A stretch of DNA of 64,000 nucleotides from Alphaproteobacteria bacterium. GTDB taxonomy: Bacteria; Pseudomonadota; Alphaproteobacteria; JAAXGF01. Position 1 is the first letter of the stretch. Each line of letters begins with the position of its first letter. Both the position numbers and the translations under genes were made by a program. The notes under the pieces were generated by a model. It did not search any database and was not told where the DNA came from. It worked only from the letters and a program-made list of their open reading frames with translations. The DNA lies in NCBI GenBank assembly GCA_963555825.3, contig CAUVXB020000002.1, positions 1,664,001 through 1,728,000 on the forward strand, read 5' to 3'. Shown here piece by piece: positions 1 through 64,000 of this stretch.

Positions 1-17
1 GAAGGCCGTGTCGAGAC

Positions 18-43
18 TATAGTTAACCATTAAGTTAACTATA
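18..43. promoter_or_regulatory. Inverted repeat containing a CtrA-like site
   Basis: TATAGTTAAC (18-27) / GTTAACTATA (34-43) perfect 10-bp arms; contains TTAACCAT (23-30) and TTAA-N8-TTAAC, one base off the CtrA consensus TTAA-N7-TTAAC. Confidence 0.45.
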
Positions 44-120
44 TGTGATGATCGTTGGTCTGTCGAGCCGTCCAGCCGCCGCGCTTGACGCGGGGCCGGG
101 GGCGGCGCGCATACTGGGTC

Positions 121-879
121 ATGTTGCCGCCCGAGACATCGTCCGGGGCGCCCCGGCGCTGGGGTGCCGCGCTGCTCGATGCGCTGTTGCCGCTGCGCTG
201 CCTGGCCTGCCCGGCGCCGGTCGACCGGCCGGGCCGGCTGTGCCCGCGCTGCTGGACCGGCGTCGATTTCATCACGCCGCCGAACTGCGCGCTATGCGGT
301 TTCCCGTTCGACGTCGACGAGGGGCCGGATGCGCTGTGCGGCGCCTGCACCGCGACGCCGCCCGACTTCGACCATGCCCGGTCCGCGGTGCGCTATGCCG
401 GCGTCGGGCGCGAGGTCGTGCTCGGCCTCAAGCACGGCGACCAGACCCACGCGGCGCTGTCGCTCGCCCAACTGATGATGCGCGTCGGTGGCGCGTTGCT
501 CGCCGACTGCGACGCGGTCGTGCCGGTGCCGCTGCACCGCTTCCGCCTGTTCGCGCGGCGCTACAACCAGTCGGCGCTGATCGGCGGCGCGCTGGCGCGC
601 CTCGCCGGCGTCGATTTCGTACCCGATCTGCTCAAGCGCACGCGGCCGACGCCGAGCCAGGCCGGCCGCACCCGGCGCCAGCGCTTTGAGAACATGCGCG
701 GCGCCTTCGCCGTGCGCGCCAAGCGCCGCACCCTGTCCGACGGCCGCCATCTGGTACTGGTCGACGACGTCATGACCACCGGCGCGACGGCCGGCGCCTG
801 CGCCAAGGCGCTCAAGCGCGCCGGCGCCGTCCGCGTCGACGTCCTCAGCTTCGCCCGTGTGGTGCCCGGGCACGAGTGA
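121..879 (+). CDS. comF: ComF family protein (double zinc ribbon + phosphoribosyltransferase domain)
   Basis: CxxC x4 at the N-terminus, RRYNQSA motif, PRPP-binding LVDDVMTTGAT. Start uncertain (ORF open from 55). Confidence 0.88.
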   Translation: MLPPETSSGAPRRWGAALLDALLPLRCLACPAPVDRPGRLCPRCWTGVDFITPPNCALCGFPFDVDEGPDALCGACTATPPDFDHARSAVRYAGVGREVVLGLKHGDQTHAALSLAQLMMRVGGALLADCDAVVPVPLHRFRLFARRYNQSALIGGALARLAGVDFVPDLLKRTRPTPSQAGRTRRQRFENMRGAFAVRAKRRTLSDGRHLVLVDDVMTTGATAGACAKALKRAGAVRVDVLSFARVVPGHE

Positions 880-935
880 CATTATGATAGAATACAAACT
901 GCGGTCGCGTGCCGTGTGACGTTGGAGGGAATTCG

Positions 936-1793
936 ATGAGCGGGAAGTTCAAGGTCGCGTTGGTGCAGAACTGCGCGGCGGGCGACATGGCGGCGAATGT
1001 CGCGGCGGTGAGCGATCTGGTGCGTCGGGCGGCCGAGGCCGGGCCCCACCTGATCGCGCTGCCCGAGCATGTTTCCTACATGGATTCGCGGACCGAGAAC
1101 TGGCACGCGCATGCGCTGCCGGTCGCCGAGCATCCGGCGTACCACGCCTTCCAGGCGCTGGCGCGCGAGGTCGGCGCGTGGCTGCTGGTCGGCTCGCTGC
1201 CGGTGCGCGCGGGCGATGGCCGCATCGCCAACTGCTCGTTCCTGTTCGACGACGCTGGCGCGCGCGTCGCGCATTATGAGAAGATCCACATGTTCGACGT
1301 CGATCTGCCGACCGGCGAGCGCTTCCGCGAGAGCCAGGACTTCCAGCCGGGCGAGGCGGCGCGGCTGGCGGCGACGCCGTGGGGCACGCTCGGCATGACG
1401 ATCTGCTATGATCTGCGTTTCGCCGCGCTCTACCGCGCGCTGGCGCAGGCTGGCGCCGAGTTCCTGAGCGTGCCGTCGGCGTTCACCAAGGTGACCGGCG
1501 CGGCGCATTGGCACCTTCTGCTGCGCGCCCGGGCGATCGAGAACGGCTGCTTCGTCATCGCGCCGTGCCAGGTCGGCCATCACTACGGCAACCGCCACAG
1601 TTTCGGCCACTCGCTGGTCATCGATCCGTGGGGCGAGGTGCTCGCCGACGGCGGCGAGGACATCGGCTTCGTCAGCGCCGAGATCGACCCGGCGCGTGTC
1701 GCCGAGGTGCGCGCCATGATCCCGAGCCTCGAGCACGACCGGCCGTTCAGCCCGCCCGATCGGGCGCGACCGCGCATATCCGCTGTATCATAG
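936..1793 (+). CDS. Carbon-nitrogen hydrolase (Nit1-like amidase)
   Basis: [11 protein letters not shown] and ICYDLRF catalytic triad motifs; ARAIEN; GGAGG SD before ATG 936. Confidence 0.9.
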
Positions 1794-2280
1794 CCGGCCT
1801 CGGCTCGCTCACCGCGACGTCCTCGAAGGCGACCACGCTGAGCCGGCCGAACACGACGTCCAATAGCTCGCCGCGTTCGAGCAGGTGGTCGGGGTTGCGC
1901 GGCCGGCCGAAGCGCTCGTTGCCGCGCGCGAAGGTCTCGTAGAGCAACACGCCGCCCGGCGCCACCGAGCGGATCAGCACCGGAAACAGCGGCCGATAGA
2001 GATAGTTGGTGACCACGACACCGCCGAAACGCGCATCACCAAGGGGCCAGGGCGCGCCGCTCTCGAGGTCGGCCTTGATGCGCGCGAGACCCGGCGCGTC
2101 GTCGAGCGTCATCTCGCGGTCGATCGCCGTCACCGGGTGGCCGCGCTCGAGGAACAGCCGGCTGTGGCGGCCGTTGCCGCAGGCGACGTCGAGCACGGAT
2201 TCGCCGGTTGGGACCAGCGCGGCGAAGCGCTCGACCCAGGTCGAGGGCGTCTCGAAGACATGCGCGCGATCGCGCCCCAT
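1747..2280 (-). CDS. Class I SAM-dependent methyltransferase
   Basis: VLDVACGNGRH motif I; VVVTNYLYRPLF; GGAG SD upstream. Confidence 0.85.
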   Translation of the reverse strand: MGRDRAHVFETPSTWVERFAALVPTGESVLDVACGNGRHSRLFLERGHPVTAIDREMTLDDAPGLARIKADLESGAPWPLGDARFGGVVVTNYLYRPLFPVLIRSVAPGGVLLYETFARGNERFGRPRNPDHLLERGELLDVVFGRLSVVAFEDVAVSEPRPAMIQRICAVAPDRAG

Positions 2281-2301
2281 CGGCGGACTCCTGAAAGTTA
2301 C

Positions 2302-2475
2302 TTCATTGTACGGTCATCTTTACTGCGTAAAGCTGACCTGCGCTCAATAGCCGCGCATGCCACTCTTAATCCCACAAGGCCATTCTTAATCCCACAAGGC
2401 CATTCTTTATCCCACTAGGATTGGCCGAACGGTCGGCGGCCCCCCTCTTGTCCCAATAAGGTTGGCGCGGGCTGG
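2302..2475. repeat. Dispersed intergenic repeat, copy 1 (homologous to 47396-47519)
   Basis: Shares TTCATTGTrCGGTCA, GCGCTCAA..GCCGCGCATGCCA and GGCCGAACGGTCGGCGGCCCCCC(C)TCTTGTyCCAATAAGGTTGGCGCGG with copy 2. Confidence 0.85.
2359..2418. repeat. Three tandem 20-bp units inside repeat copy 1
   Basis: GCCACTCTTAATCCCACAAG / GCCATTCTTAATCCCACAAG / GCCATTCTTTATCCCACTAG, no spacers. Confidence 0.95.
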
Positions 2476-2550
2476 GACTTGACGAAACCCCTTGATTCTA
2501 CATAGTTAGGCGCTGATGTATCGGGGTATGATGCGCGCGATCGGAGTGGA

Positions 2551-3009
2551 TTGATGATCGTCTTCGACCTCAAATGCGCGGCGGCCCACGTCTTCGAGGT
2601 GTGGTTCCGCGATAGCGCCGCCTACGAGGCCCAGACCAAGGCCGGCGAGATCGCTTGTCCGATTTGCGGCGACACCGCGATCGACAAGGCGCCGATGGCG
2701 CCCAATCTGGCGCGCCGCGGTGAGTCCGACCGCGACGGCGAGGTCAAAGGGGATACGCCGGCGCCGCGCCAGGGTGACGTGGAAAAGGCCGGCCGGGTGA
2801 TGCGCTATCTGCGCGCCGCGCGCGACCATGTCGAGGCAAACTTCGACAACGTCGGCGAGCGTTTTCCGGAAGAGGCGCGCAAGATTCATCACGGCGAGGT
2901 CGACAAGCGCGACATCTATGGCCAGGCGACCGACGAGGAAGCCAGCGAGCTCAAGGACGAAGGCATCGAGATCGGCCAACTCCCCTGGCTGCCCCGCCAC
3001 GACAGCTAG
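2551..3009 (+). CDS. DUF1178 family protein
   Basis: MIVFDLKC...HVFEVWFRDS...CPICG...KAPMAP; VGERFPEEARKIH; usual neighbour of the nitrilase and ubiG in Alphaproteobacteria. Confidence 0.9.
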   Translation: MMIVFDLKCAAAHVFEVWFRDSAAYEAQTKAGEIACPICGDTAIDKAPMAPNLARRGESDRDGEVKGDTPAPRQGDVEKAGRVMRYLRAARDHVEANFDNVGERFPEEARKIHHGEVDKRDIYGQATDEEASELKDEGIEIGQLPWLPRHDS

Positions 3010-3082
3010 CCGACGCCTCGCTCACCGCGCCATCCGGCACAGCCGCGCGGTTCTCCCGACTTCAATATTTTGCCACGATTAA

Positions 3083-3362
3083 TACCAAGGACCAGTGATA
3101 AAGACCCCTAGAGACGGCTTGCCGTTGTTCTCGGCTACGCGCGCCCGTCGCGGCGATGCAGCGCATCGCAAGATGGGCGGAACGACGTCCGCCAGTCTGA
3201 TAGCGGGCGAGAGCCTCGGCAAGCCGCCCTTCGGGTCGCGGCCGCTTATCGCCGGAGGGCGTCAGGAAGACTAGCCGATGCGCTGCATCGCCCGCGGCTC
3301 CCTTGCCTCACCGCCGAAAAGCGGACGCGATCTCTAGGGGCCTTTATCACTGATCCTTGGTA
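3083..3362. mobile_element. MITE-like non-autonomous element (280 bp)
   Basis: 32-bp terminal inverted repeats 3083-3114 / 3331-3362 with 2 mismatches; TAA on both sides (3080-3082, 3363-3365); internal inverted pair 3152-3168 / 3276-3292; no transposase ORF. Confidence 0.85.
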
Positions 3363-3474
3363 TAATACCAAGGCTCATGTGTGGACATGTGTGGACATCA
3401 GCAGGCTAGACGCTCGGTGTCTGATTTGTCGCGGGAACCAGACACCGACCGCTGAAATTCAAACTCTCCGGACG

Positions 3475-3936
3475 CTAGCCGGCCTGCGAAGTCGCTCGCA
3501 GCCGGTCGAGCGCCGCTTTCGGCCAGACCGATTTCAGATCGTAGAATTCATCGAATTGCGGGACGCCTTCCGGGAGCACGACCCAGGCCTGCTTGGTGCT
3601 GGTGAATATATGCACGTCGGGCGGGCAGGCGCCCGGGTCGTCCAGGGTGCCGACGCGGACGAACCAGCAGGCCCCGAAGCCGCCGGCGTACGCGCTCCAG
3701 ACACAGGTGCCGCAGTCGCCGCAGAAATATGCGGTATGTCTGGTGCCCTCGAATTGGATGGGGCGTGGGGCGCCCGAGACCAGTTCGACCGCAGCCTGCT
3801 CGACCACCGCGTTCATCACGAAGGCGCTGCCCGTCACGCGCTGGCACTGCGTGCAGTGGCAGGCGTGGACGATCATCGGGTCGGCCGTCAGCTCGAACCG
3901 GACGTTTCCGCAGGAACACCGGCCTTCATGTGACAT
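3475..3936 (-). CDS. GFA (glutathione-dependent formaldehyde-activating / CENP-V) family protein
   Basis: GRCSCG...CHCTQCQR...FCGDCGT zinc motifs; HIFTSTK. Confidence 0.9.
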   Translation of the reverse strand: MSHEGRCSCGNVRFELTADPMIVHACHCTQCQRVTGSAFVMNAVVEQAAVELVSGAPRPIQFEGTRHTAYFCGDCGTCVWSAYAGGFGACWFVRVGTLDDPGACPPDVHIFTSTKQAWVVLPEGVPQFDEFYDLKSVWPKAALDRLRATSQAG

Positions 3937-4083
3937 GGCGACGGCCTCCCAACCGACATTTCCCGGATGCGCCCCCCGGGCCGCTGAAACGGTATCATGA
4001 ACCGGCCTTATCGACAGAATCGATCACGAGGAGACATCGCGCAGAATTATCACCGATGTCAGGCGCCGGTCGGCGCACGGGTG

Positions 4084-4845
4084 TCAGTCGGCCGTCTTCG
4101 CGCCGACCGCCATGTAGTTGACCGCGAGGTCCCGGGTGAGCGTCCATTCTTCGGCGAACGGGCGGTAACGAACGCCGGTCACCTCGGTGAGCGTCACGCC
4201 GCCGCGGCGCAGCGCGCGCGCGAGTTCGGCCGGGCGCACGAAGCGCTGCCAGTCGTGGCTGCCGGGCGGCAGCCAGCGCAGCAGGTACTCGGCGCCGAGG
4301 ATGGCCAGCGCGAACGATTTCGGCGTCCGGTTGAGCGTCGCCACGATGATCAGCCCGCCCGGCTTGACCAGGGCGCAACAGGCATCGAGGAAGGCGCCCA
4401 GGTCGGCGACGTGTTCGACGACCTCGAGGCTGATCACGACGTCGAAGCGCGCGTCTTCGGCGGCGAGCGCCTCGGCGGTCGCGTGGCGGTACGCGATGGC
4501 GAGGCCGACGTCGGTCGCATGGGCCGCCGCGACGCCGATGTTCTCGGCCGCCGCGTCGATGCCGGTGACCGTCGCGCCGAGCCGCGTCATCGGCTCGCTC
4601 GCGAGCCCGCCGCCGCAGCCGACGTCGAGAACCGCGAGGCCGTCGAGCGGCCGCTCGCCGAGCGGGTCGCGGCCGAGCGCGGCGCAAATCTGGTCACGGA
4701 TGAAGCCGAGGCGCGTCGGGTTCAGCCGGTGCAGCGGTTTGAGCGGGCCCGACGGATCCCACCAATCCTCGGCCAGCGCGGCGAAGCGTGCGACCTCGTC
4801 CGCGTCGACCGAGGCGTCGGCGTGACCGGCGGCGGCGTCGCTCAT
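4084..4845 (-). CDS. ubiG: Ubiquinone biosynthesis O-methyltransferase
   Basis: WWDPSGPLKPLHRLNP, VLDVGCGGG, EVVEHV, TLNRT; divergent from lysC. Confidence 0.95.
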   Translation of the reverse strand: MSDAAAGHADASVDADEVARFAALAEDWWDPSGPLKPLHRLNPTRLGFIRDQICAALGRDPLGERPLDGLAVLDVGCGGGLASEPMTRLGATVTGIDAAAENIGVAAAHATDVGLAIAYRHATAEALAAEDARFDVVISLEVVEHVADLGAFLDACCALVKPGGLIIVATLNRTPKSFALAILGAEYLLRWLPPGSHDWQRFVRPAELARALRRGGVTLTEVTGVRYRPFAEEWTLTRDLAVNYMAVGAKTAD

Positions 4846-5006
4846 GATGGCGGTGTCCGGGGCATGGGCTTTCCAGGCGGGGTTGAATTCGCGTCGCGCC
4901 ACAGAGTATGTATACGCGCCTTTTGCGCGGCAACAGGACTTTGCGCCCGGATGGCCGGGCGGTTTCGTACGCGTTGCACCGCGATTTCGGCAAGGAAAAG
5001 CAACTT

Positions 5007-6227
5007 ATGGCCCGAATCGTCCAGAAGTTCGGCGGCACGTCGCTCGCCGACCTCGACCGCATCAAGACCGTGGCGCAGCGCGTCAAGGCGACGGTCGGGG
5101 CGGGCGATGAGGTCTGCGTCGTCGTCTCGGCGATGGCCGGCGTGACCGACCAGCTGGCCGCCTGGGCGCATGAGGCGATGGCGGTCTACGACGGCTGCGA
5201 ATACGACATGGTGCTCGCGGCCGGCGAGCAGGTGACCGCCGGTCTCCTGGCGCTTGCGTTGCAGGACGCCGGCGTCACGGCGCGCTCCTGGGCCGGCTGG
5301 CAATTGCCGGTGCAGACCGATGATGCGCACGCCAAGGCGAGTATCCGCGCCGTCGAGGTCGCCGCGCTCGAGGCCATGCTGACCGAAGGCGGCGTCGCGG
5401 TGGTGACCGGCTTTCAGGGGCTCGGCGCCGACGGCCGCGTGACGACGCTCGGGCGTGGCGGCTCGGACACTTCGGCAGTCGCGCTGGCCGCAGCGCTTGG
5501 CGCCGAACGCTGCGACATCTACACCGATGTCGAGGGCGTCTATACGGCCGATCCGCGCATCGTTGCGCCGGCCCGCAAGCTTGATAAGATTACCTACGAG
5601 GAGATGCTCGAGCTGGCCTCGCAGGGCGCCAAGGTGCTGCAGACCCGCGCCGTGGCGTTGGCCATGAAGCACCAGGTGCGCGTCCAGGTACTCTCGAGCT
5701 TCAATGATTCCCCCGGAACCCTGGTTGTTGACGAGGACGAAATCGTGGAACAGGAACTGGTCAGCGGCATCGCCTACAGCCGCGACGAGGCGAAGATCAC
5801 TCTGGTCGGCGTGCCCGATCGCCCGGGCGTTGCCGCGGCCATCTTCGGCCCGCTCGCCGACGCCAACGTCAACGTCGACATGATCGTGCAGAACGTCTCG
5901 GCCGACGGCACCTCGACCGACCTCACCTTCACGGTGACCAAGGGCGATCTCGACCGCGCCGTCGGTATCTTGGAGAAGGCGCGCGGCGATCTCGACATCG
6001 GCCAGCTGGTGCCCGACGCGGGCGTCGTCAAGGTCTCGGTCATCGGCGTCGGCATGCGCTCTCACGCGGGCGTCGCCAAGCAGATGTTCCAGGCGTTGGC
6101 CGACAAGGGCATCAACATTCAGGTGATCTCGACATCGGAGATCAAGATCAGCGTGCTGATCGCCGAGGAGTACGTCGAGCTGGCGCTGAGGGCACTGCAT
6201 ACCGCCTACGGCCTCGACGCCGATTGA
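5007..6227 (+). CDS. lysC: Aspartate kinase
   Basis: [31 protein letters not shown], two ACT domains, STSEIKIS. Confidence 0.97.
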
Positions 6228-6409
6228 ATCGGGCCTGTCGCCGGCGAGACGGCGGAAAGTACGCCGCCGAGTGTCCGGGCTGCGAATATTTGGCCGATTT
6301 CGATCCTTTTCCCGGCCACAGCTTGCATGTTATGGTTCACGACTGTAACGACGAGCGCGGCGACTTCGGCTCTAAGGTCGCAGCGACACGACATGAACGA
6401 ACGATAACG

Positions 6410-7678
6410 ATGGCGATTTCCGAAAAGCGCTCGGCTGGCGCGGCGCGCGGGCGCCGGCCGATGCTGCACGCCGTCGGGACCGACGGTGACGATGGCCGCG
6501 AAAGCACGGTCGCGACCGAGCTGGCCCAGACGCGGCTCGCGCTCGGCATCGATCTTGCCACCGTCGCCGACGAGCTGCACATCCGCGAGGAGCATCTCGA
6601 GGCGATCGAGGCGGGCCGCTTCGATGCGTTGCCGGGCCCGACCTACACGATCGGTTTTCTGCGCAGCTATGCCCGGTTCCTCAGCCTCGACAGCGACCGA
6701 TTGATCGACCAGTTCCGCGTCGAATCGGCGGGTTTCGCGGCGCAACGCAAACTGCGCTTTCCATCGCCCATCGATGACGGCCGAATTCCAACCGTACCGG
6801 TCCTGGTCTTCGCCTTGGTGCTTGCCGGGGCAATCGGTTTCGGCTGGTATTACGTCTCCGATGTCGAACAGGTCGCCCAGGAGGGCGTGCCCGAAGTGCC
6901 GGCCCATCTCGTCGCGCCGCCGCCGACGCCGACCCCCGTCGAGGCCGTCGCAATGCCGCAACCGCCGACCGACGTCGCGGTCGCTCTACCGGATCTGCAA
7001 ATTCCGGCGCCGCCGCCAGCCGAGGCGGCGAGCGCGGCCGACGCGCCGGTCGAGGCGGCCGAGGCGCCGGCCGAGACCGGTGTCGCCATCGACATCGCCG
7101 AACTCGATACCGCCGCTGGCGGCGAGGTGCCGGCCCTGCCGTCGGTGGCGCTCGAGCCGCAGCCCGCGGCCGCGCCGGTCGTCGAAGTGCCGGCCGCGTC
7201 GGAGCCGGTCGCTCCCATCGCGCTGATCGAACCCGCCGCCGTGGCGGCCCCCGACGTTACGATCGAGGCGCCGATGCCGCGTGTGCCGGCCGAGACCGCC
7301 GCCGCTGTCGAGGTGGCCGTGACCGCCGCTGCGACGGTCGACGTGCCGGCGCCGGCCGTCACCGATGGCGGCGCCACGCCGCGTGTCTACGGCCAGGCCA
7401 ACACCGATGCGCGCGTCCGACTGCGCGCCACCGAGGAGTGCTGGATTCAGATTACCGGCCCGGGCAACGAGCTGTTGCTGACGCGCATTCTGAAGCCGGG
7501 CGATGTCTATCTGGTGCCGAACCGCCCGGGTATCGTCATGATGACGGGCAACGCCGGCGGCTTGGAGATCGCCCTCGACGGCGAGGTGCTGCCGCCGATC
7601 GGCCCGGCCGGCGCGGTGCGCCGCAACATCGCCCTCGATCCCGAGGCGCTGCGCGCGCACCAGGCGTCGTCGCAGTAG
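6410..7678 (+). CDS. rodZ: RodZ-like protein (HTH, single TM, Pro/Ala-rich linker, DUF4115)
   Basis: LHIREEHLEAIE...GFLRSYARFL HTH, hydrophobic helix, C-terminal TGNAGGL; upstream of ispG-hisS. Start inferred. Confidence 0.85.
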   Translation: MAISEKRSAGAARGRRPMLHAVGTDGDDGRESTVATELAQTRLALGIDLATVADELHIREEHLEAIEAGRFDALPGPTYTIGFLRSYARFLSLDSDRLIDQFRVESAGFAAQRKLRFPSPIDDGRIPTVPVLVFALVLAGAIGFGWYYVSDVEQVAQEGVPEVPAHLVAPPPTPTPVEAVAMPQPPTDVAVALPDLQIPAPPPAEAASAADAPVEAAEAPAETGVAIDIAELDTAAGGEVPALPSVALEPQPAAAPVVEVPAASEPVAPIALIEPAAVAAPDVTIEAPMPRVPAETAAAVEVAVTAAATVDVPAPAVTDGGATPRVYGQANTDARVRLRATEECWIQITGPGNELLLTRILKPGDVYLVPNRPGIVMMTGNAGGLEIALDGEVLPPIGPAGAVRRNIALDPEALRAHQASSQ

Positions 7679-7688
7679 CATGGCGGCG

Positions 7689-7728
7689 CTTTACAGCCGC
7701 GCGCGGTACTTTACAGCCGCGCGCGGTA
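7689..7728. repeat. Perfect 20-bp tandem duplication upstream of ispG
   Basis: CTTTACAGCCGCGCGCGGTA at 7689-7708 and 7709-7728. Confidence 0.95.
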
Positions 7729-7777
7729 TAAGCTATCAGTTGCGGGCCGCGACCCGCGGGACATCCGGGAACTGACC

Positions 7778-8914
7778 ATGAGCGTGCGCCCCTACCGCGA
7801 TATCGACCGCCGCCCCTGTCGCCAGATCTATGTCGGTGACCAACCGGTCGGCGGCGATGCGCCGATCAGCGTGCAGTCGATGACCAACACGCCGACCGCC
7901 GACATCGCCGCGACGATCGCCCAGGTCCGCGCGCTCGAGGTCGCCGGCGCCGACATCGTGCGTATCTCGTGCCCCGACGCCGAATCGAGCGCTGCGCTCA
8001 AGGGCATCGTGCCCGAGGTGACGGTGCCGATCGTCGCCGACATTCACTTCCACTACAAACGCGCCATCGAGGCGGCGGAAGCCGGCGCGGCGTGCCTGCG
8101 CATCAACCCCGGCAACATCGGTTCTAGCGCGCGCGTGCGCGAGGTGGTCAACGCCGCCAAGGCGAATGGCTGCTCGATGCGCATCGGCGTCAACGCCGGC
8201 TCGCTCGGGCGCGACTTGCTCGAGAAATACGGCGAGCCCTGCCCCGAGGCGATGGTCGAGAGCGCGCTCAACCACGCGCGCATCCTCGAGGACAACGACT
8301 TCTTCGAATTCAAGATCAGCGTCAAGGCCTCCGACGTGTTCCTCTCGGTCGCCGCCTATCAGGGCCTGGCCGAAGCCTGCGATTACCCGCTGCACATCGG
8401 CATCACCGAGGCGGGCGGGCTGACCAGCGGTACGGTCAAGTCATCGATCGGGCTGGGCATGCTGTTGTGGTCGGGCATCGGCGACACGCTGCGCGTCTCG
8501 CTGTCGGCCGATCCGGTCGAAGAGGTGCGCGCCGGCTTCGAGATGCTCAAGGCGCTGAACTTGCGCCACCGCGGTGTCAACGTCATCGCCTGCCCGTCCT
8601 GCGCGCGCCAGCAATTCAACGTCATCAAGACGGTCGAGACGCTCGAGGATCGGCTCGCCCACATCCACACGCCGTTGACGCTGTCGGTGATCGGCTGCGT
8701 GGTCAACGGTCCGGGCGAGGCGCGCGAGACCGACATCGGACTGACCGGCGGCGGCAAGGGCAACCATTTGGTTTATTTGAGCGGCGTCGCCGACCACAAG
8801 ATCGAGGACGACCAGTTGGTCGACCACCTGGTCGCGCTGGTCGAGCAGAAGGCCGCCGAGATAGAGGCCGCGGAAGCCGCCGAGCCGACACCCGGCACCG
8901 CGCACTCCAGCTAG
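7778..8914 (+). CDS. ispG: (E)-4-hydroxy-3-methylbut-2-enyl-diphosphate synthase
   Basis: [41 protein letters not shown]. Confidence 0.97.
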
Positions 8915-8931
8915 TCCGAGGAGACGTTTTT

Positions 8932-10176
8932 TTGCCGACCCTCAGGCCGGTTCGCGGCACCCATGACCTGTTGCCCGAGGACAACAGGCGTCACCGCCGG
9001 GTGATCGAGACGTTCCGCGACATCGCCGAGCGCTTCGCCTTCGGCGAGATCGCGACGCCGATCTTCGAGTTCGCCGAGGTATTCAAACGCACCCTTGGCG
9101 AGACCTCGGACATCGTTACCAAGGAGATGTACAGTTTCACCGACCGCGGCGGCGATCTAATCACGCTGCGCCCCGAATACACCGCCGGCATCGCGCGCGC
9201 CTTTATCTCGGGCGGCTTGCGCCAGCAGCTGCCGCTCAAGTTCTACGGCCACGGCCCGATGTTCCGCTACGAGCGGCCGCAGAAGGGCCGCCAGCGCCAG
9301 TTCCACCAGCTCGACGCCGAGATCCTCGGCGTCGCCGAGCCGCTCGCCGACATCGAGGTCATCGCGCTTGGCGCGACCCTGCTCGACGAGCTCGGCATGG
9401 CCAATGTGACCGAACTCGAGCTCAACACGCTGGGTGACCCGGAGAGCCGCGCCGCCTACCGCGCCGCGCTGGTCGACTTCTTCGGGGGCCACCGCGACGC
9501 GTTGTCGGAGGACAGCCTCGTGCGGCTCCACCGCAACCCGCTGCGCATCCTCGATTCGAAGGACGAGGGCGACCGGGCGGTGATCGTCGACGCGCCACTG
9601 ATGGCTGACTATCTCAACGCCGCCTCGACCGACATGTTCGACGCAGTGCGCGCCGGGCTCGACTGCCTCGGCATCGCCTATCGCGTGAATCCCAGGCTGG
9701 TGCGCGGTCTCGATTACTACACGCACACGGCCTTCGAGTTCACGACGCAGGCGCTCGGCGCCCAGGGCGCGGTCATCGCCGGCGGCCGCTACGACGGCTT
9801 GATCGAGGCCATGGGCGGCCCGCCGACGCCGGGCATCGGTTGGGCGGCCGGCATCGAGCGATTGGCCTTGCTGCTTGCCGAGCCGCCCGCGGCGCCCCGG
9901 CCGATCGCGGTCATTCCGGTCGATGCCGGGGCCGAGGACGAGGCGCTCGAACTCACGCACCGGCTGCGCAGGGCGGGCTTCACGGTCGATCTGGGCTATC
10001 GCGGCAACGTCTCGCGGCGCATGAAGCGGGCCAACCGCATGCACGCCCGCGCGGCGCTGTTGCTCGGCGACGACGAACGCGCACGCGGCGCGGTCACATT
10101 GCGTGACCTCGATTCGGGCGAGCAGGTCGAGGTGCCCCTCGCGGAGCTCGAGGACCGGCTCGCGCCCTATCGTTAG
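8932..10176 (+). CDS. hisS: Histidine--tRNA ligase
   Basis: RGTHD, LRPEYTA, FRYERPQKGR, LVRGLDYY, GGRYD; TTG start at 8932 after GAGGAG. Confidence 0.96.
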   Translation: MPTLRPVRGTHDLLPEDNRRHRRVIETFRDIAERFAFGEIATPIFEFAEVFKRTLGETSDIVTKEMYSFTDRGGDLITLRPEYTAGIARAFISGGLRQQLPLKFYGHGPMFRYERPQKGRQRQFHQLDAEILGVAEPLADIEVIALGATLLDELGMANVTELELNTLGDPESRAAYRAALVDFFGGHRDALSEDSLVRLHRNPLRILDSKDEGDRAVIVDAPLMADYLNAASTDMFDAVRAGLDCLGIAYRVNPRLVRGLDYYTHTAFEFTTQALGAQGAVIAGGRYDGLIEAMGGPPTPGIGWAAGIERLALLLAEPPAAPRPIAVIPVDAGAEDEALELTHRLRRAGFTVDLGYRGNVSRRMKRANRMHARAALLLGDDERARGAVTLRDLDSGEQVEVPLAELEDRLAPYR

Positions 10177-10183
10177 CGCCGCC

Positions 10184-11472
10184 ATGAGCGGCCCCCAAAA
10201 CCCACGTTTCCTGCTCGTCGGCGCCAATCATCGCTCGGCGTCGGCCGACCTGCGCGACCGACTGTTCGTCGACGAGAGCGACTTCGGCGATATGTTGTCG
10301 CGCTTGCGCGGCGCGGGTCTCGATCAGGCGCTGTTGCTGTCGACCTGCGATCGGGTCGAGGTGCACGCGCTGCACGCCGACCCGGCGGTTGCCGAGCGGG
10401 CGATCATCGAGACGCTGGCCGCCCACGCCGGGCTCGCGCCGGACGACATCGCCGGCGAGCTGTGCGTCTTGCGCGACGAGGCCGCGGCGCGCCACCTGTT
10501 CGCTATCGCCGCCTCGCTCGAGAGCCTGGTGATCGGCGAACCCTTCGTTCTCGGCCAGGTCAAGGAAAGCCACCGCGCAGCGCGCGCTGCCAATATGGTC
10601 GGCGCCGAACTCGAACGGCTGCTGCAGGCCGCCTACGCGGCGGCCAAGCGCGTGCGCAGCGAAACCGCGATCGGCGAGCGGCCGGTGTCGATCGCCGCGG
10701 CCGCGCTGGCGGTGTCGCGCGATGTTCATGGCGATCTGGCGGGCGCCGCGGGCCTGGTGATCGGCGTCGGCGAGATGGCCGAGTTGGTTGCGCGCCAGAT
10801 GCGTGAGGCCGGGCTTGGCCGTCTCGTCGTCAGCCACCGCTCGGCGGCACGCGCGGCGTCGCTGGCGCGCCGGCTCGACGCCAATGTCCAGCCGATCGAG
10901 GCGCTCGGCGACGCGCTCGCCGCCGCCGACATCGTGATTTGCGACGTCGGTCTGGGCCGCTACGTGCTGACCCGAGATCTGATGGTCGAGGCGCTCGCGC
11001 GACGGCGCCAGCGGCCGGTCTTCGTCGTCGATCTCGCCGTGCCGCCCGACACCGACCCTGCGGTGGTCGAGTTGGACGGCGCCTTCGTATACGATAGCGC
11101 CGATCTGGAGCGCGTCGCTCAGGCCGGCTTGGCCGGTCGCGAGGCCGAATCGGCGGCCGCCTGGCGGGTTGTCGACGCGGCGCTGGCGGATTATCTGCGC
11201 GCCCGGTCGATGCAGGCGGCGGCGCCGGCTATCGTCGCACTGCGCGAGCGGTTCGAGACGGTGCGCGAGGACGTGCTCGCCGAGACCGGCGGCGACGATG
11301 CCTCGGCGGCGACGCGGCTTCTGGTACAGCGCCTCTTGCATGCGCCGAGCGAGGCGCTGCGCGAGATCGCCGGCGAAGACGGCGGCGGCGCGACCCATCG
11401 GCGCGCCGAACGATTGCTGCGCCGCCTGTTCGAGCTGGGCGCCGATGACACGACGACCGAGGAGGACCAGGC

Positions 11473-11476
<4 letters not shown>
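10184..11476 (+). CDS. hemA: Glutamyl-tRNA reductase (C5 ALA pathway)
   Basis: [15 protein letters not shown] (catalytic Cys), [31 protein letters not shown]; stop overlaps prfA start (GTGA). Confidence 0.9.
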
Positions 11477-12546
<1,070 letters not shown>

Positions 12547-12554
12547 TCCTTGGT

Positions 12555-13424
12555 ATGAGCGAGACCGTGACCATCGGCGCGGCGCTCGGCGCGGCGTCGC
12601 GGCGGCTCGAGGCAGCCGGTGTCGACGAGGCGCGACGCGACGCCCAGGTGCTGCTCGGCCATGTCCTCGACGCCGGTCGCGAGATCCTGATCGGCTACCC
12701 CGAGCGGCCGCTGACGACCGACCAGGCGATCGCCTTCGACGATCTCGTCGCGCGCCGCGCGCTGCGCGAGCCGGTCGCGCATATCGTCGGCGAACGCGAA
12801 TTCTGGAGCCTTGCCTTCCGGGTCACCGCCGACACGCTGGTGCCGCGACCGGCGAGCGAGACCGTGGTGGCCGCGGCGCTCGATATGGTTGCCGACCGCT
12901 CGGCGCCGCTCACGCTGCTCGACCTCGGTACCGGCAGCGGTTGTCTGTTGCTGACACTGTTGAGCGAGCTGGCGCACGCGCGTGGCGTTGGCGTCGACAT
13001 CAGCCCGGCGGCGCTCGCGGTCGCGCGCGTGAACGCCGATCGTCTTGCGCTGTCGCATCGGGCGCGCTTCCTGTGCGCCGACTGGGGTGGCGCGCTGACC
13101 GGCCGGTTCGATCTGATCGTCGCCAATCCGCCCTATGTCGACGTCGACGAGGTGCTGGCGCCGGAAATCGTCGACTACGAACCCGGCATCGCGCTCTATG
13201 GCGGCGCCGACCCGCTCGACGCGTACCGTGCGCTGGCCGGCGATCTTCGCCGGCTGCTGGCGCCGGGCGGCGCGGCGGCGCTCGAGATCGGCCAAGGGCA
13301 GGCCGCGTCAGTCACCGCTCTGATGGCGCGCGAGGGCCTCGTCGAGACCGCGCGGCGCGCCGATCTCGCCGGCATCGAGCGCTGCCTCGTGCTGCGCCAT
13401 GACGACACATTCGGCGGGTCATGA
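12555..13424 (+). CDS. prmC: Release factor glutamine methyltransferase
   Basis: REPVAHIVG, LVPRP, LDLGTGSG, NPPY; follows prfA. Confidence 0.95.
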   Translation: MSETVTIGAALGAASRRLEAAGVDEARRDAQVLLGHVLDAGREILIGYPERPLTTDQAIAFDDLVARRALREPVAHIVGEREFWSLAFRVTADTLVPRPASETVVAAALDMVADRSAPLTLLDLGTGSGCLLLTLLSELAHARGVGVDISPAALAVARVNADRLALSHRARFLCADWGGALTGRFDLIVANPPYVDVDEVLAPEIVDYEPGIALYGGADPLDAYRALAGDLRRLLAPGGAAALEIGQGQAASVTALMAREGLVETARRADLAGIERCLVLRHDDTFGGS

Positions 13425-13618
13425 GAAAAAAGTTCTTGGAATGTGGCGGCGTCTTGATAAAGTACCGCCCCAGATGGATCCGCGAGATAGACCATCGGGG
13501 CCATGAGGGCTCCGGCGCCGCCGTAGGCGGGCGAACAGGTTCCATCCGCTACTGACAACGACAATTGAAGCGAGCGGCAGCGTGCCGCTGCGCATTTGGG
13601 AAATGAAATGAAGCAGTC

Positions 13619-13969
13619 ATGAGACCTGGCTTCCATTCAAAACGGCCGCGTAACAATCGTTCCAATCCCCGCAGAGGGCCGTCGAACAATCGTTCGAACT
13701 CCTTCGACAGCAACGGCCCCGACGTCAAGGTGCGGGGAAACGCCAACCAGATTTGCGAGAAATATCTGTCTCTTGCGCGGGATGCGACCTCATCCGGCGA
13801 CCGTGTCATGGCCGAAAGCTATCTTCAGCACGCCGAGCACTACCAGCGGATCGTCAATGCGAACGGATCGGCCCAACGGACCGATCAGGCGGCCCAGCCC
13901 CGGGCAAGCGGAGAAGTCAAGCCGACAGCCGACGACGTCGAGGAGCCGGTAGCCGCCGCGCGGTCCTGA
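13619..13969 (+). CDS. DUF4167 family protein
   Basis: FDSNGPDVKVRG...EKYLSLARDA...GDRVMAESYLQHAEHY; standard position after prmC. Confidence 0.9.
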   Translation: MRPGFHSKRPRNNRSNPRRGPSNNRSNSFDSNGPDVKVRGNANQICEKYLSLARDATSSGDRVMAESYLQHAEHYQRIVNANGSAQRTDQAAQPRASGEVKPTADDVEEPVAAARS

Positions 13970-14099
13970 CCCGGTAACGCCCGGTCTCGGCCGGGCCGTT
14001 TCCGAAGGCAACGATGTGACAGTGTGCCGGCGCCGCCGGTAGGCGGACCATCCGTGTCGAATACGGACGCTAGCCACACGATGTGTGGCCTGGCTTGTG

Positions 14100-14136
14100 T
14101 GGCATGCCAAATTCCTTATACAATGTCAATATGCCA
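14100..14136. promoter_or_regulatory. Candidate GntR/FadR-type operator region upstream of tctC
   Basis: Perfect palindrome TGGCATGCCA (14100-14109) plus related CCTTATACAA and CAATATGCCA in an AT-rich patch. Confidence 0.4.
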
Positions 14137-14246
14137 CGGGGAGGCGCTGCCCTGACCGGGAGCGATCGTGGATGTTTACCTGCCATCCGGCGGGGCGTAC
14201 GCTACACGTTCCCGACTAAGAGAGTTGGCCCAATAGGGAGGATCCA

Positions 14247-15236
14247 ATGAATAACTTGCTGAAATCAGCAATGCTTGCGTTTGGTACCGTGGCGCTGCTC
14301 GGACTCGGTACGACGGTCACCGCGCAGGACGCCGCCGCGGCGTGGCAGCCCAAGAAACCGGTCGAATTCGTCATCATGGCCGGCAAGGGTGGCGGCGCCG
14401 ACAAGATGGCGCGGCTCATGCAGACGATCATCGAGAAACACGGCCTGTCATCGAAGCCGTTCGTGCCGATCAACAAGCCGGGCGGTTCGGGCGCCGAGTC
14501 GCTGATCTATCTGAAGCAGCACGATGGCGACAACCACGTCATCATGGTCACGCTCAACAGCTTCTACACCACGCCGTTGCGCCAGCCTGACCTCGGCGTC
14601 GACATCTCGACCTTCACGCCGATCGGCCGCATGGCCGAGGACACGTTCCTGTTGTGGGTGAATTCCGACACCGACATCATGAACGTCGGCGACTTCGTCA
14701 AGGCCGCCAAGGCGGCCGGCAACGACTGGATCATGGCGGGCACCGGCAAGGGCCAGGAGGACCAGCTCCTTACCACGTTCCTCAACAATGCCTATGGCCT
14801 CGACATGAAGTACGTGCCGTACAAGGGCGGCGGCCGCGTCGCCAAGGAGCTGGCCGGCAACAACGCCCACTCGACGGTCAACAATCCGTCCGAGCAGCTC
14901 GGTTTCTGGGAGGCCGGCAAGACGCGCGCACTGGCCACGTTCACGGCCGGGCGGCTGGCCGTCTTCCCGGACGTGCCGACCTTCAAGGAGCTCGGCAAGG
15001 ACTACGTCTACTTCATGCAGCGCAGCGTGGTCGGCGCGCCGGGCATGAGCGAGGAGGCCGAGACTTTTTACCGCAACGTCTTCGCCCAGGTCTACGCCAG
15101 CGACGAGTGGCAGGGGTACATGGCCAAGAAGAGCCTGCTGGGCGGCTTCCTGACGGGCGCCTCGCTGAAATCCTATTGGACGCGCGAGCGCGCGATCCAC
15201 GAGACCATTCTCAAGGATATCGGCGAGATCAAGTAA
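14247..15236 (+). CDS. tctC: Tripartite tricarboxylate transporter substrate-binding protein (TctC/Bug)
   Basis: Signal peptide, WQPKKPVEFVI..G.GGGAD, NKPGGSG, VPYKGGG, PDVPTFKE. Confidence 0.9.
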   Translation: MNNLLKSAMLAFGTVALLGLGTTVTAQDAAAAWQPKKPVEFVIMAGKGGGADKMARLMQTIIEKHGLSSKPFVPINKPGGSGAESLIYLKQHDGDNHVIMVTLNSFYTTPLRQPDLGVDISTFTPIGRMAEDTFLLWVNSDTDIMNVGDFVKAAKAAGNDWIMAGTGKGQEDQLLTTFLNNAYGLDMKYVPYKGGGRVAKELAGNNAHSTVNNPSEQLGFWEAGKTRALATFTAGRLAVFPDVPTFKELGKDYVYFMQRSVVGAPGMSEEAETFYRNVFAQVYASDEWQGYMAKKSLLGGFLTGASLKSYWTRERAIHETILKDIGEIK

Positions 15237-15288
15237 GCGGGGCGCGTCTCCGCACCGCGTAGGCGTTAGTAGGGAGAGGACCGCGATC

Positions 15289-15795
15289 ATGCGGCGGGCC
15301 GAACTCGTCATGGCCGCCACGATGGCGGTCTTCTCCCTTTACTTGATGTGGAAGAGCGCGGAGCTGCCGGTCGGCTGGATACCCGGCGAAGGACCGGGCG
15401 GCGGGGCGTTCTCGTTCTGGCTGTCGGCGGGCATGCTGGTCTGCTGCGGCGCGATCATCGTCAAGTGGTTCCGGCGGACCAGCCCGCAGTCGCGCTCTGA
15501 CGAGCCCTACATCGACGCGCGCGGCCTCAAGCTGGTCGGCGTCGCCGCCGGCTCGCTCACCGTCATGATCGGTCTGATCCACATCATCGGCGTCTATGGC
15601 TCGGTGCCGCTGTTCATGCTCTTCTACATGCGCTACATGGGCCGCCACCCGTGGCTGATGACGAGTGGCGTCGCGCTGGCCATGCCGGTCGTCACCTTCT
15701 TTTTCTTCGAGATCGCCTTGAACATCACCCTGCCCAAGGGGCTGCCGGTGATCGAGGAGACGATCTTCTACCCCTTGTTCGACATCTTCTTATGA
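15289..15795 (+). CDS. tctB: Tripartite tricarboxylate transporter small membrane subunit
   Basis: 168 aa, 4-5 TM helices, GPGGG and C-terminal LPKG; lies between tctC and tctA. Confidence 0.85.
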   Translation: MRRAELVMAATMAVFSLYLMWKSAELPVGWIPGEGPGGGAFSFWLSAGMLVCCGAIIVKWFRRTSPQSRSDEPYIDARGLKLVGVAAGSLTVMIGLIHIIGVYGSVPLFMLFYMRYMGRHPWLMTSGVALAMPVVTFFFFEIALNITLPKGLPVIEETIFYPLFDIFL

Positions 15796-15902
15796 GCATG
15801 TCGCGCGGGACTATGAGCGCCGCCGGCGCACCGCCGGACGCGTGGCGGGCGCACGGCCGAACGACGGCGACCGGCGAATCCGCAGGCAGCGGCTGAGCGA
15901 CG

Positions 15903-17423
15903 ATGGATATTCTCAATCTTCTGATCGGCGGGTTCGCCGTCGCCTTCGAACCGCTCAACCTGGCGGTCATCGTCGTCGGCTGCGCGGTCGGCCTGTTCGT
16001 CGGCGCGATGCCGGGGCTGGGCTCGGTCAACGGCGTCGCCATCCTGTTGCCGATGACCTTCCTGGTGCCGCCGACCTCGGCGATCATTTTCCTCGCCGCG
16101 ATCTATTACGGCGCCATGTACGGCGGCGCGATCTCCTCGATCATGCTCGGCATACCCGGCGCCTCGACGGCGGTCGCCACGGTGTTCGATGGCCGGCCCA
16201 TGGCGATGGCCGGCAAGGCCGACAAGGCGCTGGTCGCGGCGGCGACGGCATCCTTCGTCGGCGGCACCATCTCGGTGGTGCTGTTCACGCTGTTCGCCCC
16301 GCCGCTCGCCGAGGTCGCACTGACCTTCGGCTCGCCCGAGATCTTCGCGCTGATGATCCTGGCCTTCGCGACCTTCATCGGGTTGGGCGGCGACGACATA
16401 GCGAAGACGCTGTTCTCGATTTTCATCGGTCTGGTGATGAGCGCCGTCGGCCTCGACATCATAAGCGGCCAGCCGCGGCTGATCTTCATGGATCTGCCCG
16501 GCTTCTACCACGGCATCAACTTCCTGGTTCTGGCGATCGGCATCTACGGCATCGGCGAGATACTGTGGACCATCGAGACGACCAGGGGCGAGATGACGCT
16601 GTCGAAGGCGACGGTGTCGTTCCGCGGCATCGTCGCCAACATTGCCGCGCTGCGCCACAACATCAGATCGATGGTGATGGGCTCGTTCCTGGGCTATTTC
16701 GTCGGCATCCTGCCGGCCGCCGGCGCGACGCCGGCCTCGCTGATGGCCTATGGCGTCGCCAAGACCATCGCCAAGGACCCCGAGAGCTATGGCAAGGGCA
16801 ACGTCGACGGCGTGGTGGCGCCCGAAGCGGCGAACAACGCGGCGTCGACCGGCTCGATGCTGCCGATGCTGACGCTCGGCATTCCAGGCTCGCCGACGAC
16901 CGCGATCCTGCTCGGCGGCATGGTCATCTGGGGGCTCGAGCCGGGCCCGCTCCTGTTCGTCGAGCACAGTGACTTCGTCTGGGGCCTGATCGCCAGCCTC
17001 TATGCCGCCAACCTGTTCGCGGTGCTGATCAACATCGCCTTCATCCCGGCGTTCATCTACATGCTCAAGACGCCGTTCACCGTGCTCGCGCCGGTTATCT
17101 TCGTGCTGTGCATCATCGGCGGCTACGCGCCGACCCAGGACATGCACGATATCTGGCTGATGCTGATCTTCGGCGTCGTCGGCTATCTGATGCGCAAGCT
17201 CGACTACCCGATGGCTCCCGCCGTGCTCGCCATCGTGCTCGGGCCGCTCGCCGAGCCGGCGATGCGCCAATCGCTGCTGATCTCGAACGGTTCGTTCATG
17301 ATCTTCTTCGAGCGGCCGTTCGCCGGCGTCATCATGGTCACCGCCATCGCGCTGTTCCTGCTGCCGCTGATCCGGGTGCTGAAGCGCGCGCGCGGCAAGG
17401 GCGAGGGGGGTACGGCGGCGTAG
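15903..17423 (+). CDS. tctA: Tripartite tricarboxylate transporter large membrane subunit
   Basis: GAMPGLG, YYGAMYGG, DGRPMA, APEAANNA, LTLGIPGS. Confidence 0.93.
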   Translation: MDILNLLIGGFAVAFEPLNLAVIVVGCAVGLFVGAMPGLGSVNGVAILLPMTFLVPPTSAIIFLAAIYYGAMYGGAISSIMLGIPGASTAVATVFDGRPMAMAGKADKALVAAATASFVGGTISVVLFTLFAPPLAEVALTFGSPEIFALMILAFATFIGLGGDDIAKTLFSIFIGLVMSAVGLDIISGQPRLIFMDLPGFYHGINFLVLAIGIYGIGEILWTIETTRGEMTLSKATVSFRGIVANIAALRHNIRSMVMGSFLGYFVGILPAAGATPASLMAYGVAKTIAKDPESYGKGNVDGVVAPEAANNAASTGSMLPMLTLGIPGSPTTAILLGGMVIWGLEPGPLLFVEHSDFVWGLIASLYAANLFAVLINIAFIPAFIYMLKTPFTVLAPVIFVLCIIGGYAPTQDMHDIWLMLIFGVVGYLMRKLDYPMAPAVLAIVLGPLAEPAMRQSLLISNGSFMIFFERPFAGVIMVTAIALFLLPLIRVLKRARGKGEGGTAA

Positions 17424-17484
17424 CGACCGCCGATAGACGCCGATCGATGGCGACGTGCTTGCGGTGGGCGATGTATTAGATATA

Positions 17485-17494
17485 TTGTATACCA
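17485..17494. promoter_or_regulatory. Candidate GntR/FadR operator upstream of the regulator gene
   Basis: TTGTATACCA, one mismatch from palindromic TGGTATACCA, in an AT-rich patch ~60 bp before ATG 17551. Confidence 0.45.
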
Positions 17495-17550
17495 GAAATC
17501 TCGAGGTCGCCCGGGCGCCCACGTCCCGGCACCGAACGGAGCGTTTCGAC

Positions 17551-18240
17551 ATGGCCACCGTGCGCGCCAACGTTCAGCCGATCGACGTCACCGTCAGCCT
17601 GACGGACAAGACCTACGACGCGCTGAAGGCCGCGATCACCTCGATGAACATCTATGATGCGCCGGGCGAGCCCAGGCTCGACGAACGCCAGCTCGCCGCG
17701 GACCTGGGCGTCAGCCGGACGCCGATCCGCGAGGCGATCGCGCGGCTCGAGCAGGAGGGCTTCCTGCGCATCGAGGCGCGGCGCGGCGTCTTCATCGTGC
17801 GCAAGACAAAACGCGAAGTGCTCGAGATGATCACCGTCTGGGCGGCGCTCGAGGGCATGGCGGCCCGGCTCGTCACCGAGCACGCGTCCGACGCCGAGAT
17901 CGCCACCCTGCGCGAGATGTTCGCCACCTTCGAGAGCGGCCAGGTCGAGGCCAAGATCGACGAATATTCCGAGACCAACATCAGCTTCCACCAAGCGCTC
18001 TTGCGCCTCGGCAAGTGCGATCTCTTGAACCAGATCGCCGAGAACCTGTTCATCCACATGCGCTCGATCCGCATGCGGACGATCGCCGAGGACCACCGGG
18101 CGAGCCGCTCGATCATCGACCACATGAACATCATCGAGGCGCTCGAGCAGCGTGACACCGAGCTCGCCGAGCGTCTGGCGCGCCAGCACACGCTCGACCT
18201 CGGCGCCCATGTCGAGAAGAACGTCGACTATCTCGACTGA
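17551..18240 (+). CDS. GntR family (FCD domain) transcriptional regulator
   Basis: LDERQLAADLGVSRTPIREA wHTH; FCD His residues (SFHQ, IDH, RQH). Confidence 0.92.
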   Translation: MATVRANVQPIDVTVSLTDKTYDALKAAITSMNIYDAPGEPRLDERQLAADLGVSRTPIREAIARLEQEGFLRIEARRGVFIVRKTKREVLEMITVWAALEGMAARLVTEHASDAEIATLREMFATFESGQVEAKIDEYSETNISFHQALLRLGKCDLLNQIAENLFIHMRSIRMRTIAEDHRASRSIIDHMNIIEALEQRDTELAERLARQHTLDLGAHVEKNVDYLD

Positions 18241-18288
18241 CGAATGGCTCGACCGAACAACGGCGCCTGCGGGCGACGGGAGGAGACC

Positions 18289-20007
18289 ATGGCTGAAGCG
18301 GCAAAGAACGTCACAGAGATAAGGGCGCCCTCGGGCAAGATTTCGGGCGGCCACCTGGTCGCCAAGGCGCTCAAGAACGAGGGTGTCGACGTCATCTTCA
18401 CGCTGTGCGGCGGCCATATCATCGACATCTACGACGGCTGCCTCGACGAGGGCATCAAGATCATCGACGTGCGTCACGAGCAGGTCGCCGCCCACGCCGC
18501 CGACGGCTATGCGCGGATGACCGGCAAGCCGGGCTGCGCCGTGGTCACCGCCGGGCCGGGCACGACCGACGCGATGACCGGAGTCGCCAACGCCTTCCGC
18601 GCCGAAAGCCCGTTCCTCCTGATCGGCGGCCAGGGCTCGCTGAGCCAGCACAAGATGGGCTCGCTGCAGGACCTGCCGCATGTCGACATGATGCTGCCGA
18701 TCACCAAGTTCGCCGCCACCGTGCCGTCGACCGCGCGCATCGCCGACATGGTCTCGATGGCGTTCCGCGAGTGCTATAACGGCGCGCCCGGCCCGTCGTT
18801 CCTCGAGATTCCACGCGACGTGCTCGACGCCGAGGTCGATCTCGATGCGGCGCGCATCCCCGAGGCCGGCCGCTACCGCGCCTCGACCAAGCTTGCCGCC
18901 GACCCCGACGACGTCGAGCGGCTGGCCGACATCCTGGTCGCGTCCGAGCGCCCCTGCGTGTTGTTCGGCACCCAGGTGTGGACCTCGCGGGCGCATCAGG
19001 AGGCGCGCGAATTCGCCCGCACCCTCAACATCCCGGCCTATCTCAACGGCGCCGCGCGTGGCACGTTCGCGCCGGGCGATCCGCACCACTTCCACCGCAC
19101 CCGGCGCATGGCCTTCGACAAGGCCGACGTCATCGTCATCGTCGGCACGCCGTTCGACTTCCGCATGGGCTACGGCAAGCGCCTGCGCGCCGACGCGACG
19201 GTCGTGCAGATCGACATGGACTACCGCACCGTCGGCAAGAACCGCGACATCTCGCTCGGCCTGGTCGGCGACATCGGCCGCGTGCTCGGCGCGGTGACCC
19301 AGGCGACGACCGGCCGCGTCGACAACGGCGCCGGGGGCCGCCAGGCGTGGCTCGACGAGCTGCGCGCCGAAGAGATCGTGCGCACCGAGAAGCTGATGCC
19401 CGAGTTCACCTCCAGCGCGACGCCGATCAACCCCTATCGCGTCGCCTGGGAGATCAACGAGTTCCTCACCGAGGACACCATCTACATCGGTGACGGCGGC
19501 GACGTCGTGACGATTAGTGCCCAGGCCGTGCAGCCGCATACGCCGGGCCACTGGATGGACCCGGGCCCGCTCGGCACGCTCGGCGTCGGCGTGCCCTTCG
19601 CGATGGCGGCCAAACTCGCCCATCCCGACAAGGAGGTGCTGTGCTATTTCGGCGACGGCGCCTTCTCGCTGACCGGCTGGGACTTCGAGACCTGCGTGCG
19701 TTTCGGCCTGCCGTTCCTCGGCGTCGTCGGCAACAATTCGGCGATGAACCAAATCCGCTGCGGCCAGATCATCAAATACGGCGAGAACCGCGGCGACGTC
19801 GGCAACATCCTGGGCGACGTGCCCTACGGCAAGTTCGCCGAGATGCTCGGCGGCCACGGCGAGGATGTGCGCGATCCCGATCAGATCCGTCCGGCGCTCG
19901 AGCGCGCCCGCGAGGCGGTCGCCGGCGGCCAGCCGGCGCTGGTCAACATTTGGGTCGACCGCGATATCTGGGCGCCCGGCACGCGCAACCAGACGATGTA
20001 CAAATGA
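18289..20007 (+). CDS. ThDP-dependent enzyme; probable oxalyl-CoA decarboxylase / 2-hydroxyacyl-CoA lyase type
   Basis: VRHEQ catalytic Glu, TAGPG, GDG...NN ThDP motif, LCGGHI; 37 bp upstream of frc. Substrate inferred from context. Confidence 0.75.
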   Translation: MAEAAKNVTEIRAPSGKISGGHLVAKALKNEGVDVIFTLCGGHIIDIYDGCLDEGIKIIDVRHEQVAAHAADGYARMTGKPGCAVVTAGPGTTDAMTGVANAFRAESPFLLIGGQGSLSQHKMGSLQDLPHVDMMLPITKFAATVPSTARIADMVSMAFRECYNGAPGPSFLEIPRDVLDAEVDLDAARIPEAGRYRASTKLAADPDDVERLADILVASERPCVLFGTQVWTSRAHQEAREFARTLNIPAYLNGAARGTFAPGDPHHFHRTRRMAFDKADVIVIVGTPFDFRMGYGKRLRADATVVQIDMDYRTVGKNRDISLGLVGDIGRVLGAVTQATTGRVDNGAGGRQAWLDELRAEEIVRTEKLMPEFTSSATPINPYRVAWEINEFLTEDTIYIGDGGDVVTISAQAVQPHTPGHWMDPGPLGTLGVGVPFAMAAKLAHPDKEVLCYFGDGAFSLTGWDFETCVRFGLPFLGVVGNNSAMNQIRCGQIIKYGENRGDVGNILGDVPYGKFAEMLGGHGEDVRDPDQIRPALERAREAVAGGQPALVNIWVDRDIWAPGTRNQTMYK

Positions 20008-20044
20008 CGCGCAACGGACAAACAAATAGGCGACGAGGCAACCC

Positions 20045-21286
20045 ATGACCAAGGCACTCGACGGCATCCGCATTCTCGACATGACGCATGTTCAGTCGGG
20101 ACCCACCGCGACCCAGATCCTCGCCTGGTTCGGCGCCGACGTGATCAAGGTCGAGCTGCCCGGCCGCGGCGACATCACGCGCGGCCAGCTGCGCGATAAG
20201 CCCGACGTCGACAGCCTCTATTTCACGATGCTCAACTGCAACAAGCGGAGCATCACGCTCAACACCAAGACCGAGCGCGGCAAGGCGATCTTCGCCAAGC
20301 TGATCGAGGCCTGCGACGTCATCGTCGAGAACTTCGCGCCCGGCGCCCTGGCGCGCCAGGGATTCGACTGGGAAACCATCCACGGCATCAACCCGCGCAT
20401 CGTCTACGCCTCGATCAAGGGCTTCGGCCCGGGGCCCTTCGAGGATTGCAAGGTCTACGAGAACGTCGCCCAATGCACCGGCGGCTCGGCCTCGACGACC
20501 GGCTTCGACGACGGCCCGCCACTCGTCACCGGCTCGCAGATCGGCGATACGGGTAGCGGCATCCACTGCGTCGCGGGCATCCTGGCGGCGCTCATTCACC
20601 GCGACAAGACCGGGCTCGGTCAGCGCGTCGAGGTCGCCATGCAGGACGCCGTACTCAACCTCTGCCGGGTCAAGCTGCGCGACCAGCAGCGCCTCGCCCA
20701 CGGCCCCCTCAGGGAATATCCGCAGTACCCCAACGGCCAGTTCGGCGAGGCCGTGCCGCGCGCCGGCAACGCCTCGGGCGGCGGCCAGCCGGGCTGGGCG
20801 GTGCAGACCAAGGGCAACGGCCCCAACGACTACATTTATGTCATCATCCAGCCGCCCGCCTGGGCCAAGCTGATGACCATCATCGGCCGCGAGGAGCTGA
20901 TCGAGGACCCCGAATGGGCGACGCCCGAGGCGCGCCTGCCCAAACTCGACCAGTGCTTCGCGATGATCGAGGAATGGACCAAGACCAAGGACAAGTTCGA
21001 GGTCATGGAGATCCTCAATCGCGAGAACCTGCCCTGCGGCCCGATCCTCAGCATGAAGGAGCTGTTGGAGGACGAATCGCTCGCCGCGCGCGGCACCATT
21101 GTCGAGGTCGAGCACCCCGAGCGCGGTGTCTTCAAGACCGTCGGCAACCCGATCAAACTGTCGAACTCGCCGGTCGAGGTGACCACCTCGCCGCTCTTGG
21201 GTGAGCACACCGACGAAATCCTCAAGCGGGTCGTCGGCCTCGACGACGGCGAGATCGCGGCGGCGCGCGAAGCGGGCGCGGTCTGA
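20045..21286 (+). CDS. frc: Formyl-CoA transferase (class III CoA-transferase)
   Basis: [34 protein letters not shown] (catalytic Asp), [11 protein letters not shown] glycine loop, VKLRDQQRL. Confidence 0.93.
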
Positions 21287-21311
21287 CAGGCGCGGGACCG
21301 GAGGCGGAAGC

Positions 21312-22229
21312 ATGCGCATCGTCGTCAACGGACAACAGGCCTTCGGCAAGGCGGTGCTCGATGCGCTGATCGAGCGCGGCGAGGACGTCGTCGCGGTCTA
21401 CGGCGCGCCCGAGAAAGCGGGCCAGCGCGCCGATCCGCTGAAGCAGGCGGCGCTCGAACACGGCTTGCCGGTCTACCAGCCGGCGTCGTTCAAGACGGCG
21501 CAGGTGCGCGACGAATTCGCCGCGCTCGAAGCCGACCTCGCCGTCATGGCCTTCGTCACGCTGTTGGTGCCCGAGACGATCTTGAACCTGCCCGCCAAGG
21601 GCACGATCCAGTATCACCCGTCGCTGCTGCCGCGCCACCGGGGCCCGAGCTCGATCAACTGGCCGATCATCCAGGGCGCGACGAAGACCGGGCTGACCAT
21701 CTTCTGGCCCGACGAGGGCCTCGATACCGGACCGGTGCTGCTGCAGAAAGAGATCGAGATCGCCGATGACGCGACGCTCTGCAGCCTCTACTTCGACCAC
21801 CTGTTCCCGATGGGCGTCCAGGCCATGGTCGAGGCCGTCGATCTGGTGCGCGATGGCACGGCGCCCCGCATCGCGCAAGACGAGCGGCAGACCACCTACG
21901 AGAGCTGGTGTCGCGCCGCCGACGTCGAGATCGATTGGACGAGGCCGCAGCAGGAAGTCTGGAACCTGATCCGCGGCGCCAATCCACAGCCCGGCGCCTG
22001 GACGCGCCACGACGGCGAAACGCTGCTGCTCTACGACGCGGCCAAGCTGCCGGCCGCCGGCGCGCATCGCCCGGGCGAGGTGGTCGCGGCGGACGCCAAG
22101 GGCATCACCGTCGCCGCCGGCGACGGCTATATCCAAATCCATCGTGTCCGCCCCGAGGGCGGCAAGAAGATCGATGCCGCCGACTTCGTTGCGGCAAGCA
22201 GCCTGACTGCGGGAGCCGTTCTAGGCTGA
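21312..22229 (+). CDS. Formyltransferase of the FMT superfamily resembling the ALDH1L1 N-terminal (10-formyl-THF) domain
   Basis: IQYHPSLLPRHRGPSSINW, IFWPDEGLDTG, SLYFDHLFPMGVQAMVEAV, IRG...PGAW; 25 bp after frc. Confidence 0.85.
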   Translation: MRIVVNGQQAFGKAVLDALIERGEDVVAVYGAPEKAGQRADPLKQAALEHGLPVYQPASFKTAQVRDEFAALEADLAVMAFVTLLVPETILNLPAKGTIQYHPSLLPRHRGPSSINWPIIQGATKTGLTIFWPDEGLDTGPVLLQKEIEIADDATLCSLYFDHLFPMGVQAMVEAVDLVRDGTAPRIAQDERQTTYESWCRAADVEIDWTRPQQEVWNLIRGANPQPGAWTRHDGETLLLYDAAKLPAAGAHRPGEVVAADAKGITVAAGDGYIQIHRVRPEGGKKIDAADFVAASSLTAGAVLG

Positions 22230-22266
22230 GCGATAGAAACGTTACGCAAGCATGGGGAATCGAACG

Positions 22267-22701
22267 ATGCAAGTTTCAGACATTCTCAAGACCGACCAAG
22301 ACGTCGTCACCATTGCCACCGACCGGACCATCGCCGAGGTCGCTCACACTTTGGCGGGCACGCGCGTCGGCGCCATCGTCGCGACCGACACGTCGGGCAA
22401 GCTGGCCGGCATCATCTCGGAACGCGACATCGTCCGCGCGCTCAACGAGCATGGCGCCGCGTTGCTCGCCATGCGCGTCGAGGAACTGATGACCAGCTCG
22501 GTCATCACCTGCACGCCCGACAGCAGCATCGTCGAGGTCATGAAGCTGATGATCGAGCACCACATCCGCAACCTTCCGGTGCTGGAGGATGGCGTGCTGG
22601 TCGGCGTTGTCACCATCCTCGACGTGGTGCGCTCGCGCCTCGCCGAGGTCGAGACCGACTACGGCACCCTGCGCGAGTTCATGGCCACGCGCATCGAGTA
22701 G
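22267..22701 (+). CDS. CBS domain protein
   Basis: GIISERDIV, LMT..VITC, HIRNLPV...LVGVV CBS pair. Confidence 0.9.
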   Translation: MQVSDILKTDQDVVTIATDRTIAEVAHTLAGTRVGAIVATDTSGKLAGIISERDIVRALNEHGAALLAMRVEELMTSSVITCTPDSSIVEVMKLMIEHHIRNLPVLEDGVLVGVVTILDVVRSRLAEVETDYGTLREFMATRIE

Positions 22702-22715
22702 GCGCATCGCGCCGT

Positions 22716-22744
22716 CTTGTTGGCGCCGGGAGGGATGCCCATAT
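22716..22744 (+). promoter_or_regulatory. Probable RpoH (sigma32) promoter of clpB
   Basis: CTTG (22716-19) - N18 - CCCATAT (22738-44), upstream of a heat-shock gene. Confidence 0.7.
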
Positions 22745-22748
22745 AATC

Positions 22749-22833
22749 TGTGACCGCTCTTCGGAGGGTCGCACGAGGGATCGGCCGCTTTTCGGAGGGC
22801 CGCTCACGCACCTGACCGCTCAGCCGAGGGTTA
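22749..22833 (+). ncRNA. Structured clpB leader: three G-bulged hairpins (ROSE-like candidate)
   Basis: GACC-G-CTC-TTCG-GAG-GGTC; GGCC-G-CTT-TTCG-GAG-GGCC; GACC-G-CTC-AGCC-GAG-GGTT. Confidence 0.6.
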
Positions 22834-22846
22834 TGGGAGACGCCGC

Positions 22847-25444
<2,598 letters not shown>

Positions 25445-25478
25445 CGCCGTTCAATTCAGACACAGAGATGGGTTGCTC

Positions 25479-25507
25479 GTAGGGGCGGGTTTGAAACCCG
25501 CCCCTAC
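25479..25507. repeat. GTAG-type REP-like palindrome (may also terminate clpB)
   Basis: GTAGGGGCGGGTTT-G-AAACCCGCCCCTAC, 14-bp perfect arms; followed by three (T/A)CTCCGTG units at 25521-25544. Confidence 0.75.
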
Positions 25508-25617
25508 ATCGTTTCGGATATCTCCGTGACTCCGTGTCTCCGTGGTTCCCAATAGACAGGTCACCGGTCGGGGCCGATACTCTCGCGAGCAACACGCACA
25601 GATCGGGCGGGTCAGCC

Positions 25618-26988
25618 ATGCCGAGCCGGAGCAAGCCTCTCTCAGCGCCATACAGCGCATATCATCGTGTCGAGATCGAAGACTTCGACGAGGTGTTGAC
25701 GCAAGTCGGGCGCGGCACGCCCTGCGGCGAGTACCTGCGCCGCTTCTGGCAGCCGGTCGCGGTGTCGTCGGAACTCGGCGACCTGCCGCGCGCCATCCGC
25801 ATCATGGGCGAGGACCTAGTCGTCTTCCGTGACGGCGGCGGGCGCGTCGGCGTGCTCGAGCGGCGCTGTTGCCACCGCGGCACATCGCTCGAGTACGGCA
25901 AGGTCATGGAGCGCGGAATCGCGTGCTGCTACCACGGTTGGCACTACGACGTCGACGGCACCATCATCGACACCCCCGGCGAGCCGCCCGAAAGCCGCAT
26001 CAAGGACCGCACCTTCCAGGGCGCCTATCCGGCGCGCGAGCAAGACGGCCTGGTGTTCGCCTATCTGGGGCCGCCGGCGGCGATGCCCGAGCTGCCGCGC
26101 TACGACGCCTTCGAACGGCCGGATGCCGAGTTCCGCATCAACAAGCGCTTGAGCCCGTGCAATTGGCTGCAGGTGCGCGAGAACGAGATGGACCCGATCC
26201 ACCTGTCGTTCCTGCACACGCGGCTGTTCGGCGTGCAGTTCACGCCAGTCTACGGCGATATCCCGGCGATCGAATGGCAGGAGACGCCGATCGGCATGAT
26301 CTACCTCACCACGCGGCGCTGGAAGGACCGCCTGTACCTGCGCACCAACGACATGATCCTGCCCAACGTGGTGCGTGTCGCCGGCATCGAGGACGGCGAG
26401 GGCGAAACCCTGTTCGACCGGCGCGGCAGTTCGCTCAACTGGGTCGTGCCGATCGACGACACCGCCTCGATGTCGATCGGCTATTCCGACATCGACAAAT
26501 CGCTCACACTCGACGGCCAGAACGGCTACATCGACCGCATGGCGCGCGACAACGCCCACGCGGTCGGCGCCGGCGATGTCGGCCAGACCGGCGAGCCGAG
26601 CTACGAGGAACGCCAGCGCGCGCCGGGCGACTGGGACGCCTGGGTCTCACAAGGCCCGATCACAATACATGGCCGCGAGCGTCTCGGCACGACCGACGGC
26701 GGCGTCATCCTCTACCGCAAGCTATTGAGGCGCGAGATTCGCTTAACCGCCAGGGGTGGCACGCCGATGAACACGCGCCTTGCCGCGGATGTTCCGGTCG
26801 CGACCTATTGCCACAACACGGTGATTGTGGTGCCACCGGCGACGACGCCCGAGGCCGACCGCGCGCTGTGCTTCGCCTTCGGCCGCGAGGTCACGCGCCG
26901 CGTTCTGGCGGGCGAGTACCCGAAAGATACGCTGGGCGCGGCGCCGCGCGCCGCACTCGACGCCTTCGACTTCCCGCCCACGGGTTAA
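25618..26988 (+). CDS. Rieske non-heme iron oxygenase alpha subunit (phthalate 4,5-dioxygenase-like group)
   Basis: GTPCGEYLRRFWQP, CCHRG...CCYHGW Rieske ligands, ENEMDPIHLSFLH iron motif. Confidence 0.88.
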   Translation: MPSRSKPLSAPYSAYHRVEIEDFDEVLTQVGRGTPCGEYLRRFWQPVAVSSELGDLPRAIRIMGEDLVVFRDGGGRVGVLERRCCHRGTSLEYGKVMERGIACCYHGWHYDVDGTIIDTPGEPPESRIKDRTFQGAYPAREQDGLVFAYLGPPAAMPELPRYDAFERPDAEFRINKRLSPCNWLQVRENEMDPIHLSFLHTRLFGVQFTPVYGDIPAIEWQETPIGMIYLTTRRWKDRLYLRTNDMILPNVVRVAGIEDGEGETLFDRRGSSLNWVVPIDDTASMSIGYSDIDKSLTLDGQNGYIDRMARDNAHAVGAGDVGQTGEPSYEERQRAPGDWDAWVSQGPITIHGRERLGTTDGGVILYRKLLRREIRLTARGGTPMNTRLAADVPVATYCHNTVIVVPPATTPEADRALCFAFGREVTRRVLAGEYPKDTLGAAPRAALDAFDFPPTG

Positions 26989-27212
26989 AGCCCGCCGGCG
27001 AACGCCACCACTGCTTCAACCGCGGCGGCCAGATTGTCGGTATCGCTGACACCCGAGGCCTTGCGCGGCTTGAGCGAGTGGTCGCCGTCGGTCATCCGTG
27101 ATGCGGATGGCGGGCGACAGCGTGTAGCCCGCCACCTCGGCGCGCGCGCCGAGCGCGTCGCGCTCGCCCTGGACGATCAGCGTCGGCGTCGCCAGCGTCG
27201 CCAGATGCGTAA
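26985..27212 (-). pseudogene. Alpha/beta hydrolase, 3' fragment (IS-disrupted, extra frameshift)
   Basis: Reads THLATLATPTLIVQGERDALG...LSPAIRIT, then in another frame MTDGDHSLKPRK...FAGGL*. Confidence 0.85.
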
Positions 27213-28387
27213 TACCAGTGAGCGCCTGAATTGACTCTCGGGATATTCATTGATGGCGGATGATGGCGGATTGTGATTCTATGGTCTCCCACCAGATGTG
27301 GGGGATGTCATGGGATCAGCACTCAAGATACGGGATGATTTGACGCCTTTGGAGCTTCGGCGCTGGGCTCGCGTGGAATCGTACGGTCGAGCGGCGGCGC
27401 GGGCCTATGGGATCGCGAATGCTTTGGAGGAGATGCCCCGGGCTGATGCCGCGCGGCTTGCGGGGATGGATCGCCAAACGCTTCGCGACGCGGTTGTTCG
27501 TTACAATGCAAAGGGATTGGAGGGGCTTCACGACCGTCCAAAGGGCTACTCGCCGCGGCGGCTGACGGCAGACGAGGAAGCGGCGCTGGCGGCGGTCATC
27601 ATCGCCGGGCCGGAGCCTGAGCGCGACGGGGTTTGCGCCTGGACCCGGGCCGATCTGTGCCGCTGGCTGGAGGAGCGCTTCGCCAAGACCTACCACCCCT
27701 CGAGCATGACCCGGGTTCTACGGCGGATGGGATTTTCCCGCCAGAAGGCGCGCCCGAGCCACCCGCGAAGGGACGCCGAAGCGCAGGAGCGCTTCAAAAA
27801 AGGGGGCTTCGCGACATCCTGAAGGCGACCGCCGCGGCGCATCCCGACAAGCGCCTACAGCTGTGGTTTCAGGATGAAGCGCGCGTCGGCAACAAGGGCC
27901 GGGTGTGTCACCGGTGGTGGCGCAGGGGCGAGCGTGCCCCCGGGACGCGTCAAATCGGCTACCAGTGGGCCTACATCTTCTCCGCCGTGCGCCCGGACAC
28001 CGGCGACGACGTCACCCTGGTGATGCCGAGCGTCAACGCCAAGGTCATGGACCTGTTTCTCGCACACTTCGCCGATACCCTGGACCAGGATGCGCACGCC
28101 GTCATGATGTGCGACGGCGCCGGTTGGCACGACGAGCGCGCCCTCACCGTCCCCGACAACGTCACCTTGGCGCTGTTGCCGCCTTACAGTCCCGAACTCA
28201 ACCCCGTCGAGCGGGTTTGGCTCTACCTACGCGAACGCTTCCTATCGCTCCGCGGCCTCGACGACACCGAGGCCATCATCGACGCCTGTTGCCAAGCATG
28301 GATCGACCTCATCGCAGAACCGGATCGTATGCGAACCCTCTGCGCCTATCCATGGATCATGAAGGTGATTTCATAGGCTCACTGCTA
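27213..28387 (+). mobile_element. IS630-family element type A
   Basis: Imperfect IRs TACCAGTGAGC.. / ..GCTCACTGCTA; TAA at 27210-12 and 28388-90; two overlapping ORFs. Confidence 0.92.
27310..28376 (+). CDS. IS630 transposase via programmed -1 frameshift
   Basis: ORFA 27310-27822 (HTH) and ORFB to 28376 (FQDEAR, DGAGWH, PPYSPELNPVE); AAAAAAG slip site at 27796-27802. Confidence 0.88.
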
Positions 28388-28784
28388 TAAGACGTTCGGG
28401 GGCCGCCGGCTTGCCCGGCGCGTGGAACGGGTAGCCCAGGCAAACCAAGCCGCGCACGCCCGCCTGGTCGGCCAGCATGCTGGCGATGCGCCCGCCGAGC
28501 GACTTGCCGCCGATGACCAGCCGGCCGGGCCCGAGCGTCGTGATAACCGCGCGCCAGGTCTCCAGCAGTACCGGCGCCCGGTCGGGCGGCCGGCGCGTGC
28601 CGTCGATGCGCCGCCTGTTCATGTAGGGAAACTCGAAGCGCGCCACGCGCAGCCCGGTGGCGGCCAGACCGGCCGCGATCGTCGCCATGAAGGGGCTGTC
28701 CATCGGGGCGCCGGCGCCGTGCGCCAGCGCGATCGTCAATTCGGCGTCGTCGGGCCCGTCGAAAACGAGCGACGTGTTCAGCAC
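28388..28784 (-). pseudogene. Alpha/beta hydrolase, 5' fragment
   Basis: LAHGAGAPMDS, GGKSLGGR nucleophile motif, LGYPFH; ends at the IS; start overlaps the M23 stop. Confidence 0.88.
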
Positions 28785-31294
28785 GCCTCGGCGTGGACGC
28801 TCGCCAGCTGCGTGCCGCAGGCGGCGCCCTGAACGGCGGTTGTGGCGCCGGCCTCGGCGACGCGCTGCATCAAGGGCAGCGCGCTGAGCTGTGCGTCGAT
28901 CGTGGCGCGCACGCGTTCGAAAGCGGCCAATGACGCGCCTTCGAGCTTGACGCCGGTCGGCAGGCGGACGCTCAACGGGTTCATCTGGCGGCCATTGCGC
29001 AGCACCTCGTAATGCAGGTGCGGGCCGGTCGCGTTGCCGCTCGCGCCGACATAGCCGATGATCTGGCCCTGGCGCACGCGCTTGCCCTTCTTGACGCTCT
29101 TGGCGATGCCCTTCATATGCGCGTAGGCCGTCGCGTACTTGCCCTTGTGCCGGATACGGACATAGCGACCGTAGCCGCCGTTCCAGCCGGCCGCCTCGAC
29201 CACACCGCCGCCGGCGGCCACGATCGGCGTGCCCGTCGCCGCGCCGAAATCGACGCCCCGGTGCATCTTGGTGTAGCCGTTGATCGGGTGCTTGCGCTTG
29301 CCGTAGCCCGAGGTCAGCCGGGCGTCGTCGATCGGCGTGCGCAGCAGCGCCTTGCGGATGCTGTGGCCGTCCTCGTTGTAGTACTCGACCGCGCCGCCCG
29401 CGAGCACGTGGCGGTAGATGCGGAGCGGTTTGCCGCTGAGCGTCAGCTCGCCATACAGCATGGCGCCCTCGCGCGTCATCAGGCCGGTGTCGTCGATGAA
29501 GCGCTCGAACAACACCGTGAAGCTGTCGCCACGCTGGATCTCGCGCTGGAAGTCGACGTCGAAACTGAACGCCTTGATCGTCTCCATCAGTACGGACACC
29601 GGTACGCCGACGTCGATGGCCGACTGATAGAGGCTCGAATCGATGCGCCCGCCGACGTGGATCAGCTCGCGCGCCATCGGCACCTCGACCTCGCGCGCGG
29701 CGTAGAAGTCGCCGGCCGCCGCGCGGCCGACCTCGACGCTGTAGCCGGGCGACGAGGCGAGCGTGATGCCGTGCAGCGCCGCGCGGCCGGCCGCCTCGTC
29801 GGGATCCATGACCACGGTCAACACTTGGCCGACCTTCAGCTTGTGCGGATTGTAGAGCTCGCTGAGCGCGACGATCGCATCATGCGCCTGGCGCGGATCG
29901 CAGCCGGCGCGCATCAGCGCGACCATCAGGGTATCGCCGGGCTTGAGCTTCATGCTCTTGCGCACCGCGCCCTCGGGCGCCGGCGCCAGCGCGACCTCGG
30001 GACGTTTCGGCAGATCGACGCCCTCGATCACCGCGTCGAGCGCATCGCTCAGCGGCGCCTTGGTTGGCGTCGAGCTGAAATCGCCGTCGGTCTGGCGCCC
30101 GGCGACGAGGTGCGAATCCTTGCCCAGCGTCAGGCTCACCGCGGCGAGGCGGAGCCGCCCGGCGCTTGCCGGGATGAACACGACGGTCAGTTCCTGGCCG
30201 ACCTGCAGGCGGCGCGGGTTGAAGTGGCGGCTGAGCGCGGTGATCGCCGCGTTGGCCTCCTTCTTGTCGCTGCCGGCGCGGCGCAGGACGCGCATCAATG
30301 TGTCGCCCTTGCGGATGATCACGGTCTTCTCGACCGCATCGTCGCGCCGTGAGGCCGGCATGGTCGGCGCCGCGGGCGCGCGCGCCGGCTCGACGGCATC
30401 GGCGTCGGCTTCGGGCACGGGCTCGGTTAGCGCGGCCGTCGTTGTCTCTTCGGCGGCCGCCTTCTCCGACGCGGCCGTTTCGGCGGCCTCTGCGGCGGCG
30501 AGCGCTTGCGCCGGCTCGATCGGCGCCTCGGCCTTGTTGGCGGTGAAGCCGCCGTCGCCGTTGCGTCCGGCGATGACGTAACCCTTCTGGCCGAGCGTCA
30601 GGCTGACGGCGGCGAGCCGCGGCCGGGTTTCGCCCGGCGCGAAGATCACGGTGAGCTGCTGGCCGACCTGCAGGCGGCGCGGGTTGAAATGACGGACCAA
30701 TGCGTCGATCGCCGCGCCGGCCTCGCGCGGCGCGTCGCCGGCGCGCAGCAGCACCTTCATCAGCGTTTCGCCCTTGTGCACCGTCATCGTGCGCGTGCCG
30801 CCCCGGTTGGTGAGCGGCGCGTCGAAGCGGGGCACGAAGACCGCCGCCGCGCGCGCGGCGACATAGCGCCTGCCTTCGCGCTGGACGACCAGATAGCGGC
30901 CCTTGGCGAGCGCCAGATTGACGACCGCGAGGCGCGGCGCGCCCGCGCCGCGGTCGTCGAAGACCAGCGTCAGCTCGTGGCCGACGCGCAGCTTGCGGGG
31001 ATCGAAGCGCTTCTTGATGGCGACGATAGCGGCGCCCGCGTCGGCCCGCGCGCTGCCGGCGCTGACGAGCAGCCCCATCAGCGTATCGCCCTTGGCGACC
31101 GTGACGTTGCGGACGATGGCGTGATCGGTTTCGGCGGCCGGGTTCGTCGCCGCGAGGCTGGTGGGGATGGATTGTGCGCTCAGCGCGGCCGCGGCAATCG
31201 GTGGTTCGGCGTGCTCTGGCGTCAAAGATGCGAGGAAACCGGCCATGAACAAGCCGGCGATGCCCGCAACCATCCCCCTTGGGTCTTGCCTCAT
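28778..31294 (-). CDS. M23 family peptidoglycan endopeptidase with four N-terminal repeats
   Basis: HRGVD, YAHM, TGPHLHYE Zn motifs; FSFDVDFQREI; four [K/P]G[D/E]TLM...[N/D]P..L.VG..LT repeats. Start inferred. Confidence 0.9.
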   Translation of the reverse strand: MRQDPRGMVAGIAGLFMAGFLASLTPEHAEPPIAAAALSAQSIPTSLAATNPAAETDHAIVRNVTVAKGDTLMGLLVSAGSARADAGAAIVAIKKRFDPRKLRVGHELTLVFDDRGAGAPRLAVVNLALAKGRYLVVQREGRRYVAARAAAVFVPRFDAPLTNRGGTRTMTVHKGETLMKVLLRAGDAPREAGAAIDALVRHFNPRRLQVGQQLTVIFAPGETRPRLAAVSLTLGQKGYVIAGRNGDGGFTANKAEAPIEPAQALAAAEAAETAASEKAAAEETTTAALTEPVPEADADAVEPARAPAAPTMPASRRDDAVEKTVIIRKGDTLMRVLRRAGSDKKEANAAITALSRHFNPRRLQVGQELTVVFIPASAGRLRLAAVSLTLGKDSHLVAGRQTDGDFSSTPTKAPLSDALDAVIEGVDLPKRPEVALAPAPEGAVRKSMKLKPGDTLMVALMRAGCDPRQAHDAIVALSELYNPHKLKVGQVLTVVMDPDEAAGRAALHGITLASSPGYSVEVGRAAAGDFYAAREVEVPMARELIHVGGRIDSSLYQSAIDVGVPVSVLMETIKAFSFDVDFQREIQRGDSFTVLFERFIDDTGLMTREGAMLYGELTLSGKPLRIYRHVLAGGAVEYYNEDGHSIRKALLRTPIDDARLTSGYGKRKHPINGYTKMHRGVDFGAATGTPIVAAGGGVVEAAGWNGGYGRYVRIRHKGKYATAYAHMKGIAKSVKKGKRVRQGQIIGYVGASGNATGPHLHYEVLRNGRQMNPLSVRLPTGVKLEGASLAAFERVRATIDAQLSALPLMQRVAEAGATTAVQGAACGTQLASVHAEAC

Positions 31295-31414
31295 CCGGCA
31301 CCCCCGTTCAAACGTTGTACTCCCCGGCCGCGCGCATTGCTCCCCCTGGCGCGGCGTATTGGGGCGCAAGATGCTGTGGACGCCGCAATTTGTCAATGAT
31401 TTGGTACACTTCTA

Positions 31415-32593
31415 GTGTCCTGATCGATAAATTGATATGATTATGTCTCTATTTGTTTTTAGGAGGCGCGATTGATGGCGAGAGTGGCGGTGACGATCTC
31501 TTTGAGCGATGACGAGCGCGCCGAATTGGAGGCGCTGTCTCGTCGTCGCAAGACGTCGCAGGGGCTTGCGCGGCGGGCTCGGATCGTCTTGGCGGCGGCG
31601 GAAGGGTTGGAGAACAAGGAGATCGCCGTTCGTCTCGAGGCGAGCGCGGACACCGTGGGCAAGTGGCGTCGCCGCTATGCGGCGGAGGGCCTCGACGGTC
31701 TGTACGACGAACCCCGCCCCGGCGCGCCGCGTCAAATCGGCGATGACGCCATCGCGGAAGCGGTCCGGCTGACGCTGGAAGAGACGCCGCCGGACGCGAC
31801 CCATTGGAGCCTTCGCTCGATGGCGCGGGCGAGCGGCCACGCGCCCTCGACCATTCATCGCATCTGGCGGGCCTTCGGCTTGCAGCCGCATCGCTCGGAG
31901 ACCTTCAAGCTGTCGAGCGATCCCTTCTTCGTGGAGAAGGTCCGCGACATCGTCGGTCTGTATTTGGCGCCGCCGGATCGTGCCCTGGTTCTCTGTGTCG
32001 ACGAAAAGAGCCAGATCCAGGCCCTGGACCGTTCCCAGCCCCTCTTGCCGATGCGCCCCGGGCAGGCGGAGCGGCGCAGCCACGACTACAAGCGCCACGG
32101 CACGACCTCTCTCTTCGCGGCCCTCGACATCGCCACGGGAGAGATCATCGGCAAATGTTTCCCGCGCCATCGGGCCCGAGAGTTCCGCAAATTCCTCGAC
32201 CTCGTCGAGGCGAACGTCCCTGCTGATCTCGACATCCACATCGTCATGGACAACTACGGGACCCACAAGACCAAGGCGATCCGCGACTGGTTCGCCAAAC
32301 GGCCGCGCTGGCAGGCCCATTTCACACCCACCAGCGCCTCCTGGCTGAACCAGGTCGAGCGCTGGTTCGGGCTGCTGACCGACAAGCAGATCAGGCGCGG
32401 CGTCCATCGCTCCACCAAGGAGTTGGAGCGCACCATCCTCGACTACATCGACACGACAAACCAGAACCCCAAACCCTTCAAATGGACCAAATCCGCCGAT
32501 GACATCCTCGGCGCCATCCAGCGCTTCTGCCTCCGAACAATCGAAATCGCTGAACAGCAGGCGAAAATCATGCGAACTTCGGAATCGGGACAC
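31415..32593 (+). mobile_element. IS630-family element type B, copy 1
   Basis: IRs GTGTCCTGAT.. / ..ATCGGGACAC inserted in CTAG (TA duplicated at 31413-14 and 32594-95). Confidence 0.95.
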
Positions 32594-32596
32594 TAG
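31475..32596 (+). CDS. IS630 transposase
   Basis: [33 protein letters not shown]. Confidence 0.95.
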
Positions 32597-32639
32597 TTCG
32601 TATTCAGGGCATATTTGCCACCGATCGGCCGGCCGCCCC

Positions 32640-34148
32640 TCAATCGCCGCCGCGCGTGAACAGATCGCGGTAGCGTTCGCGCAGTTTCGCCTTCTCGACC
32701 TTGCCCATGACGTTCTTCGGGATCGTTTCGACGAAGAACAGCGTCTTGGGCGTCTTGTAACCGGCCAGTTCGCGCTTGGCCTCGGCGATGACGGCGTCGG
32801 CGTCGAGCGCCACCCCCGGCTCGGTCGTCGCGACCGCGACGACGCCTTCGCCGAAATCCGGGTGCGGCACGCCGACGACCGCCGATTCGGCGATGCCGGC
32901 GATGCGGTCGAGCACGCTTTCGACTTCCTTGGGATAGACGTTGAAGCCGCCCGATATGATCAGATCCTTCGAGCGGCCGACGATGTGGACGTAGCCGCGC
33001 GCGTCGATCATGCCGACGTCGCCGGTCTTGAAGAATCCGTCGGCGCGAAACGCTTCGGCGGTCTTCTCGGGCTGGCGCCAATAACCCGTGAAGACGTTCG
33101 GCCCGCGCACCTCGATGTCGCCGATCGCGCCGTCGGCGAGCACCGCGCCGTCGTCAGCGCAGACCCGGACCTCGACGCCCGGCAGCGGCAAGCCGACCGA
33201 ACCGGCGATACGGTCGCCGTCGAGCGGGTTGGACGTGTTCATGTTGGTCTCGGTCATGCCGTAGCGCTCGAGGATGGCGTGACCGGTACGCGCTTCGAAG
33301 GCGGCGAAGGTCTCGGCGGACAGCGGCGCCGAACCCGAGATGAACAGCCGCATGTGGCGGCACAGCCTGGCGTCGAAATTGGGCGCCGCGAGCAGCCGGC
33401 CATAGAATGTCGGCACGCCCATCATCACCGTCGCGCGCGGCAACAGGCGGATCACCTCGTCGGCGTCGAAGCGCGGCAGGAAGATCATGCCCGTGCCGTT
33501 CATCAGCGTCACGTTGAGCGCGACGAACAGCCCGTGCGAGTGGAACAGCGGTAGCGCGTGGAGCAGCACGTCACCGGGTCCGAAGCCCCAGGTCCGATGC
33601 AGCGCCTGTGCGTTCGACGCGAGGTTGTCGTGCGTCAACATGGCGCCCTTGGGCCGGCCCGTCGTGCCCGAGGTATAGAGCATCGCCGCCAGGTCGCCGC
33701 CGCCGACCGACGCCGTCTCGAAGCTGTCGGGCAGCGCGTCGAGGGTCTCGGTCAGCGTCCCGCCGCCTTGGGCGTCGAGCGTCAGGACGGCGGTGTCGTG
33801 ACCGGTGGCGAGCGGTGAGCCGGGGTCGCAAACGATCGCGCTCGGCTCGGCGTCGGCACGGAAGTAGTCGAGCTCGGCCGCGCGGTAGCCGGTGTTGAGC
33901 GGCAGATAGACGAGGCCGGCGCGCAGGCAGGCCAGGTACAGGAACACGGCCTCGGGCGACTTCTCGGCCTGTGCCATGACGCGGTCGCCCGGTCGTGCCC
34001 CCCGGCGTGTCAGGCGATGGGCGATGCGGGCGCTTTGGCTCTCGAGGTCTGCATAGCGCAAGCGGCGCCCATCGGGCAGCTCGATGAAGCAGGTGCCCGA
34101 GTCGCCGGGAAACCGTGTCCGAACGATGTCGTAGAGATTGCTGCCCAT
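32640..34148 (-). CDS. matB: Malonyl-CoA synthetase-like acyl-CoA ligase
   Basis: YTSGTTGRPKG, HALPLFHSHGLFVA, ILERYGMTET, GRSKDLIISGG, MGKV. Confidence 0.85.
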   Translation of the reverse strand: MGSNLYDIVRTRFPGDSGTCFIELPDGRRLRYADLESQSARIAHRLTRRGARPGDRVMAQAEKSPEAVFLYLACLRAGLVYLPLNTGYRAAELDYFRADAEPSAIVCDPGSPLATGHDTAVLTLDAQGGGTLTETLDALPDSFETASVGGGDLAAMLYTSGTTGRPKGAMLTHDNLASNAQALHRTWGFGPGDVLLHALPLFHSHGLFVALNVTLMNGTGMIFLPRFDADEVIRLLPRATVMMGVPTFYGRLLAAPNFDARLCRHMRLFISGSAPLSAETFAAFEARTGHAILERYGMTETNMNTSNPLDGDRIAGSVGLPLPGVEVRVCADDGAVLADGAIGDIEVRGPNVFTGYWRQPEKTAEAFRADGFFKTGDVGMIDARGYVHIVGRSKDLIISGGFNVYPKEVESVLDRIAGIAESAVVGVPHPDFGEGVVAVATTEPGVALDADAVIAEAKRELAGYKTPKTLFFVETIPKNVMGKVEKAKLRERYRDLFTRGGD

Positions 34149-34217
34149 GTCCCGCTCGTTGCCGTCGCCGCGGCTCTAGGAACTGAGCCAAATCGGCGCG
34201 CGGGTCAAGGCCCGGCG

Positions 34218-34934
34218 TCAGGTCTTGTCGTCCTCCACGGGTGCGGCGAGCGCGGTCATCGCGGCCTCGGCCTCGGCCTCGAAGGGGGTACCGGCGGCGC
34301 CCGACGCCGCCGCGGCGGCGGCCGCGGTCTCGGCCGGCGCCGCGCGGCCGAACAGCCGCGCGATGCGGGCGTACAACAGTCGGATGGCATGCCACAGTTT
34401 GGGCAGCAGCCAGACCAGCAGGATGACGAACGCGATGAGCAGGCCGGCGACGACTTCCGGATAGTGGAAGGCGGCCCAGACGCCGCTGATCACCGCGACG
34501 TCCTCGGCCAGCGAGACACCGATGTTGGTGAACGGCTCGGGCGAGGTATTGATCAGCACCCGACTGCCCGATTTCAGGCAATGGCTGCCCGCCGCCAGCG
34601 TGCCGCCGGCGAGCGCCGCGGCGATTTCGGCGGCCGGGCCGATGTCGCCGACCGCGCCCGCGGCCAGCACCGCCGCCGCCGGGATCCGGATGAAGCTGTG
34701 GATGGCGTCCCAGCCGGTGTCGACGCCGGGCATCTTGTCGGCGAAGAATTCGACGACATACATGACGCTCGCGGCGCCGATGACCAGCGGATCCGACAGG
34801 ATGACGAGTTCGCCGGGCAACACGATATTGCCGCTCGCGCCCAGAATTCCCAGCGTCGCGACGGCGGCGTACAGATTGATGCCGCAGCCCCAGGCGACGC
34901 CCATCGAGATAACCAGCGTTTCGATGATACCCAT
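34218..34934 (-). CDS. DUF4126 family membrane protein
   Basis: GINLYA, VEFFADKMPGVD..WD.IH.FIR, INTSPEPF..SLAED. Confidence 0.85.
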   Translation of the reverse strand: MGIIETLVISMGVAWGCGINLYAAVATLGILGASGNIVLPGELVILSDPLVIGAASVMYVVEFFADKMPGVDTGWDAIHSFIRIPAAAVLAAGAVGDIGPAAEIAAALAGGTLAAGSHCLKSGSRVLINTSPEPFTNIGVSLAEDVAVISGVWAAFHYPEVVAGLLIAFVILLVWLLPKLWHAIRLLYARIARLFGRAAPAETAAAAAAASGAAGTPFEAEAEAAMTALAAPVEDDKT

Positions 34935-35322
34935 TGTGAACCGACATCCCATTTTGTTGCACCGAGGCCCGAACCGCGGGCCGGCTTCAACATTAGCTTG
35001 GCGGCGGCGGACCGTGATGGGAAGGCAAAACGGTGGCGCGATTTTGATGGCGCGGGTCCACGGTTCAAGAAGCGGCCGCGATTTTGATCCCGATCGGTGA
35101 ATGATGGCGGAACTATGCCCAATTACGCAGATTCGATAGGATTTACCGCGAAACTGCGGTCGAATTGCCAATTAGCGGTTGCGTGTTCCACACACCCACG
35201 CTAAACGCTTACCAGACGGGGTTTTTTCGGCGGGCGCTGACAATGGGCGGGCGCCGCATCGTATCAATTTTTAGTTCGCAACTGTGACGTCAGTCATAGA
35301 TATCGAGTACGGCGACCGTTAA

Positions 35323-36792
35323 CAGCCCGTTGAAAAAGGCGTCATTGACCGGGTTTCACGCCACGGCGAAGCATATCGCGGCGAAGGCGGTTTCGCCATC
35401 CTCCGAGACGATGAGGACGATCTGAACGACCAGGACGGCTCCAGCGGGCGTAACAAGCACGAACAAGGCGCCAATTCCGCCCGCCACGGCCTCCTTCGGG
35501 GTGCCGGCGCCGATGAGTTGGCGCATCAGCAACGATAGGTTGTGGCCGGCGACGTGAAGCAGGTATCGCTTGTGCACGTTCTCGCGGCCCCGAAGCCAGG
35601 TCCGGCGCATACCGCCGCGATCGAGGTTGTGGGCAAAGGAGCGCTCGACGATCTCGGCGCGCAGCTTGAAGGCTTCCCTGGCCACCCCCGATAACAGCCG
35701 GGTCCGGTTGTTGGTGACCGCCCGGCGAGCCGCATCATCTCCGTGCCAGCGCGCAAAACCCTTCTGCTTGGGCTCGGAGATCCGGCTCTTCCAGGGGCCG
35801 TCGTCGAGCGCCTTCAAGACCAACCGTGAGTGGTAGCCCTTATCGGTCACACATTCGGCCGGATCTTCGGCCGTCGGCGCCACATCCACCGCCTCGAGGT
35901 TTGCCTCGGCCGCCGCCAGGGTCTTGGGAAGCGTTGTCGTATCGCCCTCGTCGGCCGGGTGCAGCTCCGCCGCCACCACCGCGCCGGTGTCCAGATCCAC
36001 CGCGTGCTCGGGCTTGTAGGCCAGGTGCGTGGTGCCGTCCTTCATCTTGGCGATCTTGGCCTCGGGGTCGCTCCTGGAAACCCAGTCCTGGTTCGAGAGC
36101 TTCTTGCCCTTGCGCTTGCGGTCCAGACGCGCCAGGTCCTCAGCCGTGGGTGTCTCGATACCGCTCTCCTGGGCCAAGCGCTCCAGCATCCCCCGGTAAC
36201 CCTCGCCCGTGTCCCTCCGCACGATGTTGCGCAGCGCCGCGTTGGCCTCCATGGTCGAGGCATCCACCCCGATGCGCTCGCCCTTCACCAGACCCGCCTC
36301 GGCGATCAGCGCCAGGACCCAGTCAAACACCGCCGTGTGGACTTCATGGGGCAGGCGCGCGCGGGTCCGTGACAGCCAGGAATGGTCCGGCACCCGTTCC
36401 CGCCTCTCCAACAGCAGGAACTCCCGTAGCGACAGGGAATCCGAGCACCGCCACTCCAGCCCACGCTCAGAGTCGATACCCTCGAAGTAGCCCACCAGGT
36501 GCATACGGAAGTAGCGCCCGGGTGGCACCGAAGGCGCCCCCATCCTGGCCGCGTAATAGGGCTGGCAGACCGCCTCGGCGAAGCCGTCGAAGCCGCCCTC
36601 GATCAGTACCAACTGCAGGCGGTCGTAAAATACATGACCTGGCGAGCGCGGCATCTCCGACCAGCTCACCATCAAGTCCCCCTGACGATCCTTCTGCTGT
36701 CCCATCGCCATCAGCGAACCCCCCTTCAGGCCAGGACACCAGAGAATCAGACCATGCCGACTTCGTCCAGGGAAGACTTCGTCAACGGGCTG
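35323..36792 (-). mobile_element. IS1182-like element
   Basis: IRs CAGCCCGTTGAAAAAG / CTTCGTCAACGGGCTG flanked by TTAA (35319-22, 36793-96). Confidence 0.88.
35356..36711 (-). CDS. IS1182/IS5-like DDE transposase
   Basis: GAPSVPP, PDHSWLSR, VDASTMEANA, DKGY, VERSFAH. Confidence 0.9.
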   Translation of the reverse strand: MAMGQQKDRQGDLMVSWSEMPRSPGHVFYDRLQLVLIEGGFDGFAEAVCQPYYAARMGAPSVPPGRYFRMHLVGYFEGIDSERGLEWRCSDSLSLREFLLLERRERVPDHSWLSRTRARLPHEVHTAVFDWVLALIAEAGLVKGERIGVDASTMEANAALRNIVRRDTGEGYRGMLERLAQESGIETPTAEDLARLDRKRKGKKLSNQDWVSRSDPEAKIAKMKDGTTHLAYKPEHAVDLDTGAVVAAELHPADEGDTTTLPKTLAAAEANLEAVDVAPTAEDPAECVTDKGYHSRLVLKALDDGPWKSRISEPKQKGFARWHGDDAARRAVTNNRTRLLSGVAREAFKLRAEIVERSFAHNLDRGGMRRTWLRGRENVHKRYLLHVAGHNLSLLMRQLIGAGTPKEAVAGGIGALFVLVTPAGAVLVVQIVLIVSEDGETAFAAICFAVA

Positions 36793-36846
36793 TTAAGGGT
36801 GGCCGCGTTCATCTGCCATAGCAGTCAACTGGGGTGGGAAGTGAAA

Positions 36847-36977
36847 ATGCATAAAATCAAGAATTCGATCCTGGCAAGCGGGCTGACGATAGCATTGGCC
36901 GGTTGTGTCGGGATGGAGAAGGACATGGCGGCCGAGATGACGCCGGCGGGTTCGGCGTTCAATCAGGCGCTTTACGG
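36847..36977 (+). pseudogene. OmpA-family lipoprotein, 5' fragment
   Basis: MHKIKNSILASGLTIALAGC (lipobox LAGC)...FNQALYG; joins in frame to 55015-54259. Confidence 0.88.
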
Positions 36978-37022
36978 TGAGTCGGACCCGATTTCCTTGG
37001 ACACAGAATTGGCTTAATCGAA

Positions 37023-37454
37023 GTGTCCAAGGAGGACCGGAACATGACCGACAATTTTGAGAACAAAGTTGCTGTTGATGGGCCTGTGGTAAACGAGGGC
37101 GAGCTTGGCTCGTCCACGTTTTCCCCGGGCCAGGTTTCGCCGGCAGGCCCGCTGGGACTTGGCCAGCGGTGGACGGTGACGCGCAAGCGTGAGGTTGCCC
37201 TGCGGCTTTTGCGTGGCGAGCCGGTGGAACTTTTGTCGCGGCAGTTGGGCGTGGAGATTTTCCGGCTCGAGCAGTGGCGTGAGAAGGCGATCGCCGGGAT
37301 CGATGCCTCGCTCAAGGAACGCAAGGGCGATCCGGTGAAGGCGGAACTGGACATCGCCATGAAGCGGATCGGGGAGTTGATCATGCAGGTGGAACTGCTG
37401 GAGGCCAAGACGGAGACGTCCGGCCCTTTGGGGCGGCGGAGGTCGCGGCGATGA
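37023..37454 (+). CDS. IS OrfA (HTH)
   Basis: RKREVALRLLRGE...LSRQLGV..LEQWRE; ATGA overlap with orfB. Confidence 0.8.
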   Translation: MSKEDRNMTDNFENKVAVDGPVVNEGELGSSTFSPGQVSPAGPLGLGQRWTVTRKREVALRLLRGEPVELLSRQLGVEIFRLEQWREKAIAGIDASLKERKGDPVKAELDIAMKRIGELIMQVELLEAKTETSGPLGRRRSRR

Positions 37455-38362
37455 GTGCCGCCACCTCTCCCGGCACGGGTTTGGCCTACGGCCTCCAGCG
37501 GGTCTGTGCGGCCTGGGGTTTTGCCCGTTCCTCGTTCTACGCCATGAAATCCCGGCAGCAGGCCACCGCTGAGCGCCCACCAGCAAAGCGCCGGGGACCG
37601 AAGCCCTCGATCTCGGACGAGGCTCTGCTGGTGGCCATCGAGGCCGACCTGGAGGCATCCCCCTGGGAGGGCGAGGGACACCGCAAGGTCTGGGCTCGGC
37701 TTCGGGTCTGTCGTGGCATCCGTGTTTCCCGCAAGCGGGGGCTCCGGGTGATGCGCGAGAACAACCTGCTCTCGCCCCATCGCTGCCGCCGCCGTGGCGG
37801 AAATCCCCATGTCGGTGAGATCATCACCCATGCCCCCAACCTCATGTGGGGCACGGACGGCGTTCGGGTGTTCACGGTGGACGACGGCTGGGGCTGGATA
37901 TTCACCGCCATCGAGCATTGGAACGCCGAGTGCGTCGGCTGGCATGTGTGCAAGCGAGGCGACCGCTTCGCCGCCCTTCAGCCGATCTCCATGGGGCTTG
38001 CGAGGCTGTATGCCTCGACCTCCGCCGGTGCGGCGCGGGGGCTGGCCTTGCGGATGGATCACGGCTCCCAGTATCTGTCGGACCACTTCACCAACCAGAT
38101 CAAGTTCTGGGGCATCCAGCCGTCCTACGCCTTCGTCGAACAGCCCCAGACCAACGGCGTCGCCGAGAGGTTCAATCGCACGCTCAAGGAACAGATCATC
38201 CATGGCCGCATCTACCGCAACATCGCGGAGCTGCGGAACGCCGTCCGCGGGTTCGTCGAACAGTACAATGCCCAGTGGATCGTGGAGAAGAACGGCTACC
38301 TGAGCCCCGCTCAAGCTCGTCAGGCGTGGCACACCGCGATGTCACTCAGGCCCGCCGCATGA
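37451..38362 (+). CDS. IS OrfB (rve DDE integrase core)
   Basis: WGTDG, MDHGSQY, NGVAERFNRTLK. Confidence 0.9.
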   Translation: MSAATSPGTGLAYGLQRVCAAWGFARSSFYAMKSRQQATAERPPAKRRGPKPSISDEALLVAIEADLEASPWEGEGHRKVWARLRVCRGIRVSRKRGLRVMRENNLLSPHRCRRRGGNPHVGEIITHAPNLMWGTDGVRVFTVDDGWGWIFTAIEHWNAECVGWHVCKRGDRFAALQPISMGLARLYASTSAGAARGLALRMDHGSQYLSDHFTNQIKFWGIQPSYAFVEQPQTNGVAERFNRTLKEQIIHGRIYRNIAELRNAVRGFVEQYNAQWIVEKNGYLSPAQARQAWHTAMSLRPAA

Positions 38363-38397
38363 GACAAACTTGTGTCCAAGGAACCGGGTGCGATACA

Positions 38398-38568
38398 CCC
38401 AACCTTCAGGCCGCCGTACTCCTTGCGCCACCGATAGTACGTCTGCTCGGCGATGCCCAAGGTCCGGCACACTTCGGGCACCGTGTGACCGCTCGCCAGG
38501 CCGACTTCAGCCTCACGCAGCTTGCTGATGATCTGTTCCGCGGTATGTCGCTTCCGTGGCATCTTGAC
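38398..38568 (-). mobile_element. IS3-family element A, orfA 5' fragment
   Basis: MPRKRHTAEQIISKLREAEV...TYYRWRKEYGGLKVG; continues at 56464 (QARRFKELERE). Confidence 0.9.
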
Positions 38569-38635
38569 TGAGGTGGTCCCAGAAAATCGGACAGGGAGCT
38601 AAGGTGTATTCCACCGGATAACGGAGGAATACGAG

Positions 38636-38917
38636 ATGACGAATCGACGCCGGTTTACGGCGGAATTCAAGGCCCGGGTGGCGCTGGAAGCGCTGCGGGG
38701 CGACAAGACGATCCAGCAGATCGCGGCCAAGCACAAGGTGCATCCGAACCAGGTGAGCGCCTGGAAGCGCCAGGCGGTGGACGGTCTGGGCGAAGTGTTT
38801 TCGAACGGCGCCAACCGCGCTTGCCGGGATCATGAATCCGAGGTCCGCGACCTTCACGCCAAGATCGGCGAGCTGACGGTGGAACGGGATTTTTTAGCCA
38901 GAGGGCTCAAGCGATGA
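38636..38917 (+). CDS. IS3 OrfA
   Basis: RRRFTAEFKARVALEALRG...KIGELTVERDFL; TTTTTTA slip site near the 3' end. Confidence 0.9.
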   Translation: MTNRRRFTAEFKARVALEALRGDKTIQQIAAKHKVHPNQVSAWKRQAVDGLGEVFSNGANRACRDHESEVRDLHAKIGELTVERDFLARGLKR

Positions 38918-39691
38918 GCCGGGGGGAGCGCAAGGCGATGATCACACGCGACGCCCCCGAGCTGAGCTTGAGCCGTCAATGCCGCCTGCTTTCGATCGGC
39001 CGGTCCTCGTTCTATTATGCGCCCAGGGGGGAGAGCCCTTCGAGTCTGGCGCTGATGCGTCGGATCGACGAGTTGTTCATGAAGTACCCGTTCTACGGCA
39101 GCCGCCAGATGGTCCGCCAGTTGCGGCGGGACGGCGTTTGCGTCGGCCGTCACCGGGTTCGCAGGTTGATGCGATTGATAGGCCTGGAGGCGATCTATCA
39201 GGCGCCGAGAACCAGCGTGCCGCATCCCATGCACCGGATTTATCCTTATCTTCTCAAAGGGATGGCTATCGACCAGCCCAATCGGGTCTGGTGCGCCGAC
39301 ATCACCTATATCCCCGTCCAGCGTGGCTTTCTGTACCTGGTAGCGATCATGGACTGGGCGACGCGCCACGTTTTATCCTGGCGGCTGTCGAACACCATGG
39401 ACGCTGGATTCTGCGCCGAGGCCTTGGGCGACGCGCTGGCCCGCTACGGCCAGCCGGAGATATTCAATACGGATCAGGGCAGCCAGTTCACCAGCCTCGA
39501 CTGTCAATGGCGGAGCAAAAAGGGACCACCGTGGCGGTGTAAGAAGGGACCACTTGGCGGCTGCGGGCTTGTCCCCTAGTCCATGGGAGGGCCCCGCGTG
39601 CGACGCGGCGTGCCCTCAACAGGCCGACGCGGCGGCGCGCGCGGGAGGGACCTGTGGGCCCACGGGGTCAAGCGTGGGTTGGGTGGTCGGT

Positions 39692-40456
39692 TCAGTTCGC
39701 CGTCGGGGTTTGACGCCTGCGGCTCTGGTTGAGCCTGTAGCTCTCGCCATTCATCTCGAGGATGTTGACGTGGTGGGTGAGGCGGTCGAGGAGAGCGCCG
39801 GTAAGCCGCTCGGAGCCGAACACCTCGGTCCATTCGTCGAAGGGCAGATTGGTGGTGACCAGGGTCGAGCCCCGCTCGTAGCGCTGGCTGAACACCTCGA
39901 ACAGGAGCTCGGCACCGGTCTTGGACAGCGGCACGAAGCCGAGTTCGTCGACGATCAGAAGCTTGTAGGTGGCGAGCTTCTTCTGGAACCTCAGCAGCTG
40001 CTTGTCATCGCGGGCCTCGATGAGTTCGTGGACCAGCGCGGCGGCGGTGATGAAGCCGACCGAGAGGCCCTTCTGGCAGGCCGCCAGGCCGAGACCGAGG
40101 GCGATGTGGGTCTTGCCGGTGCCGCTGTTGCCGAGCGCGATGAGGTTCTCGCGGCGCTCGATGTACTCGCAGCGGGCCAGCTCCAGGACCAACGTCTTGT
40201 TGAGCGAGGGGATGACCTTGAAGTCGAAGCTATCGAGGCTCTTGATCACGGGGAAGCGCGCCGCCTTGATGCGCCGCTCGACCATGCGGCGCTCGCGGTC
40301 GATCAGCTCGAGCTCGGCAAGACGCAGAAGATAGCGAACGTGGTCGACGCCTTCCGAGGCACACTGCCGGGCGATCTTGTCGTACTCCCTCAGGAACGTC
40401 GGCAGCTTCAGCCTCTTGAGGTGGTGGACGAGCAGCACCTGCCGTGTGTCGGTCAT
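39692..40456 (-). CDS. istB: IS21 helper ATPase
   Basis: GNSGTGKT Walker A, LIVDELG, TTNLPFDEW, ALLDRLTHH. Confidence 0.94.
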   Translation of the reverse strand: MTDTRQVLLVHHLKRLKLPTFLREYDKIARQCASEGVDHVRYLLRLAELELIDRERRMVERRIKAARFPVIKSLDSFDFKVIPSLNKTLVLELARCEYIERRENLIALGNSGTGKTHIALGLGLAACQKGLSVGFITAAALVHELIEARDDKQLLRFQKKLATYKLLIVDELGFVPLSKTGAELLFEVFSQRYERGSTLVTTNLPFDEWTEVFGSERLTGALLDRLTHHVNILEMNGESYRLNQSRRRQTPTAN

Positions 40457-41952
40457 GCGCCGAGCCCCGACAGCAGGCTCATGTACGACTTGGCAGACGT
40501 CGTCGCGACCCGGGCGCGCGGCAGGTACGGATAGACGTCGAGGTTGAGTCTGGGCGGCCGCCGCTCGATGCGGCACAGTACCAAGTGCTTCACCGCATCG
40601 AAGCCGATTGCGCCGAGCCTGAGCGCGTCGCCGACCGCACCCTCGACCTCCTCGAGCCGGAAGGTCTCCAGCAGACGGAGCACCTGGACGTACTCGCGCT
40701 TGCCCGCCTTGCCCATGCGGGCTTCGAGCAGGCGTCGCAGAGTGATGAAGGCCTCGGGCAGGTTCCAGCCCGCCAACGGCGCGGCCTGGTCGAGGGCGCC
40801 GATCTTCTGCTCGATCAAGGGTAGGTAATGCAGCGGGTCGAAGATCAGGTCCTCGCTGTCGTAGGACCGGCGGTGCCGGGCAATCACCTCCGCGCCGCAA
40901 GAGATAACGACCTCGTCGACGTAGCCCCGGATCAGCACCTCACGGTGGCCGTAGGCCACGGGCACGGAATAGTCGTTGCTGCGGTAACGCACCAGCGACA
41001 GCGAACTCGCCCGTCCAGGGCGCTTGTCGCAGGCATCGTATGGTGCCGGGGGTAGAGGCAAGAAGGCTTCCCGGTCCCGTGCGAGGCGCTCGCCGATGGT
41101 CTCCTTGTGACCCCGCAGCCGCGCCGCCTGGCGCCGGCGGCACTGTCCCGCGAGAGCATCGTTGAGGGCCTCGAAGCTCTCGGCCCGCGGGACGGGGACC
41201 AGGAAGTTCCGCCGGATGAAGCCGACCAGTCCCTCGACCTTGCCTTTGTCGTTGCCCTTGCCCGGCCGGCCGAACCTGTCCTCGAACAGATAGTGGGATT
41301 GAAGTTCCGTGAAGACGCGCGTTCGCTGCCGCTTCCCATCGCCCAGGATGCGGGCGACTGCCAGCTTGGTGTTGTCGTACAGGATGGAGCGGGGGACGCC
41401 GCCGAAGAACGCAACCGCCGCGTTGTGGCCATCGCAGAACGCCTCGGTCGTCTCCGCCGGGTAGGCCTTCACGAAGCAGGCATCACTGTGGGGAAGATCG
41501 AAGGCAAGGAAGTGGACCTTGCGCGCCACGCCGCCGATCACCGCCATCGCCTCGCCGAAGTCCGCCTGGGCGTGGCCGGGGGAATGGACGAGCGGCACGA
41601 ACATCTCGCGCGACCGAAGCCGCCGCTCACGGACATAGTCCTTCACGATGGTGTAGCCGCCGGTGAACCCGTACTCGTCCCGGAGACGGTCGAAGATCCG
41701 CTTCGCCGTGTGCCGTTGCTTGTGGTGGCTGGTCCGATCGTCTTCCAGAATCCGATCGATGATCCCCGTGAACGGACCCAGCTTCGGCCGCCGTGGCGGC
41801 TTGCCGCGGCGATACCCCGGCGGCACCGAGAACGACAGCATCTTGCGTACCGTCTTGCGGTCCAGCCCGAACACCCGCGAGGCCTCGCGGGTGCTCATTC
41901 CCTCGACACGACACGCCCGCCGGACCCGCGCGTACATCTCCACCCGATACAT
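40453..41952 (-). CDS. istA: IS21 transposase
   Basis: AQADFG, LYDN, KGKVEG, NDYSVP. Confidence 0.94.
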   Translation of the reverse strand: MYRVEMYARVRRACRVEGMSTREASRVFGLDRKTVRKMLSFSVPPGYRRGKPPRRPKLGPFTGIIDRILEDDRTSHHKQRHTAKRIFDRLRDEYGFTGGYTIVKDYVRERRLRSREMFVPLVHSPGHAQADFGEAMAVIGGVARKVHFLAFDLPHSDACFVKAYPAETTEAFCDGHNAAVAFFGGVPRSILYDNTKLAVARILGDGKRQRTRVFTELQSHYLFEDRFGRPGKGNDKGKVEGLVGFIRRNFLVPVPRAESFEALNDALAGQCRRRQAARLRGHKETIGERLARDREAFLPLPPAPYDACDKRPGRASSLSLVRYRSNDYSVPVAYGHREVLIRGYVDEVVISCGAEVIARHRRSYDSEDLIFDPLHYLPLIEQKIGALDQAAPLAGWNLPEAFITLRRLLEARMGKAGKREYVQVLRLLETFRLEEVEGAVGDALRLGAIGFDAVKHLVLCRIERRPPRLNLDVYPYLPRARVATTSAKSYMSLLSGLGA

Positions 41953-42479
41953 CCCCCCGCCTTCCAGTCAGAGCAACCCTGACAGAAGGCTATACGCGGT
42001 CCCATTTTGGTCCGCCACAGCCGGATCAACCGGCCGCTTCAGTGGGGGATTATTGCGCCGCCGTTCTCACTCGACTTCACCGGCGTGCTCAAGAACGCGA
42101 GCATCCGCATCTCCATGGACGGTCGGGGCCGCTGCATGGACAACATCTTCATCCAGCGCCTGTGGCGGTCTCTCAAGTATGAGGCGGTCTACCTACACGA
42201 GCTCACCGACGGCTTCCACGCCGAACGGGTCATCGGCGAGTGGATCGGCTTCTACAACACCGAGCGGCCCCATTCGTCCCTCGACGGTCAAACGCCGGCC
42301 GAGGCCTACGGGGCCGGTCAACCTGTGGATATGATGGACAAGGCTCGCGCCTTGCCCACATCCCCACAGGCTCAACAACAGCAACAGGATGTGATAAAAA
42401 GGATTTTGGCAGCATGATCAAACAACGGAATACACCTTAACCGCGCTGCCAAACTGTCCAACAAAGTGGGACCACCTCA

Positions 42480-42542
42480 GACCTCCTCTCCAACGGCCCA
42501 AGACTAACATTCCGCCTGGGCCAGGTTTTGGGGGGCAGGTCA
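42480..42542 (-). mobile_element. IS3-family element A, left end and SD
   Basis: Minus strand TGACCTGCCCCCCA...GAGAGGAGGTC; pairs with right IR TGGGGGCAGGCCA ending at 57508. Confidence 0.85.
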
Positions 42543-44683
42543 ACGTCGTAGGGGCAGTTGCGCTGACAATTGCCGCAGCCGATACAGGCATCGCTGATGA
42601 ATACCTCGCCGTTGGGCGCGCGGTGGATCGCGTCGGGCGGGCAGTCGGCCATGCAATGGGGATGCTCGCAGTGCCGGCACGAGGTCGGCACGTGGACGTT
42701 GGCGAAGGTCGGGCCGGCCTCGCGGTTCAGCCGCGAGATGCCGCCGTGGGTCTCGGCGCAGGCCTTCTCGCAGTTGTCGCAGCGCACGCACAGGCTCTCG
42801 TCGATGAGCAGCACGTCGGTCGCCTCGCCGATGCCCTGAGCGATGAGGAATTCAATGATGCCGCCGGCATCGCCCATGCGCTCCATCTTCTCGGATTGCA
42901 CGATGCCGTCGCGGACCTCGCTCTCGATAGACCCGCGCAGCGTCGCATTGCGTTCGAGCAGCCGCAGGAAGGCGGCGCCGTTGATGTTGATCGTCTCGGT
43001 CGCCACGGCGGCGCGCACGGTGGCCGAGCGCTTGGCCTTCGAGACCAGCGCCATCTCGCCGACGTAGTGGCCGACCGGCACATAGGCGAGCACGATGTCC
43101 TTGCCGCCGATGCGTCGCGAGATGGTGACCGAGCCGCGCCGGATGAGGTACACCGTATCGCCTTCGTCACCCTGATCGAACAGCACCTGGTTCTGCTTGA
43201 AGTGCTCGATGGTCGCCGACTCGACGATTTCAGCGAGGTCCTCGGCCGAGGCGCCCGGCGCCAGGTAGGTCTGGATCTGGCGCACGATCGCGGCCTGATC
43301 GATGACGCGTTTGACCGTTTCGACCGAGTTGATCAGCTTGATCATCGTGCGGCGCGGCACCTCGAGCAGGAAAGCGTCCTCGGTCGCGCGCACCGTCGCC
43401 GTGCGCCGCCGGCCGGCGATCAGGCCCATCTCACCGAAGAACTCGCCCTGGCCGCGCCCCACCACCTTCGACGGGTCCTCCGAATCGATCTCGATGCCGA
43501 CGGCGCCACCGACGATCGCGAAGAAGGTCGTCGTGAAGTCGTTGCGCTCGAAGACGATTTCGCCCGGCTGCAAACGATGGATCGTCGCTTCCAGCATGAG
43601 CTCGCGCAGCATCAACGGATTGAGCTCGGAGAACATTGGCACGCGTTCGCGGATCGTCGCCAACACCTCGTCGACCTCGACATCGCCGAGCACCTTGAAA
43701 CGCTCCTCGAGGAGCGGCTCGTCGGCCGGCTTGATGTCGTTGCCCAGGATCGACTCAATGACCTCGTAACCCTGGTTCATCGCTTGCTTGATCAGCGGGT
43801 AGCCACCCAGCGCGCCGATGATGTAGAGGCCGGGAACGTTTGATTCATATGTCGAGCTCACCTCGGGCAGCGCCGTCGGGGCCTTCGACGGAAACTCGAT
43901 GCCACAGCCCTCGACGAAGCGCCGCGGCGCCACCGCGCCGAGGCGCGCGATGACGCGGTCGCATTTCACCTCGATGTCGCCCTCGGGGGTTCCCATGGTG
44001 ATCGAACCGGCCGGGTCGACACTGGTCGGCGAGGCCGAATACATACAGCTCAACAACCCCTTTTCGATCGAGTCGGTGATCAGCGAGACGTTGCCGTCCT
44101 TGGCGCGCGCGAACTCGTCGCGCCGGTTGACGATGATGACTGTGTTCTGCTTGGCCAGCGCCACCGCGTTCTCGATCGCGGCGTCGCCGGCGCCGATGAC
44201 GATGATGGTCTCGGCCTCGTACTCGTCGGGGTCATCGAGTTGATTTTGGATGAACGTCGCCTCTTCCGCGCCCGGCACCTCGACCTTGCGCAGGTTGCCC
44301 TGCAGTCCGATGCCCATGACCACGTTGTCGGCGGTCACCGTCTCGCCGTTCGAGAGCGTGATCTCGAAGCCGCCGCGCTCGCCCGTGATGCCGGTGATCT
44401 CGGTGTTGAAGCGGACGTTGACCTTGTTCGACTCGAGCTGGTCGTCCCAGGTGCCGAGGATATCCTCGCGGACGCCGAGCTCGAACGAGAATTCGCTGCG
44501 CAGTGGCAAGACGTCCGGCGTCGCCATGACCAGCTTGCCCTTCTGGTACTTGTAGATCGTGTCCGAGGCGTGGTCGGCCTTTTCAAAGAGAACATGCGTG
44601 ACGCCCTGTTGGGCGGCGCGGCCGGCGGCGCTCATGCCGCCCGGGCCCGACCCGACGACTGCAATCTGAAAATGCTCGGCCAT
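42543..44683 (-). pseudogene. FAD/NAD(P) oxidoreductase - 2x cNMP-binding - 4Fe-4S fusion protein, 3'-truncated
   Basis: GSGPGG, GAGDAA, GEMGL..RRTATV, GEMAL..RSATV, CxxCxxCxxxC x3; the sequence switches to an IS end right after CPYDV. Confidence 0.85.
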
Positions 44684-44993
44684 CTAATGATCTACCGCTT
44701 GTCGCGGCATACTCCCCCGTGGACGTCGACCGTTATCGTGGGTCCGCGTTACCGGTGCCGAACCCTTATCCGACAGCGTATGTACGCCACCGTGTCATGG
44801 CAACAATTAATCCCGCCTTTATACGACATGCGGTGTCCGACGGGGGGCCCAAGTACCACTCGGCCGGGTCGACGCGGCCGCCCGTGATCGGGCATCGGAT
44901 GTTTGGCTGCCATCGCCGCGGGTTTCGGGCTATCAAGGTATTGGGCGACCGGGGCCGATGGCGTGACGGGTCGCCGCTAGCGAGGACACACCC

Positions 44994-46214
44994 ATGTTCC
45001 CCCTGTCCCATATGCTCAAGTCCTTCGTGCGCGTCGGCGCCCTGACGGTGATCGACGCCGATGGCGCCAGACATGTCTTCGGCGGCACGCCGGGGCCCAC
45101 CGTGACGATGCGTCTGTCCGACCGTTCGCTTTACCGGAAGCTCTTCTCCAACCCCGAACTGCACGCCGGCGAGGCCTATATGAACGGCACGATGCGTTTC
45201 GAGGACGGTGGCCTGCGCGACTTCCTGACGTTGTTTTCGGTCAACCGCCGCGCGCTCGGCGCCTATCCGCTGCAGAACGCGCTGCGGCGCGTCTCGCGCA
45301 TGCTCAAACGCTTCCAGCAGGCCAATCCGATCGGCCGGGCGCAGCGCAACGTGGCGCATCACTACGATCTGGGAAACGAATTCTACGCCCTCTTCCTGGA
45401 CCGCGACATGCACTACTCCTGCGGCTATTTCATGGCTGCCGACGACAGCCTGGAAGACGCCCAGCGTAACAAGTGCCGATTGCTGGCGGCCAAGCTCGGC
45501 CTGCGGCCCGGCCACCGAATTCTCGATATCGGCTGCGGCTGGGGCGGCCTCGGGCTCTATCTCGCGGGCCTCGAGGACGTCGAGATCCTGGGCGTCACGC
45601 TGTCGCGCGAGCAGCACGCGCTGGCGACCGAGCGGGCGCGCCGCGCCGGCCTCGACGACCGGGCCAAATTCGAACTGCGCGACTACCGCGAGGTATCCGG
45701 CCGCTTCGACCGGATCGTCTCGGTCGGTATGTTCGAGCACGTCGGCGTCCACCACTACGGCGAGTTCTTCGCCAAGATCAACGAGCTGATCGAGGACGAC
45801 GGCCTGGCCGTGCTGCATTCGATCGGCCATATGAGCCCGCCCGGCACGGCCAGCCCGTGGTTACGCAAGTACATCTTTCCCGGCGCCTATTCGCCGGCGC
45901 TCTCCGAGGTGTTCGCCGCGGTCGAACAGCATAGCCTCTGGGTCACTGATCTCGAGTTCCTGCGCATCCATTACGCCGAGACGCTGGCGCATTGGTGCCA
46001 GCGCTTCGACGCCAACCGTGCCGAGATCGCGGCGTTGTACGACGAGAGGTTCTGCCGCATGTGGGAGTTCTACCTGATCAGCGCCGAGATGATGTTCCGG
46101 ACCGGCAGCCAACTGGTCTTTCACATGCAGCTGGCGCGCCAGCGCGACGCCGCGCCAATCACGCGCGACTACGTCACCGACACGCAGCGGCGCTACAAAG
46201 AGATCGAGAGCTAG
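44994..46214 (+). CDS. cfa: Cyclopropane-fatty-acyl-phospholipid synthase family methyltransferase
   Basis: NVAHHYDLGNEFY, LDIGCGWGG, SVGMFEHVG, KYIFPG, RMWEFYL; stop codon lies in the IS target CTAG. Confidence 0.9.
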   Translation: MFPLSHMLKSFVRVGALTVIDADGARHVFGGTPGPTVTMRLSDRSLYRKLFSNPELHAGEAYMNGTMRFEDGGLRDFLTLFSVNRRALGAYPLQNALRRVSRMLKRFQQANPIGRAQRNVAHHYDLGNEFYALFLDRDMHYSCGYFMAADDSLEDAQRNKCRLLAAKLGLRPGHRILDIGCGWGGLGLYLAGLEDVEILGVTLSREQHALATERARRAGLDDRAKFELRDYREVSGRFDRIVSVGMFEHVGVHHYGEFFAKINELIEDDGLAVLHSIGHMSPPGTASPWLRKYIFPGAYSPALSEVFAAVEQHSLWVTDLEFLRIHYAETLAHWCQRFDANRAEIAALYDERFCRMWEFYLISAEMMFRTGSQLVFHMQLARQRDAAPITRDYVTDTQRRYKEIES

Positions 46215-47392
46215 TGTCCTGATCGATAAATTGATATGATTATGTCTCTATTTGTTTTTAGGAGGCGCGATTGATGGCGAGAGTGGCGGTGACGATCTCT
46301 TTGAGCGATGACGAGCGCGCCGAATTGGAGGCGCTGTCTCGTCGTCGCAAGACGTCGCAGGGGCTTGCGCGGCGGGCTCGGATCGTCTTGGCGGCGGCGG
46401 AAGGGTTGGAGAACAAGGAGATCGCCGTTCGTCTCGAGGCGAGCGCGGACACCGTGGGCAAGTGGCGTCGCCGCTATGCGGCGGAGGGCCTCGACGGTCT
46501 GTACGACGAACCCCGCCCCGGCGCGCCGCGTCAAATCGGCGATGACGCCATCGCGGAAGCGGTCCGGCTGACGCTGGAAGAGACGCCGCCGGACGCGACC
46601 CATTGGAGCCTTCGCTCGATGGCGCGGGCGAGCGGCCACGCGCCCTCGACCATTCATCGCATCTGGCGGGCCTTCGGCTTGCAGCCGCATCGCTCGGAGA
46701 CCTTCAAGCTGTCGAGCGATCCCTTCTTCGTGGAGAAGGTCCGCGACATCGTCGGTCTGTATTTGGCGCCGCCGGATCGTGCCCTGGTTCTCTGTGTCGA
46801 CGAAAAGAGCCAGATCCAGGCCCTGGACCGTTCCCAGCCCCTCTTGCCGATGCGCCCCGGGCAGGCGGAGCGGCGCAGCCACGACTACAAGCGCCACGGC
46901 ACGACCTCTCTCTTCGCGGCCCTCGACATCGCCACGGGAGAGATCATCGGCAAATGTTTCCCGCGCCATCGGGCCCGAGAGTTCCGCAAATTCCTCGACC
47001 TCGTCGAGGCGAACGTCCCTGCTGATCTCGACATCCACATCGTCATGGACAACTACGGGACCCACAAGACCAAGGCGATCCGCGACTGGTTCGCCAAACG
47101 GCCGCGCTGGCAGGCCCATTTCACACCCACCAGCGCCTCCTGGCTGAACCAGGTCGAGCGCTGGTTCGGGCTGCTGACCGACAAGCAGATCAGGCGCGGC
47201 GTCCATCGCTCCACCAAGGAGTTGGAGCGCACCATCCTCGACTACATCGACACGACAAACCAGAACCCCAAACCCTTCAAATGGACCAAATCCGCCGATG
47301 ACATCCTCGGCGCCATCCAGCGCTTCTGCCTCCGAACAATCGAAATCGCTGAACAGCAGGCGAAAATCATGCGAACTTCGGAATCGGGACAC
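46214..47392 (+). mobile_element. IS630-family element type B, copy 2 (transposase 46274-47395)
   Basis: Same IRs and CTAG site as copy 1; all translated ORFs identical to copy 1 (offset 14799). Confidence 0.95.
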
Positions 47393-47395
47393 TAG

Positions 47396-47519
47396 TTCAT
47401 TGTGCGGTCACCTTTGGCGACCCGCGCTCAAGCGCCGCGCATGCCAACCTTATGGGATAAAGACCGGCCGAACGGTCGGCGGCCCCCCCTCTTGTTCCAA
47501 TAAGGTTGGCGCGGACTGG
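47396..47519. repeat. Dispersed intergenic repeat, copy 2 (hairpin form)
   Basis: Homologous to 2302-2475; GCCAACCTTATGGGATAAAGA ... TCTTGTTCCAATAAGGTTGGC form an imperfect stem between convergent genes. Confidence 0.85.
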
Positions 47520-47554
47520 CATAATCCAGCCGATTGGGATCGATCGGATAATGC

Positions 47555-48373
47555 TCAGGTGCCGACGCGCAGCGTGCCGACCAGGCCGCGCAGCGTGGCG
47601 ATGACGCTGAGCGGCGTCAGGCGGCCGGTGCGCGGATTTTCGGCCGAGGGCACCGATTCGATGGTCATCGAAAAGCGCGCCGCGTCGGCCTCGACGGCGA
47701 TCGAATGGCTGTTGCGCGTGACGCCCGGATCGGCCCAGATCTCGAGCCGCGTGCGTTCCGGCCCGATGCCCGCGAGGCTCAGCGCGGCGGCGACGTTGAG
47801 GCTGGCCGGAAAGGCCTTGGCCGCGGCGCCCGCCGGCCCATCGTAGATCTTGAGCGGCGCATCGAGGCCATCGAGCTCGATGCCGTGTTCGGCGAGATAG
47901 GGCGCGCCGGCGAGCGAGGCCGGCGGCTTGCGCGTCACCATGGTGACCGAGGCGATCTCGCCCTCGGCCGCCGCGCGCACCGCGTCGAGGCCGAGCAGCG
48001 CGCCGGTGGCGACGACGATGCGGCCGCCGTTCTCGGCCGCCAGGTCGACCAGGTCGAGTCGGTCGAGCAGCGCCCCGACGCTGACCACGACGGCGATGCG
48101 CCCGGCGCGCGCCACCGGCTCGACGATCGCTGCGAAGGCCGCCTGCGGGGCGCATTCGACGACGACGTCAGCGTGATCGGCGAGCGCGGCGACCGGCACG
48201 ACCTCGGGCGCCGATGCGAAGCCCGCGACACGCGCGCGCGCGCCGTCGAGATCGCGCGCCGACACCGCGCTCAACGCCAAGCCGTCGATGCCGGCGTCGA
48301 GCCGCCGCGCGACCGGCAGGCCGATCGCGCCGAGCCCGGCGATACCGACACGCAACGGCTCCCCCGAACGCAT
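47555..48373 (-). CDS. nadX: L-aspartate dehydrogenase family protein
   Basis: GLGAIG, VVECA, SVGAL, GALLGLD, KPP, FPASLNVAA, NSH, NPRTG. Confidence 0.85.
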   Translation of the reverse strand: MRSGEPLRVGIAGLGAIGLPVARRLDAGIDGLALSAVSARDLDGARARVAGFASAPEVVPVAALADHADVVVECAPQAAFAAIVEPVARAGRIAVVVSVGALLDRLDLVDLAAENGGRIVVATGALLGLDAVRAAAEGEIASVTMVTRKPPASLAGAPYLAEHGIELDGLDAPLKIYDGPAGAAAKAFPASLNVAAALSLAGIGPERTRLEIWADPGVTRNSHSIAVEADAARFSMTIESVPSAENPRTGRLTPLSVIATLRGLVGTLRVGT

Positions 48374-48375
48374 GA

Positions 48376-49842
48376 TTACTCCTCGATTACCATCTTGATC
48401 AGCTGGCCGGCCACGACAGCGTCGTTCGGGCCGAACCCGTTGAGCGCGCGGAACTCGGCGTCCCTGTGCTCGGCGAATGGCAGACGCTCGGCGAGGCTCG
48501 CGACCGTGTCGCCCGGCGCGACCAGATCGATGATCAGGCGGTAGGGCTTGATGGCGCGCTTCTCGGCCACGGACAGGCGGCGGAAGCTGTAGGTCGCGCG
48601 CCGGAAGGCCTCGCCGAAACGGTCGGTGATCTGCGCCGGGGTGATGAACTGGAAACGATAGATGACGCCACGCGACATCTCGATCGCCACCAGACGCAGG
48701 TCGATCTTGCGGCCGTTCGGGTCGGTGACGCGCAGGTTGCCGGTCGCCGCCGCGAGGCCGTTGACGTCGATCTTCCGCACGCCGCGCAGGGTCTGGCCCT
48801 TGCCCCATTCGTCGCGCAGATAGGCGAGCGCCGAGCGCGACTGGTGCCGGGGCGCCTGATCGAAGCGGATCAGCGGCCCGTCGGGGTGCCGCGCGATGAC
48901 CTCGGTCTGGCCGTTGAGCAAGTGGAATTCGGGCGGCGCCTCGAAGCGGATGCCGAGCCCCGGATGGATGAACGCCTGGCCGCGCACCAGCCCCTGCGCC
49001 GGGTCATCGCCGTAGAGAATGCCGTCGATCTTGCGCAGGTAGAGCCTGCGCTCGACCATCGGATCGTCGACCCGTACGCCGGCCGCCGCCTGGATCGTTC
49101 GCTCGACCCGCTCGGCGGTGCGCGGATGGGTCGCGAACAGGTCGAACGGGCCGCCGCCCGACACCGCCTGGCCGGCGATCTGCGCCGTGAACTTGGTGTG
49201 CGCGTCGAGCCTTCTCAGGAAGCTCGCCATGGCGCGCGGATCGTAGCCGGCCCGCACCATGGTCGGGATGGCGAGCTGGTCGGCCTCGTGCTCGTTGTCG
49301 CGCGAATAACTCTGCAATGCGACCACCGCGGCCGGCTCGAGCAATCCGGCGAGACCCGCGTACTGGGTGTCGCGGGCGACCGCGCCGAAGATCGACAGCA
49401 CACCCTGGGCGAGCATCGTGCGGCTGTAGCGCTTGGCGATGTGGCGCGCCGTGACGTGGCCGATCTCGTGACCGAGCACGCCGGCCAGCTCGGCCTCGTT
49501 GTCGGCCAGGGCCAACAGGCCGCGGGTGATGTAGAGATAGCCCGCCGGCAGGGCGAAGGCGTTGACCACCGGGCTGTTGAGGATGGTCACCCGATACTTG
49601 ATATCGGGCCGCTGGGAGGTCCGCCCGAGGAACGCTGCGATGCTGCCGACGTAGCGCGCCAGCACCGCATCGTCGTATTCGCCGCCGAACGCCTCGAGGA
49701 TCTTCGAGTGTTCGGCCTCGGCGAGCTCGCGCTCCTTGGCCTCGGGCAACACCAGATCGGTGAAGAAGTCGCCCTGCGCCAACGCCGGCACAGGGGCGCC
49801 GAGGGCGAGACCAAGCCCAAGGATGAGTGCGGCGCGCCGCAT
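48376..49842 (-). CDS. M48 family metalloprotease, exported, with C-terminal LysM-like domain
   Basis: NAFALPAG, HEIGH, EHEAD, FATHP; signal peptide; PGDTVASLA..LN. Confidence 0.9.
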   Translation of the reverse strand: MRRAALILGLGLALGAPVPALAQGDFFTDLVLPEAKERELAEAEHSKILEAFGGEYDDAVLARYVGSIAAFLGRTSQRPDIKYRVTILNSPVVNAFALPAGYLYITRGLLALADNEAELAGVLGHEIGHVTARHIAKRYSRTMLAQGVLSIFGAVARDTQYAGLAGLLEPAAVVALQSYSRDNEHEADQLAIPTMVRAGYDPRAMASFLRRLDAHTKFTAQIAGQAVSGGGPFDLFATHPRTAERVERTIQAAAGVRVDDPMVERRLYLRKIDGILYGDDPAQGLVRGQAFIHPGLGIRFEAPPEFHLLNGQTEVIARHPDGPLIRFDQAPRHQSRSALAYLRDEWGKGQTLRGVRKIDVNGLAAATGNLRVTDPNGRKIDLRLVAIEMSRGVIYRFQFITPAQITDRFGEAFRRATYSFRRLSVAEKRAIKPYRLIIDLVAPGDTVASLAERLPFAEHRDAEFRALNGFGPNDAVVAGQLIKMVIEE

Positions 49843-49853
49843 GACCCGGCCCG

Positions 49854-52800
49854 TCAGTTGCCGAACAGGCTCTTTAGCGCCTCGCCGGCGTCCTCGATTA
49901 TCTTTCCGGGTATCTCTTCGGGCGCGACCGACTCTTGCTCGGCCGGCTCCTCGGCGCCCGACGTGTCGCTCGATCCGCCACCCAGTATACCCTCGATGAG
50001 GCCGCCGACACCGGACGACTCCTCGTCCGAGCCGCCGCCGATCACCGCGTCGAGGATGCCGCCGATGCCCTCGCCGTCACCGCCGCCGAGACCGGGCAGC
50101 GGCAGGTCGACGCCGAAGCCCTTGGCCGCGTCGAGCATGTCTGCCGGCATGGCGGCGAGCCGCGCGGGATCGAGCGCCGCGGCGGCCAGCACCGCGCCCC
50201 AGTCGATGCCGTAGGACGGATCGGCCCAGGGACCCGAGATAACGACCGGGATCGGCAGGCCGCCCAAGGCGGCGTCGCCGCCCTGGCCCTCGGTCGAGGC
50301 GACCAGCTTGAGCTCGGCTTTGTAGTCGACGGTCTGCGGTGGCATCGGCACGAGACCAGCGCCGGTGACGCGCACGAGCGGCGCCAACATCTGGAAATCG
50401 CGGTTCTCCAACAGGCCGTTGACGATGTTGAAGGTGCCGCTGATCTCGGCGAAGTCGGTCTTCTGGGGCGGACCGTCCTCGCCCATGCCCAGACTGCCCA
50501 TGCTCCTGATCGTCTCGGCGATGTCGATGCCGTGGATCGCGCCGTCGAGTATCTTGAAGCCACCGCCGCCGTTCAGCGTCTCGACGATCTGCTTCTGGTT
50601 GGCGCCGACCGCCTGGCCGTTGGCGTTGAAGTGGACCGTGCCGCTCAGCTGGTCGGTGTCAGCGAACGCCTTCAAGAGCGCCAGCGCCTGCACGTTGGCG
50701 ACTGTCGCCTGATAGGCAAGCGCCGCCTGGGGCCGCGAGGCGTCGACCGTGACCTTGGTGTCGATCGTGCCGCCAGCCATGCCGAGCTTGTCGATCGCGG
50801 CGTTCAAGACGCCGTTCAGCATGGTCACGGTGATCACGCCGTTCTCGATCGCGATATCCTTGTAGACGATCTTGCCGATCGTGATCCTGGCCTCGTCGTT
50901 GGCTTGGCTGAGCGGCGAGAAGTCGATCGGCTCCTCGCTCCAGCCCTGAGACTTCTTCTCTCCGGCCGGCGCGGCTTCCGTCTCGGCCGCTTCCTCACCC
51001 TCCTTCTCGGGCGGCAGATAGGCGTCCAAGTTGGCCAGCTCGACGACCACGTCGGCGGCGAACTGGGCGACGTCGCCCGAGCCGTCGAAGCTGCCCTTGG
51101 CGTTGACCTTGAGCGCTTTGCCCTCGATCGTCGCCTCGTTGAGCGCGACCTTGGCGCCGTCGGCGGCGAGCGCCGCGTGCACCTTGAGCGGGCCCGGATC
51201 GGGCTGCGACGCATCGAGCGGCTGACCGAGCCATGCGGCGAGCTCGCCGACCGACGACACGTCGAGGTCGAAGGCGCCGTCGAGGCCGAACACCGGCTGC
51301 TGCTGCACGGCGCCGGCATAGGCGACGCTAATCAGTTTCGAAGCGAGCCGGGCGTCGATATTGAACCGTTCGCCGGCGAGCACCGTCTTGAGCGGGTCGA
51401 GCTTGAGCGCGACGTCGATACGCTCGGCGTTGTAGACGACGCCGGCCTCGATGCTCGACGGGCTCTCGACGCCCGGCATGTCAAGCGCCAGACTGATCTC
51501 CGAAACCGGCACCGGCGCGATCTTGACGTCGACCTCGCCGAGGGCGACGGCGAACTTGCCGACGAGGCTCTCGACCAGGGCGCGCGGATTGGCGCCCTCG
51601 CCGCGCGCCTCGATGTCGCTCGACAGGATGCCGGCGACCGGCGCCATGCCGATCGCCGCCTCCGCCAGCGCGCCGACGTCGACGTTGTCGACCGCCAGCG
51701 CCAGCGCGACGCCGAGCACGTCGGTCGCGCCGTCGAGCTTGATCGTGCCCTTGACGTTGCCGCCATAGAGCGCGAGCTCGCTCAAATTTATGTCGAGCAT
51801 GCCGGCCTTGAGCGTGGTCGCCAGCGCGACGCGGCCGAGCTCGAAGCCCTTCGCCTTGACGCCGCCGAGCGCGACAGTGATGTCGGCCTCGGCTTGGCGC
51901 AGGCCCGAGAGGTCGAAGGGCTCTTCGGGAATACCGGCCAGCGCGTCGCCGGGGCCCTCTGGGGCCTCGGTCGGCGCGGCCGCCTCGGCCGGTTCATCGG
52001 CCGGCGGCGGCAGGTAGCGGTCGATGTCGAGCACGCCCGCTTCGACGTTGAGGACGATCTTGGCAATCTCGCCCGAGTCGTCGAAACTGCCGGACGCCGT
52101 GGCGTCGAGCGCCTCGCCCTCGATCGTCGCCTCTTTCAAGACGACCTTGGCGCCATCGGCGGCAAGTACCGCGTGCAACTTGAGCGGACCGGGGTCGGGC
52201 TGCGACGCGTCGAGCGGCTGACCGAGCCAGGCGGCTAGCTTGCCGACCGACGGCACGTCGAGCTCGAAAGTGCCATCGAGGCCGGGCACCGGCTGCTGCT
52301 GCACGGCGCCGTCGTAGGCCAAATTGATGCGCTTCGAGGCGATTGCGGCGGTCAGCGCGAACGTCTCGCCCGCGAGCACCTTGCCGAGCGGGTCGAGGGT
52401 GACGTCGAGGTCGACCCGCTGCATGTTGTAGACGACGCTGCCCTTGATGCTCGGCGGGCTCTCGAGGCCCGGCAGGGCGATCGCCAGCTTGACTTCGGAA
52501 ATCGCGCCGACCGGCGCGTCCTTGACGTCGATGCCGCCGAGATCGACGGTGACGTTGCCGGCCAGGCTTTCGACCAGGGCGCGCGGGTTGGCGCCCTTGC
52601 CGGTCGCCGCCACGGTGGTCGCCAGGATGCCGGCGACCGGTGTCTCGCCGGTCGCGGCCTTGACGAGCGCGCCGACGTCGACGCCAGCGACCGCCAAGTT
52701 CACGGCGACGCTCAGTTCGTCGGTCGCACCGTCGAGGTTGACCGTGCCCGTGACGTTGCCGCCATAGAGCCCGAGTTCGCTCAAATTGACGTCCAGAACG

Positions 52801-54023
52801 CCGTCCTTGAGCGTCGTCGTCAGCGCGATGCGGCCGATCTCGAAGCCCTTCGCCTTGACGCCGCCGATCGCGACGTTGACGTCGGCTTCGGTCTGGCGCA
52901 GGCCGCCGAGATCGAACGGCTCGTCGGGAATCGCGGCGAGCGCGTCGCCCGGCCTGCCGTGCTCGGCCGGCATCTCGGCATGCTGCCGTTGGATCCCCGT
53001 TTCGGGCGGCAAGTAGCGGTCGATGTCGAGCACGCCGGCCTCGACGTTGAGCACGACCTTGGCGACCTCGCCCGAGGCGTCGAAGCTGCCGGAAGCCTTG
53101 GCGTCGAGCGCCTCGCCCACAATCGTCGCCTCCTCGAGCGTCACCTTTGCGCCATCGGCGGTCAGCGCGGCGTGCATCGTGAGCGGGCCGGGGTCTGGTT
53201 GCGACGGATCGAGCGGCGCGCCGAGCCAGGCGAAGAGCGCGCCAACCGACGGCAGGTCGATATCGAAGGCGCCATCGAGACCGGGCACCGGCTTCTGCTG
53301 GGCGCCGCCATCGTAGGTGATGCTGGCGTGCTTGGTCGTCAGCGCGAACTCGATCTTGGCGCGGCCGTCGCCGAGGATCGCCTGCGGCGAATCGACCGAG
53401 ACGTCGAGCGTCACGTTCTCGTCGTTGAGCACCGTGGAGCCGGTGATGGCCAGTGCGCTCGCCAAATTTGCCAGCGTGATCTTGACGTCGATGTCGCGCG
53501 CCTGGATGGCCTGGCCGGTGGTCGCATCGATGAACGAGAACAGGCCGCCCTCGATGCGCACGTCGGCGAGCTCGAGCCCCGAGATCGGCAGACCCGCCTC
53601 GCGCTCGGCCGCGGGCGGCGCGGGCGCGGCCGGCATGGCCGGCTCGAACAGCCAGTTGGGACGCCCCTCTGCGTCGACCTCAAGGAAAATAGCGGGCTCG
53701 CGGACGACCAGGCTTTCGACGACGACCGAGCGGCCGATCAGCGGGAACAGCGCGAGTTTGATGTCGACACCGGCCACCGAGATCATCTCGGGCGACGGCA
53801 TGCCCTCGGCGTTCGACAGACGAAATTCTCCGATGCTGATCGAAAGCGGCAGCACCGAGACGCTGATGTCCCCGTCGATGCGTAGCTCGCGGCCAGTCGC
53901 ATCGCGCACGGCCTTGGCGATCTCCGGCTCGTAGCTCTTCCAGTCGATCACCGACGGCACGATGAAAACCGCGGCGATCAGCAGAACGACGACGGCGGCC
54001 AGTCCAATTAGAATTTTCTTCAT
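49854..54023 (-). CDS. AsmA family protein with ~3 internal ~330-aa repeats
   Basis: N-terminal TM anchor, ATGRELRIDG, AsmA C-terminus (KTDFAE..G..NGLLEN..LAPLVRVTGAG..IPV.ISGPW..P); GLDG.F.....SVG.L.AWLG.PLD.SQPDPGPL x3. Confidence 0.88.
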   Translation of the reverse strand: MKKILIGLAAVVVLLIAAVFIVPSVIDWKSYEPEIAKAVRDATGRELRIDGDISVSVLPLSISIGEFRLSNAEGMPSPEMISVAGVDIKLALFPLIGRSVVVESLVVREPAIFLEVDAEGRPNWLFEPAMPAAPAPPAAEREAGLPISGLELADVRIEGGLFSFIDATTGQAIQARDIDVKITLANLASALAITGSTVLNDENVTLDVSVDSPQAILGDGRAKIEFALTTKHASITYDGGAQQKPVPGLDGAFDIDLPSVGALFAWLGAPLDPSQPDPGPLTMHAALTADGAKVTLEEATIVGEALDAKASGSFDASGEVAKVVLNVEAGVLDIDRYLPPETGIQRQHAEMPAEHGRPGDALAAIPDEPFDLGGLRQTEADVNVAIGGVKAKGFEIGRIALTTTLKDGVLDVNLSELGLYGGNVTGTVNLDGATDELSVAVNLAVAGVDVGALVKAATGETPVAGILATTVAATGKGANPRALVESLAGNVTVDLGGIDVKDAPVGAISEVKLAIALPGLESPPSIKGSVVYNMQRVDLDVTLDPLGKVLAGETFALTAAIASKRINLAYDGAVQQQPVPGLDGTFELDVPSVGKLAAWLGQPLDASQPDPGPLKLHAVLAADGAKVVLKEATIEGEALDATASGSFDDSGEIAKIVLNVEAGVLDIDRYLPPPADEPAEAAAPTEAPEGPGDALAGIPEEPFDLSGLRQAEADITVALGGVKAKGFELGRVALATTLKAGMLDINLSELALYGGNVKGTIKLDGATDVLGVALALAVDNVDVGALAEAAIGMAPVAGILSSDIEARGEGANPRALVESLVGKFAVALGEVDVKIAPVPVSEISLALDMPGVESPSSIEAGVVYNAERIDVALKLDPLKTVLAGERFNIDARLASKLISVAYAGAVQQQPVFGLDGAFDLDVSSVGELAAWLGQPLDASQPDPGPLKVHAALAADGAKVALNEATIEGKALKVNAKGSFDGSGDVAQFAADVVVELANLDAYLPPEKEGEEAAETEAAPAGEKKSQGWSEEPIDFSPLSQANDEARITIGKIVYKDIAIENGVITVTMLNGVLNAAIDKLGMAGGTIDTKVTVDASRPQAALAYQATVANVQALALLKAFADTDQLSGTVHFNANGQAVGANQKQIVETLNGGGGFKILDGAIHGIDIAETIRSMGSLGMGEDGPPQKTDFAEISGTFNIVNGLLENRDFQMLAPLVRVTGAGLVPMPPQTVDYKAELKLVASTEGQGGDAALGGLPIPVVISGPWADPSYGIDWGAVLAAAALDPARLAAMPADMLDAAKGFGVDLPLPGLGGGDGEGIGGILDAVIGGGSDEESSGVGGLIEGILGGGSSDTSGAEEPAEQESVAPEEIPGKIIEDAGEALKSLFGN

Positions 54024-54258
54024 CGGTGCGTCCTCGGGTTCACGGCCCGGTTCGGCAGCCGTCATCCGGCGCCGCCGGCCGCGTTATTGCGCGTTGGCGT
54101 CTATCGTCCCGCTCTTTTGACGCGCGTGCAACCTTGATGTGGGCACGCGGATGGCGGTGTAACGGTCGCCGGCCACGGGACCGAATGCCCGGCCCGGCGG
54201 TCGGTCGAAAGAGACGGCGCCGCGCCAGGGTGTTTTCCGGGGCGGCGCCGTAACGAGG

Positions 54259-55029
54259 CTACTTGATCAGTGTGATCCGCGCGTAGCGGTTCTGACGCTC
54301 GCGCACACCATCGGGCGTCTCCAGCCTGGGCTCCGATTCACCCAGCCCGGAACCGATGATGATGTCCGACGAGATGCCGGCCGCCGCCAGCGCGTCGGTC
54401 ACCGCGGTCGAACGGTTCTCCGACAGACCCAAGTTGTAGGCGTCGGAACCCGAACGGTCGGCGTGACCGGTCACCAGAACACGGGTCGGCTCGCGCATGC
54501 CAACCTGGTTGTTGACCCAGTCGATGACCTGCATCGCACGGTCGTCGAGCGCCGCCGAGTCATGGTCGAAGAAGATGAAGAACGACGGCGGGACCGGCAC
54601 TTCCATCGGCTCCGGCTCGGGCTCCGGCTCGGGCTCCGGCTCGGCCATCACCATCGGCGGCGGCGCAATCGCCGCCTGGATCTCCGCCAGGCCGGCGAGG
54701 AACGCCGCACGGCACGCCGCGATGTCGCCCGGCTGGCGGTTCTCTTCCTGCTCCTCGACCCAGCAGTCGTACATCAGCTGGGTATGCGCCGCGAGCTCGG
54801 GCACCGTCGTGCGGCCGTTGTCGGCCAGCGCCTCGACCAGCCACTGACGCGCCTCCGTCAGCTCCGCGATCGAACCCTCGGGCAGAGCGTGGTCGCCGGG
54901 CTCCTCGGGCACCACGAAGGCATCCCCAGCCGCCCACTGCGCCTTCAGGCCGAACAGGTCCGAGTTGCCGTAGTCGCCCTCGGCGAACTCGACCTGCGAA
55001 CGGCCCAGATACTCGCCGTAAAGCGCCTG
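54259..55029 (-). pseudogene. OmpA-family lipoprotein, 3' fragment
   Basis: QALYGEY...YDCWVEEQEE...(EP)n linker...FFDHDSA..GHADRSGS..YNLGLSENR..GLGE..NRYA. Confidence 0.9.
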
Positions 55030-56449
55030 TGTATCGCACCCGGTTCCTTGGACACAAGTTTGTCTCATGCGGCGGGCCTGAGTGACATCGCGGTGTGCCA
55101 CGCCTGACGAGCTTGAGCGGGGCTCAGGTAGCCGTTCTTCTCCACGATCCACTGGGCATTGTACTGTTCGACGAACCCGCGGACGGCGTTCCGCAGCTCC
55201 GCGATGTTGCGGTAGATGCGGCCATGGATGATCTGTTCCTTGAGCGTGCGATTGAACCTCTCGGCGACGCCGTTGGTCTGGGGCTGTTCGACGAAGGCGT
55301 AGGACGGCTGGATGCCCCAGAACTTGATCTGGTTGGTGAAGTGGTCCGACAGATACTGGGAGCCGTGATCCATCCGCAAGGCCAGCCCCCGCGCCGCACC
55401 GGCGGAGGTCGAGGCATACAGCCTCGCAAGCCCCATGGAGATCGGCTGAAGGGCGGCGAAGCGGTCGCCTCGCTTGCACACATGCCAGCCGACGCACTCG
55501 GCGTTCCAATGCTCGATGGCGGTGAATATCCAGCCCCAGCCGTCGTCCACCGTGAACACCCGAACGCCGTCCGTGCCCCACATGAGGTTGGGGGCATGGG
55601 TGATGATCTCACCGACATGGGGATTTCCGCCACGGCGGCGGCAGCGATGGGGCGAGAGCAGGTTGTTCTCGCGCATCACCCGGAGCCCCCGCTTGCGGGA
55701 AACACGGATGCCACGACAGACCCGAAGCCGAGCCCAGACCTTGCGGTGTCCCTCGCCCTCCCAGGGGGATGCCTCCAGGTCGGCCTCGATGGCCACCAGC
55801 AGAGCCTCGTCCGAGATCGAGGGCTTCGGTCCCCGGCGCTTTGCTGGTGGGCGCTCAGCGGTGGCCTGCTGCCGGGATTTCATGGCGTAGAACGAGGAAC
55901 GGGCAAAACCCCAGGCCGCACAGACCCGCTGGAGGCCGTAGGCCAAACCCGTGCCGGGAGAGGTGGCGGCACTCATCGCCGCGACCTCCGCCGCCCCAAA
56001 GGGCCGGACGTCTCCGTCTTGGCCTCCAGCAGTTCCACCTGCATGATCAACTCCCCGATCCGCTTCATGGCGATGTCCAGTTCCGCCTTCACCGGATCGC
56101 CCTTGCGTTCCTTGAGCGAGGCATCGATCCCGGCGATCGCCTTCTCACGCCACTGCTCGAGCCGGAAAATCTCCACGCCCAACTGCCGCGACAAAAGTTC
56201 CACCGGCTCGCCACGCAAAAGCCGCAGGGCAACCTCACGCTTGCGCGTCACCGTCCACCGCTGGCCAAGTCCCAGCGGGCCTGCCGGCGAAACCTGGCCC
56301 GGGGAAAACGTGGACGAGCCAAGCTCGCCCTCGTTTACCACAGGCCCATCAACAGCAACTTTGTTCTCAAAATTGTCGGGCATGTTCCGGTCCTCCTTGG
56401 ACACTTCGATTAAGCCAATTCTGTGTCCAAGGAAATCGGGTCCGACTCA
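55030..56449 (-). mobile_element. Two-ORF IS with 14-bp target duplications, copy 2 (orfA 55973-56404, orfB 55065-55976)
   Basis: Reverse complement of 36978-38397; one visible difference (OrfA T9 vs P9). Confidence 0.93.
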
Positions 56450-57508
56450 GCCTGAAGGTTGGGCAAGCCCGACGCTTCAAGGAGCTTGAGCGGGAGAACA
56501 CACATCTCAGGCGAGCCGTCGCCGATCTAACGCTGGATAAACTGATCCTGAAGGAAGCCGCCGAGGGAAACTTCTAAGCCCCGAGCGTCGCCGGCGCTGT
56601 GTTGAGCATGTCTGCACACGATATGGATTACCCGAGCGTCGCGTGTGCCGGGTCATCGGACAGCCACGCTCGACGCAACGCTATCGACGTGTCGGGGCTG
56701 ACGATGAGGCGGCGCTCACCGAGGCGATCGTGCGGCTAGCCAGTGAGTATGGCCGCTACGGCTATCGCCGGGTCACGGCGCTGCTCCGCGGAGATGGTTG
56801 GCACGTGAACCACAAGCGGGTCGAACGCATCTGGCGACGGGAGGGGCTGAAGGTGCCTGTAAAGCAACCCAAGAGAGGCCGACTGTGGCTCAACGACGGG
56901 TCCTGCATCCGTCTGCGGCCGAGCTGGCCGAACCATGTCTGGGCCTATGACTTCGTCATGGCCCGCACACACGATGGCAGGACGTTCCGCATGCTGACGA
57001 TCATCGACGAGTGGACCAGGGAGTGCCTGGCGATCGACGTCGCCCGGCACCTGCGATCCGACGACGTGCTGTATCGCCTGGCGGCACTGTTCGTCGACCG
57101 GGGGCCACCGGACCACATCCGCTCGGACAACGGCAGCGAGTTCACCGCCAAGGCCGTCCGTGACTGGCTGGCGAGAGTCGGTGTGACGACGCTCTACATC
57201 GCGCCGGGGAGTCCCTGGGAGAACGGCTACAACGAATCATTCAACGGCAAGCTCGGAGACGAGCTGCTCGACGGTGAGATATTCTACTCGCTCACGGAAG
57301 CTCAGGTGCTGATCGAGCGATGGCGATATCACTACAACACGGTCAGGCCGCACAGTGCGCTGGGCTATAGACCCCCGGCGCCACAAGCCATCGTGCCTAA
57401 ACGGACTGATCCGGCCTTCGCGATTGATGGGCTACAGCCGGATCAGCCCTTCCCAAAAACCGTGCCAGGACTAACATAGGAACTGGTACAAAAAATGGGG
57501 GCAGGCCA
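56450..57508 (+). mobile_element. IS3-family element A, 3' part (end of orfA, orfB to 57479)
   Basis: KEAAEGNF* with GGGAAAC slip site; [22 protein letters not shown]; right IR ends at 57508. Confidence 0.92.
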
Positions 57509-57934
57509 TCCGTAATTGAGTTCTACGGCATCGTTCAGGTACGAATAGTCGGACATCCATAGCTCACCGCTATCGATAATTCCCAACAGGCCTTCCGGTG
57601 TCGTGTAGTGGTAAACTATCGGTGATTCGCTCGTGTCGTATTTTGCGACTAAGCCTTTGCGCATCGACTCACGCCACATCACGCGAGGAAGCGAGAACAA
57701 GAGCGGTAGTTCGTGCTCCCAGGAGTAAGATTTCTCGCCCTCCTCATCAGTCCAGACTGCGCGTCGGTAGACTTTTGGTTCAAGCAATGGAGCAGCGGCT
57801 TCAATTTCCTCACTGCTGGTTCCATTTGGGCAACCGGGGAACGGGCAGCAGAGCAAGGCACTGTATTCGTAGTGCTCCTCGCAAACGAGGGGGAGCATTA
57901 TGTCGTAGTCGACCTTCGTAGGCGTAGAGGTCAT
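57509..57934 (-). pseudogene. DUF2971-like protein, 3'-truncated by IS
   Basis: VYHYTTPEGLLGII...LW.S....LND..E motif running into the IS end; GAGGAG SD before ATG 57934; lower GC. Confidence 0.6.
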
Positions 57935-58026
57935 ATGCTCCTCCTGCGTCACTGCCATCTCCTTATGGCATAACGCGCGCTTGAGGCATTGCGAACCGTG
58001 AGTGAGCCGTTGTCTCGATGCGGAAG

Positions 58027-58239
58027 TTACGCGGCTACGTCGACGAACTCGACGGCCGACGACGGTGCCGGGACGGAAAGCCCTTCCTGTTTGAGTCCCT
58101 CGATATGAAACACCATGGCTTCCTCGATGAGAGTTATGACTTCGTCTCGCGAATCGCCCGCGGCAACGCATCCGGGCAAATCGGGGACATACGCACCGTA
58201 GCTCTTTGGACCTTTTTCAATGATGACTGCGTACCGCAT
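58027..58239 (-). CDS. hicB: HicB family antitoxin (short form)
   Basis: YAVIIEK...YGAYVPDLPGCVAAG...IEEAM.FHIEGL...VP.P. Confidence 0.92.
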   Translation of the reverse strand: MRYAVIIEKGPKSYGAYVPDLPGCVAAGDSRDEVITLIEEAMVFHIEGLKQEGLSVPAPSSAVEFVDVAA

Positions 58240-58242
58240 CAC

Positions 58243-58434
58243 TTACTCCTCCTTCAAACCCGCCTGCTTCATGACCGCGTTTAGCGTTCCGCGAGGCATA
58301 TCGACGCCAAGTTTGCCCGCGACCGTTACCGTACCGGGCTTCACGGGATGGCGAAACTGTCGGTGGCTGCCCTTGGTTCGCAACAGCGCCCAGCCATCCT
58401 TCTCGAGCATCCTTATCACATCCCGCACCTTCAT
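58243..58434 (-). CDS. hicA: HicA family toxin
   Basis: LEKDGW...KGSHRQFRHP..PG.VTV...GTLNAVMKQAGL; immediately upstream of hicB. Confidence 0.93.
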   Translation of the reverse strand: MKVRDVIRMLEKDGWALLRTKGSHRQFRHPVKPGTVTVAGKLGVDMPRGTLNAVMKQAGLKEE

Positions 58435-58512
58435 CCCGGAATTCACCAAACCTGAATTTTCAGCCGCATGACATCCCGGCCGCCGTTGCGACCTTCTGCT
58501 TGAGCTCGGCCA

Positions 58513-59274
58513 CTAGCCCCCGCGCATGGCGTCGACCGCCTGCTTGGCGGCGCTGGCGAGTAGCGCGCCGTCGGCCCAGATGGTGACCATCTGAAAGCCC
58601 AGCGCGAGCATCTTCTTGGCGTGCGCCGGCGTCTGACAGTGGATGCCGGCCGCGATTCCGGCGGCTTGGGCGGCGTTGCAGATGCGCGTTACGGCGTCGA
58701 GCACCTCGGGCGCGGTGAAGTCGAGCTTGGGCTCGTAGCCGAGCGAGAGCGAGAGGTCCGAGGGGCCGATGTAGATGCCGTCGAGGCCCGGCGTCGTGAC
58801 GATCTCATCGAGGTTCTCCAGCGCCTTGGCGGTCTCTATCATGGCCAGCGCGAGCACCGTGGCGTTGGCGTTCGCCTGATAGTCGGCGCCGGCATACAGC
58901 GTCGCGCGCACCGGGCCGTAGCTGCGGTAGCCGTCGGGCGCGTAGCGGCAGGCGCCGACGAAGGCCTCGGCCTCGGCGCGCGAGTTGACCATCGGGCAGA
59001 TGATGCCGTAGCAGCCGGCATCCAGCATCTTCATGATGATGCCGGGCTCGAGCCACGGCACGCGCGCCATCGGCACCACGTCGGTGGTCGAGACCGCCTG
59101 CAGCATGGTGACCGCGGTCTGGTAGTCGACGACGCCGTGCTGCAAATCGACGACCAGCGAATCCCAGCCCTGATGCGCCATGACCTCGGCCGAGTAGCTC
59201 GACGGAATGCCGAGCCAGCCGTTGATCGAGTGTCCGCCGCCGCCCCAGATCTCGCGCAGCCGGTTCCGTCGCAT
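58513..59274 (-). CDS. HpcH/HpaI class II pyruvate aldolase family protein
   Basis: VDLQHG, ARVPW, LDAG, MIET, IGPSDLS; AGGAG SD. Confidence 0.9.
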   Translation of the reverse strand: MRRNRLREIWGGGGHSINGWLGIPSSYSAEVMAHQGWDSLVVDLQHGVVDYQTAVTMLQAVSTTDVVPMARVPWLEPGIIMKMLDAGCYGIICPMVNSRAEAEAFVGACRYAPDGYRSYGPVRATLYAGADYQANANATVLALAMIETAKALENLDEIVTTPGLDGIYIGPSDLSLSLGYEPKLDFTAPEVLDAVTRICNAAQAAGIAAGIHCQTPAHAKKMLALGFQMVTIWADGALLASAAKQAVDAMRGG

Positions 59275-59619
59275 GTCCCGCTCCTTGTCTGACCGCCGAT
59301 AGGCGCCCATTGAAGACCAGAACCATTGCCCCGGCAACCGTCCCGGCGCGGGTGATGCGGTCGCTGTCCGGGCGGGGCGCCCGGGTCGGGGTATCGCGCC
59401 GACCTTCCCACGGCCGCCGGGCACCCGATGTCCGCTGCTGCTATGGGGAACCGGCTCGGCGCGCTGGCCGCATCGAAGACCGCGGATGACCCGAGGCGGT
59501 CATTGATGAGCGCCCGACCATCCTTGCAACGGCCCAAGACCAAGGATCAGGCTGACATTCGGCCTGGACCGGCGTTCGGCGATCCGCTCGGCGGTGGCCC
59601 GGCAAGGCCGACCCGGCAA

Positions 59620-59880
59620 TTATTCGCCGATCTCCCGCTTGACCTCGTCGAGAATACGCAGCCCCGCGCCCATTTTACCGCCATCGCCCTGACTGTGTCC
59701 TTCCTCATGCAGCGCCTGGCCCTGGCTCAGGCGTTGGATGAGTTCGTCCATGCGCTCCGACGAGATGTCCGACTGCTCGAGCTGCGTGGAAACCTCGGGA
59801 AACTCGACGGTTCCCCGGCAGGCAAGCGCCGGTCCCGAGATCACGACGATGCATGCGGTGGCAAAGAGTAGTGCTTTCAT
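59620..59880 (-). CDS. Small exported hypothetical protein
   Basis: 86 aa, signal peptide ending PALA, helical mature part with GQALH..G.; AGGGAG SD. Confidence 0.65.
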   Translation of the reverse strand: MKALLFATACIVVISGPALACRGTVEFPEVSTQLEQSDISSERMDELIQRLSQGQALHEEGHSQGDGGKMGAGLRILDEVKREIGE

Positions 59881-60104
59881 GTCTGGCTCTCCCTTGCCCT
59901 CCTAGGGCCGGTGCGCCGCCACATCCCGTCACGCACCATTTCCCATGAAGGCTTGATCGGTTGCACGATGATATCACGCAACGGCGCCCCGTGGCGGCGC
60001 TCCATTCGCGGTCCTTACGTGCCGCCGGGATGGGCGAAGCGCGGGGCAAGGTGCTACGCAGGGAGAATATCCTCGGCATGCCGGGCTGTGGCTGTCAGCC
60101 GACA

Positions 60105-60196
60105 TCCAGCGCCTTGGCGGTCTCGATCATGGCCATCGCGCGCGCCCTGGCGTTGGCGTTCGCCTGATAGTCGGCGCCGGCATACAGCCTCGCGCG
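60105..60196 (-). repeat. 92-bp direct copy of an internal aldolase segment (58817-58908)
   Basis: Ungapped alignment with 6 mismatches by eye. Confidence 0.9.
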
Positions 60197-60426
60197 GCGG
60201 CCAAGGCCGCGATTGAACAGCGGATTCAGCGCTGCGATTACAGGGTCTTCCGTCAACGACCCAGCGAAGATGGCGACGATGACGTTCTTGATGGGCGTTA
60301 CAGCATTCTCAATCTCGTCGGCTTACGGTGAAGCGGTCCCGCCTCTTCCAGTACATCGAATTTTCAATTCAATTAATACGAGAATCTCACATATAAAAAG
60401 GCATTCAAACTATACCTTTTAACGAT

Positions 60427-60736
60427 TGTATTATCACATGTATATAATTGTTAATAGTGCGATCGGACATGAGCCGTTCGCCCAACAACAACCACCAAAT
60501 TTGACGGCTCGGCACGGCGGTGGGGTGGGCCAAGTCATGACGAACGCCGGGATCGCGTCACCAAGGCCGGCTGGTCCTGCGCCGGCAATACAATCGAAAC
60601 GTTAATATCGCACGTATTGAGCGCGTCAGGTAGGTTGATCATAAACTGTATAACATGTACAATGTAAATACCATGCGGGTATTCGGACATGAGCCGTCGA
60701 GCCAACGATAACCAGCAATTTTGACGGCCCGGTACG
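60427..60736 (+). repeat. Duplicated promoter/leader module (60427-60516 and 60647-60736)
   Basis: Offset exactly 220 bp; TCGGACATGAGCCGT...TTTGACGGCyCGGyACG core about 44/54 identical; both preceded by TGTAT..ACATGTA. Confidence 0.8.
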
Positions 60737-60750
60737 TCAGGGAGGCGTTC

Positions 60751-63439
60751 ATGTTACGCAGGCGTTCATATAATTTACTCTTCGGCTCGGCTTTTTGGCT
60801 GGCGTGCCTGTTCGCCGGGCCGGCCGAGGCGGCGCCCAAGATCACCTGGACGACCCCATCGCTGGTGCACACGTTGGAGACCGGCAAGTTCACCACCCTG
60901 ACGGTGACCTTCTCGGTGTCGGAGAAGGTCAACAATCTCGACGTCGAGGTCGAGGTGGTGCCGGCGCTGGCGCCGTTCGTGACCGTCTCGCCGACGTCGT
61001 TCGAGAGTCTGGCGGGCGGCGAGAGCCACGATCTGCAGATCCTGTTGACCGCGCCGCTGGCGTTCCCGCCCGGCGTCTACACGGGCACGCTCAAGCTGGG
61101 CCAAGTCTCGGGCGGCACCGCGGCCAAGCCGCTGCCGATCGAGTTCACCATCACCGCCGACATCGACATCCCGGTGGTGACGATCGACGACCCGGCCGAC
61201 GGCAGCGTGTTCGGCGCCGACGATACCGTGGTGACGCTCGCCGGCACGCTTGACGATCCGTTCGCCAGCCTCGCGGTCGACGGCCAGCCGGTCGCCGTCG
61301 CGGACGGGGTCTGGACGCATGACGTCACGCTCACCGAAGGCATCAACTTCATCACCGCCGTCGCGACCGACCAGGTCGGCCTGATCGGCACCGCCGCGGT
61401 CGAACTCACGCTCGACACCAACCCGCCTGTCGTGGCCATCGATTCGCCGGCCGACGGTGCGGTGGTGCACGACGCGACGATCGCCGTCGCCGGCCTGATC
61501 AACGACATCGTCGCCGGCACCGTCGGCGGCGCCGAGGCGAGCGTCACGGTCAACGGCGTCGCCGCCGAGGTCGGCAACCGCAGTTTCCTGGCGACCGGCA
61601 TAGCGCTCGTCGCGGGCGCCAACACGATCACCACCGAGGCGGTCGACGCCGCCGGCAATACCGCGAGCGCGAGCATCACCGTGAGCTTCCAGCCGCTTAT
61701 CGGCGTGGCGCGAATCTTCGCCGTCTCGGGCGACGGCCAGCAGGGCCAGATCGCCGGCACGCTGGCGGCGCCGCTGGTCGCCGAGCTGCGCGACGACCAG
61801 GACGCGCCGGTCGAAGGCGTCGTGGTCATCTTCAAGGTGGTCGAGAACAACGGCACGGTCACCAACGCGGGCGAAACCGCGCGCGGTCTGGCGGTAACGA
61901 CCGACGCGTTCGGCCAAGCCCAGGTCGATTGGACGCTGGGTTCGCGCGCCGGCGCCGGCAACAACCAGGTCACGGCGACCGCGGTCGGCTTCACCGGCGC
62001 GGCGGTCTACCACGCCATCTCGGACCCCGGCGCGCCGTTCAAGCTGGTGCTCGACGACGGCAACAACCAGACCGGCGCGACCGGCCAACCGCTCGCCGGC
62101 GCCTTCGTCGTCGTTGTGACCGACGTCGGCCACAACCGCATTGAGGACGTCCCGGTGACCTTCGAGGTGGTCGAGGGCGAGGGCCGCTTCAACGAGTTCA
62201 CCGTCCATACCGTCGTGAGCGACAGCCAGGGCCGCGCGGTGGCGCTGCTCAAGCTCGGCGCGGAGGAGGGCATCGAGAACAACGTCGTCACCGCGTCCTT
62301 CCCGGGCAACCCCAACGAGGTCGTCACCTTCGTCGCCTCGGCCAAGGTCGCGGGCGATCCTGCGTTGACCGCGATCACCGGCGTCGTGCTCGACAACACC
62401 GATGCGCCGGTCGCCGGCGTGACGCTCAGCGTCGCGGGCACCGCGCTCGCGGCGGTGAGCGACGCCCAGGGCCAGTTCACGATTCCCGGCGCGCCGGTCG
62501 GCGCGGTGCTGCTGATCGCCGACGGCGCGACGGCGACGCGGCCCGGCGTCTGGCCGCGCCTCGAGTTCGAGCTGGTCACCGTGGCGGGCCGCGCGGTCGA
62601 CCTCGGCATGCCGATATTCATGCTGCCGCTGGAAGAGAACAACCTCTTGTGCGTCGACGCGACGACCGGCGGCACGCTGACGCTGCCGGCCTTCCCGGGC
62701 TTCGCGCTGACCGTCGCGCCGGGGTCCGCGAGCTTCCCCGGCGGCGCCGACGCGGGCTGCATCGGGGTCACCGTCGTGCACGCCGACAAGGTGCCGATGA
62801 CGCCCAACTTCGGCCAGCAGCCGCGCTTCATCGTCACGATCCAGCCGGCCGGCGCCCATTTCGACCCGCCGGCCGCCTTGAGCCTGCCCAACTCGGACGG
62901 CCTGGTGCCCGGCGAGATCACCGAGATGTACTCGTTCGACCACGACTTGGGCCAGTTCGTCGCGATCGGCACCGGCACGGTCGCCGAGGACGGCCTGACG
63001 ATCACCTCGGACTCGGGCGTCGGCGTCATCAAGGCCGGCTGGCACTGCGCCGGCAACCCGAGCGCGACCGGCACCTGCGAGCCGGTGAGCGTCAGGATCA
63101 CTACCCAAGGATCAATTTTGCTTGCACCAGGTATCGTCGGCGCAACCGGGATGATTACGGCGCAGGGCACGCCCGGGGAGGGGAGCTACAGTTGGACGTC
63201 GAGCGACGGTGCGGCGATCGAGTTCGTCTCGGGGCAGACCGCTGCCACCGTAACGATCAGGCTTCTGGAACCGAAGGAAGTGACGCTGAGAGTGAGTTTC
63301 ACCGCGGAGTCGGGCGCCCCCTCGAACGTGGCGACGATCCAGGTCATTCCCGTCGCCATGAAGCTGGAGCAGGTCGGCCTTACCGTGATCAGCGAGGACG
63401 AAATTGGAAGATTTACGGAAGACACAACGGTTCGAGTTA
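60751..63439 (+). pseudogene. Large secreted Ig-like repeat protein with carboxypeptidase-regulatory-like domain, interrupted by IS630
   Basis: Signal peptide (AEA), P.V.IDxPADG repeats, SGDGQ/DGNNQ invasin-like Ig units, ITGVVLD..PVAGV; ORF runs into the IS end at 63440. Confidence 0.8.
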
Positions 63440-64000
63440 TACCAACGGCACTAATTATTGACCTGAAATCGCCCAATCTCTCATTCCGATGGACATGATC
63501 GTCTCGGGCTGGTCGATTAGTTTGTTCCAGGCTTGGCAACCGGCCTCGATGATGGCGTCGTAATCTTCGAAGACGCGGTTAGAGAGCCAATTCTGGCGGA
63601 GGTATTGCCAGATGTTCTCGACCGGGTTCAGCTCGGGCGAGCGCGATGGCAGCAGGATGATGGTGAGGTTCTTGGGGACCTTGAGCTGGTCGGTGCTGTG
63701 CCACCCGGCGCGGTCCATCAGGACGACGCCATGGGCCTTGGCGGCGACGTTGCAGCTGATCTCGTCGAGATGCATCTGCATGGCGGCTGTGTTGGCGAAG
63801 GGGAGCATGAGAGCGGCACCCTTGGCTCCCATGGGACAGATTGCGCCAAAGAGGTAGGCGTTCGTGTAGCGCTGATCGGCGGGCAGGCGTGGCCTTGTTC
63901 CCTTCTTCGCCCAAATGCGCACACGCCCGTTCTTCTGTCCCAGCCTGGCCTCGTCTTGGAACCAGATCTCGACCCGCTTGGTCTTGGGCAGACCGGCTAG
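63440..64000 (-). mobile_element. IS630-family element type C (partial, runs off window)
   Basis: WFQDEAR, MDRAGWH, PSRSPELNPVENIW; end TACCAACGG preceded by TTA. Confidence 0.9.

Follow-up and report, generated by a model that had tools for sequence, protein, structure and literature searches.

The window, which is the whole 64,000-nt stretch of DNA analysed, carries a ThDP enzyme gene, frc and a formyltransferase gene (FT, 305 aa) head to tail, with gaps of 37 nt between the first two and 25 nt between frc and FT (Table 1). The open reading frames and their translations confirm the order, direction and spacing which an initial annotation of this DNA had given for the trio. The ThDP reading frame itself spans 18244–20007; its residue 16 is encoded by the ATG taken as the start at 18289. 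The ATG of FT is preceded by GGAGG. The upstream limit of the operon lies beyond 18289, as genes of a tripartite tricarboxylate transporter and a GntR/FCD regulator come before the ThDP gene. In related loci, tctC is kept 5' of the ThDP-frc-FT genes, and in most frc-FT loci an orthologue of the regulator is found 5' of the ThDP gene. The small frame at the tctB position had zero NCBIfam matches at E ≤ 1e-5.

On the other side, the gene of a CBS-pair protein starts 22 nt past FT and is possibly the final gene of the operon. It also lies 3' of FT in the four closest loci (L001, L004, L005, and L006). A scan past this gene gave a hairpin-like element (22701–22713) and a promoter-like element (22720–22747), with scores no better than those of shuffled sequences. 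The next gene encodes ClpB. With gaps of 37, 25, and 22 nt, no carrier-protein or ALDH gene fits into the operon, in agreement with the earlier statement that an ACP or ALDH partner is missing here.

Table 1 Features of the FT locus, with positions in the window
Feature	Position	Strand	Basis
tctC-type periplasmic binding protein, tripartite tricarboxylate transporter	14247..15236	+	Pfam TctC 4.6e-24
Small ORF, 168 aa, tctB position	15289..15795	+	GC3 0.93; placed by position only, between tctC and tctA
tctA large membrane subunit	15903..17423	+	Pfam TctA 9.9e-145
GntR/FCD-family regulator	17455..18240	+	Pfam GntR + FCD domains
ThDP enzyme, HACL/Oxc group	18289..20007	+	Pfam TPP_enzyme_N, M, C
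frc, formyl-CoA transferase	20045..21286	+	TIGR03253 663.7 bits > 504.2 cut-off
FT, stand-alone ALDH1L1-N-type formyltransferase, candidate 10-formyl-THF:CoA / formyl-CoA:THF formyltransferase	21312..22229	+	Formyl_trans_N + Formyl_trans_C
CBS-pair protein, 149 aa	22252..22701	+	Pfam CBS x2, 6.2e-27

frc: The gene is the only copy in the genome above the TIGR03253 cut-off, and its nearest PDB entry is YfdW (1pt5, 2.2e-152).

ThDP enzyme: The top PDB matches are the HACL/S entries 8vza (1e-78) and 7pt3 (4.8e-74), with Oxc (2q27, 1.1e-56) behind them. All NCBIfam scores stayed under the cut-offs, namely 469.6 against 587 for PRK05858 and 350.6 against 600 for the actinobacterial 2-hydroxyacyl-CoA lyase model NF058623. 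Judged from these matches, the protein belongs to the HACL/Oxc group and is predicted to be a lyase or decarboxylase of the formyl-CoA-forming type. A canonical Oxc was ruled out by the scores with the Oxc equivalog TIGR03254 (223 < 739.4) and with PRK09259 (245.5 < 557). In other loci, a true Oxc holds the same operon slot; the Pelagibius litoralis gene at this position scores 984.1 with TIGR03254.

FT: The protein consists of two formyltransferase domains only, without a fused carrier or ALDH domain, and the family members listed from a search limited to proteins of 167–534 aa have about 300–333 aa. The translation contains NGQQAFGK, ADPL, IQYHPSLLP, TIFWPDEGLDTG, and SLYFDHLFPMGVQAMVEAV, so that all motifs quoted in the initial annotation are present. 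The resemblance to the N-terminal domain of ALDH1L1 (FDH), pointed out in the initial annotation, proved to be real. In a phmmer search against the PDB, the rat, human, and zebrafish FDH N-domains ranked on top (7rlu, 4.4e-64; 1s3i, 6.9e-64), followed by Fmt (4iqf, 6e-48; 1fmt, 9.5e-48), ArnA (approximately 4e-29), and HypX (3e-10). We mapped the key FDH residues named in PMC4388273 onto FT. His106, Arg114, Asp142, and Tyr200 correspond to H102, R110, D138, and Y196, which are invariant in 121/121 family members. S104 (FDH Ser108) is conserved, and the position of FDH Phe89 is Leu, Ile or Phe in the family. The close family of FT keeps W199 and C200 throughout, which does not hold for ALDH1L1-like and Fmt rows. 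In a quick tree with SH-aLRT as the only support measure, a branch with a value of 99 parts 46 Fmt-type rows, all with Asn in the motif, from a 52-row clade; the latter comprises FT's own clade (22 rows, SH-aLRT 99) and ALDH1L1-like rows, and FT appears to sit in a subclade apart from that of ALDH1L1. By sequence, FT is thus of the ALDH1L1-N type: a bacterial protein, standing alone, that is related to the FDH domain which binds folate and directs formyl to thiols.

FT is tied to frc both in gene neighbourhoods and in gene content. Of the 80 closest FT loci, 38 have an frc gene that ends at most 1.5 kb upstream of FT. The ThDP gene before frc in FT-frc loci is HACL-like in 15 cases and a true Oxc in 14, and the linkage of FT holds for both. 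No frc was found nearby in 41–42 of the 80 loci; in five of these, the sequence available upstream is shorter than 1.5 kb. Neighbours of FT in the loci without frc are unrelated, and clustering of ORFs of at least 100 aa found no recurrent functional partner. Among 401 genomes of the same class, frc scored over the cut-off in 28/32 FT-positive but only 10/369 FT-negative genomes, and in a same-phylum sample of 371 genomes in 7/7 against 13/364; these counts overstate the significance because related genomes are not independent. G166, one of the ten FT-negative genomes with frc, carries part of an FT gene where a contig ends. Given the ALDH1L1-N type and the tie to frc in both neighbourhood and genome content, formyl transfer between formyl-CoA and 10-formyl-THF is the most economical function.

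The initial annotation had inferred that such a transfer would bypass formate-THF ligase, and it had called for a neighbourhood survey in which FT should go together with frc/oxc and without fhs. The first expectation was borne out by the counts above; the second was not. The present genome has fhs (897.6 bits), 152 kb away from the FT operon and outside it. In the same-class sample, fhs occurs in 30/32 FT-positive and 154/369 FT-negative genomes; 12 of the 32 have it right behind FT. Of the 80 closest FT loci, 29 have fhs as the gene immediately 3' of FT, starting after a gap of about 50–600 nt. Hence, FT accompanies Fhs and does not replace it. In the two FT-positive genomes without fhs (G240 and G307), frc adjoins an ADP-forming ligase.

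Other possible sources of the thioester were found at the same place. When 80 loci were seeded with frc, the slot behind frc was taken by an ADP-forming acyl-CoA ligase gene in 23 loci, by a SucCD-like gene in 5, and by FT in 9. FT and the ADP-forming ligase never shared a locus (0/9 and 0/39), and three FT-positive genomes (G240, G307, and G084) also have an orthologue of the ligase. SucCD-like genes, another possible thioester source, lie in the same locus as FT in 13/39 frc+FT loci, and FT is therefore not in every case the sole candidate primer. In one FT-negative genome, a YfdE-type CoA:oxalate transferase adjoins frc (669.6 > 522). According to PMC3720670, YfdE "primes" the cycle, and formyl-CoA has a half-life of 1.9 h.

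We tentatively propose that FT serves the formyl-CoA cycle as an accessory enzyme which reversibly exchanges formyl between folate and CoA (10-formyl-THF + CoA ⇌ formyl-CoA + THF), with supply and priming as its likeliest role. From context and by analogy, CoA is the likeliest thiol, and the flux would more likely run toward formyl-CoA than away from it. Frc would move CoA from formyl-CoA onto oxalate or a closely similar acid, and the ThDP enzyme would restore formyl-CoA. Because this cycle would be closed, with no means to start itself or to recover from losses, the net role of FT would be supply. Fhs would convert formate and ATP into 10-formyl-THF, and FT would turn 10-formyl-THF into formyl-CoA to prime and refill the Frc cycle, a task that falls to YfdE or to an ADP-forming CoA ligase in frc operons elsewhere. 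With a little less assurance, we further suggest that Fhs and FT act together as an ATP-driven "formyl-CoA synthetase" with folate as the mediator (formate + ATP + THF → 10-formyl-THF; 10-formyl-THF + CoA → formyl-CoA + THF), which would start and sustain the activation of oxalate by Frc. The position of fhs next to FT, the ligase in the same slot behind frc, the mutual exclusion of FT and ligase, and YfdE beside frc were counted for the supply direction. Counting against it, a thioester is richer in energy than an N10-formyl group, and the equilibrium should favour 10-formyl-THF. The distance of fhs from the present operon, the FT loci without frc, the SucCD-like genes beside FT, and the three FT-positive genomes with a ligase orthologue also weigh against the proposal, and the two FT-positive genomes lacking fhs would suit the reverse flux.

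The opposite flux is chemically possible, and the initial annotation had favoured it. FT would then drain formyl-CoA (formyl-CoA + THF → 10-formyl-THF + CoA) and, with no free formate involved, capture C1 units for biosynthetic use or for the serine cycle. We consider this conceivable but rather unlikely. The family and the linkage to frc speak for it just as much as for supply, and the reaction should run downhill this way. The ligase next to frc in the two genomes without fhs could supply the thioester, and the SucCD-like genes could pay for activation. However, fhs is present in nearly all FT-positive genomes and often adjacent to FT, and the mutual exclusion of FT and ligase in loci fits two solutions to thioester supply better than a drain. 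The ATP saving implied by the bypass would not withstand stoichiometry either. As the closed Frc/decarboxylase cycle needs the thioester of formyl-CoA to activate the next substrate, each formyl-CoA drained should halt one turn of the cycle; by this stoichiometric inference, a formyl-THF would cost one thioester, the same price as with Fhs, and zero ATP would be saved. Thus, of the earlier claim, transfer between formyl-CoA and THF gains support from family, frc adjacency, and presence or absence, while its net direction appears less likely.

Other readings dispense with CoA. The nearest characterised relative uses the arm of a carrier protein, about half of the closest 80 FT loci are not beside frc, and the invariant W199/C200 hints at a feature specific to the close family. 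FT might hence formylate or deformylate another acceptor, such as a phosphopantetheinyl carrier protein encoded elsewhere, a small thiol, or an amine tied to the imported substrate. This is improbable, as the short gaps in this operon, and likewise those between FT and fhs elsewhere, leave no space for a carrier gene, the non-frc loci lack a recurrent partner among the clustered ORFs, and the genome-level tie to frc would be left unexplained. A 10-formyl-THF hydrolase, which would release formate and THF independently of CoA as PurU does, is more doubtful still. Taken by itself, the N-domain of FDH acts as a 10-formyl-THF hydrolase in vitro (PMC8748788; PMC4388273), and this genome has no PurU over the cut-off (top score 100.6 < 285.95, at a PurN-like locus). 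However, a hydrolase beside fhs would be an ATP-wasting loop, although fhs so often follows FT directly, and the near-restriction of FT to genomes with frc would remain without a reason. Hydrolysis by FDH-N itself goes via a thiol, beta-mercaptoethanol in vitro (PMC4388273), and TIGR00655 (PurU) is absent among FT's NCBIfam matches at E ≤ 1e-5. There is a very small chance that FT is a second methionyl-tRNA formyltransferase. The source annotations name the family so, the fold is as near to Fmt as to FDH-N (TM 0.90–0.95 vs. 0.84–0.89), and TIGR00460 gives 186 bits. This score misses the cut-off of 201.5, however, and the genome already has a true Fmt elsewhere, with 252.1 bits in a def-fmt-truA arrangement. 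Gln100 of FT, found in 121/121 family members, replaces the Asn of the Fmt motif N-x-H-x-S-L-L-P, which is present in 49/49 Fmt-type rows. The loop after strand 2, which in Fmt has a role in tRNA recognition, is five residues shorter in FT and the ALDH1L1-like rows than in all four Fmt rows. Together with the separate clade (SH-aLRT 99), the score, the Gln, and the true Fmt mark FT as distinct from the Fmt of the cell. The family gene is usually mislabelled as the formyltransferase of translation start.

If the supply proposal is true, the two-enzyme textbook pathway of oxalate gains a third, thioester-supplying component, for which bacteria would have at least three unrelated solutions: FT (with Fhs), the ADP-forming CoA ligase, and YfdE-type transferases.

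Among known systems, the ALDH1L1/FDH N-domain (7rlu, 1s3i, 2bw0, and 4qpd) is closest to FT, with the top PDB sequence match and the top Foldseek E-value (8.9e-37). Both share the Formyl_trans_N and C two-domain build, the aromatic-His motif without the Asn of Fmt, the shortened loop behind strand 2, the catalytic His/Ser/Asp, and an Arg and a Tyr of the folate site. FDH-N passes the formyl group to a 4'-phosphopantetheine thiol (PMC8748788). FT differs in that it stands alone without carrier and ALDH domains, is only 36–40% identical, carries Gln100 at a position of Ile or Cys in ALDH1L1-like rows, and is bacterial and part of a catabolic operon. Fmt (TIGR00460; 1fmt, 4iqf) agrees with FT in fold (TM up to 0.95), Pfam domains, and conserved His/Ser/Asp, but differs in the N-x-H Asn, the longer loop, the separate clade, and a score over the TIGR00460 cut-off. 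YfdE/UctC, an acetyl-CoA:oxalate CoA-transferase, resembles the proposed role of FT as an accessory of frc/oxc operons that supplies the first thioester; it is an unrelated class III CoA-transferase with acetyl-CoA instead of 10-formyl-THF as donor (PMC3720670).

The initial annotation had regarded the activity as not described, but it has precedents. LctF of the lactacystin pathway in Streptomyces lactacystinicus, reported in 2025, is a stand-alone formyltransferase with 32% identity to Fmt that hands formyl on from 10-formyl-THF to CoA in vitro, which is the reaction proposed for FT; LctF serves a PKS/NRPS loading step and not an frc operon (PMC11730586). For the N-domain of HypX (6j0p, 6j1f), the same transfer was proposed (PMC6802093). 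It shares with FT the formyltransferase fold, THF binding, and CoA as proposed acceptor, but is distant kin (3e-10; TM 0.69). As described there, HypX joins this domain to a decarbonylase domain of the enoyl-CoA-hydratase-like type, binds CoA permanently, has the Ser of the triad replaced, and acts in the synthesis of the CO ligand. Formyl transfer between 10-formyl-THF and CoA is thus already in print, and FT differs from LctF and HypX in its setting in an frc operon.

The formyltransferase gene, whose 305-aa product we call FT, belongs to a close-packed gene row (see table). Housekeeping genes flank the row, with those for aspartokinase, RodZ, IspG, HemA, PrfA and PrmC upstream and that for ClpB downstream. 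What the initial annotation had observed here is confirmed: the intergenic gaps of 37 nt (ThDP-frc) and 25 nt (frc-FT) are exact by coordinates, and each motif cited for FT was found in its translation. Its interpretation is supported in part.

Genes of the row that contains FT, with positions in the window
Feature	Position	Strand	Remark
tctC	14247-15236	+	close-packed row
small ORF in tctB position	15289-15795	+	
tctA	15903-17423	+	
GntR/FCD regulator	17455-18240	+	
ThDP enzyme	18289-20007	+	longest ORF begins 18244
frc	20045-21286	+	
FT, formyltransferase	21312-22229	+	305 aa; GGAGG precedes ATG
CBS-pair protein	22252-22701	+	stand-alone; 22 nt after FT

A scan of 13300-23000 for promoters and terminators was uninformative because the site numbers (1 and 5) were similar to those in shuffled sequences (1.2 and 4.2). 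Exact contigs in two RNA libraries, X1 and X2 (two runs of one study), span ThDP-frc (19881-20138), frc-FT (21021-21355) and FT-CBS (22187-22612). All that these contigs show is presence in metatranscriptome libraries, where they may derive from DNA; they do not imply a single transcript. Over tctC, the word depth of contigs in X1 and X2 was 68-82 versus 3-8 over the enzyme genes, which is a hint only, as contig depth is a poor measure. Elsewhere in the window, two inverted copies of 1429 nt (36970-38398 and 55029-56457; 100% identical), each with a 143-aa and a 303-aa ORF, resemble an insertion sequence and enclose 16.6 kb. Another repeat, direct and also 100% identical, occurs at 31412 and 46211 with a 374-aa ORF in each copy, and a DDE transposase is encoded at 35356-36711. 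On the - strand, a 1403-aa ORF (49854-54065) has internal repeats of about 999 nt, with copies at 51010, 52006 and 53005 that are 76-80% identical.

FT consists of the Pfam domains Formyl_trans_N and Formyl_trans_C and scores 186 bits on the equivalog for methionyl-tRNA formyltransferase (Fmt), below the cut-off of 201.5. The genome holds three formyltransferase family members, FT included. One is PurN-like, and the true Fmt (252.1 bits, 34% identity to FT) is encoded between def and truA. In comparison with solved structures, the N-terminal domains of 10-formyl-THF dehydrogenase (FDH/ALDH1L1; hereafter FDH-N) rank first (4.4e-64 to 1e-58), followed by Fmt (6e-48 and weaker), ArnA (about 4e-29) and HypX (3e-10). 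FT shares 36-40% identity with FDH-N structures and 32-35% with Fmt. The AlphaFold2 model of FT has a pLDDT of 96.3, and Foldseek gave TM scores of 0.84-0.89 to FDH-N versus 0.90-0.95 to Fmt. Because Foldseek fails to separate the two, the fold comparison says only that FT is a two-domain formyltransferase.

A search of 1.84 billion representatives returned 2009 FT relatives at E ≤ 1e-30. The tree was built from those of the best 150 that are 285-345 aa long, supplemented with the Fmt of this genome, seven close members of the FT family and three ALDH1L1-like fragments (formyltransferase plus Aldedh domains); P0129, P0183 and P0188 were omitted for their aberrant motif regions. In this quick IQ-TREE analysis with SH-aLRT support, a branch of support 99 parts 46 Fmt-type rows from a 52-row clade, which unites the 22-row FT clade (support 99) with the ALDH1L1-like rows (support 100) and further bacterial subclades. 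The phylogeny that the initial annotation had called for hence places FT apart from the Fmt-type rows. The motif tracks the tree: x-N-x-H occurs in 49/49 Asn rows, IQYHPSLLP in the FT family and I-[IC]-Y-H-P-S in the ALDH1L1-like rows. In the loop after strand 2, 4/4 Fmt rows have five residues that FT and the ALDH1L1-like rows lack.

Q100, Y101, H102, R110, D138 and Y196 are invariant in 121/121 close FT-family members. In the structure-search alignment, H102, R110, D138 and Y196 align with His106, Arg114, Asp142 and Tyr200 of FDH, which the abstract of PMC4388273 lists among the key residues. Trp199-Cys200 (21906-21911 in the window), just past the conserved Tyr196 loop, is likewise invariant in all 121, and other residues occupy these positions in ALDH1L1-like and Fmt rows. 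Judged from this conservation, the pair may serve catalysis or binding in a way specific to the family. Databases label the FT family "methionyl-tRNA formyltransferase". This is a real and large family, linked to frc and wrongly annotated.

The frc gene of the window scores 663.7 bits on the curated oxalate_frc equivalog (cut-off 504.2), and matches E. coli YfdW at 2.2e-152; no other gene of the genome exceeds the cut-off. The ThDP enzyme reaches 223 on the Oxc model TIGR03254 (cut-off 739.4), which rules out a canonical Oxc, and no protein in the whole genome exceeds this cut-off. Its nearest solved relatives are 2-hydroxyacyl-CoA lyases/synthases (8vza, 1e-78; 7pt3, 4.8e-74), with Oxc structures behind (2q27, 1.1e-56; 2c31, 1.2e-44). 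Other genomes have either orthologues of the window enzyme or true Oxc in this operon slot, the latter for example in Pelagibius litoralis DSM 21314 (984.1 against the 739.4 cut-off). As lyase/synthase structures are nearest and true Oxc takes the slot elsewhere, we read the ThDP enzyme as a putative formyl-CoA-forming decarboxylase or lyase that would act on oxalyl-CoA or a 2-hydroxyacyl-CoA.

We analyzed the 80 loci closest to FT (FT-seeded set; identities of 59-71%). They come from Alpha- and Gammaproteobacteria, for the most part MAGs of marine or soil origin. In 38/80, frc ends at most 1.5 kb upstream of FT (37/80 at a limit of 700 nt), and in a further 2/80 it lies elsewhere in the locus. 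The ThDP gene preceding frc is HACL-like in 15/37 and a true Oxc in 14/37; in 8/37, the contig ends before such a gene is reached. No frc was seen in 41-42/80 loci, in 5 of which the upstream sequence is shorter than 1.5 kb. When ORFs of at least 100 aa from these loci were clustered and 10 representatives scanned, no recurrent partner emerged (DEAD helicase, GyrB, aminotransferase, ABC ATPase, hydrolase and five without a family).

Among 401 genomes of the same class (FT called at E ≤ 1e-60 and at least 46% identity), 32 have FT, 38 have frc over the cut-off and 28 have both. Four FT-positive genomes thus lack frc over the cut-off: one carries a truncated frc at the end of a contig (G375), one an frc-like gene of 442.7 bits (G312), and two are fragmented assemblies (G143, G283). 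One of the ten frc-positive genomes scored FT-negative has an FT fragment cut by the contig end (G166). In the phylum sample (371 genomes), frc occurs in 7/7 FT-positive versus 13/364 FT-negative genomes. The linkage to frc that the initial annotation expected is therefore borne out in both samples, with the counts coming from related, not independent, genomes (the 32 FT-positive class genomes represent 25 genera). frc and FT are still adjacent in very small streamlined genomes (G030 and G339, 1.4 Mb; G616 and G673, 1.7-1.9 Mb, with two tandem frc copies each), which suggests that the pair is important also when genomes shrink.

The initial annotation had expected formate-THF ligase (fhs) to be absent and FT to stand in for it. 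However, fhs is found in the genome of the window (897.6 bits, 152 kb from FT) and in 184/401 class genomes, namely 30/32 FT-positive versus 154/369 FT-negative ones. FT therefore does not replace the ligase; fhs is a companion of FT, not a gap. In 29/80 FT-seeded loci, its start lies some 50-600 nt downstream of FT, and it adjoins FT in 12/32 FT-positive class genomes, the usual gene order being ThDP-frc-FT-fhs. In the lineage of the window and the four closest loci (L001, L004, L005, L006), the CBS-pair gene replaces fhs behind FT. The only FT-positive class genomes without fhs are G240 and G307.

We then retrieved the frc regions of frc-positive class genomes scored FT-negative. Behind frc, G270, G367 and G352 encode an ADP-forming acyl-CoA ligase (ATP-grasp_5, CoA_binding, Succ_CoA_lig, Ligase_CoA_2; below every NCBIfam cut-off). 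A succinate-CoA ligase pair lies beside frc in G250, a YfdE-type CoA:oxalate transferase (669.6, cut-off 522) upstream of it in G069 and a PanE-like reductase beside it in G399; G357, G374 and G120 have no gene of such kind there. In a taxonomically broad frc-seeded set of 80 loci (Streptomyces, Burkholderia, Bradyrhizobium, Acidobacteriota, delta-group MAGs), the 700 nt behind frc hold an ADP-forming ligase in 23 loci, FT in 9 (8 at 45% identity or more, L169 at 44%), a SucC-like gene in 5, a PanE-like gene in 2, another or no gene in 38 and a contig end in 3.

FT and the ADP-forming ligase exclude each other within loci: they share none of the 9 frc-seeded and none of the 39 FT-seeded loci with frc and FT. 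Strict exclusivity between FT and other thioester suppliers fails, as SucC-like genes lie some kb from FT in 13/39 of these FT-seeded loci and a ligase orthologue (at least 71% identity) occurs in three FT-positive genomes (G240, G307, G084), in none of which FT adjoins frc. G240 is an unpublished genome that counts among the FT-positive, the frc-positive, the fhs-lacking FT-positive and the frc-ligase cases, and these counts depend on it to that degree.

An operon of HACL-like ThDP enzyme, frc and ADP-forming acyl-CoA ligase occurs in Streptomyces, Saccharopolyspora, Burkholderia/Paraburkholderia and delta-group MAGs (L153, L154, L158, L161, L165, L167, L171, L172, L175 and L183, about 5300-10300 in each; also L145, L148, L149 and L106-L110). 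The ligase stays below all NCBIfam cut-offs and may act on oxalate or formate. This HACL-like enzyme is a candidate for the "missing oxc" that a passage of PMC13409138 notes in frc-positive actinobacteria. In Pelagibius/Kiloniellaceae clusters (L022, L027, L031, L033, L048, L052, L055, L060), tctCBA and a SucCD-like pair follow oxc-frc-FT-fhs (about 11800-16700). The related beta subunit of L105 scores 593.3, just below the malate-CoA ligase cut-off of 604, and this near miss hints at a possible malyl-CoA or serine-cycle link.

FDH-N hands the formyl group of 10-formyl-THF onto a 4'-phosphopantetheine thiol (passage in PMC8748788), and its in vitro "hydrolase" reaction proceeds via a thiol (passage in PMC4388273). 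By analogy, FT probably interconverts formyl-CoA + THF and 10-formyl-THF + CoA. As to its role, YfdE is said to "prime" the Frc/Oxc cycle in the absence of formyl-CoA (passage in PMC3720670). According to a supplementary-figure legend there, formyl-CoA in quenched reaction mixtures has a half-life of 1.9 h. Frc and the decarboxylase would form a closed cycle in which every formyl-CoA produced is needed for activating the next substrate molecule. Such a cycle would need a first thioester and the replacement of losses, be it by hydrolysis or by diversion of oxalyl-CoA to glyoxylate. It is usually treated as a two-enzyme pathway, which leaves a gap because there is no start without a first thioester. 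With THF as carrier, Fhs and FT would together convert formate + ATP + CoA to formyl-CoA + ADP + Pi. An ADP-forming ligase would give the same net reaction, which fits the exclusion of FT and ligase within loci.

Supply of formyl-CoA from 10-formyl-THF is the direction that we tentatively favor, at somewhat below even chance, over the direction of the initial annotation, in which formyl-CoA passes its formyl group to THF and ATP is saved. On thermodynamic grounds, the FT equilibrium should lie towards 10-formyl-THF; therefore, supply would proceed only while Frc keeps formyl-CoA low, and reverse flux is possible. The ATP saving vanishes once the stoichiometry of the cycle is counted, because each formyl-CoA drained to folate is needed for the next activation. 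Nor would ATP be harvested from formyl-CoA at steady state; the conversion of oxalate to formate + CO2 releases too little free energy to pay for an ATP in each turn. We consider draining the less likely of the two directions.

If supply of formyl-CoA is the role of FT, many marine and soil Proteobacteria would have, in a starter or buffer linked to folate, the missing first-thioester step of oxalate breakdown, and the "methionyl-tRNA formyltransferase" label of a large family would be corrected. FT would be a free-standing enzyme that connects the activated formate carried by folate with that carried by CoA, which is of applied interest for synthetic formate/formyl-CoA pathways. In the literature searched, no report assigns a formyltransferase to the frc/oxc pathway, and an oxalotrophy review from 2024 mentions only Oxc, Frc, oxalyl-CoA reductase and OxlT in the passages matched (PMC13409138). 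The chemistry, of which the initial annotation knew no description, is already known from two other settings: in vitro, the lactacystin-pathway enzyme LctF formylates CoA to formyl-CoA with 10-formyl-THF as donor (PMC11730586, 2025), and the same formyl transfer to CoA had earlier been proposed, and only proposed, for the N-domain of HypX (passage in PMC6802093). The role in an oxalate-type cycle is undescribed in the literature searched. The FT family also bears on the origin of ALDH1L1: its members are stand-alone bacterial proteins related to the domain which was fused into that enzyme in animals.
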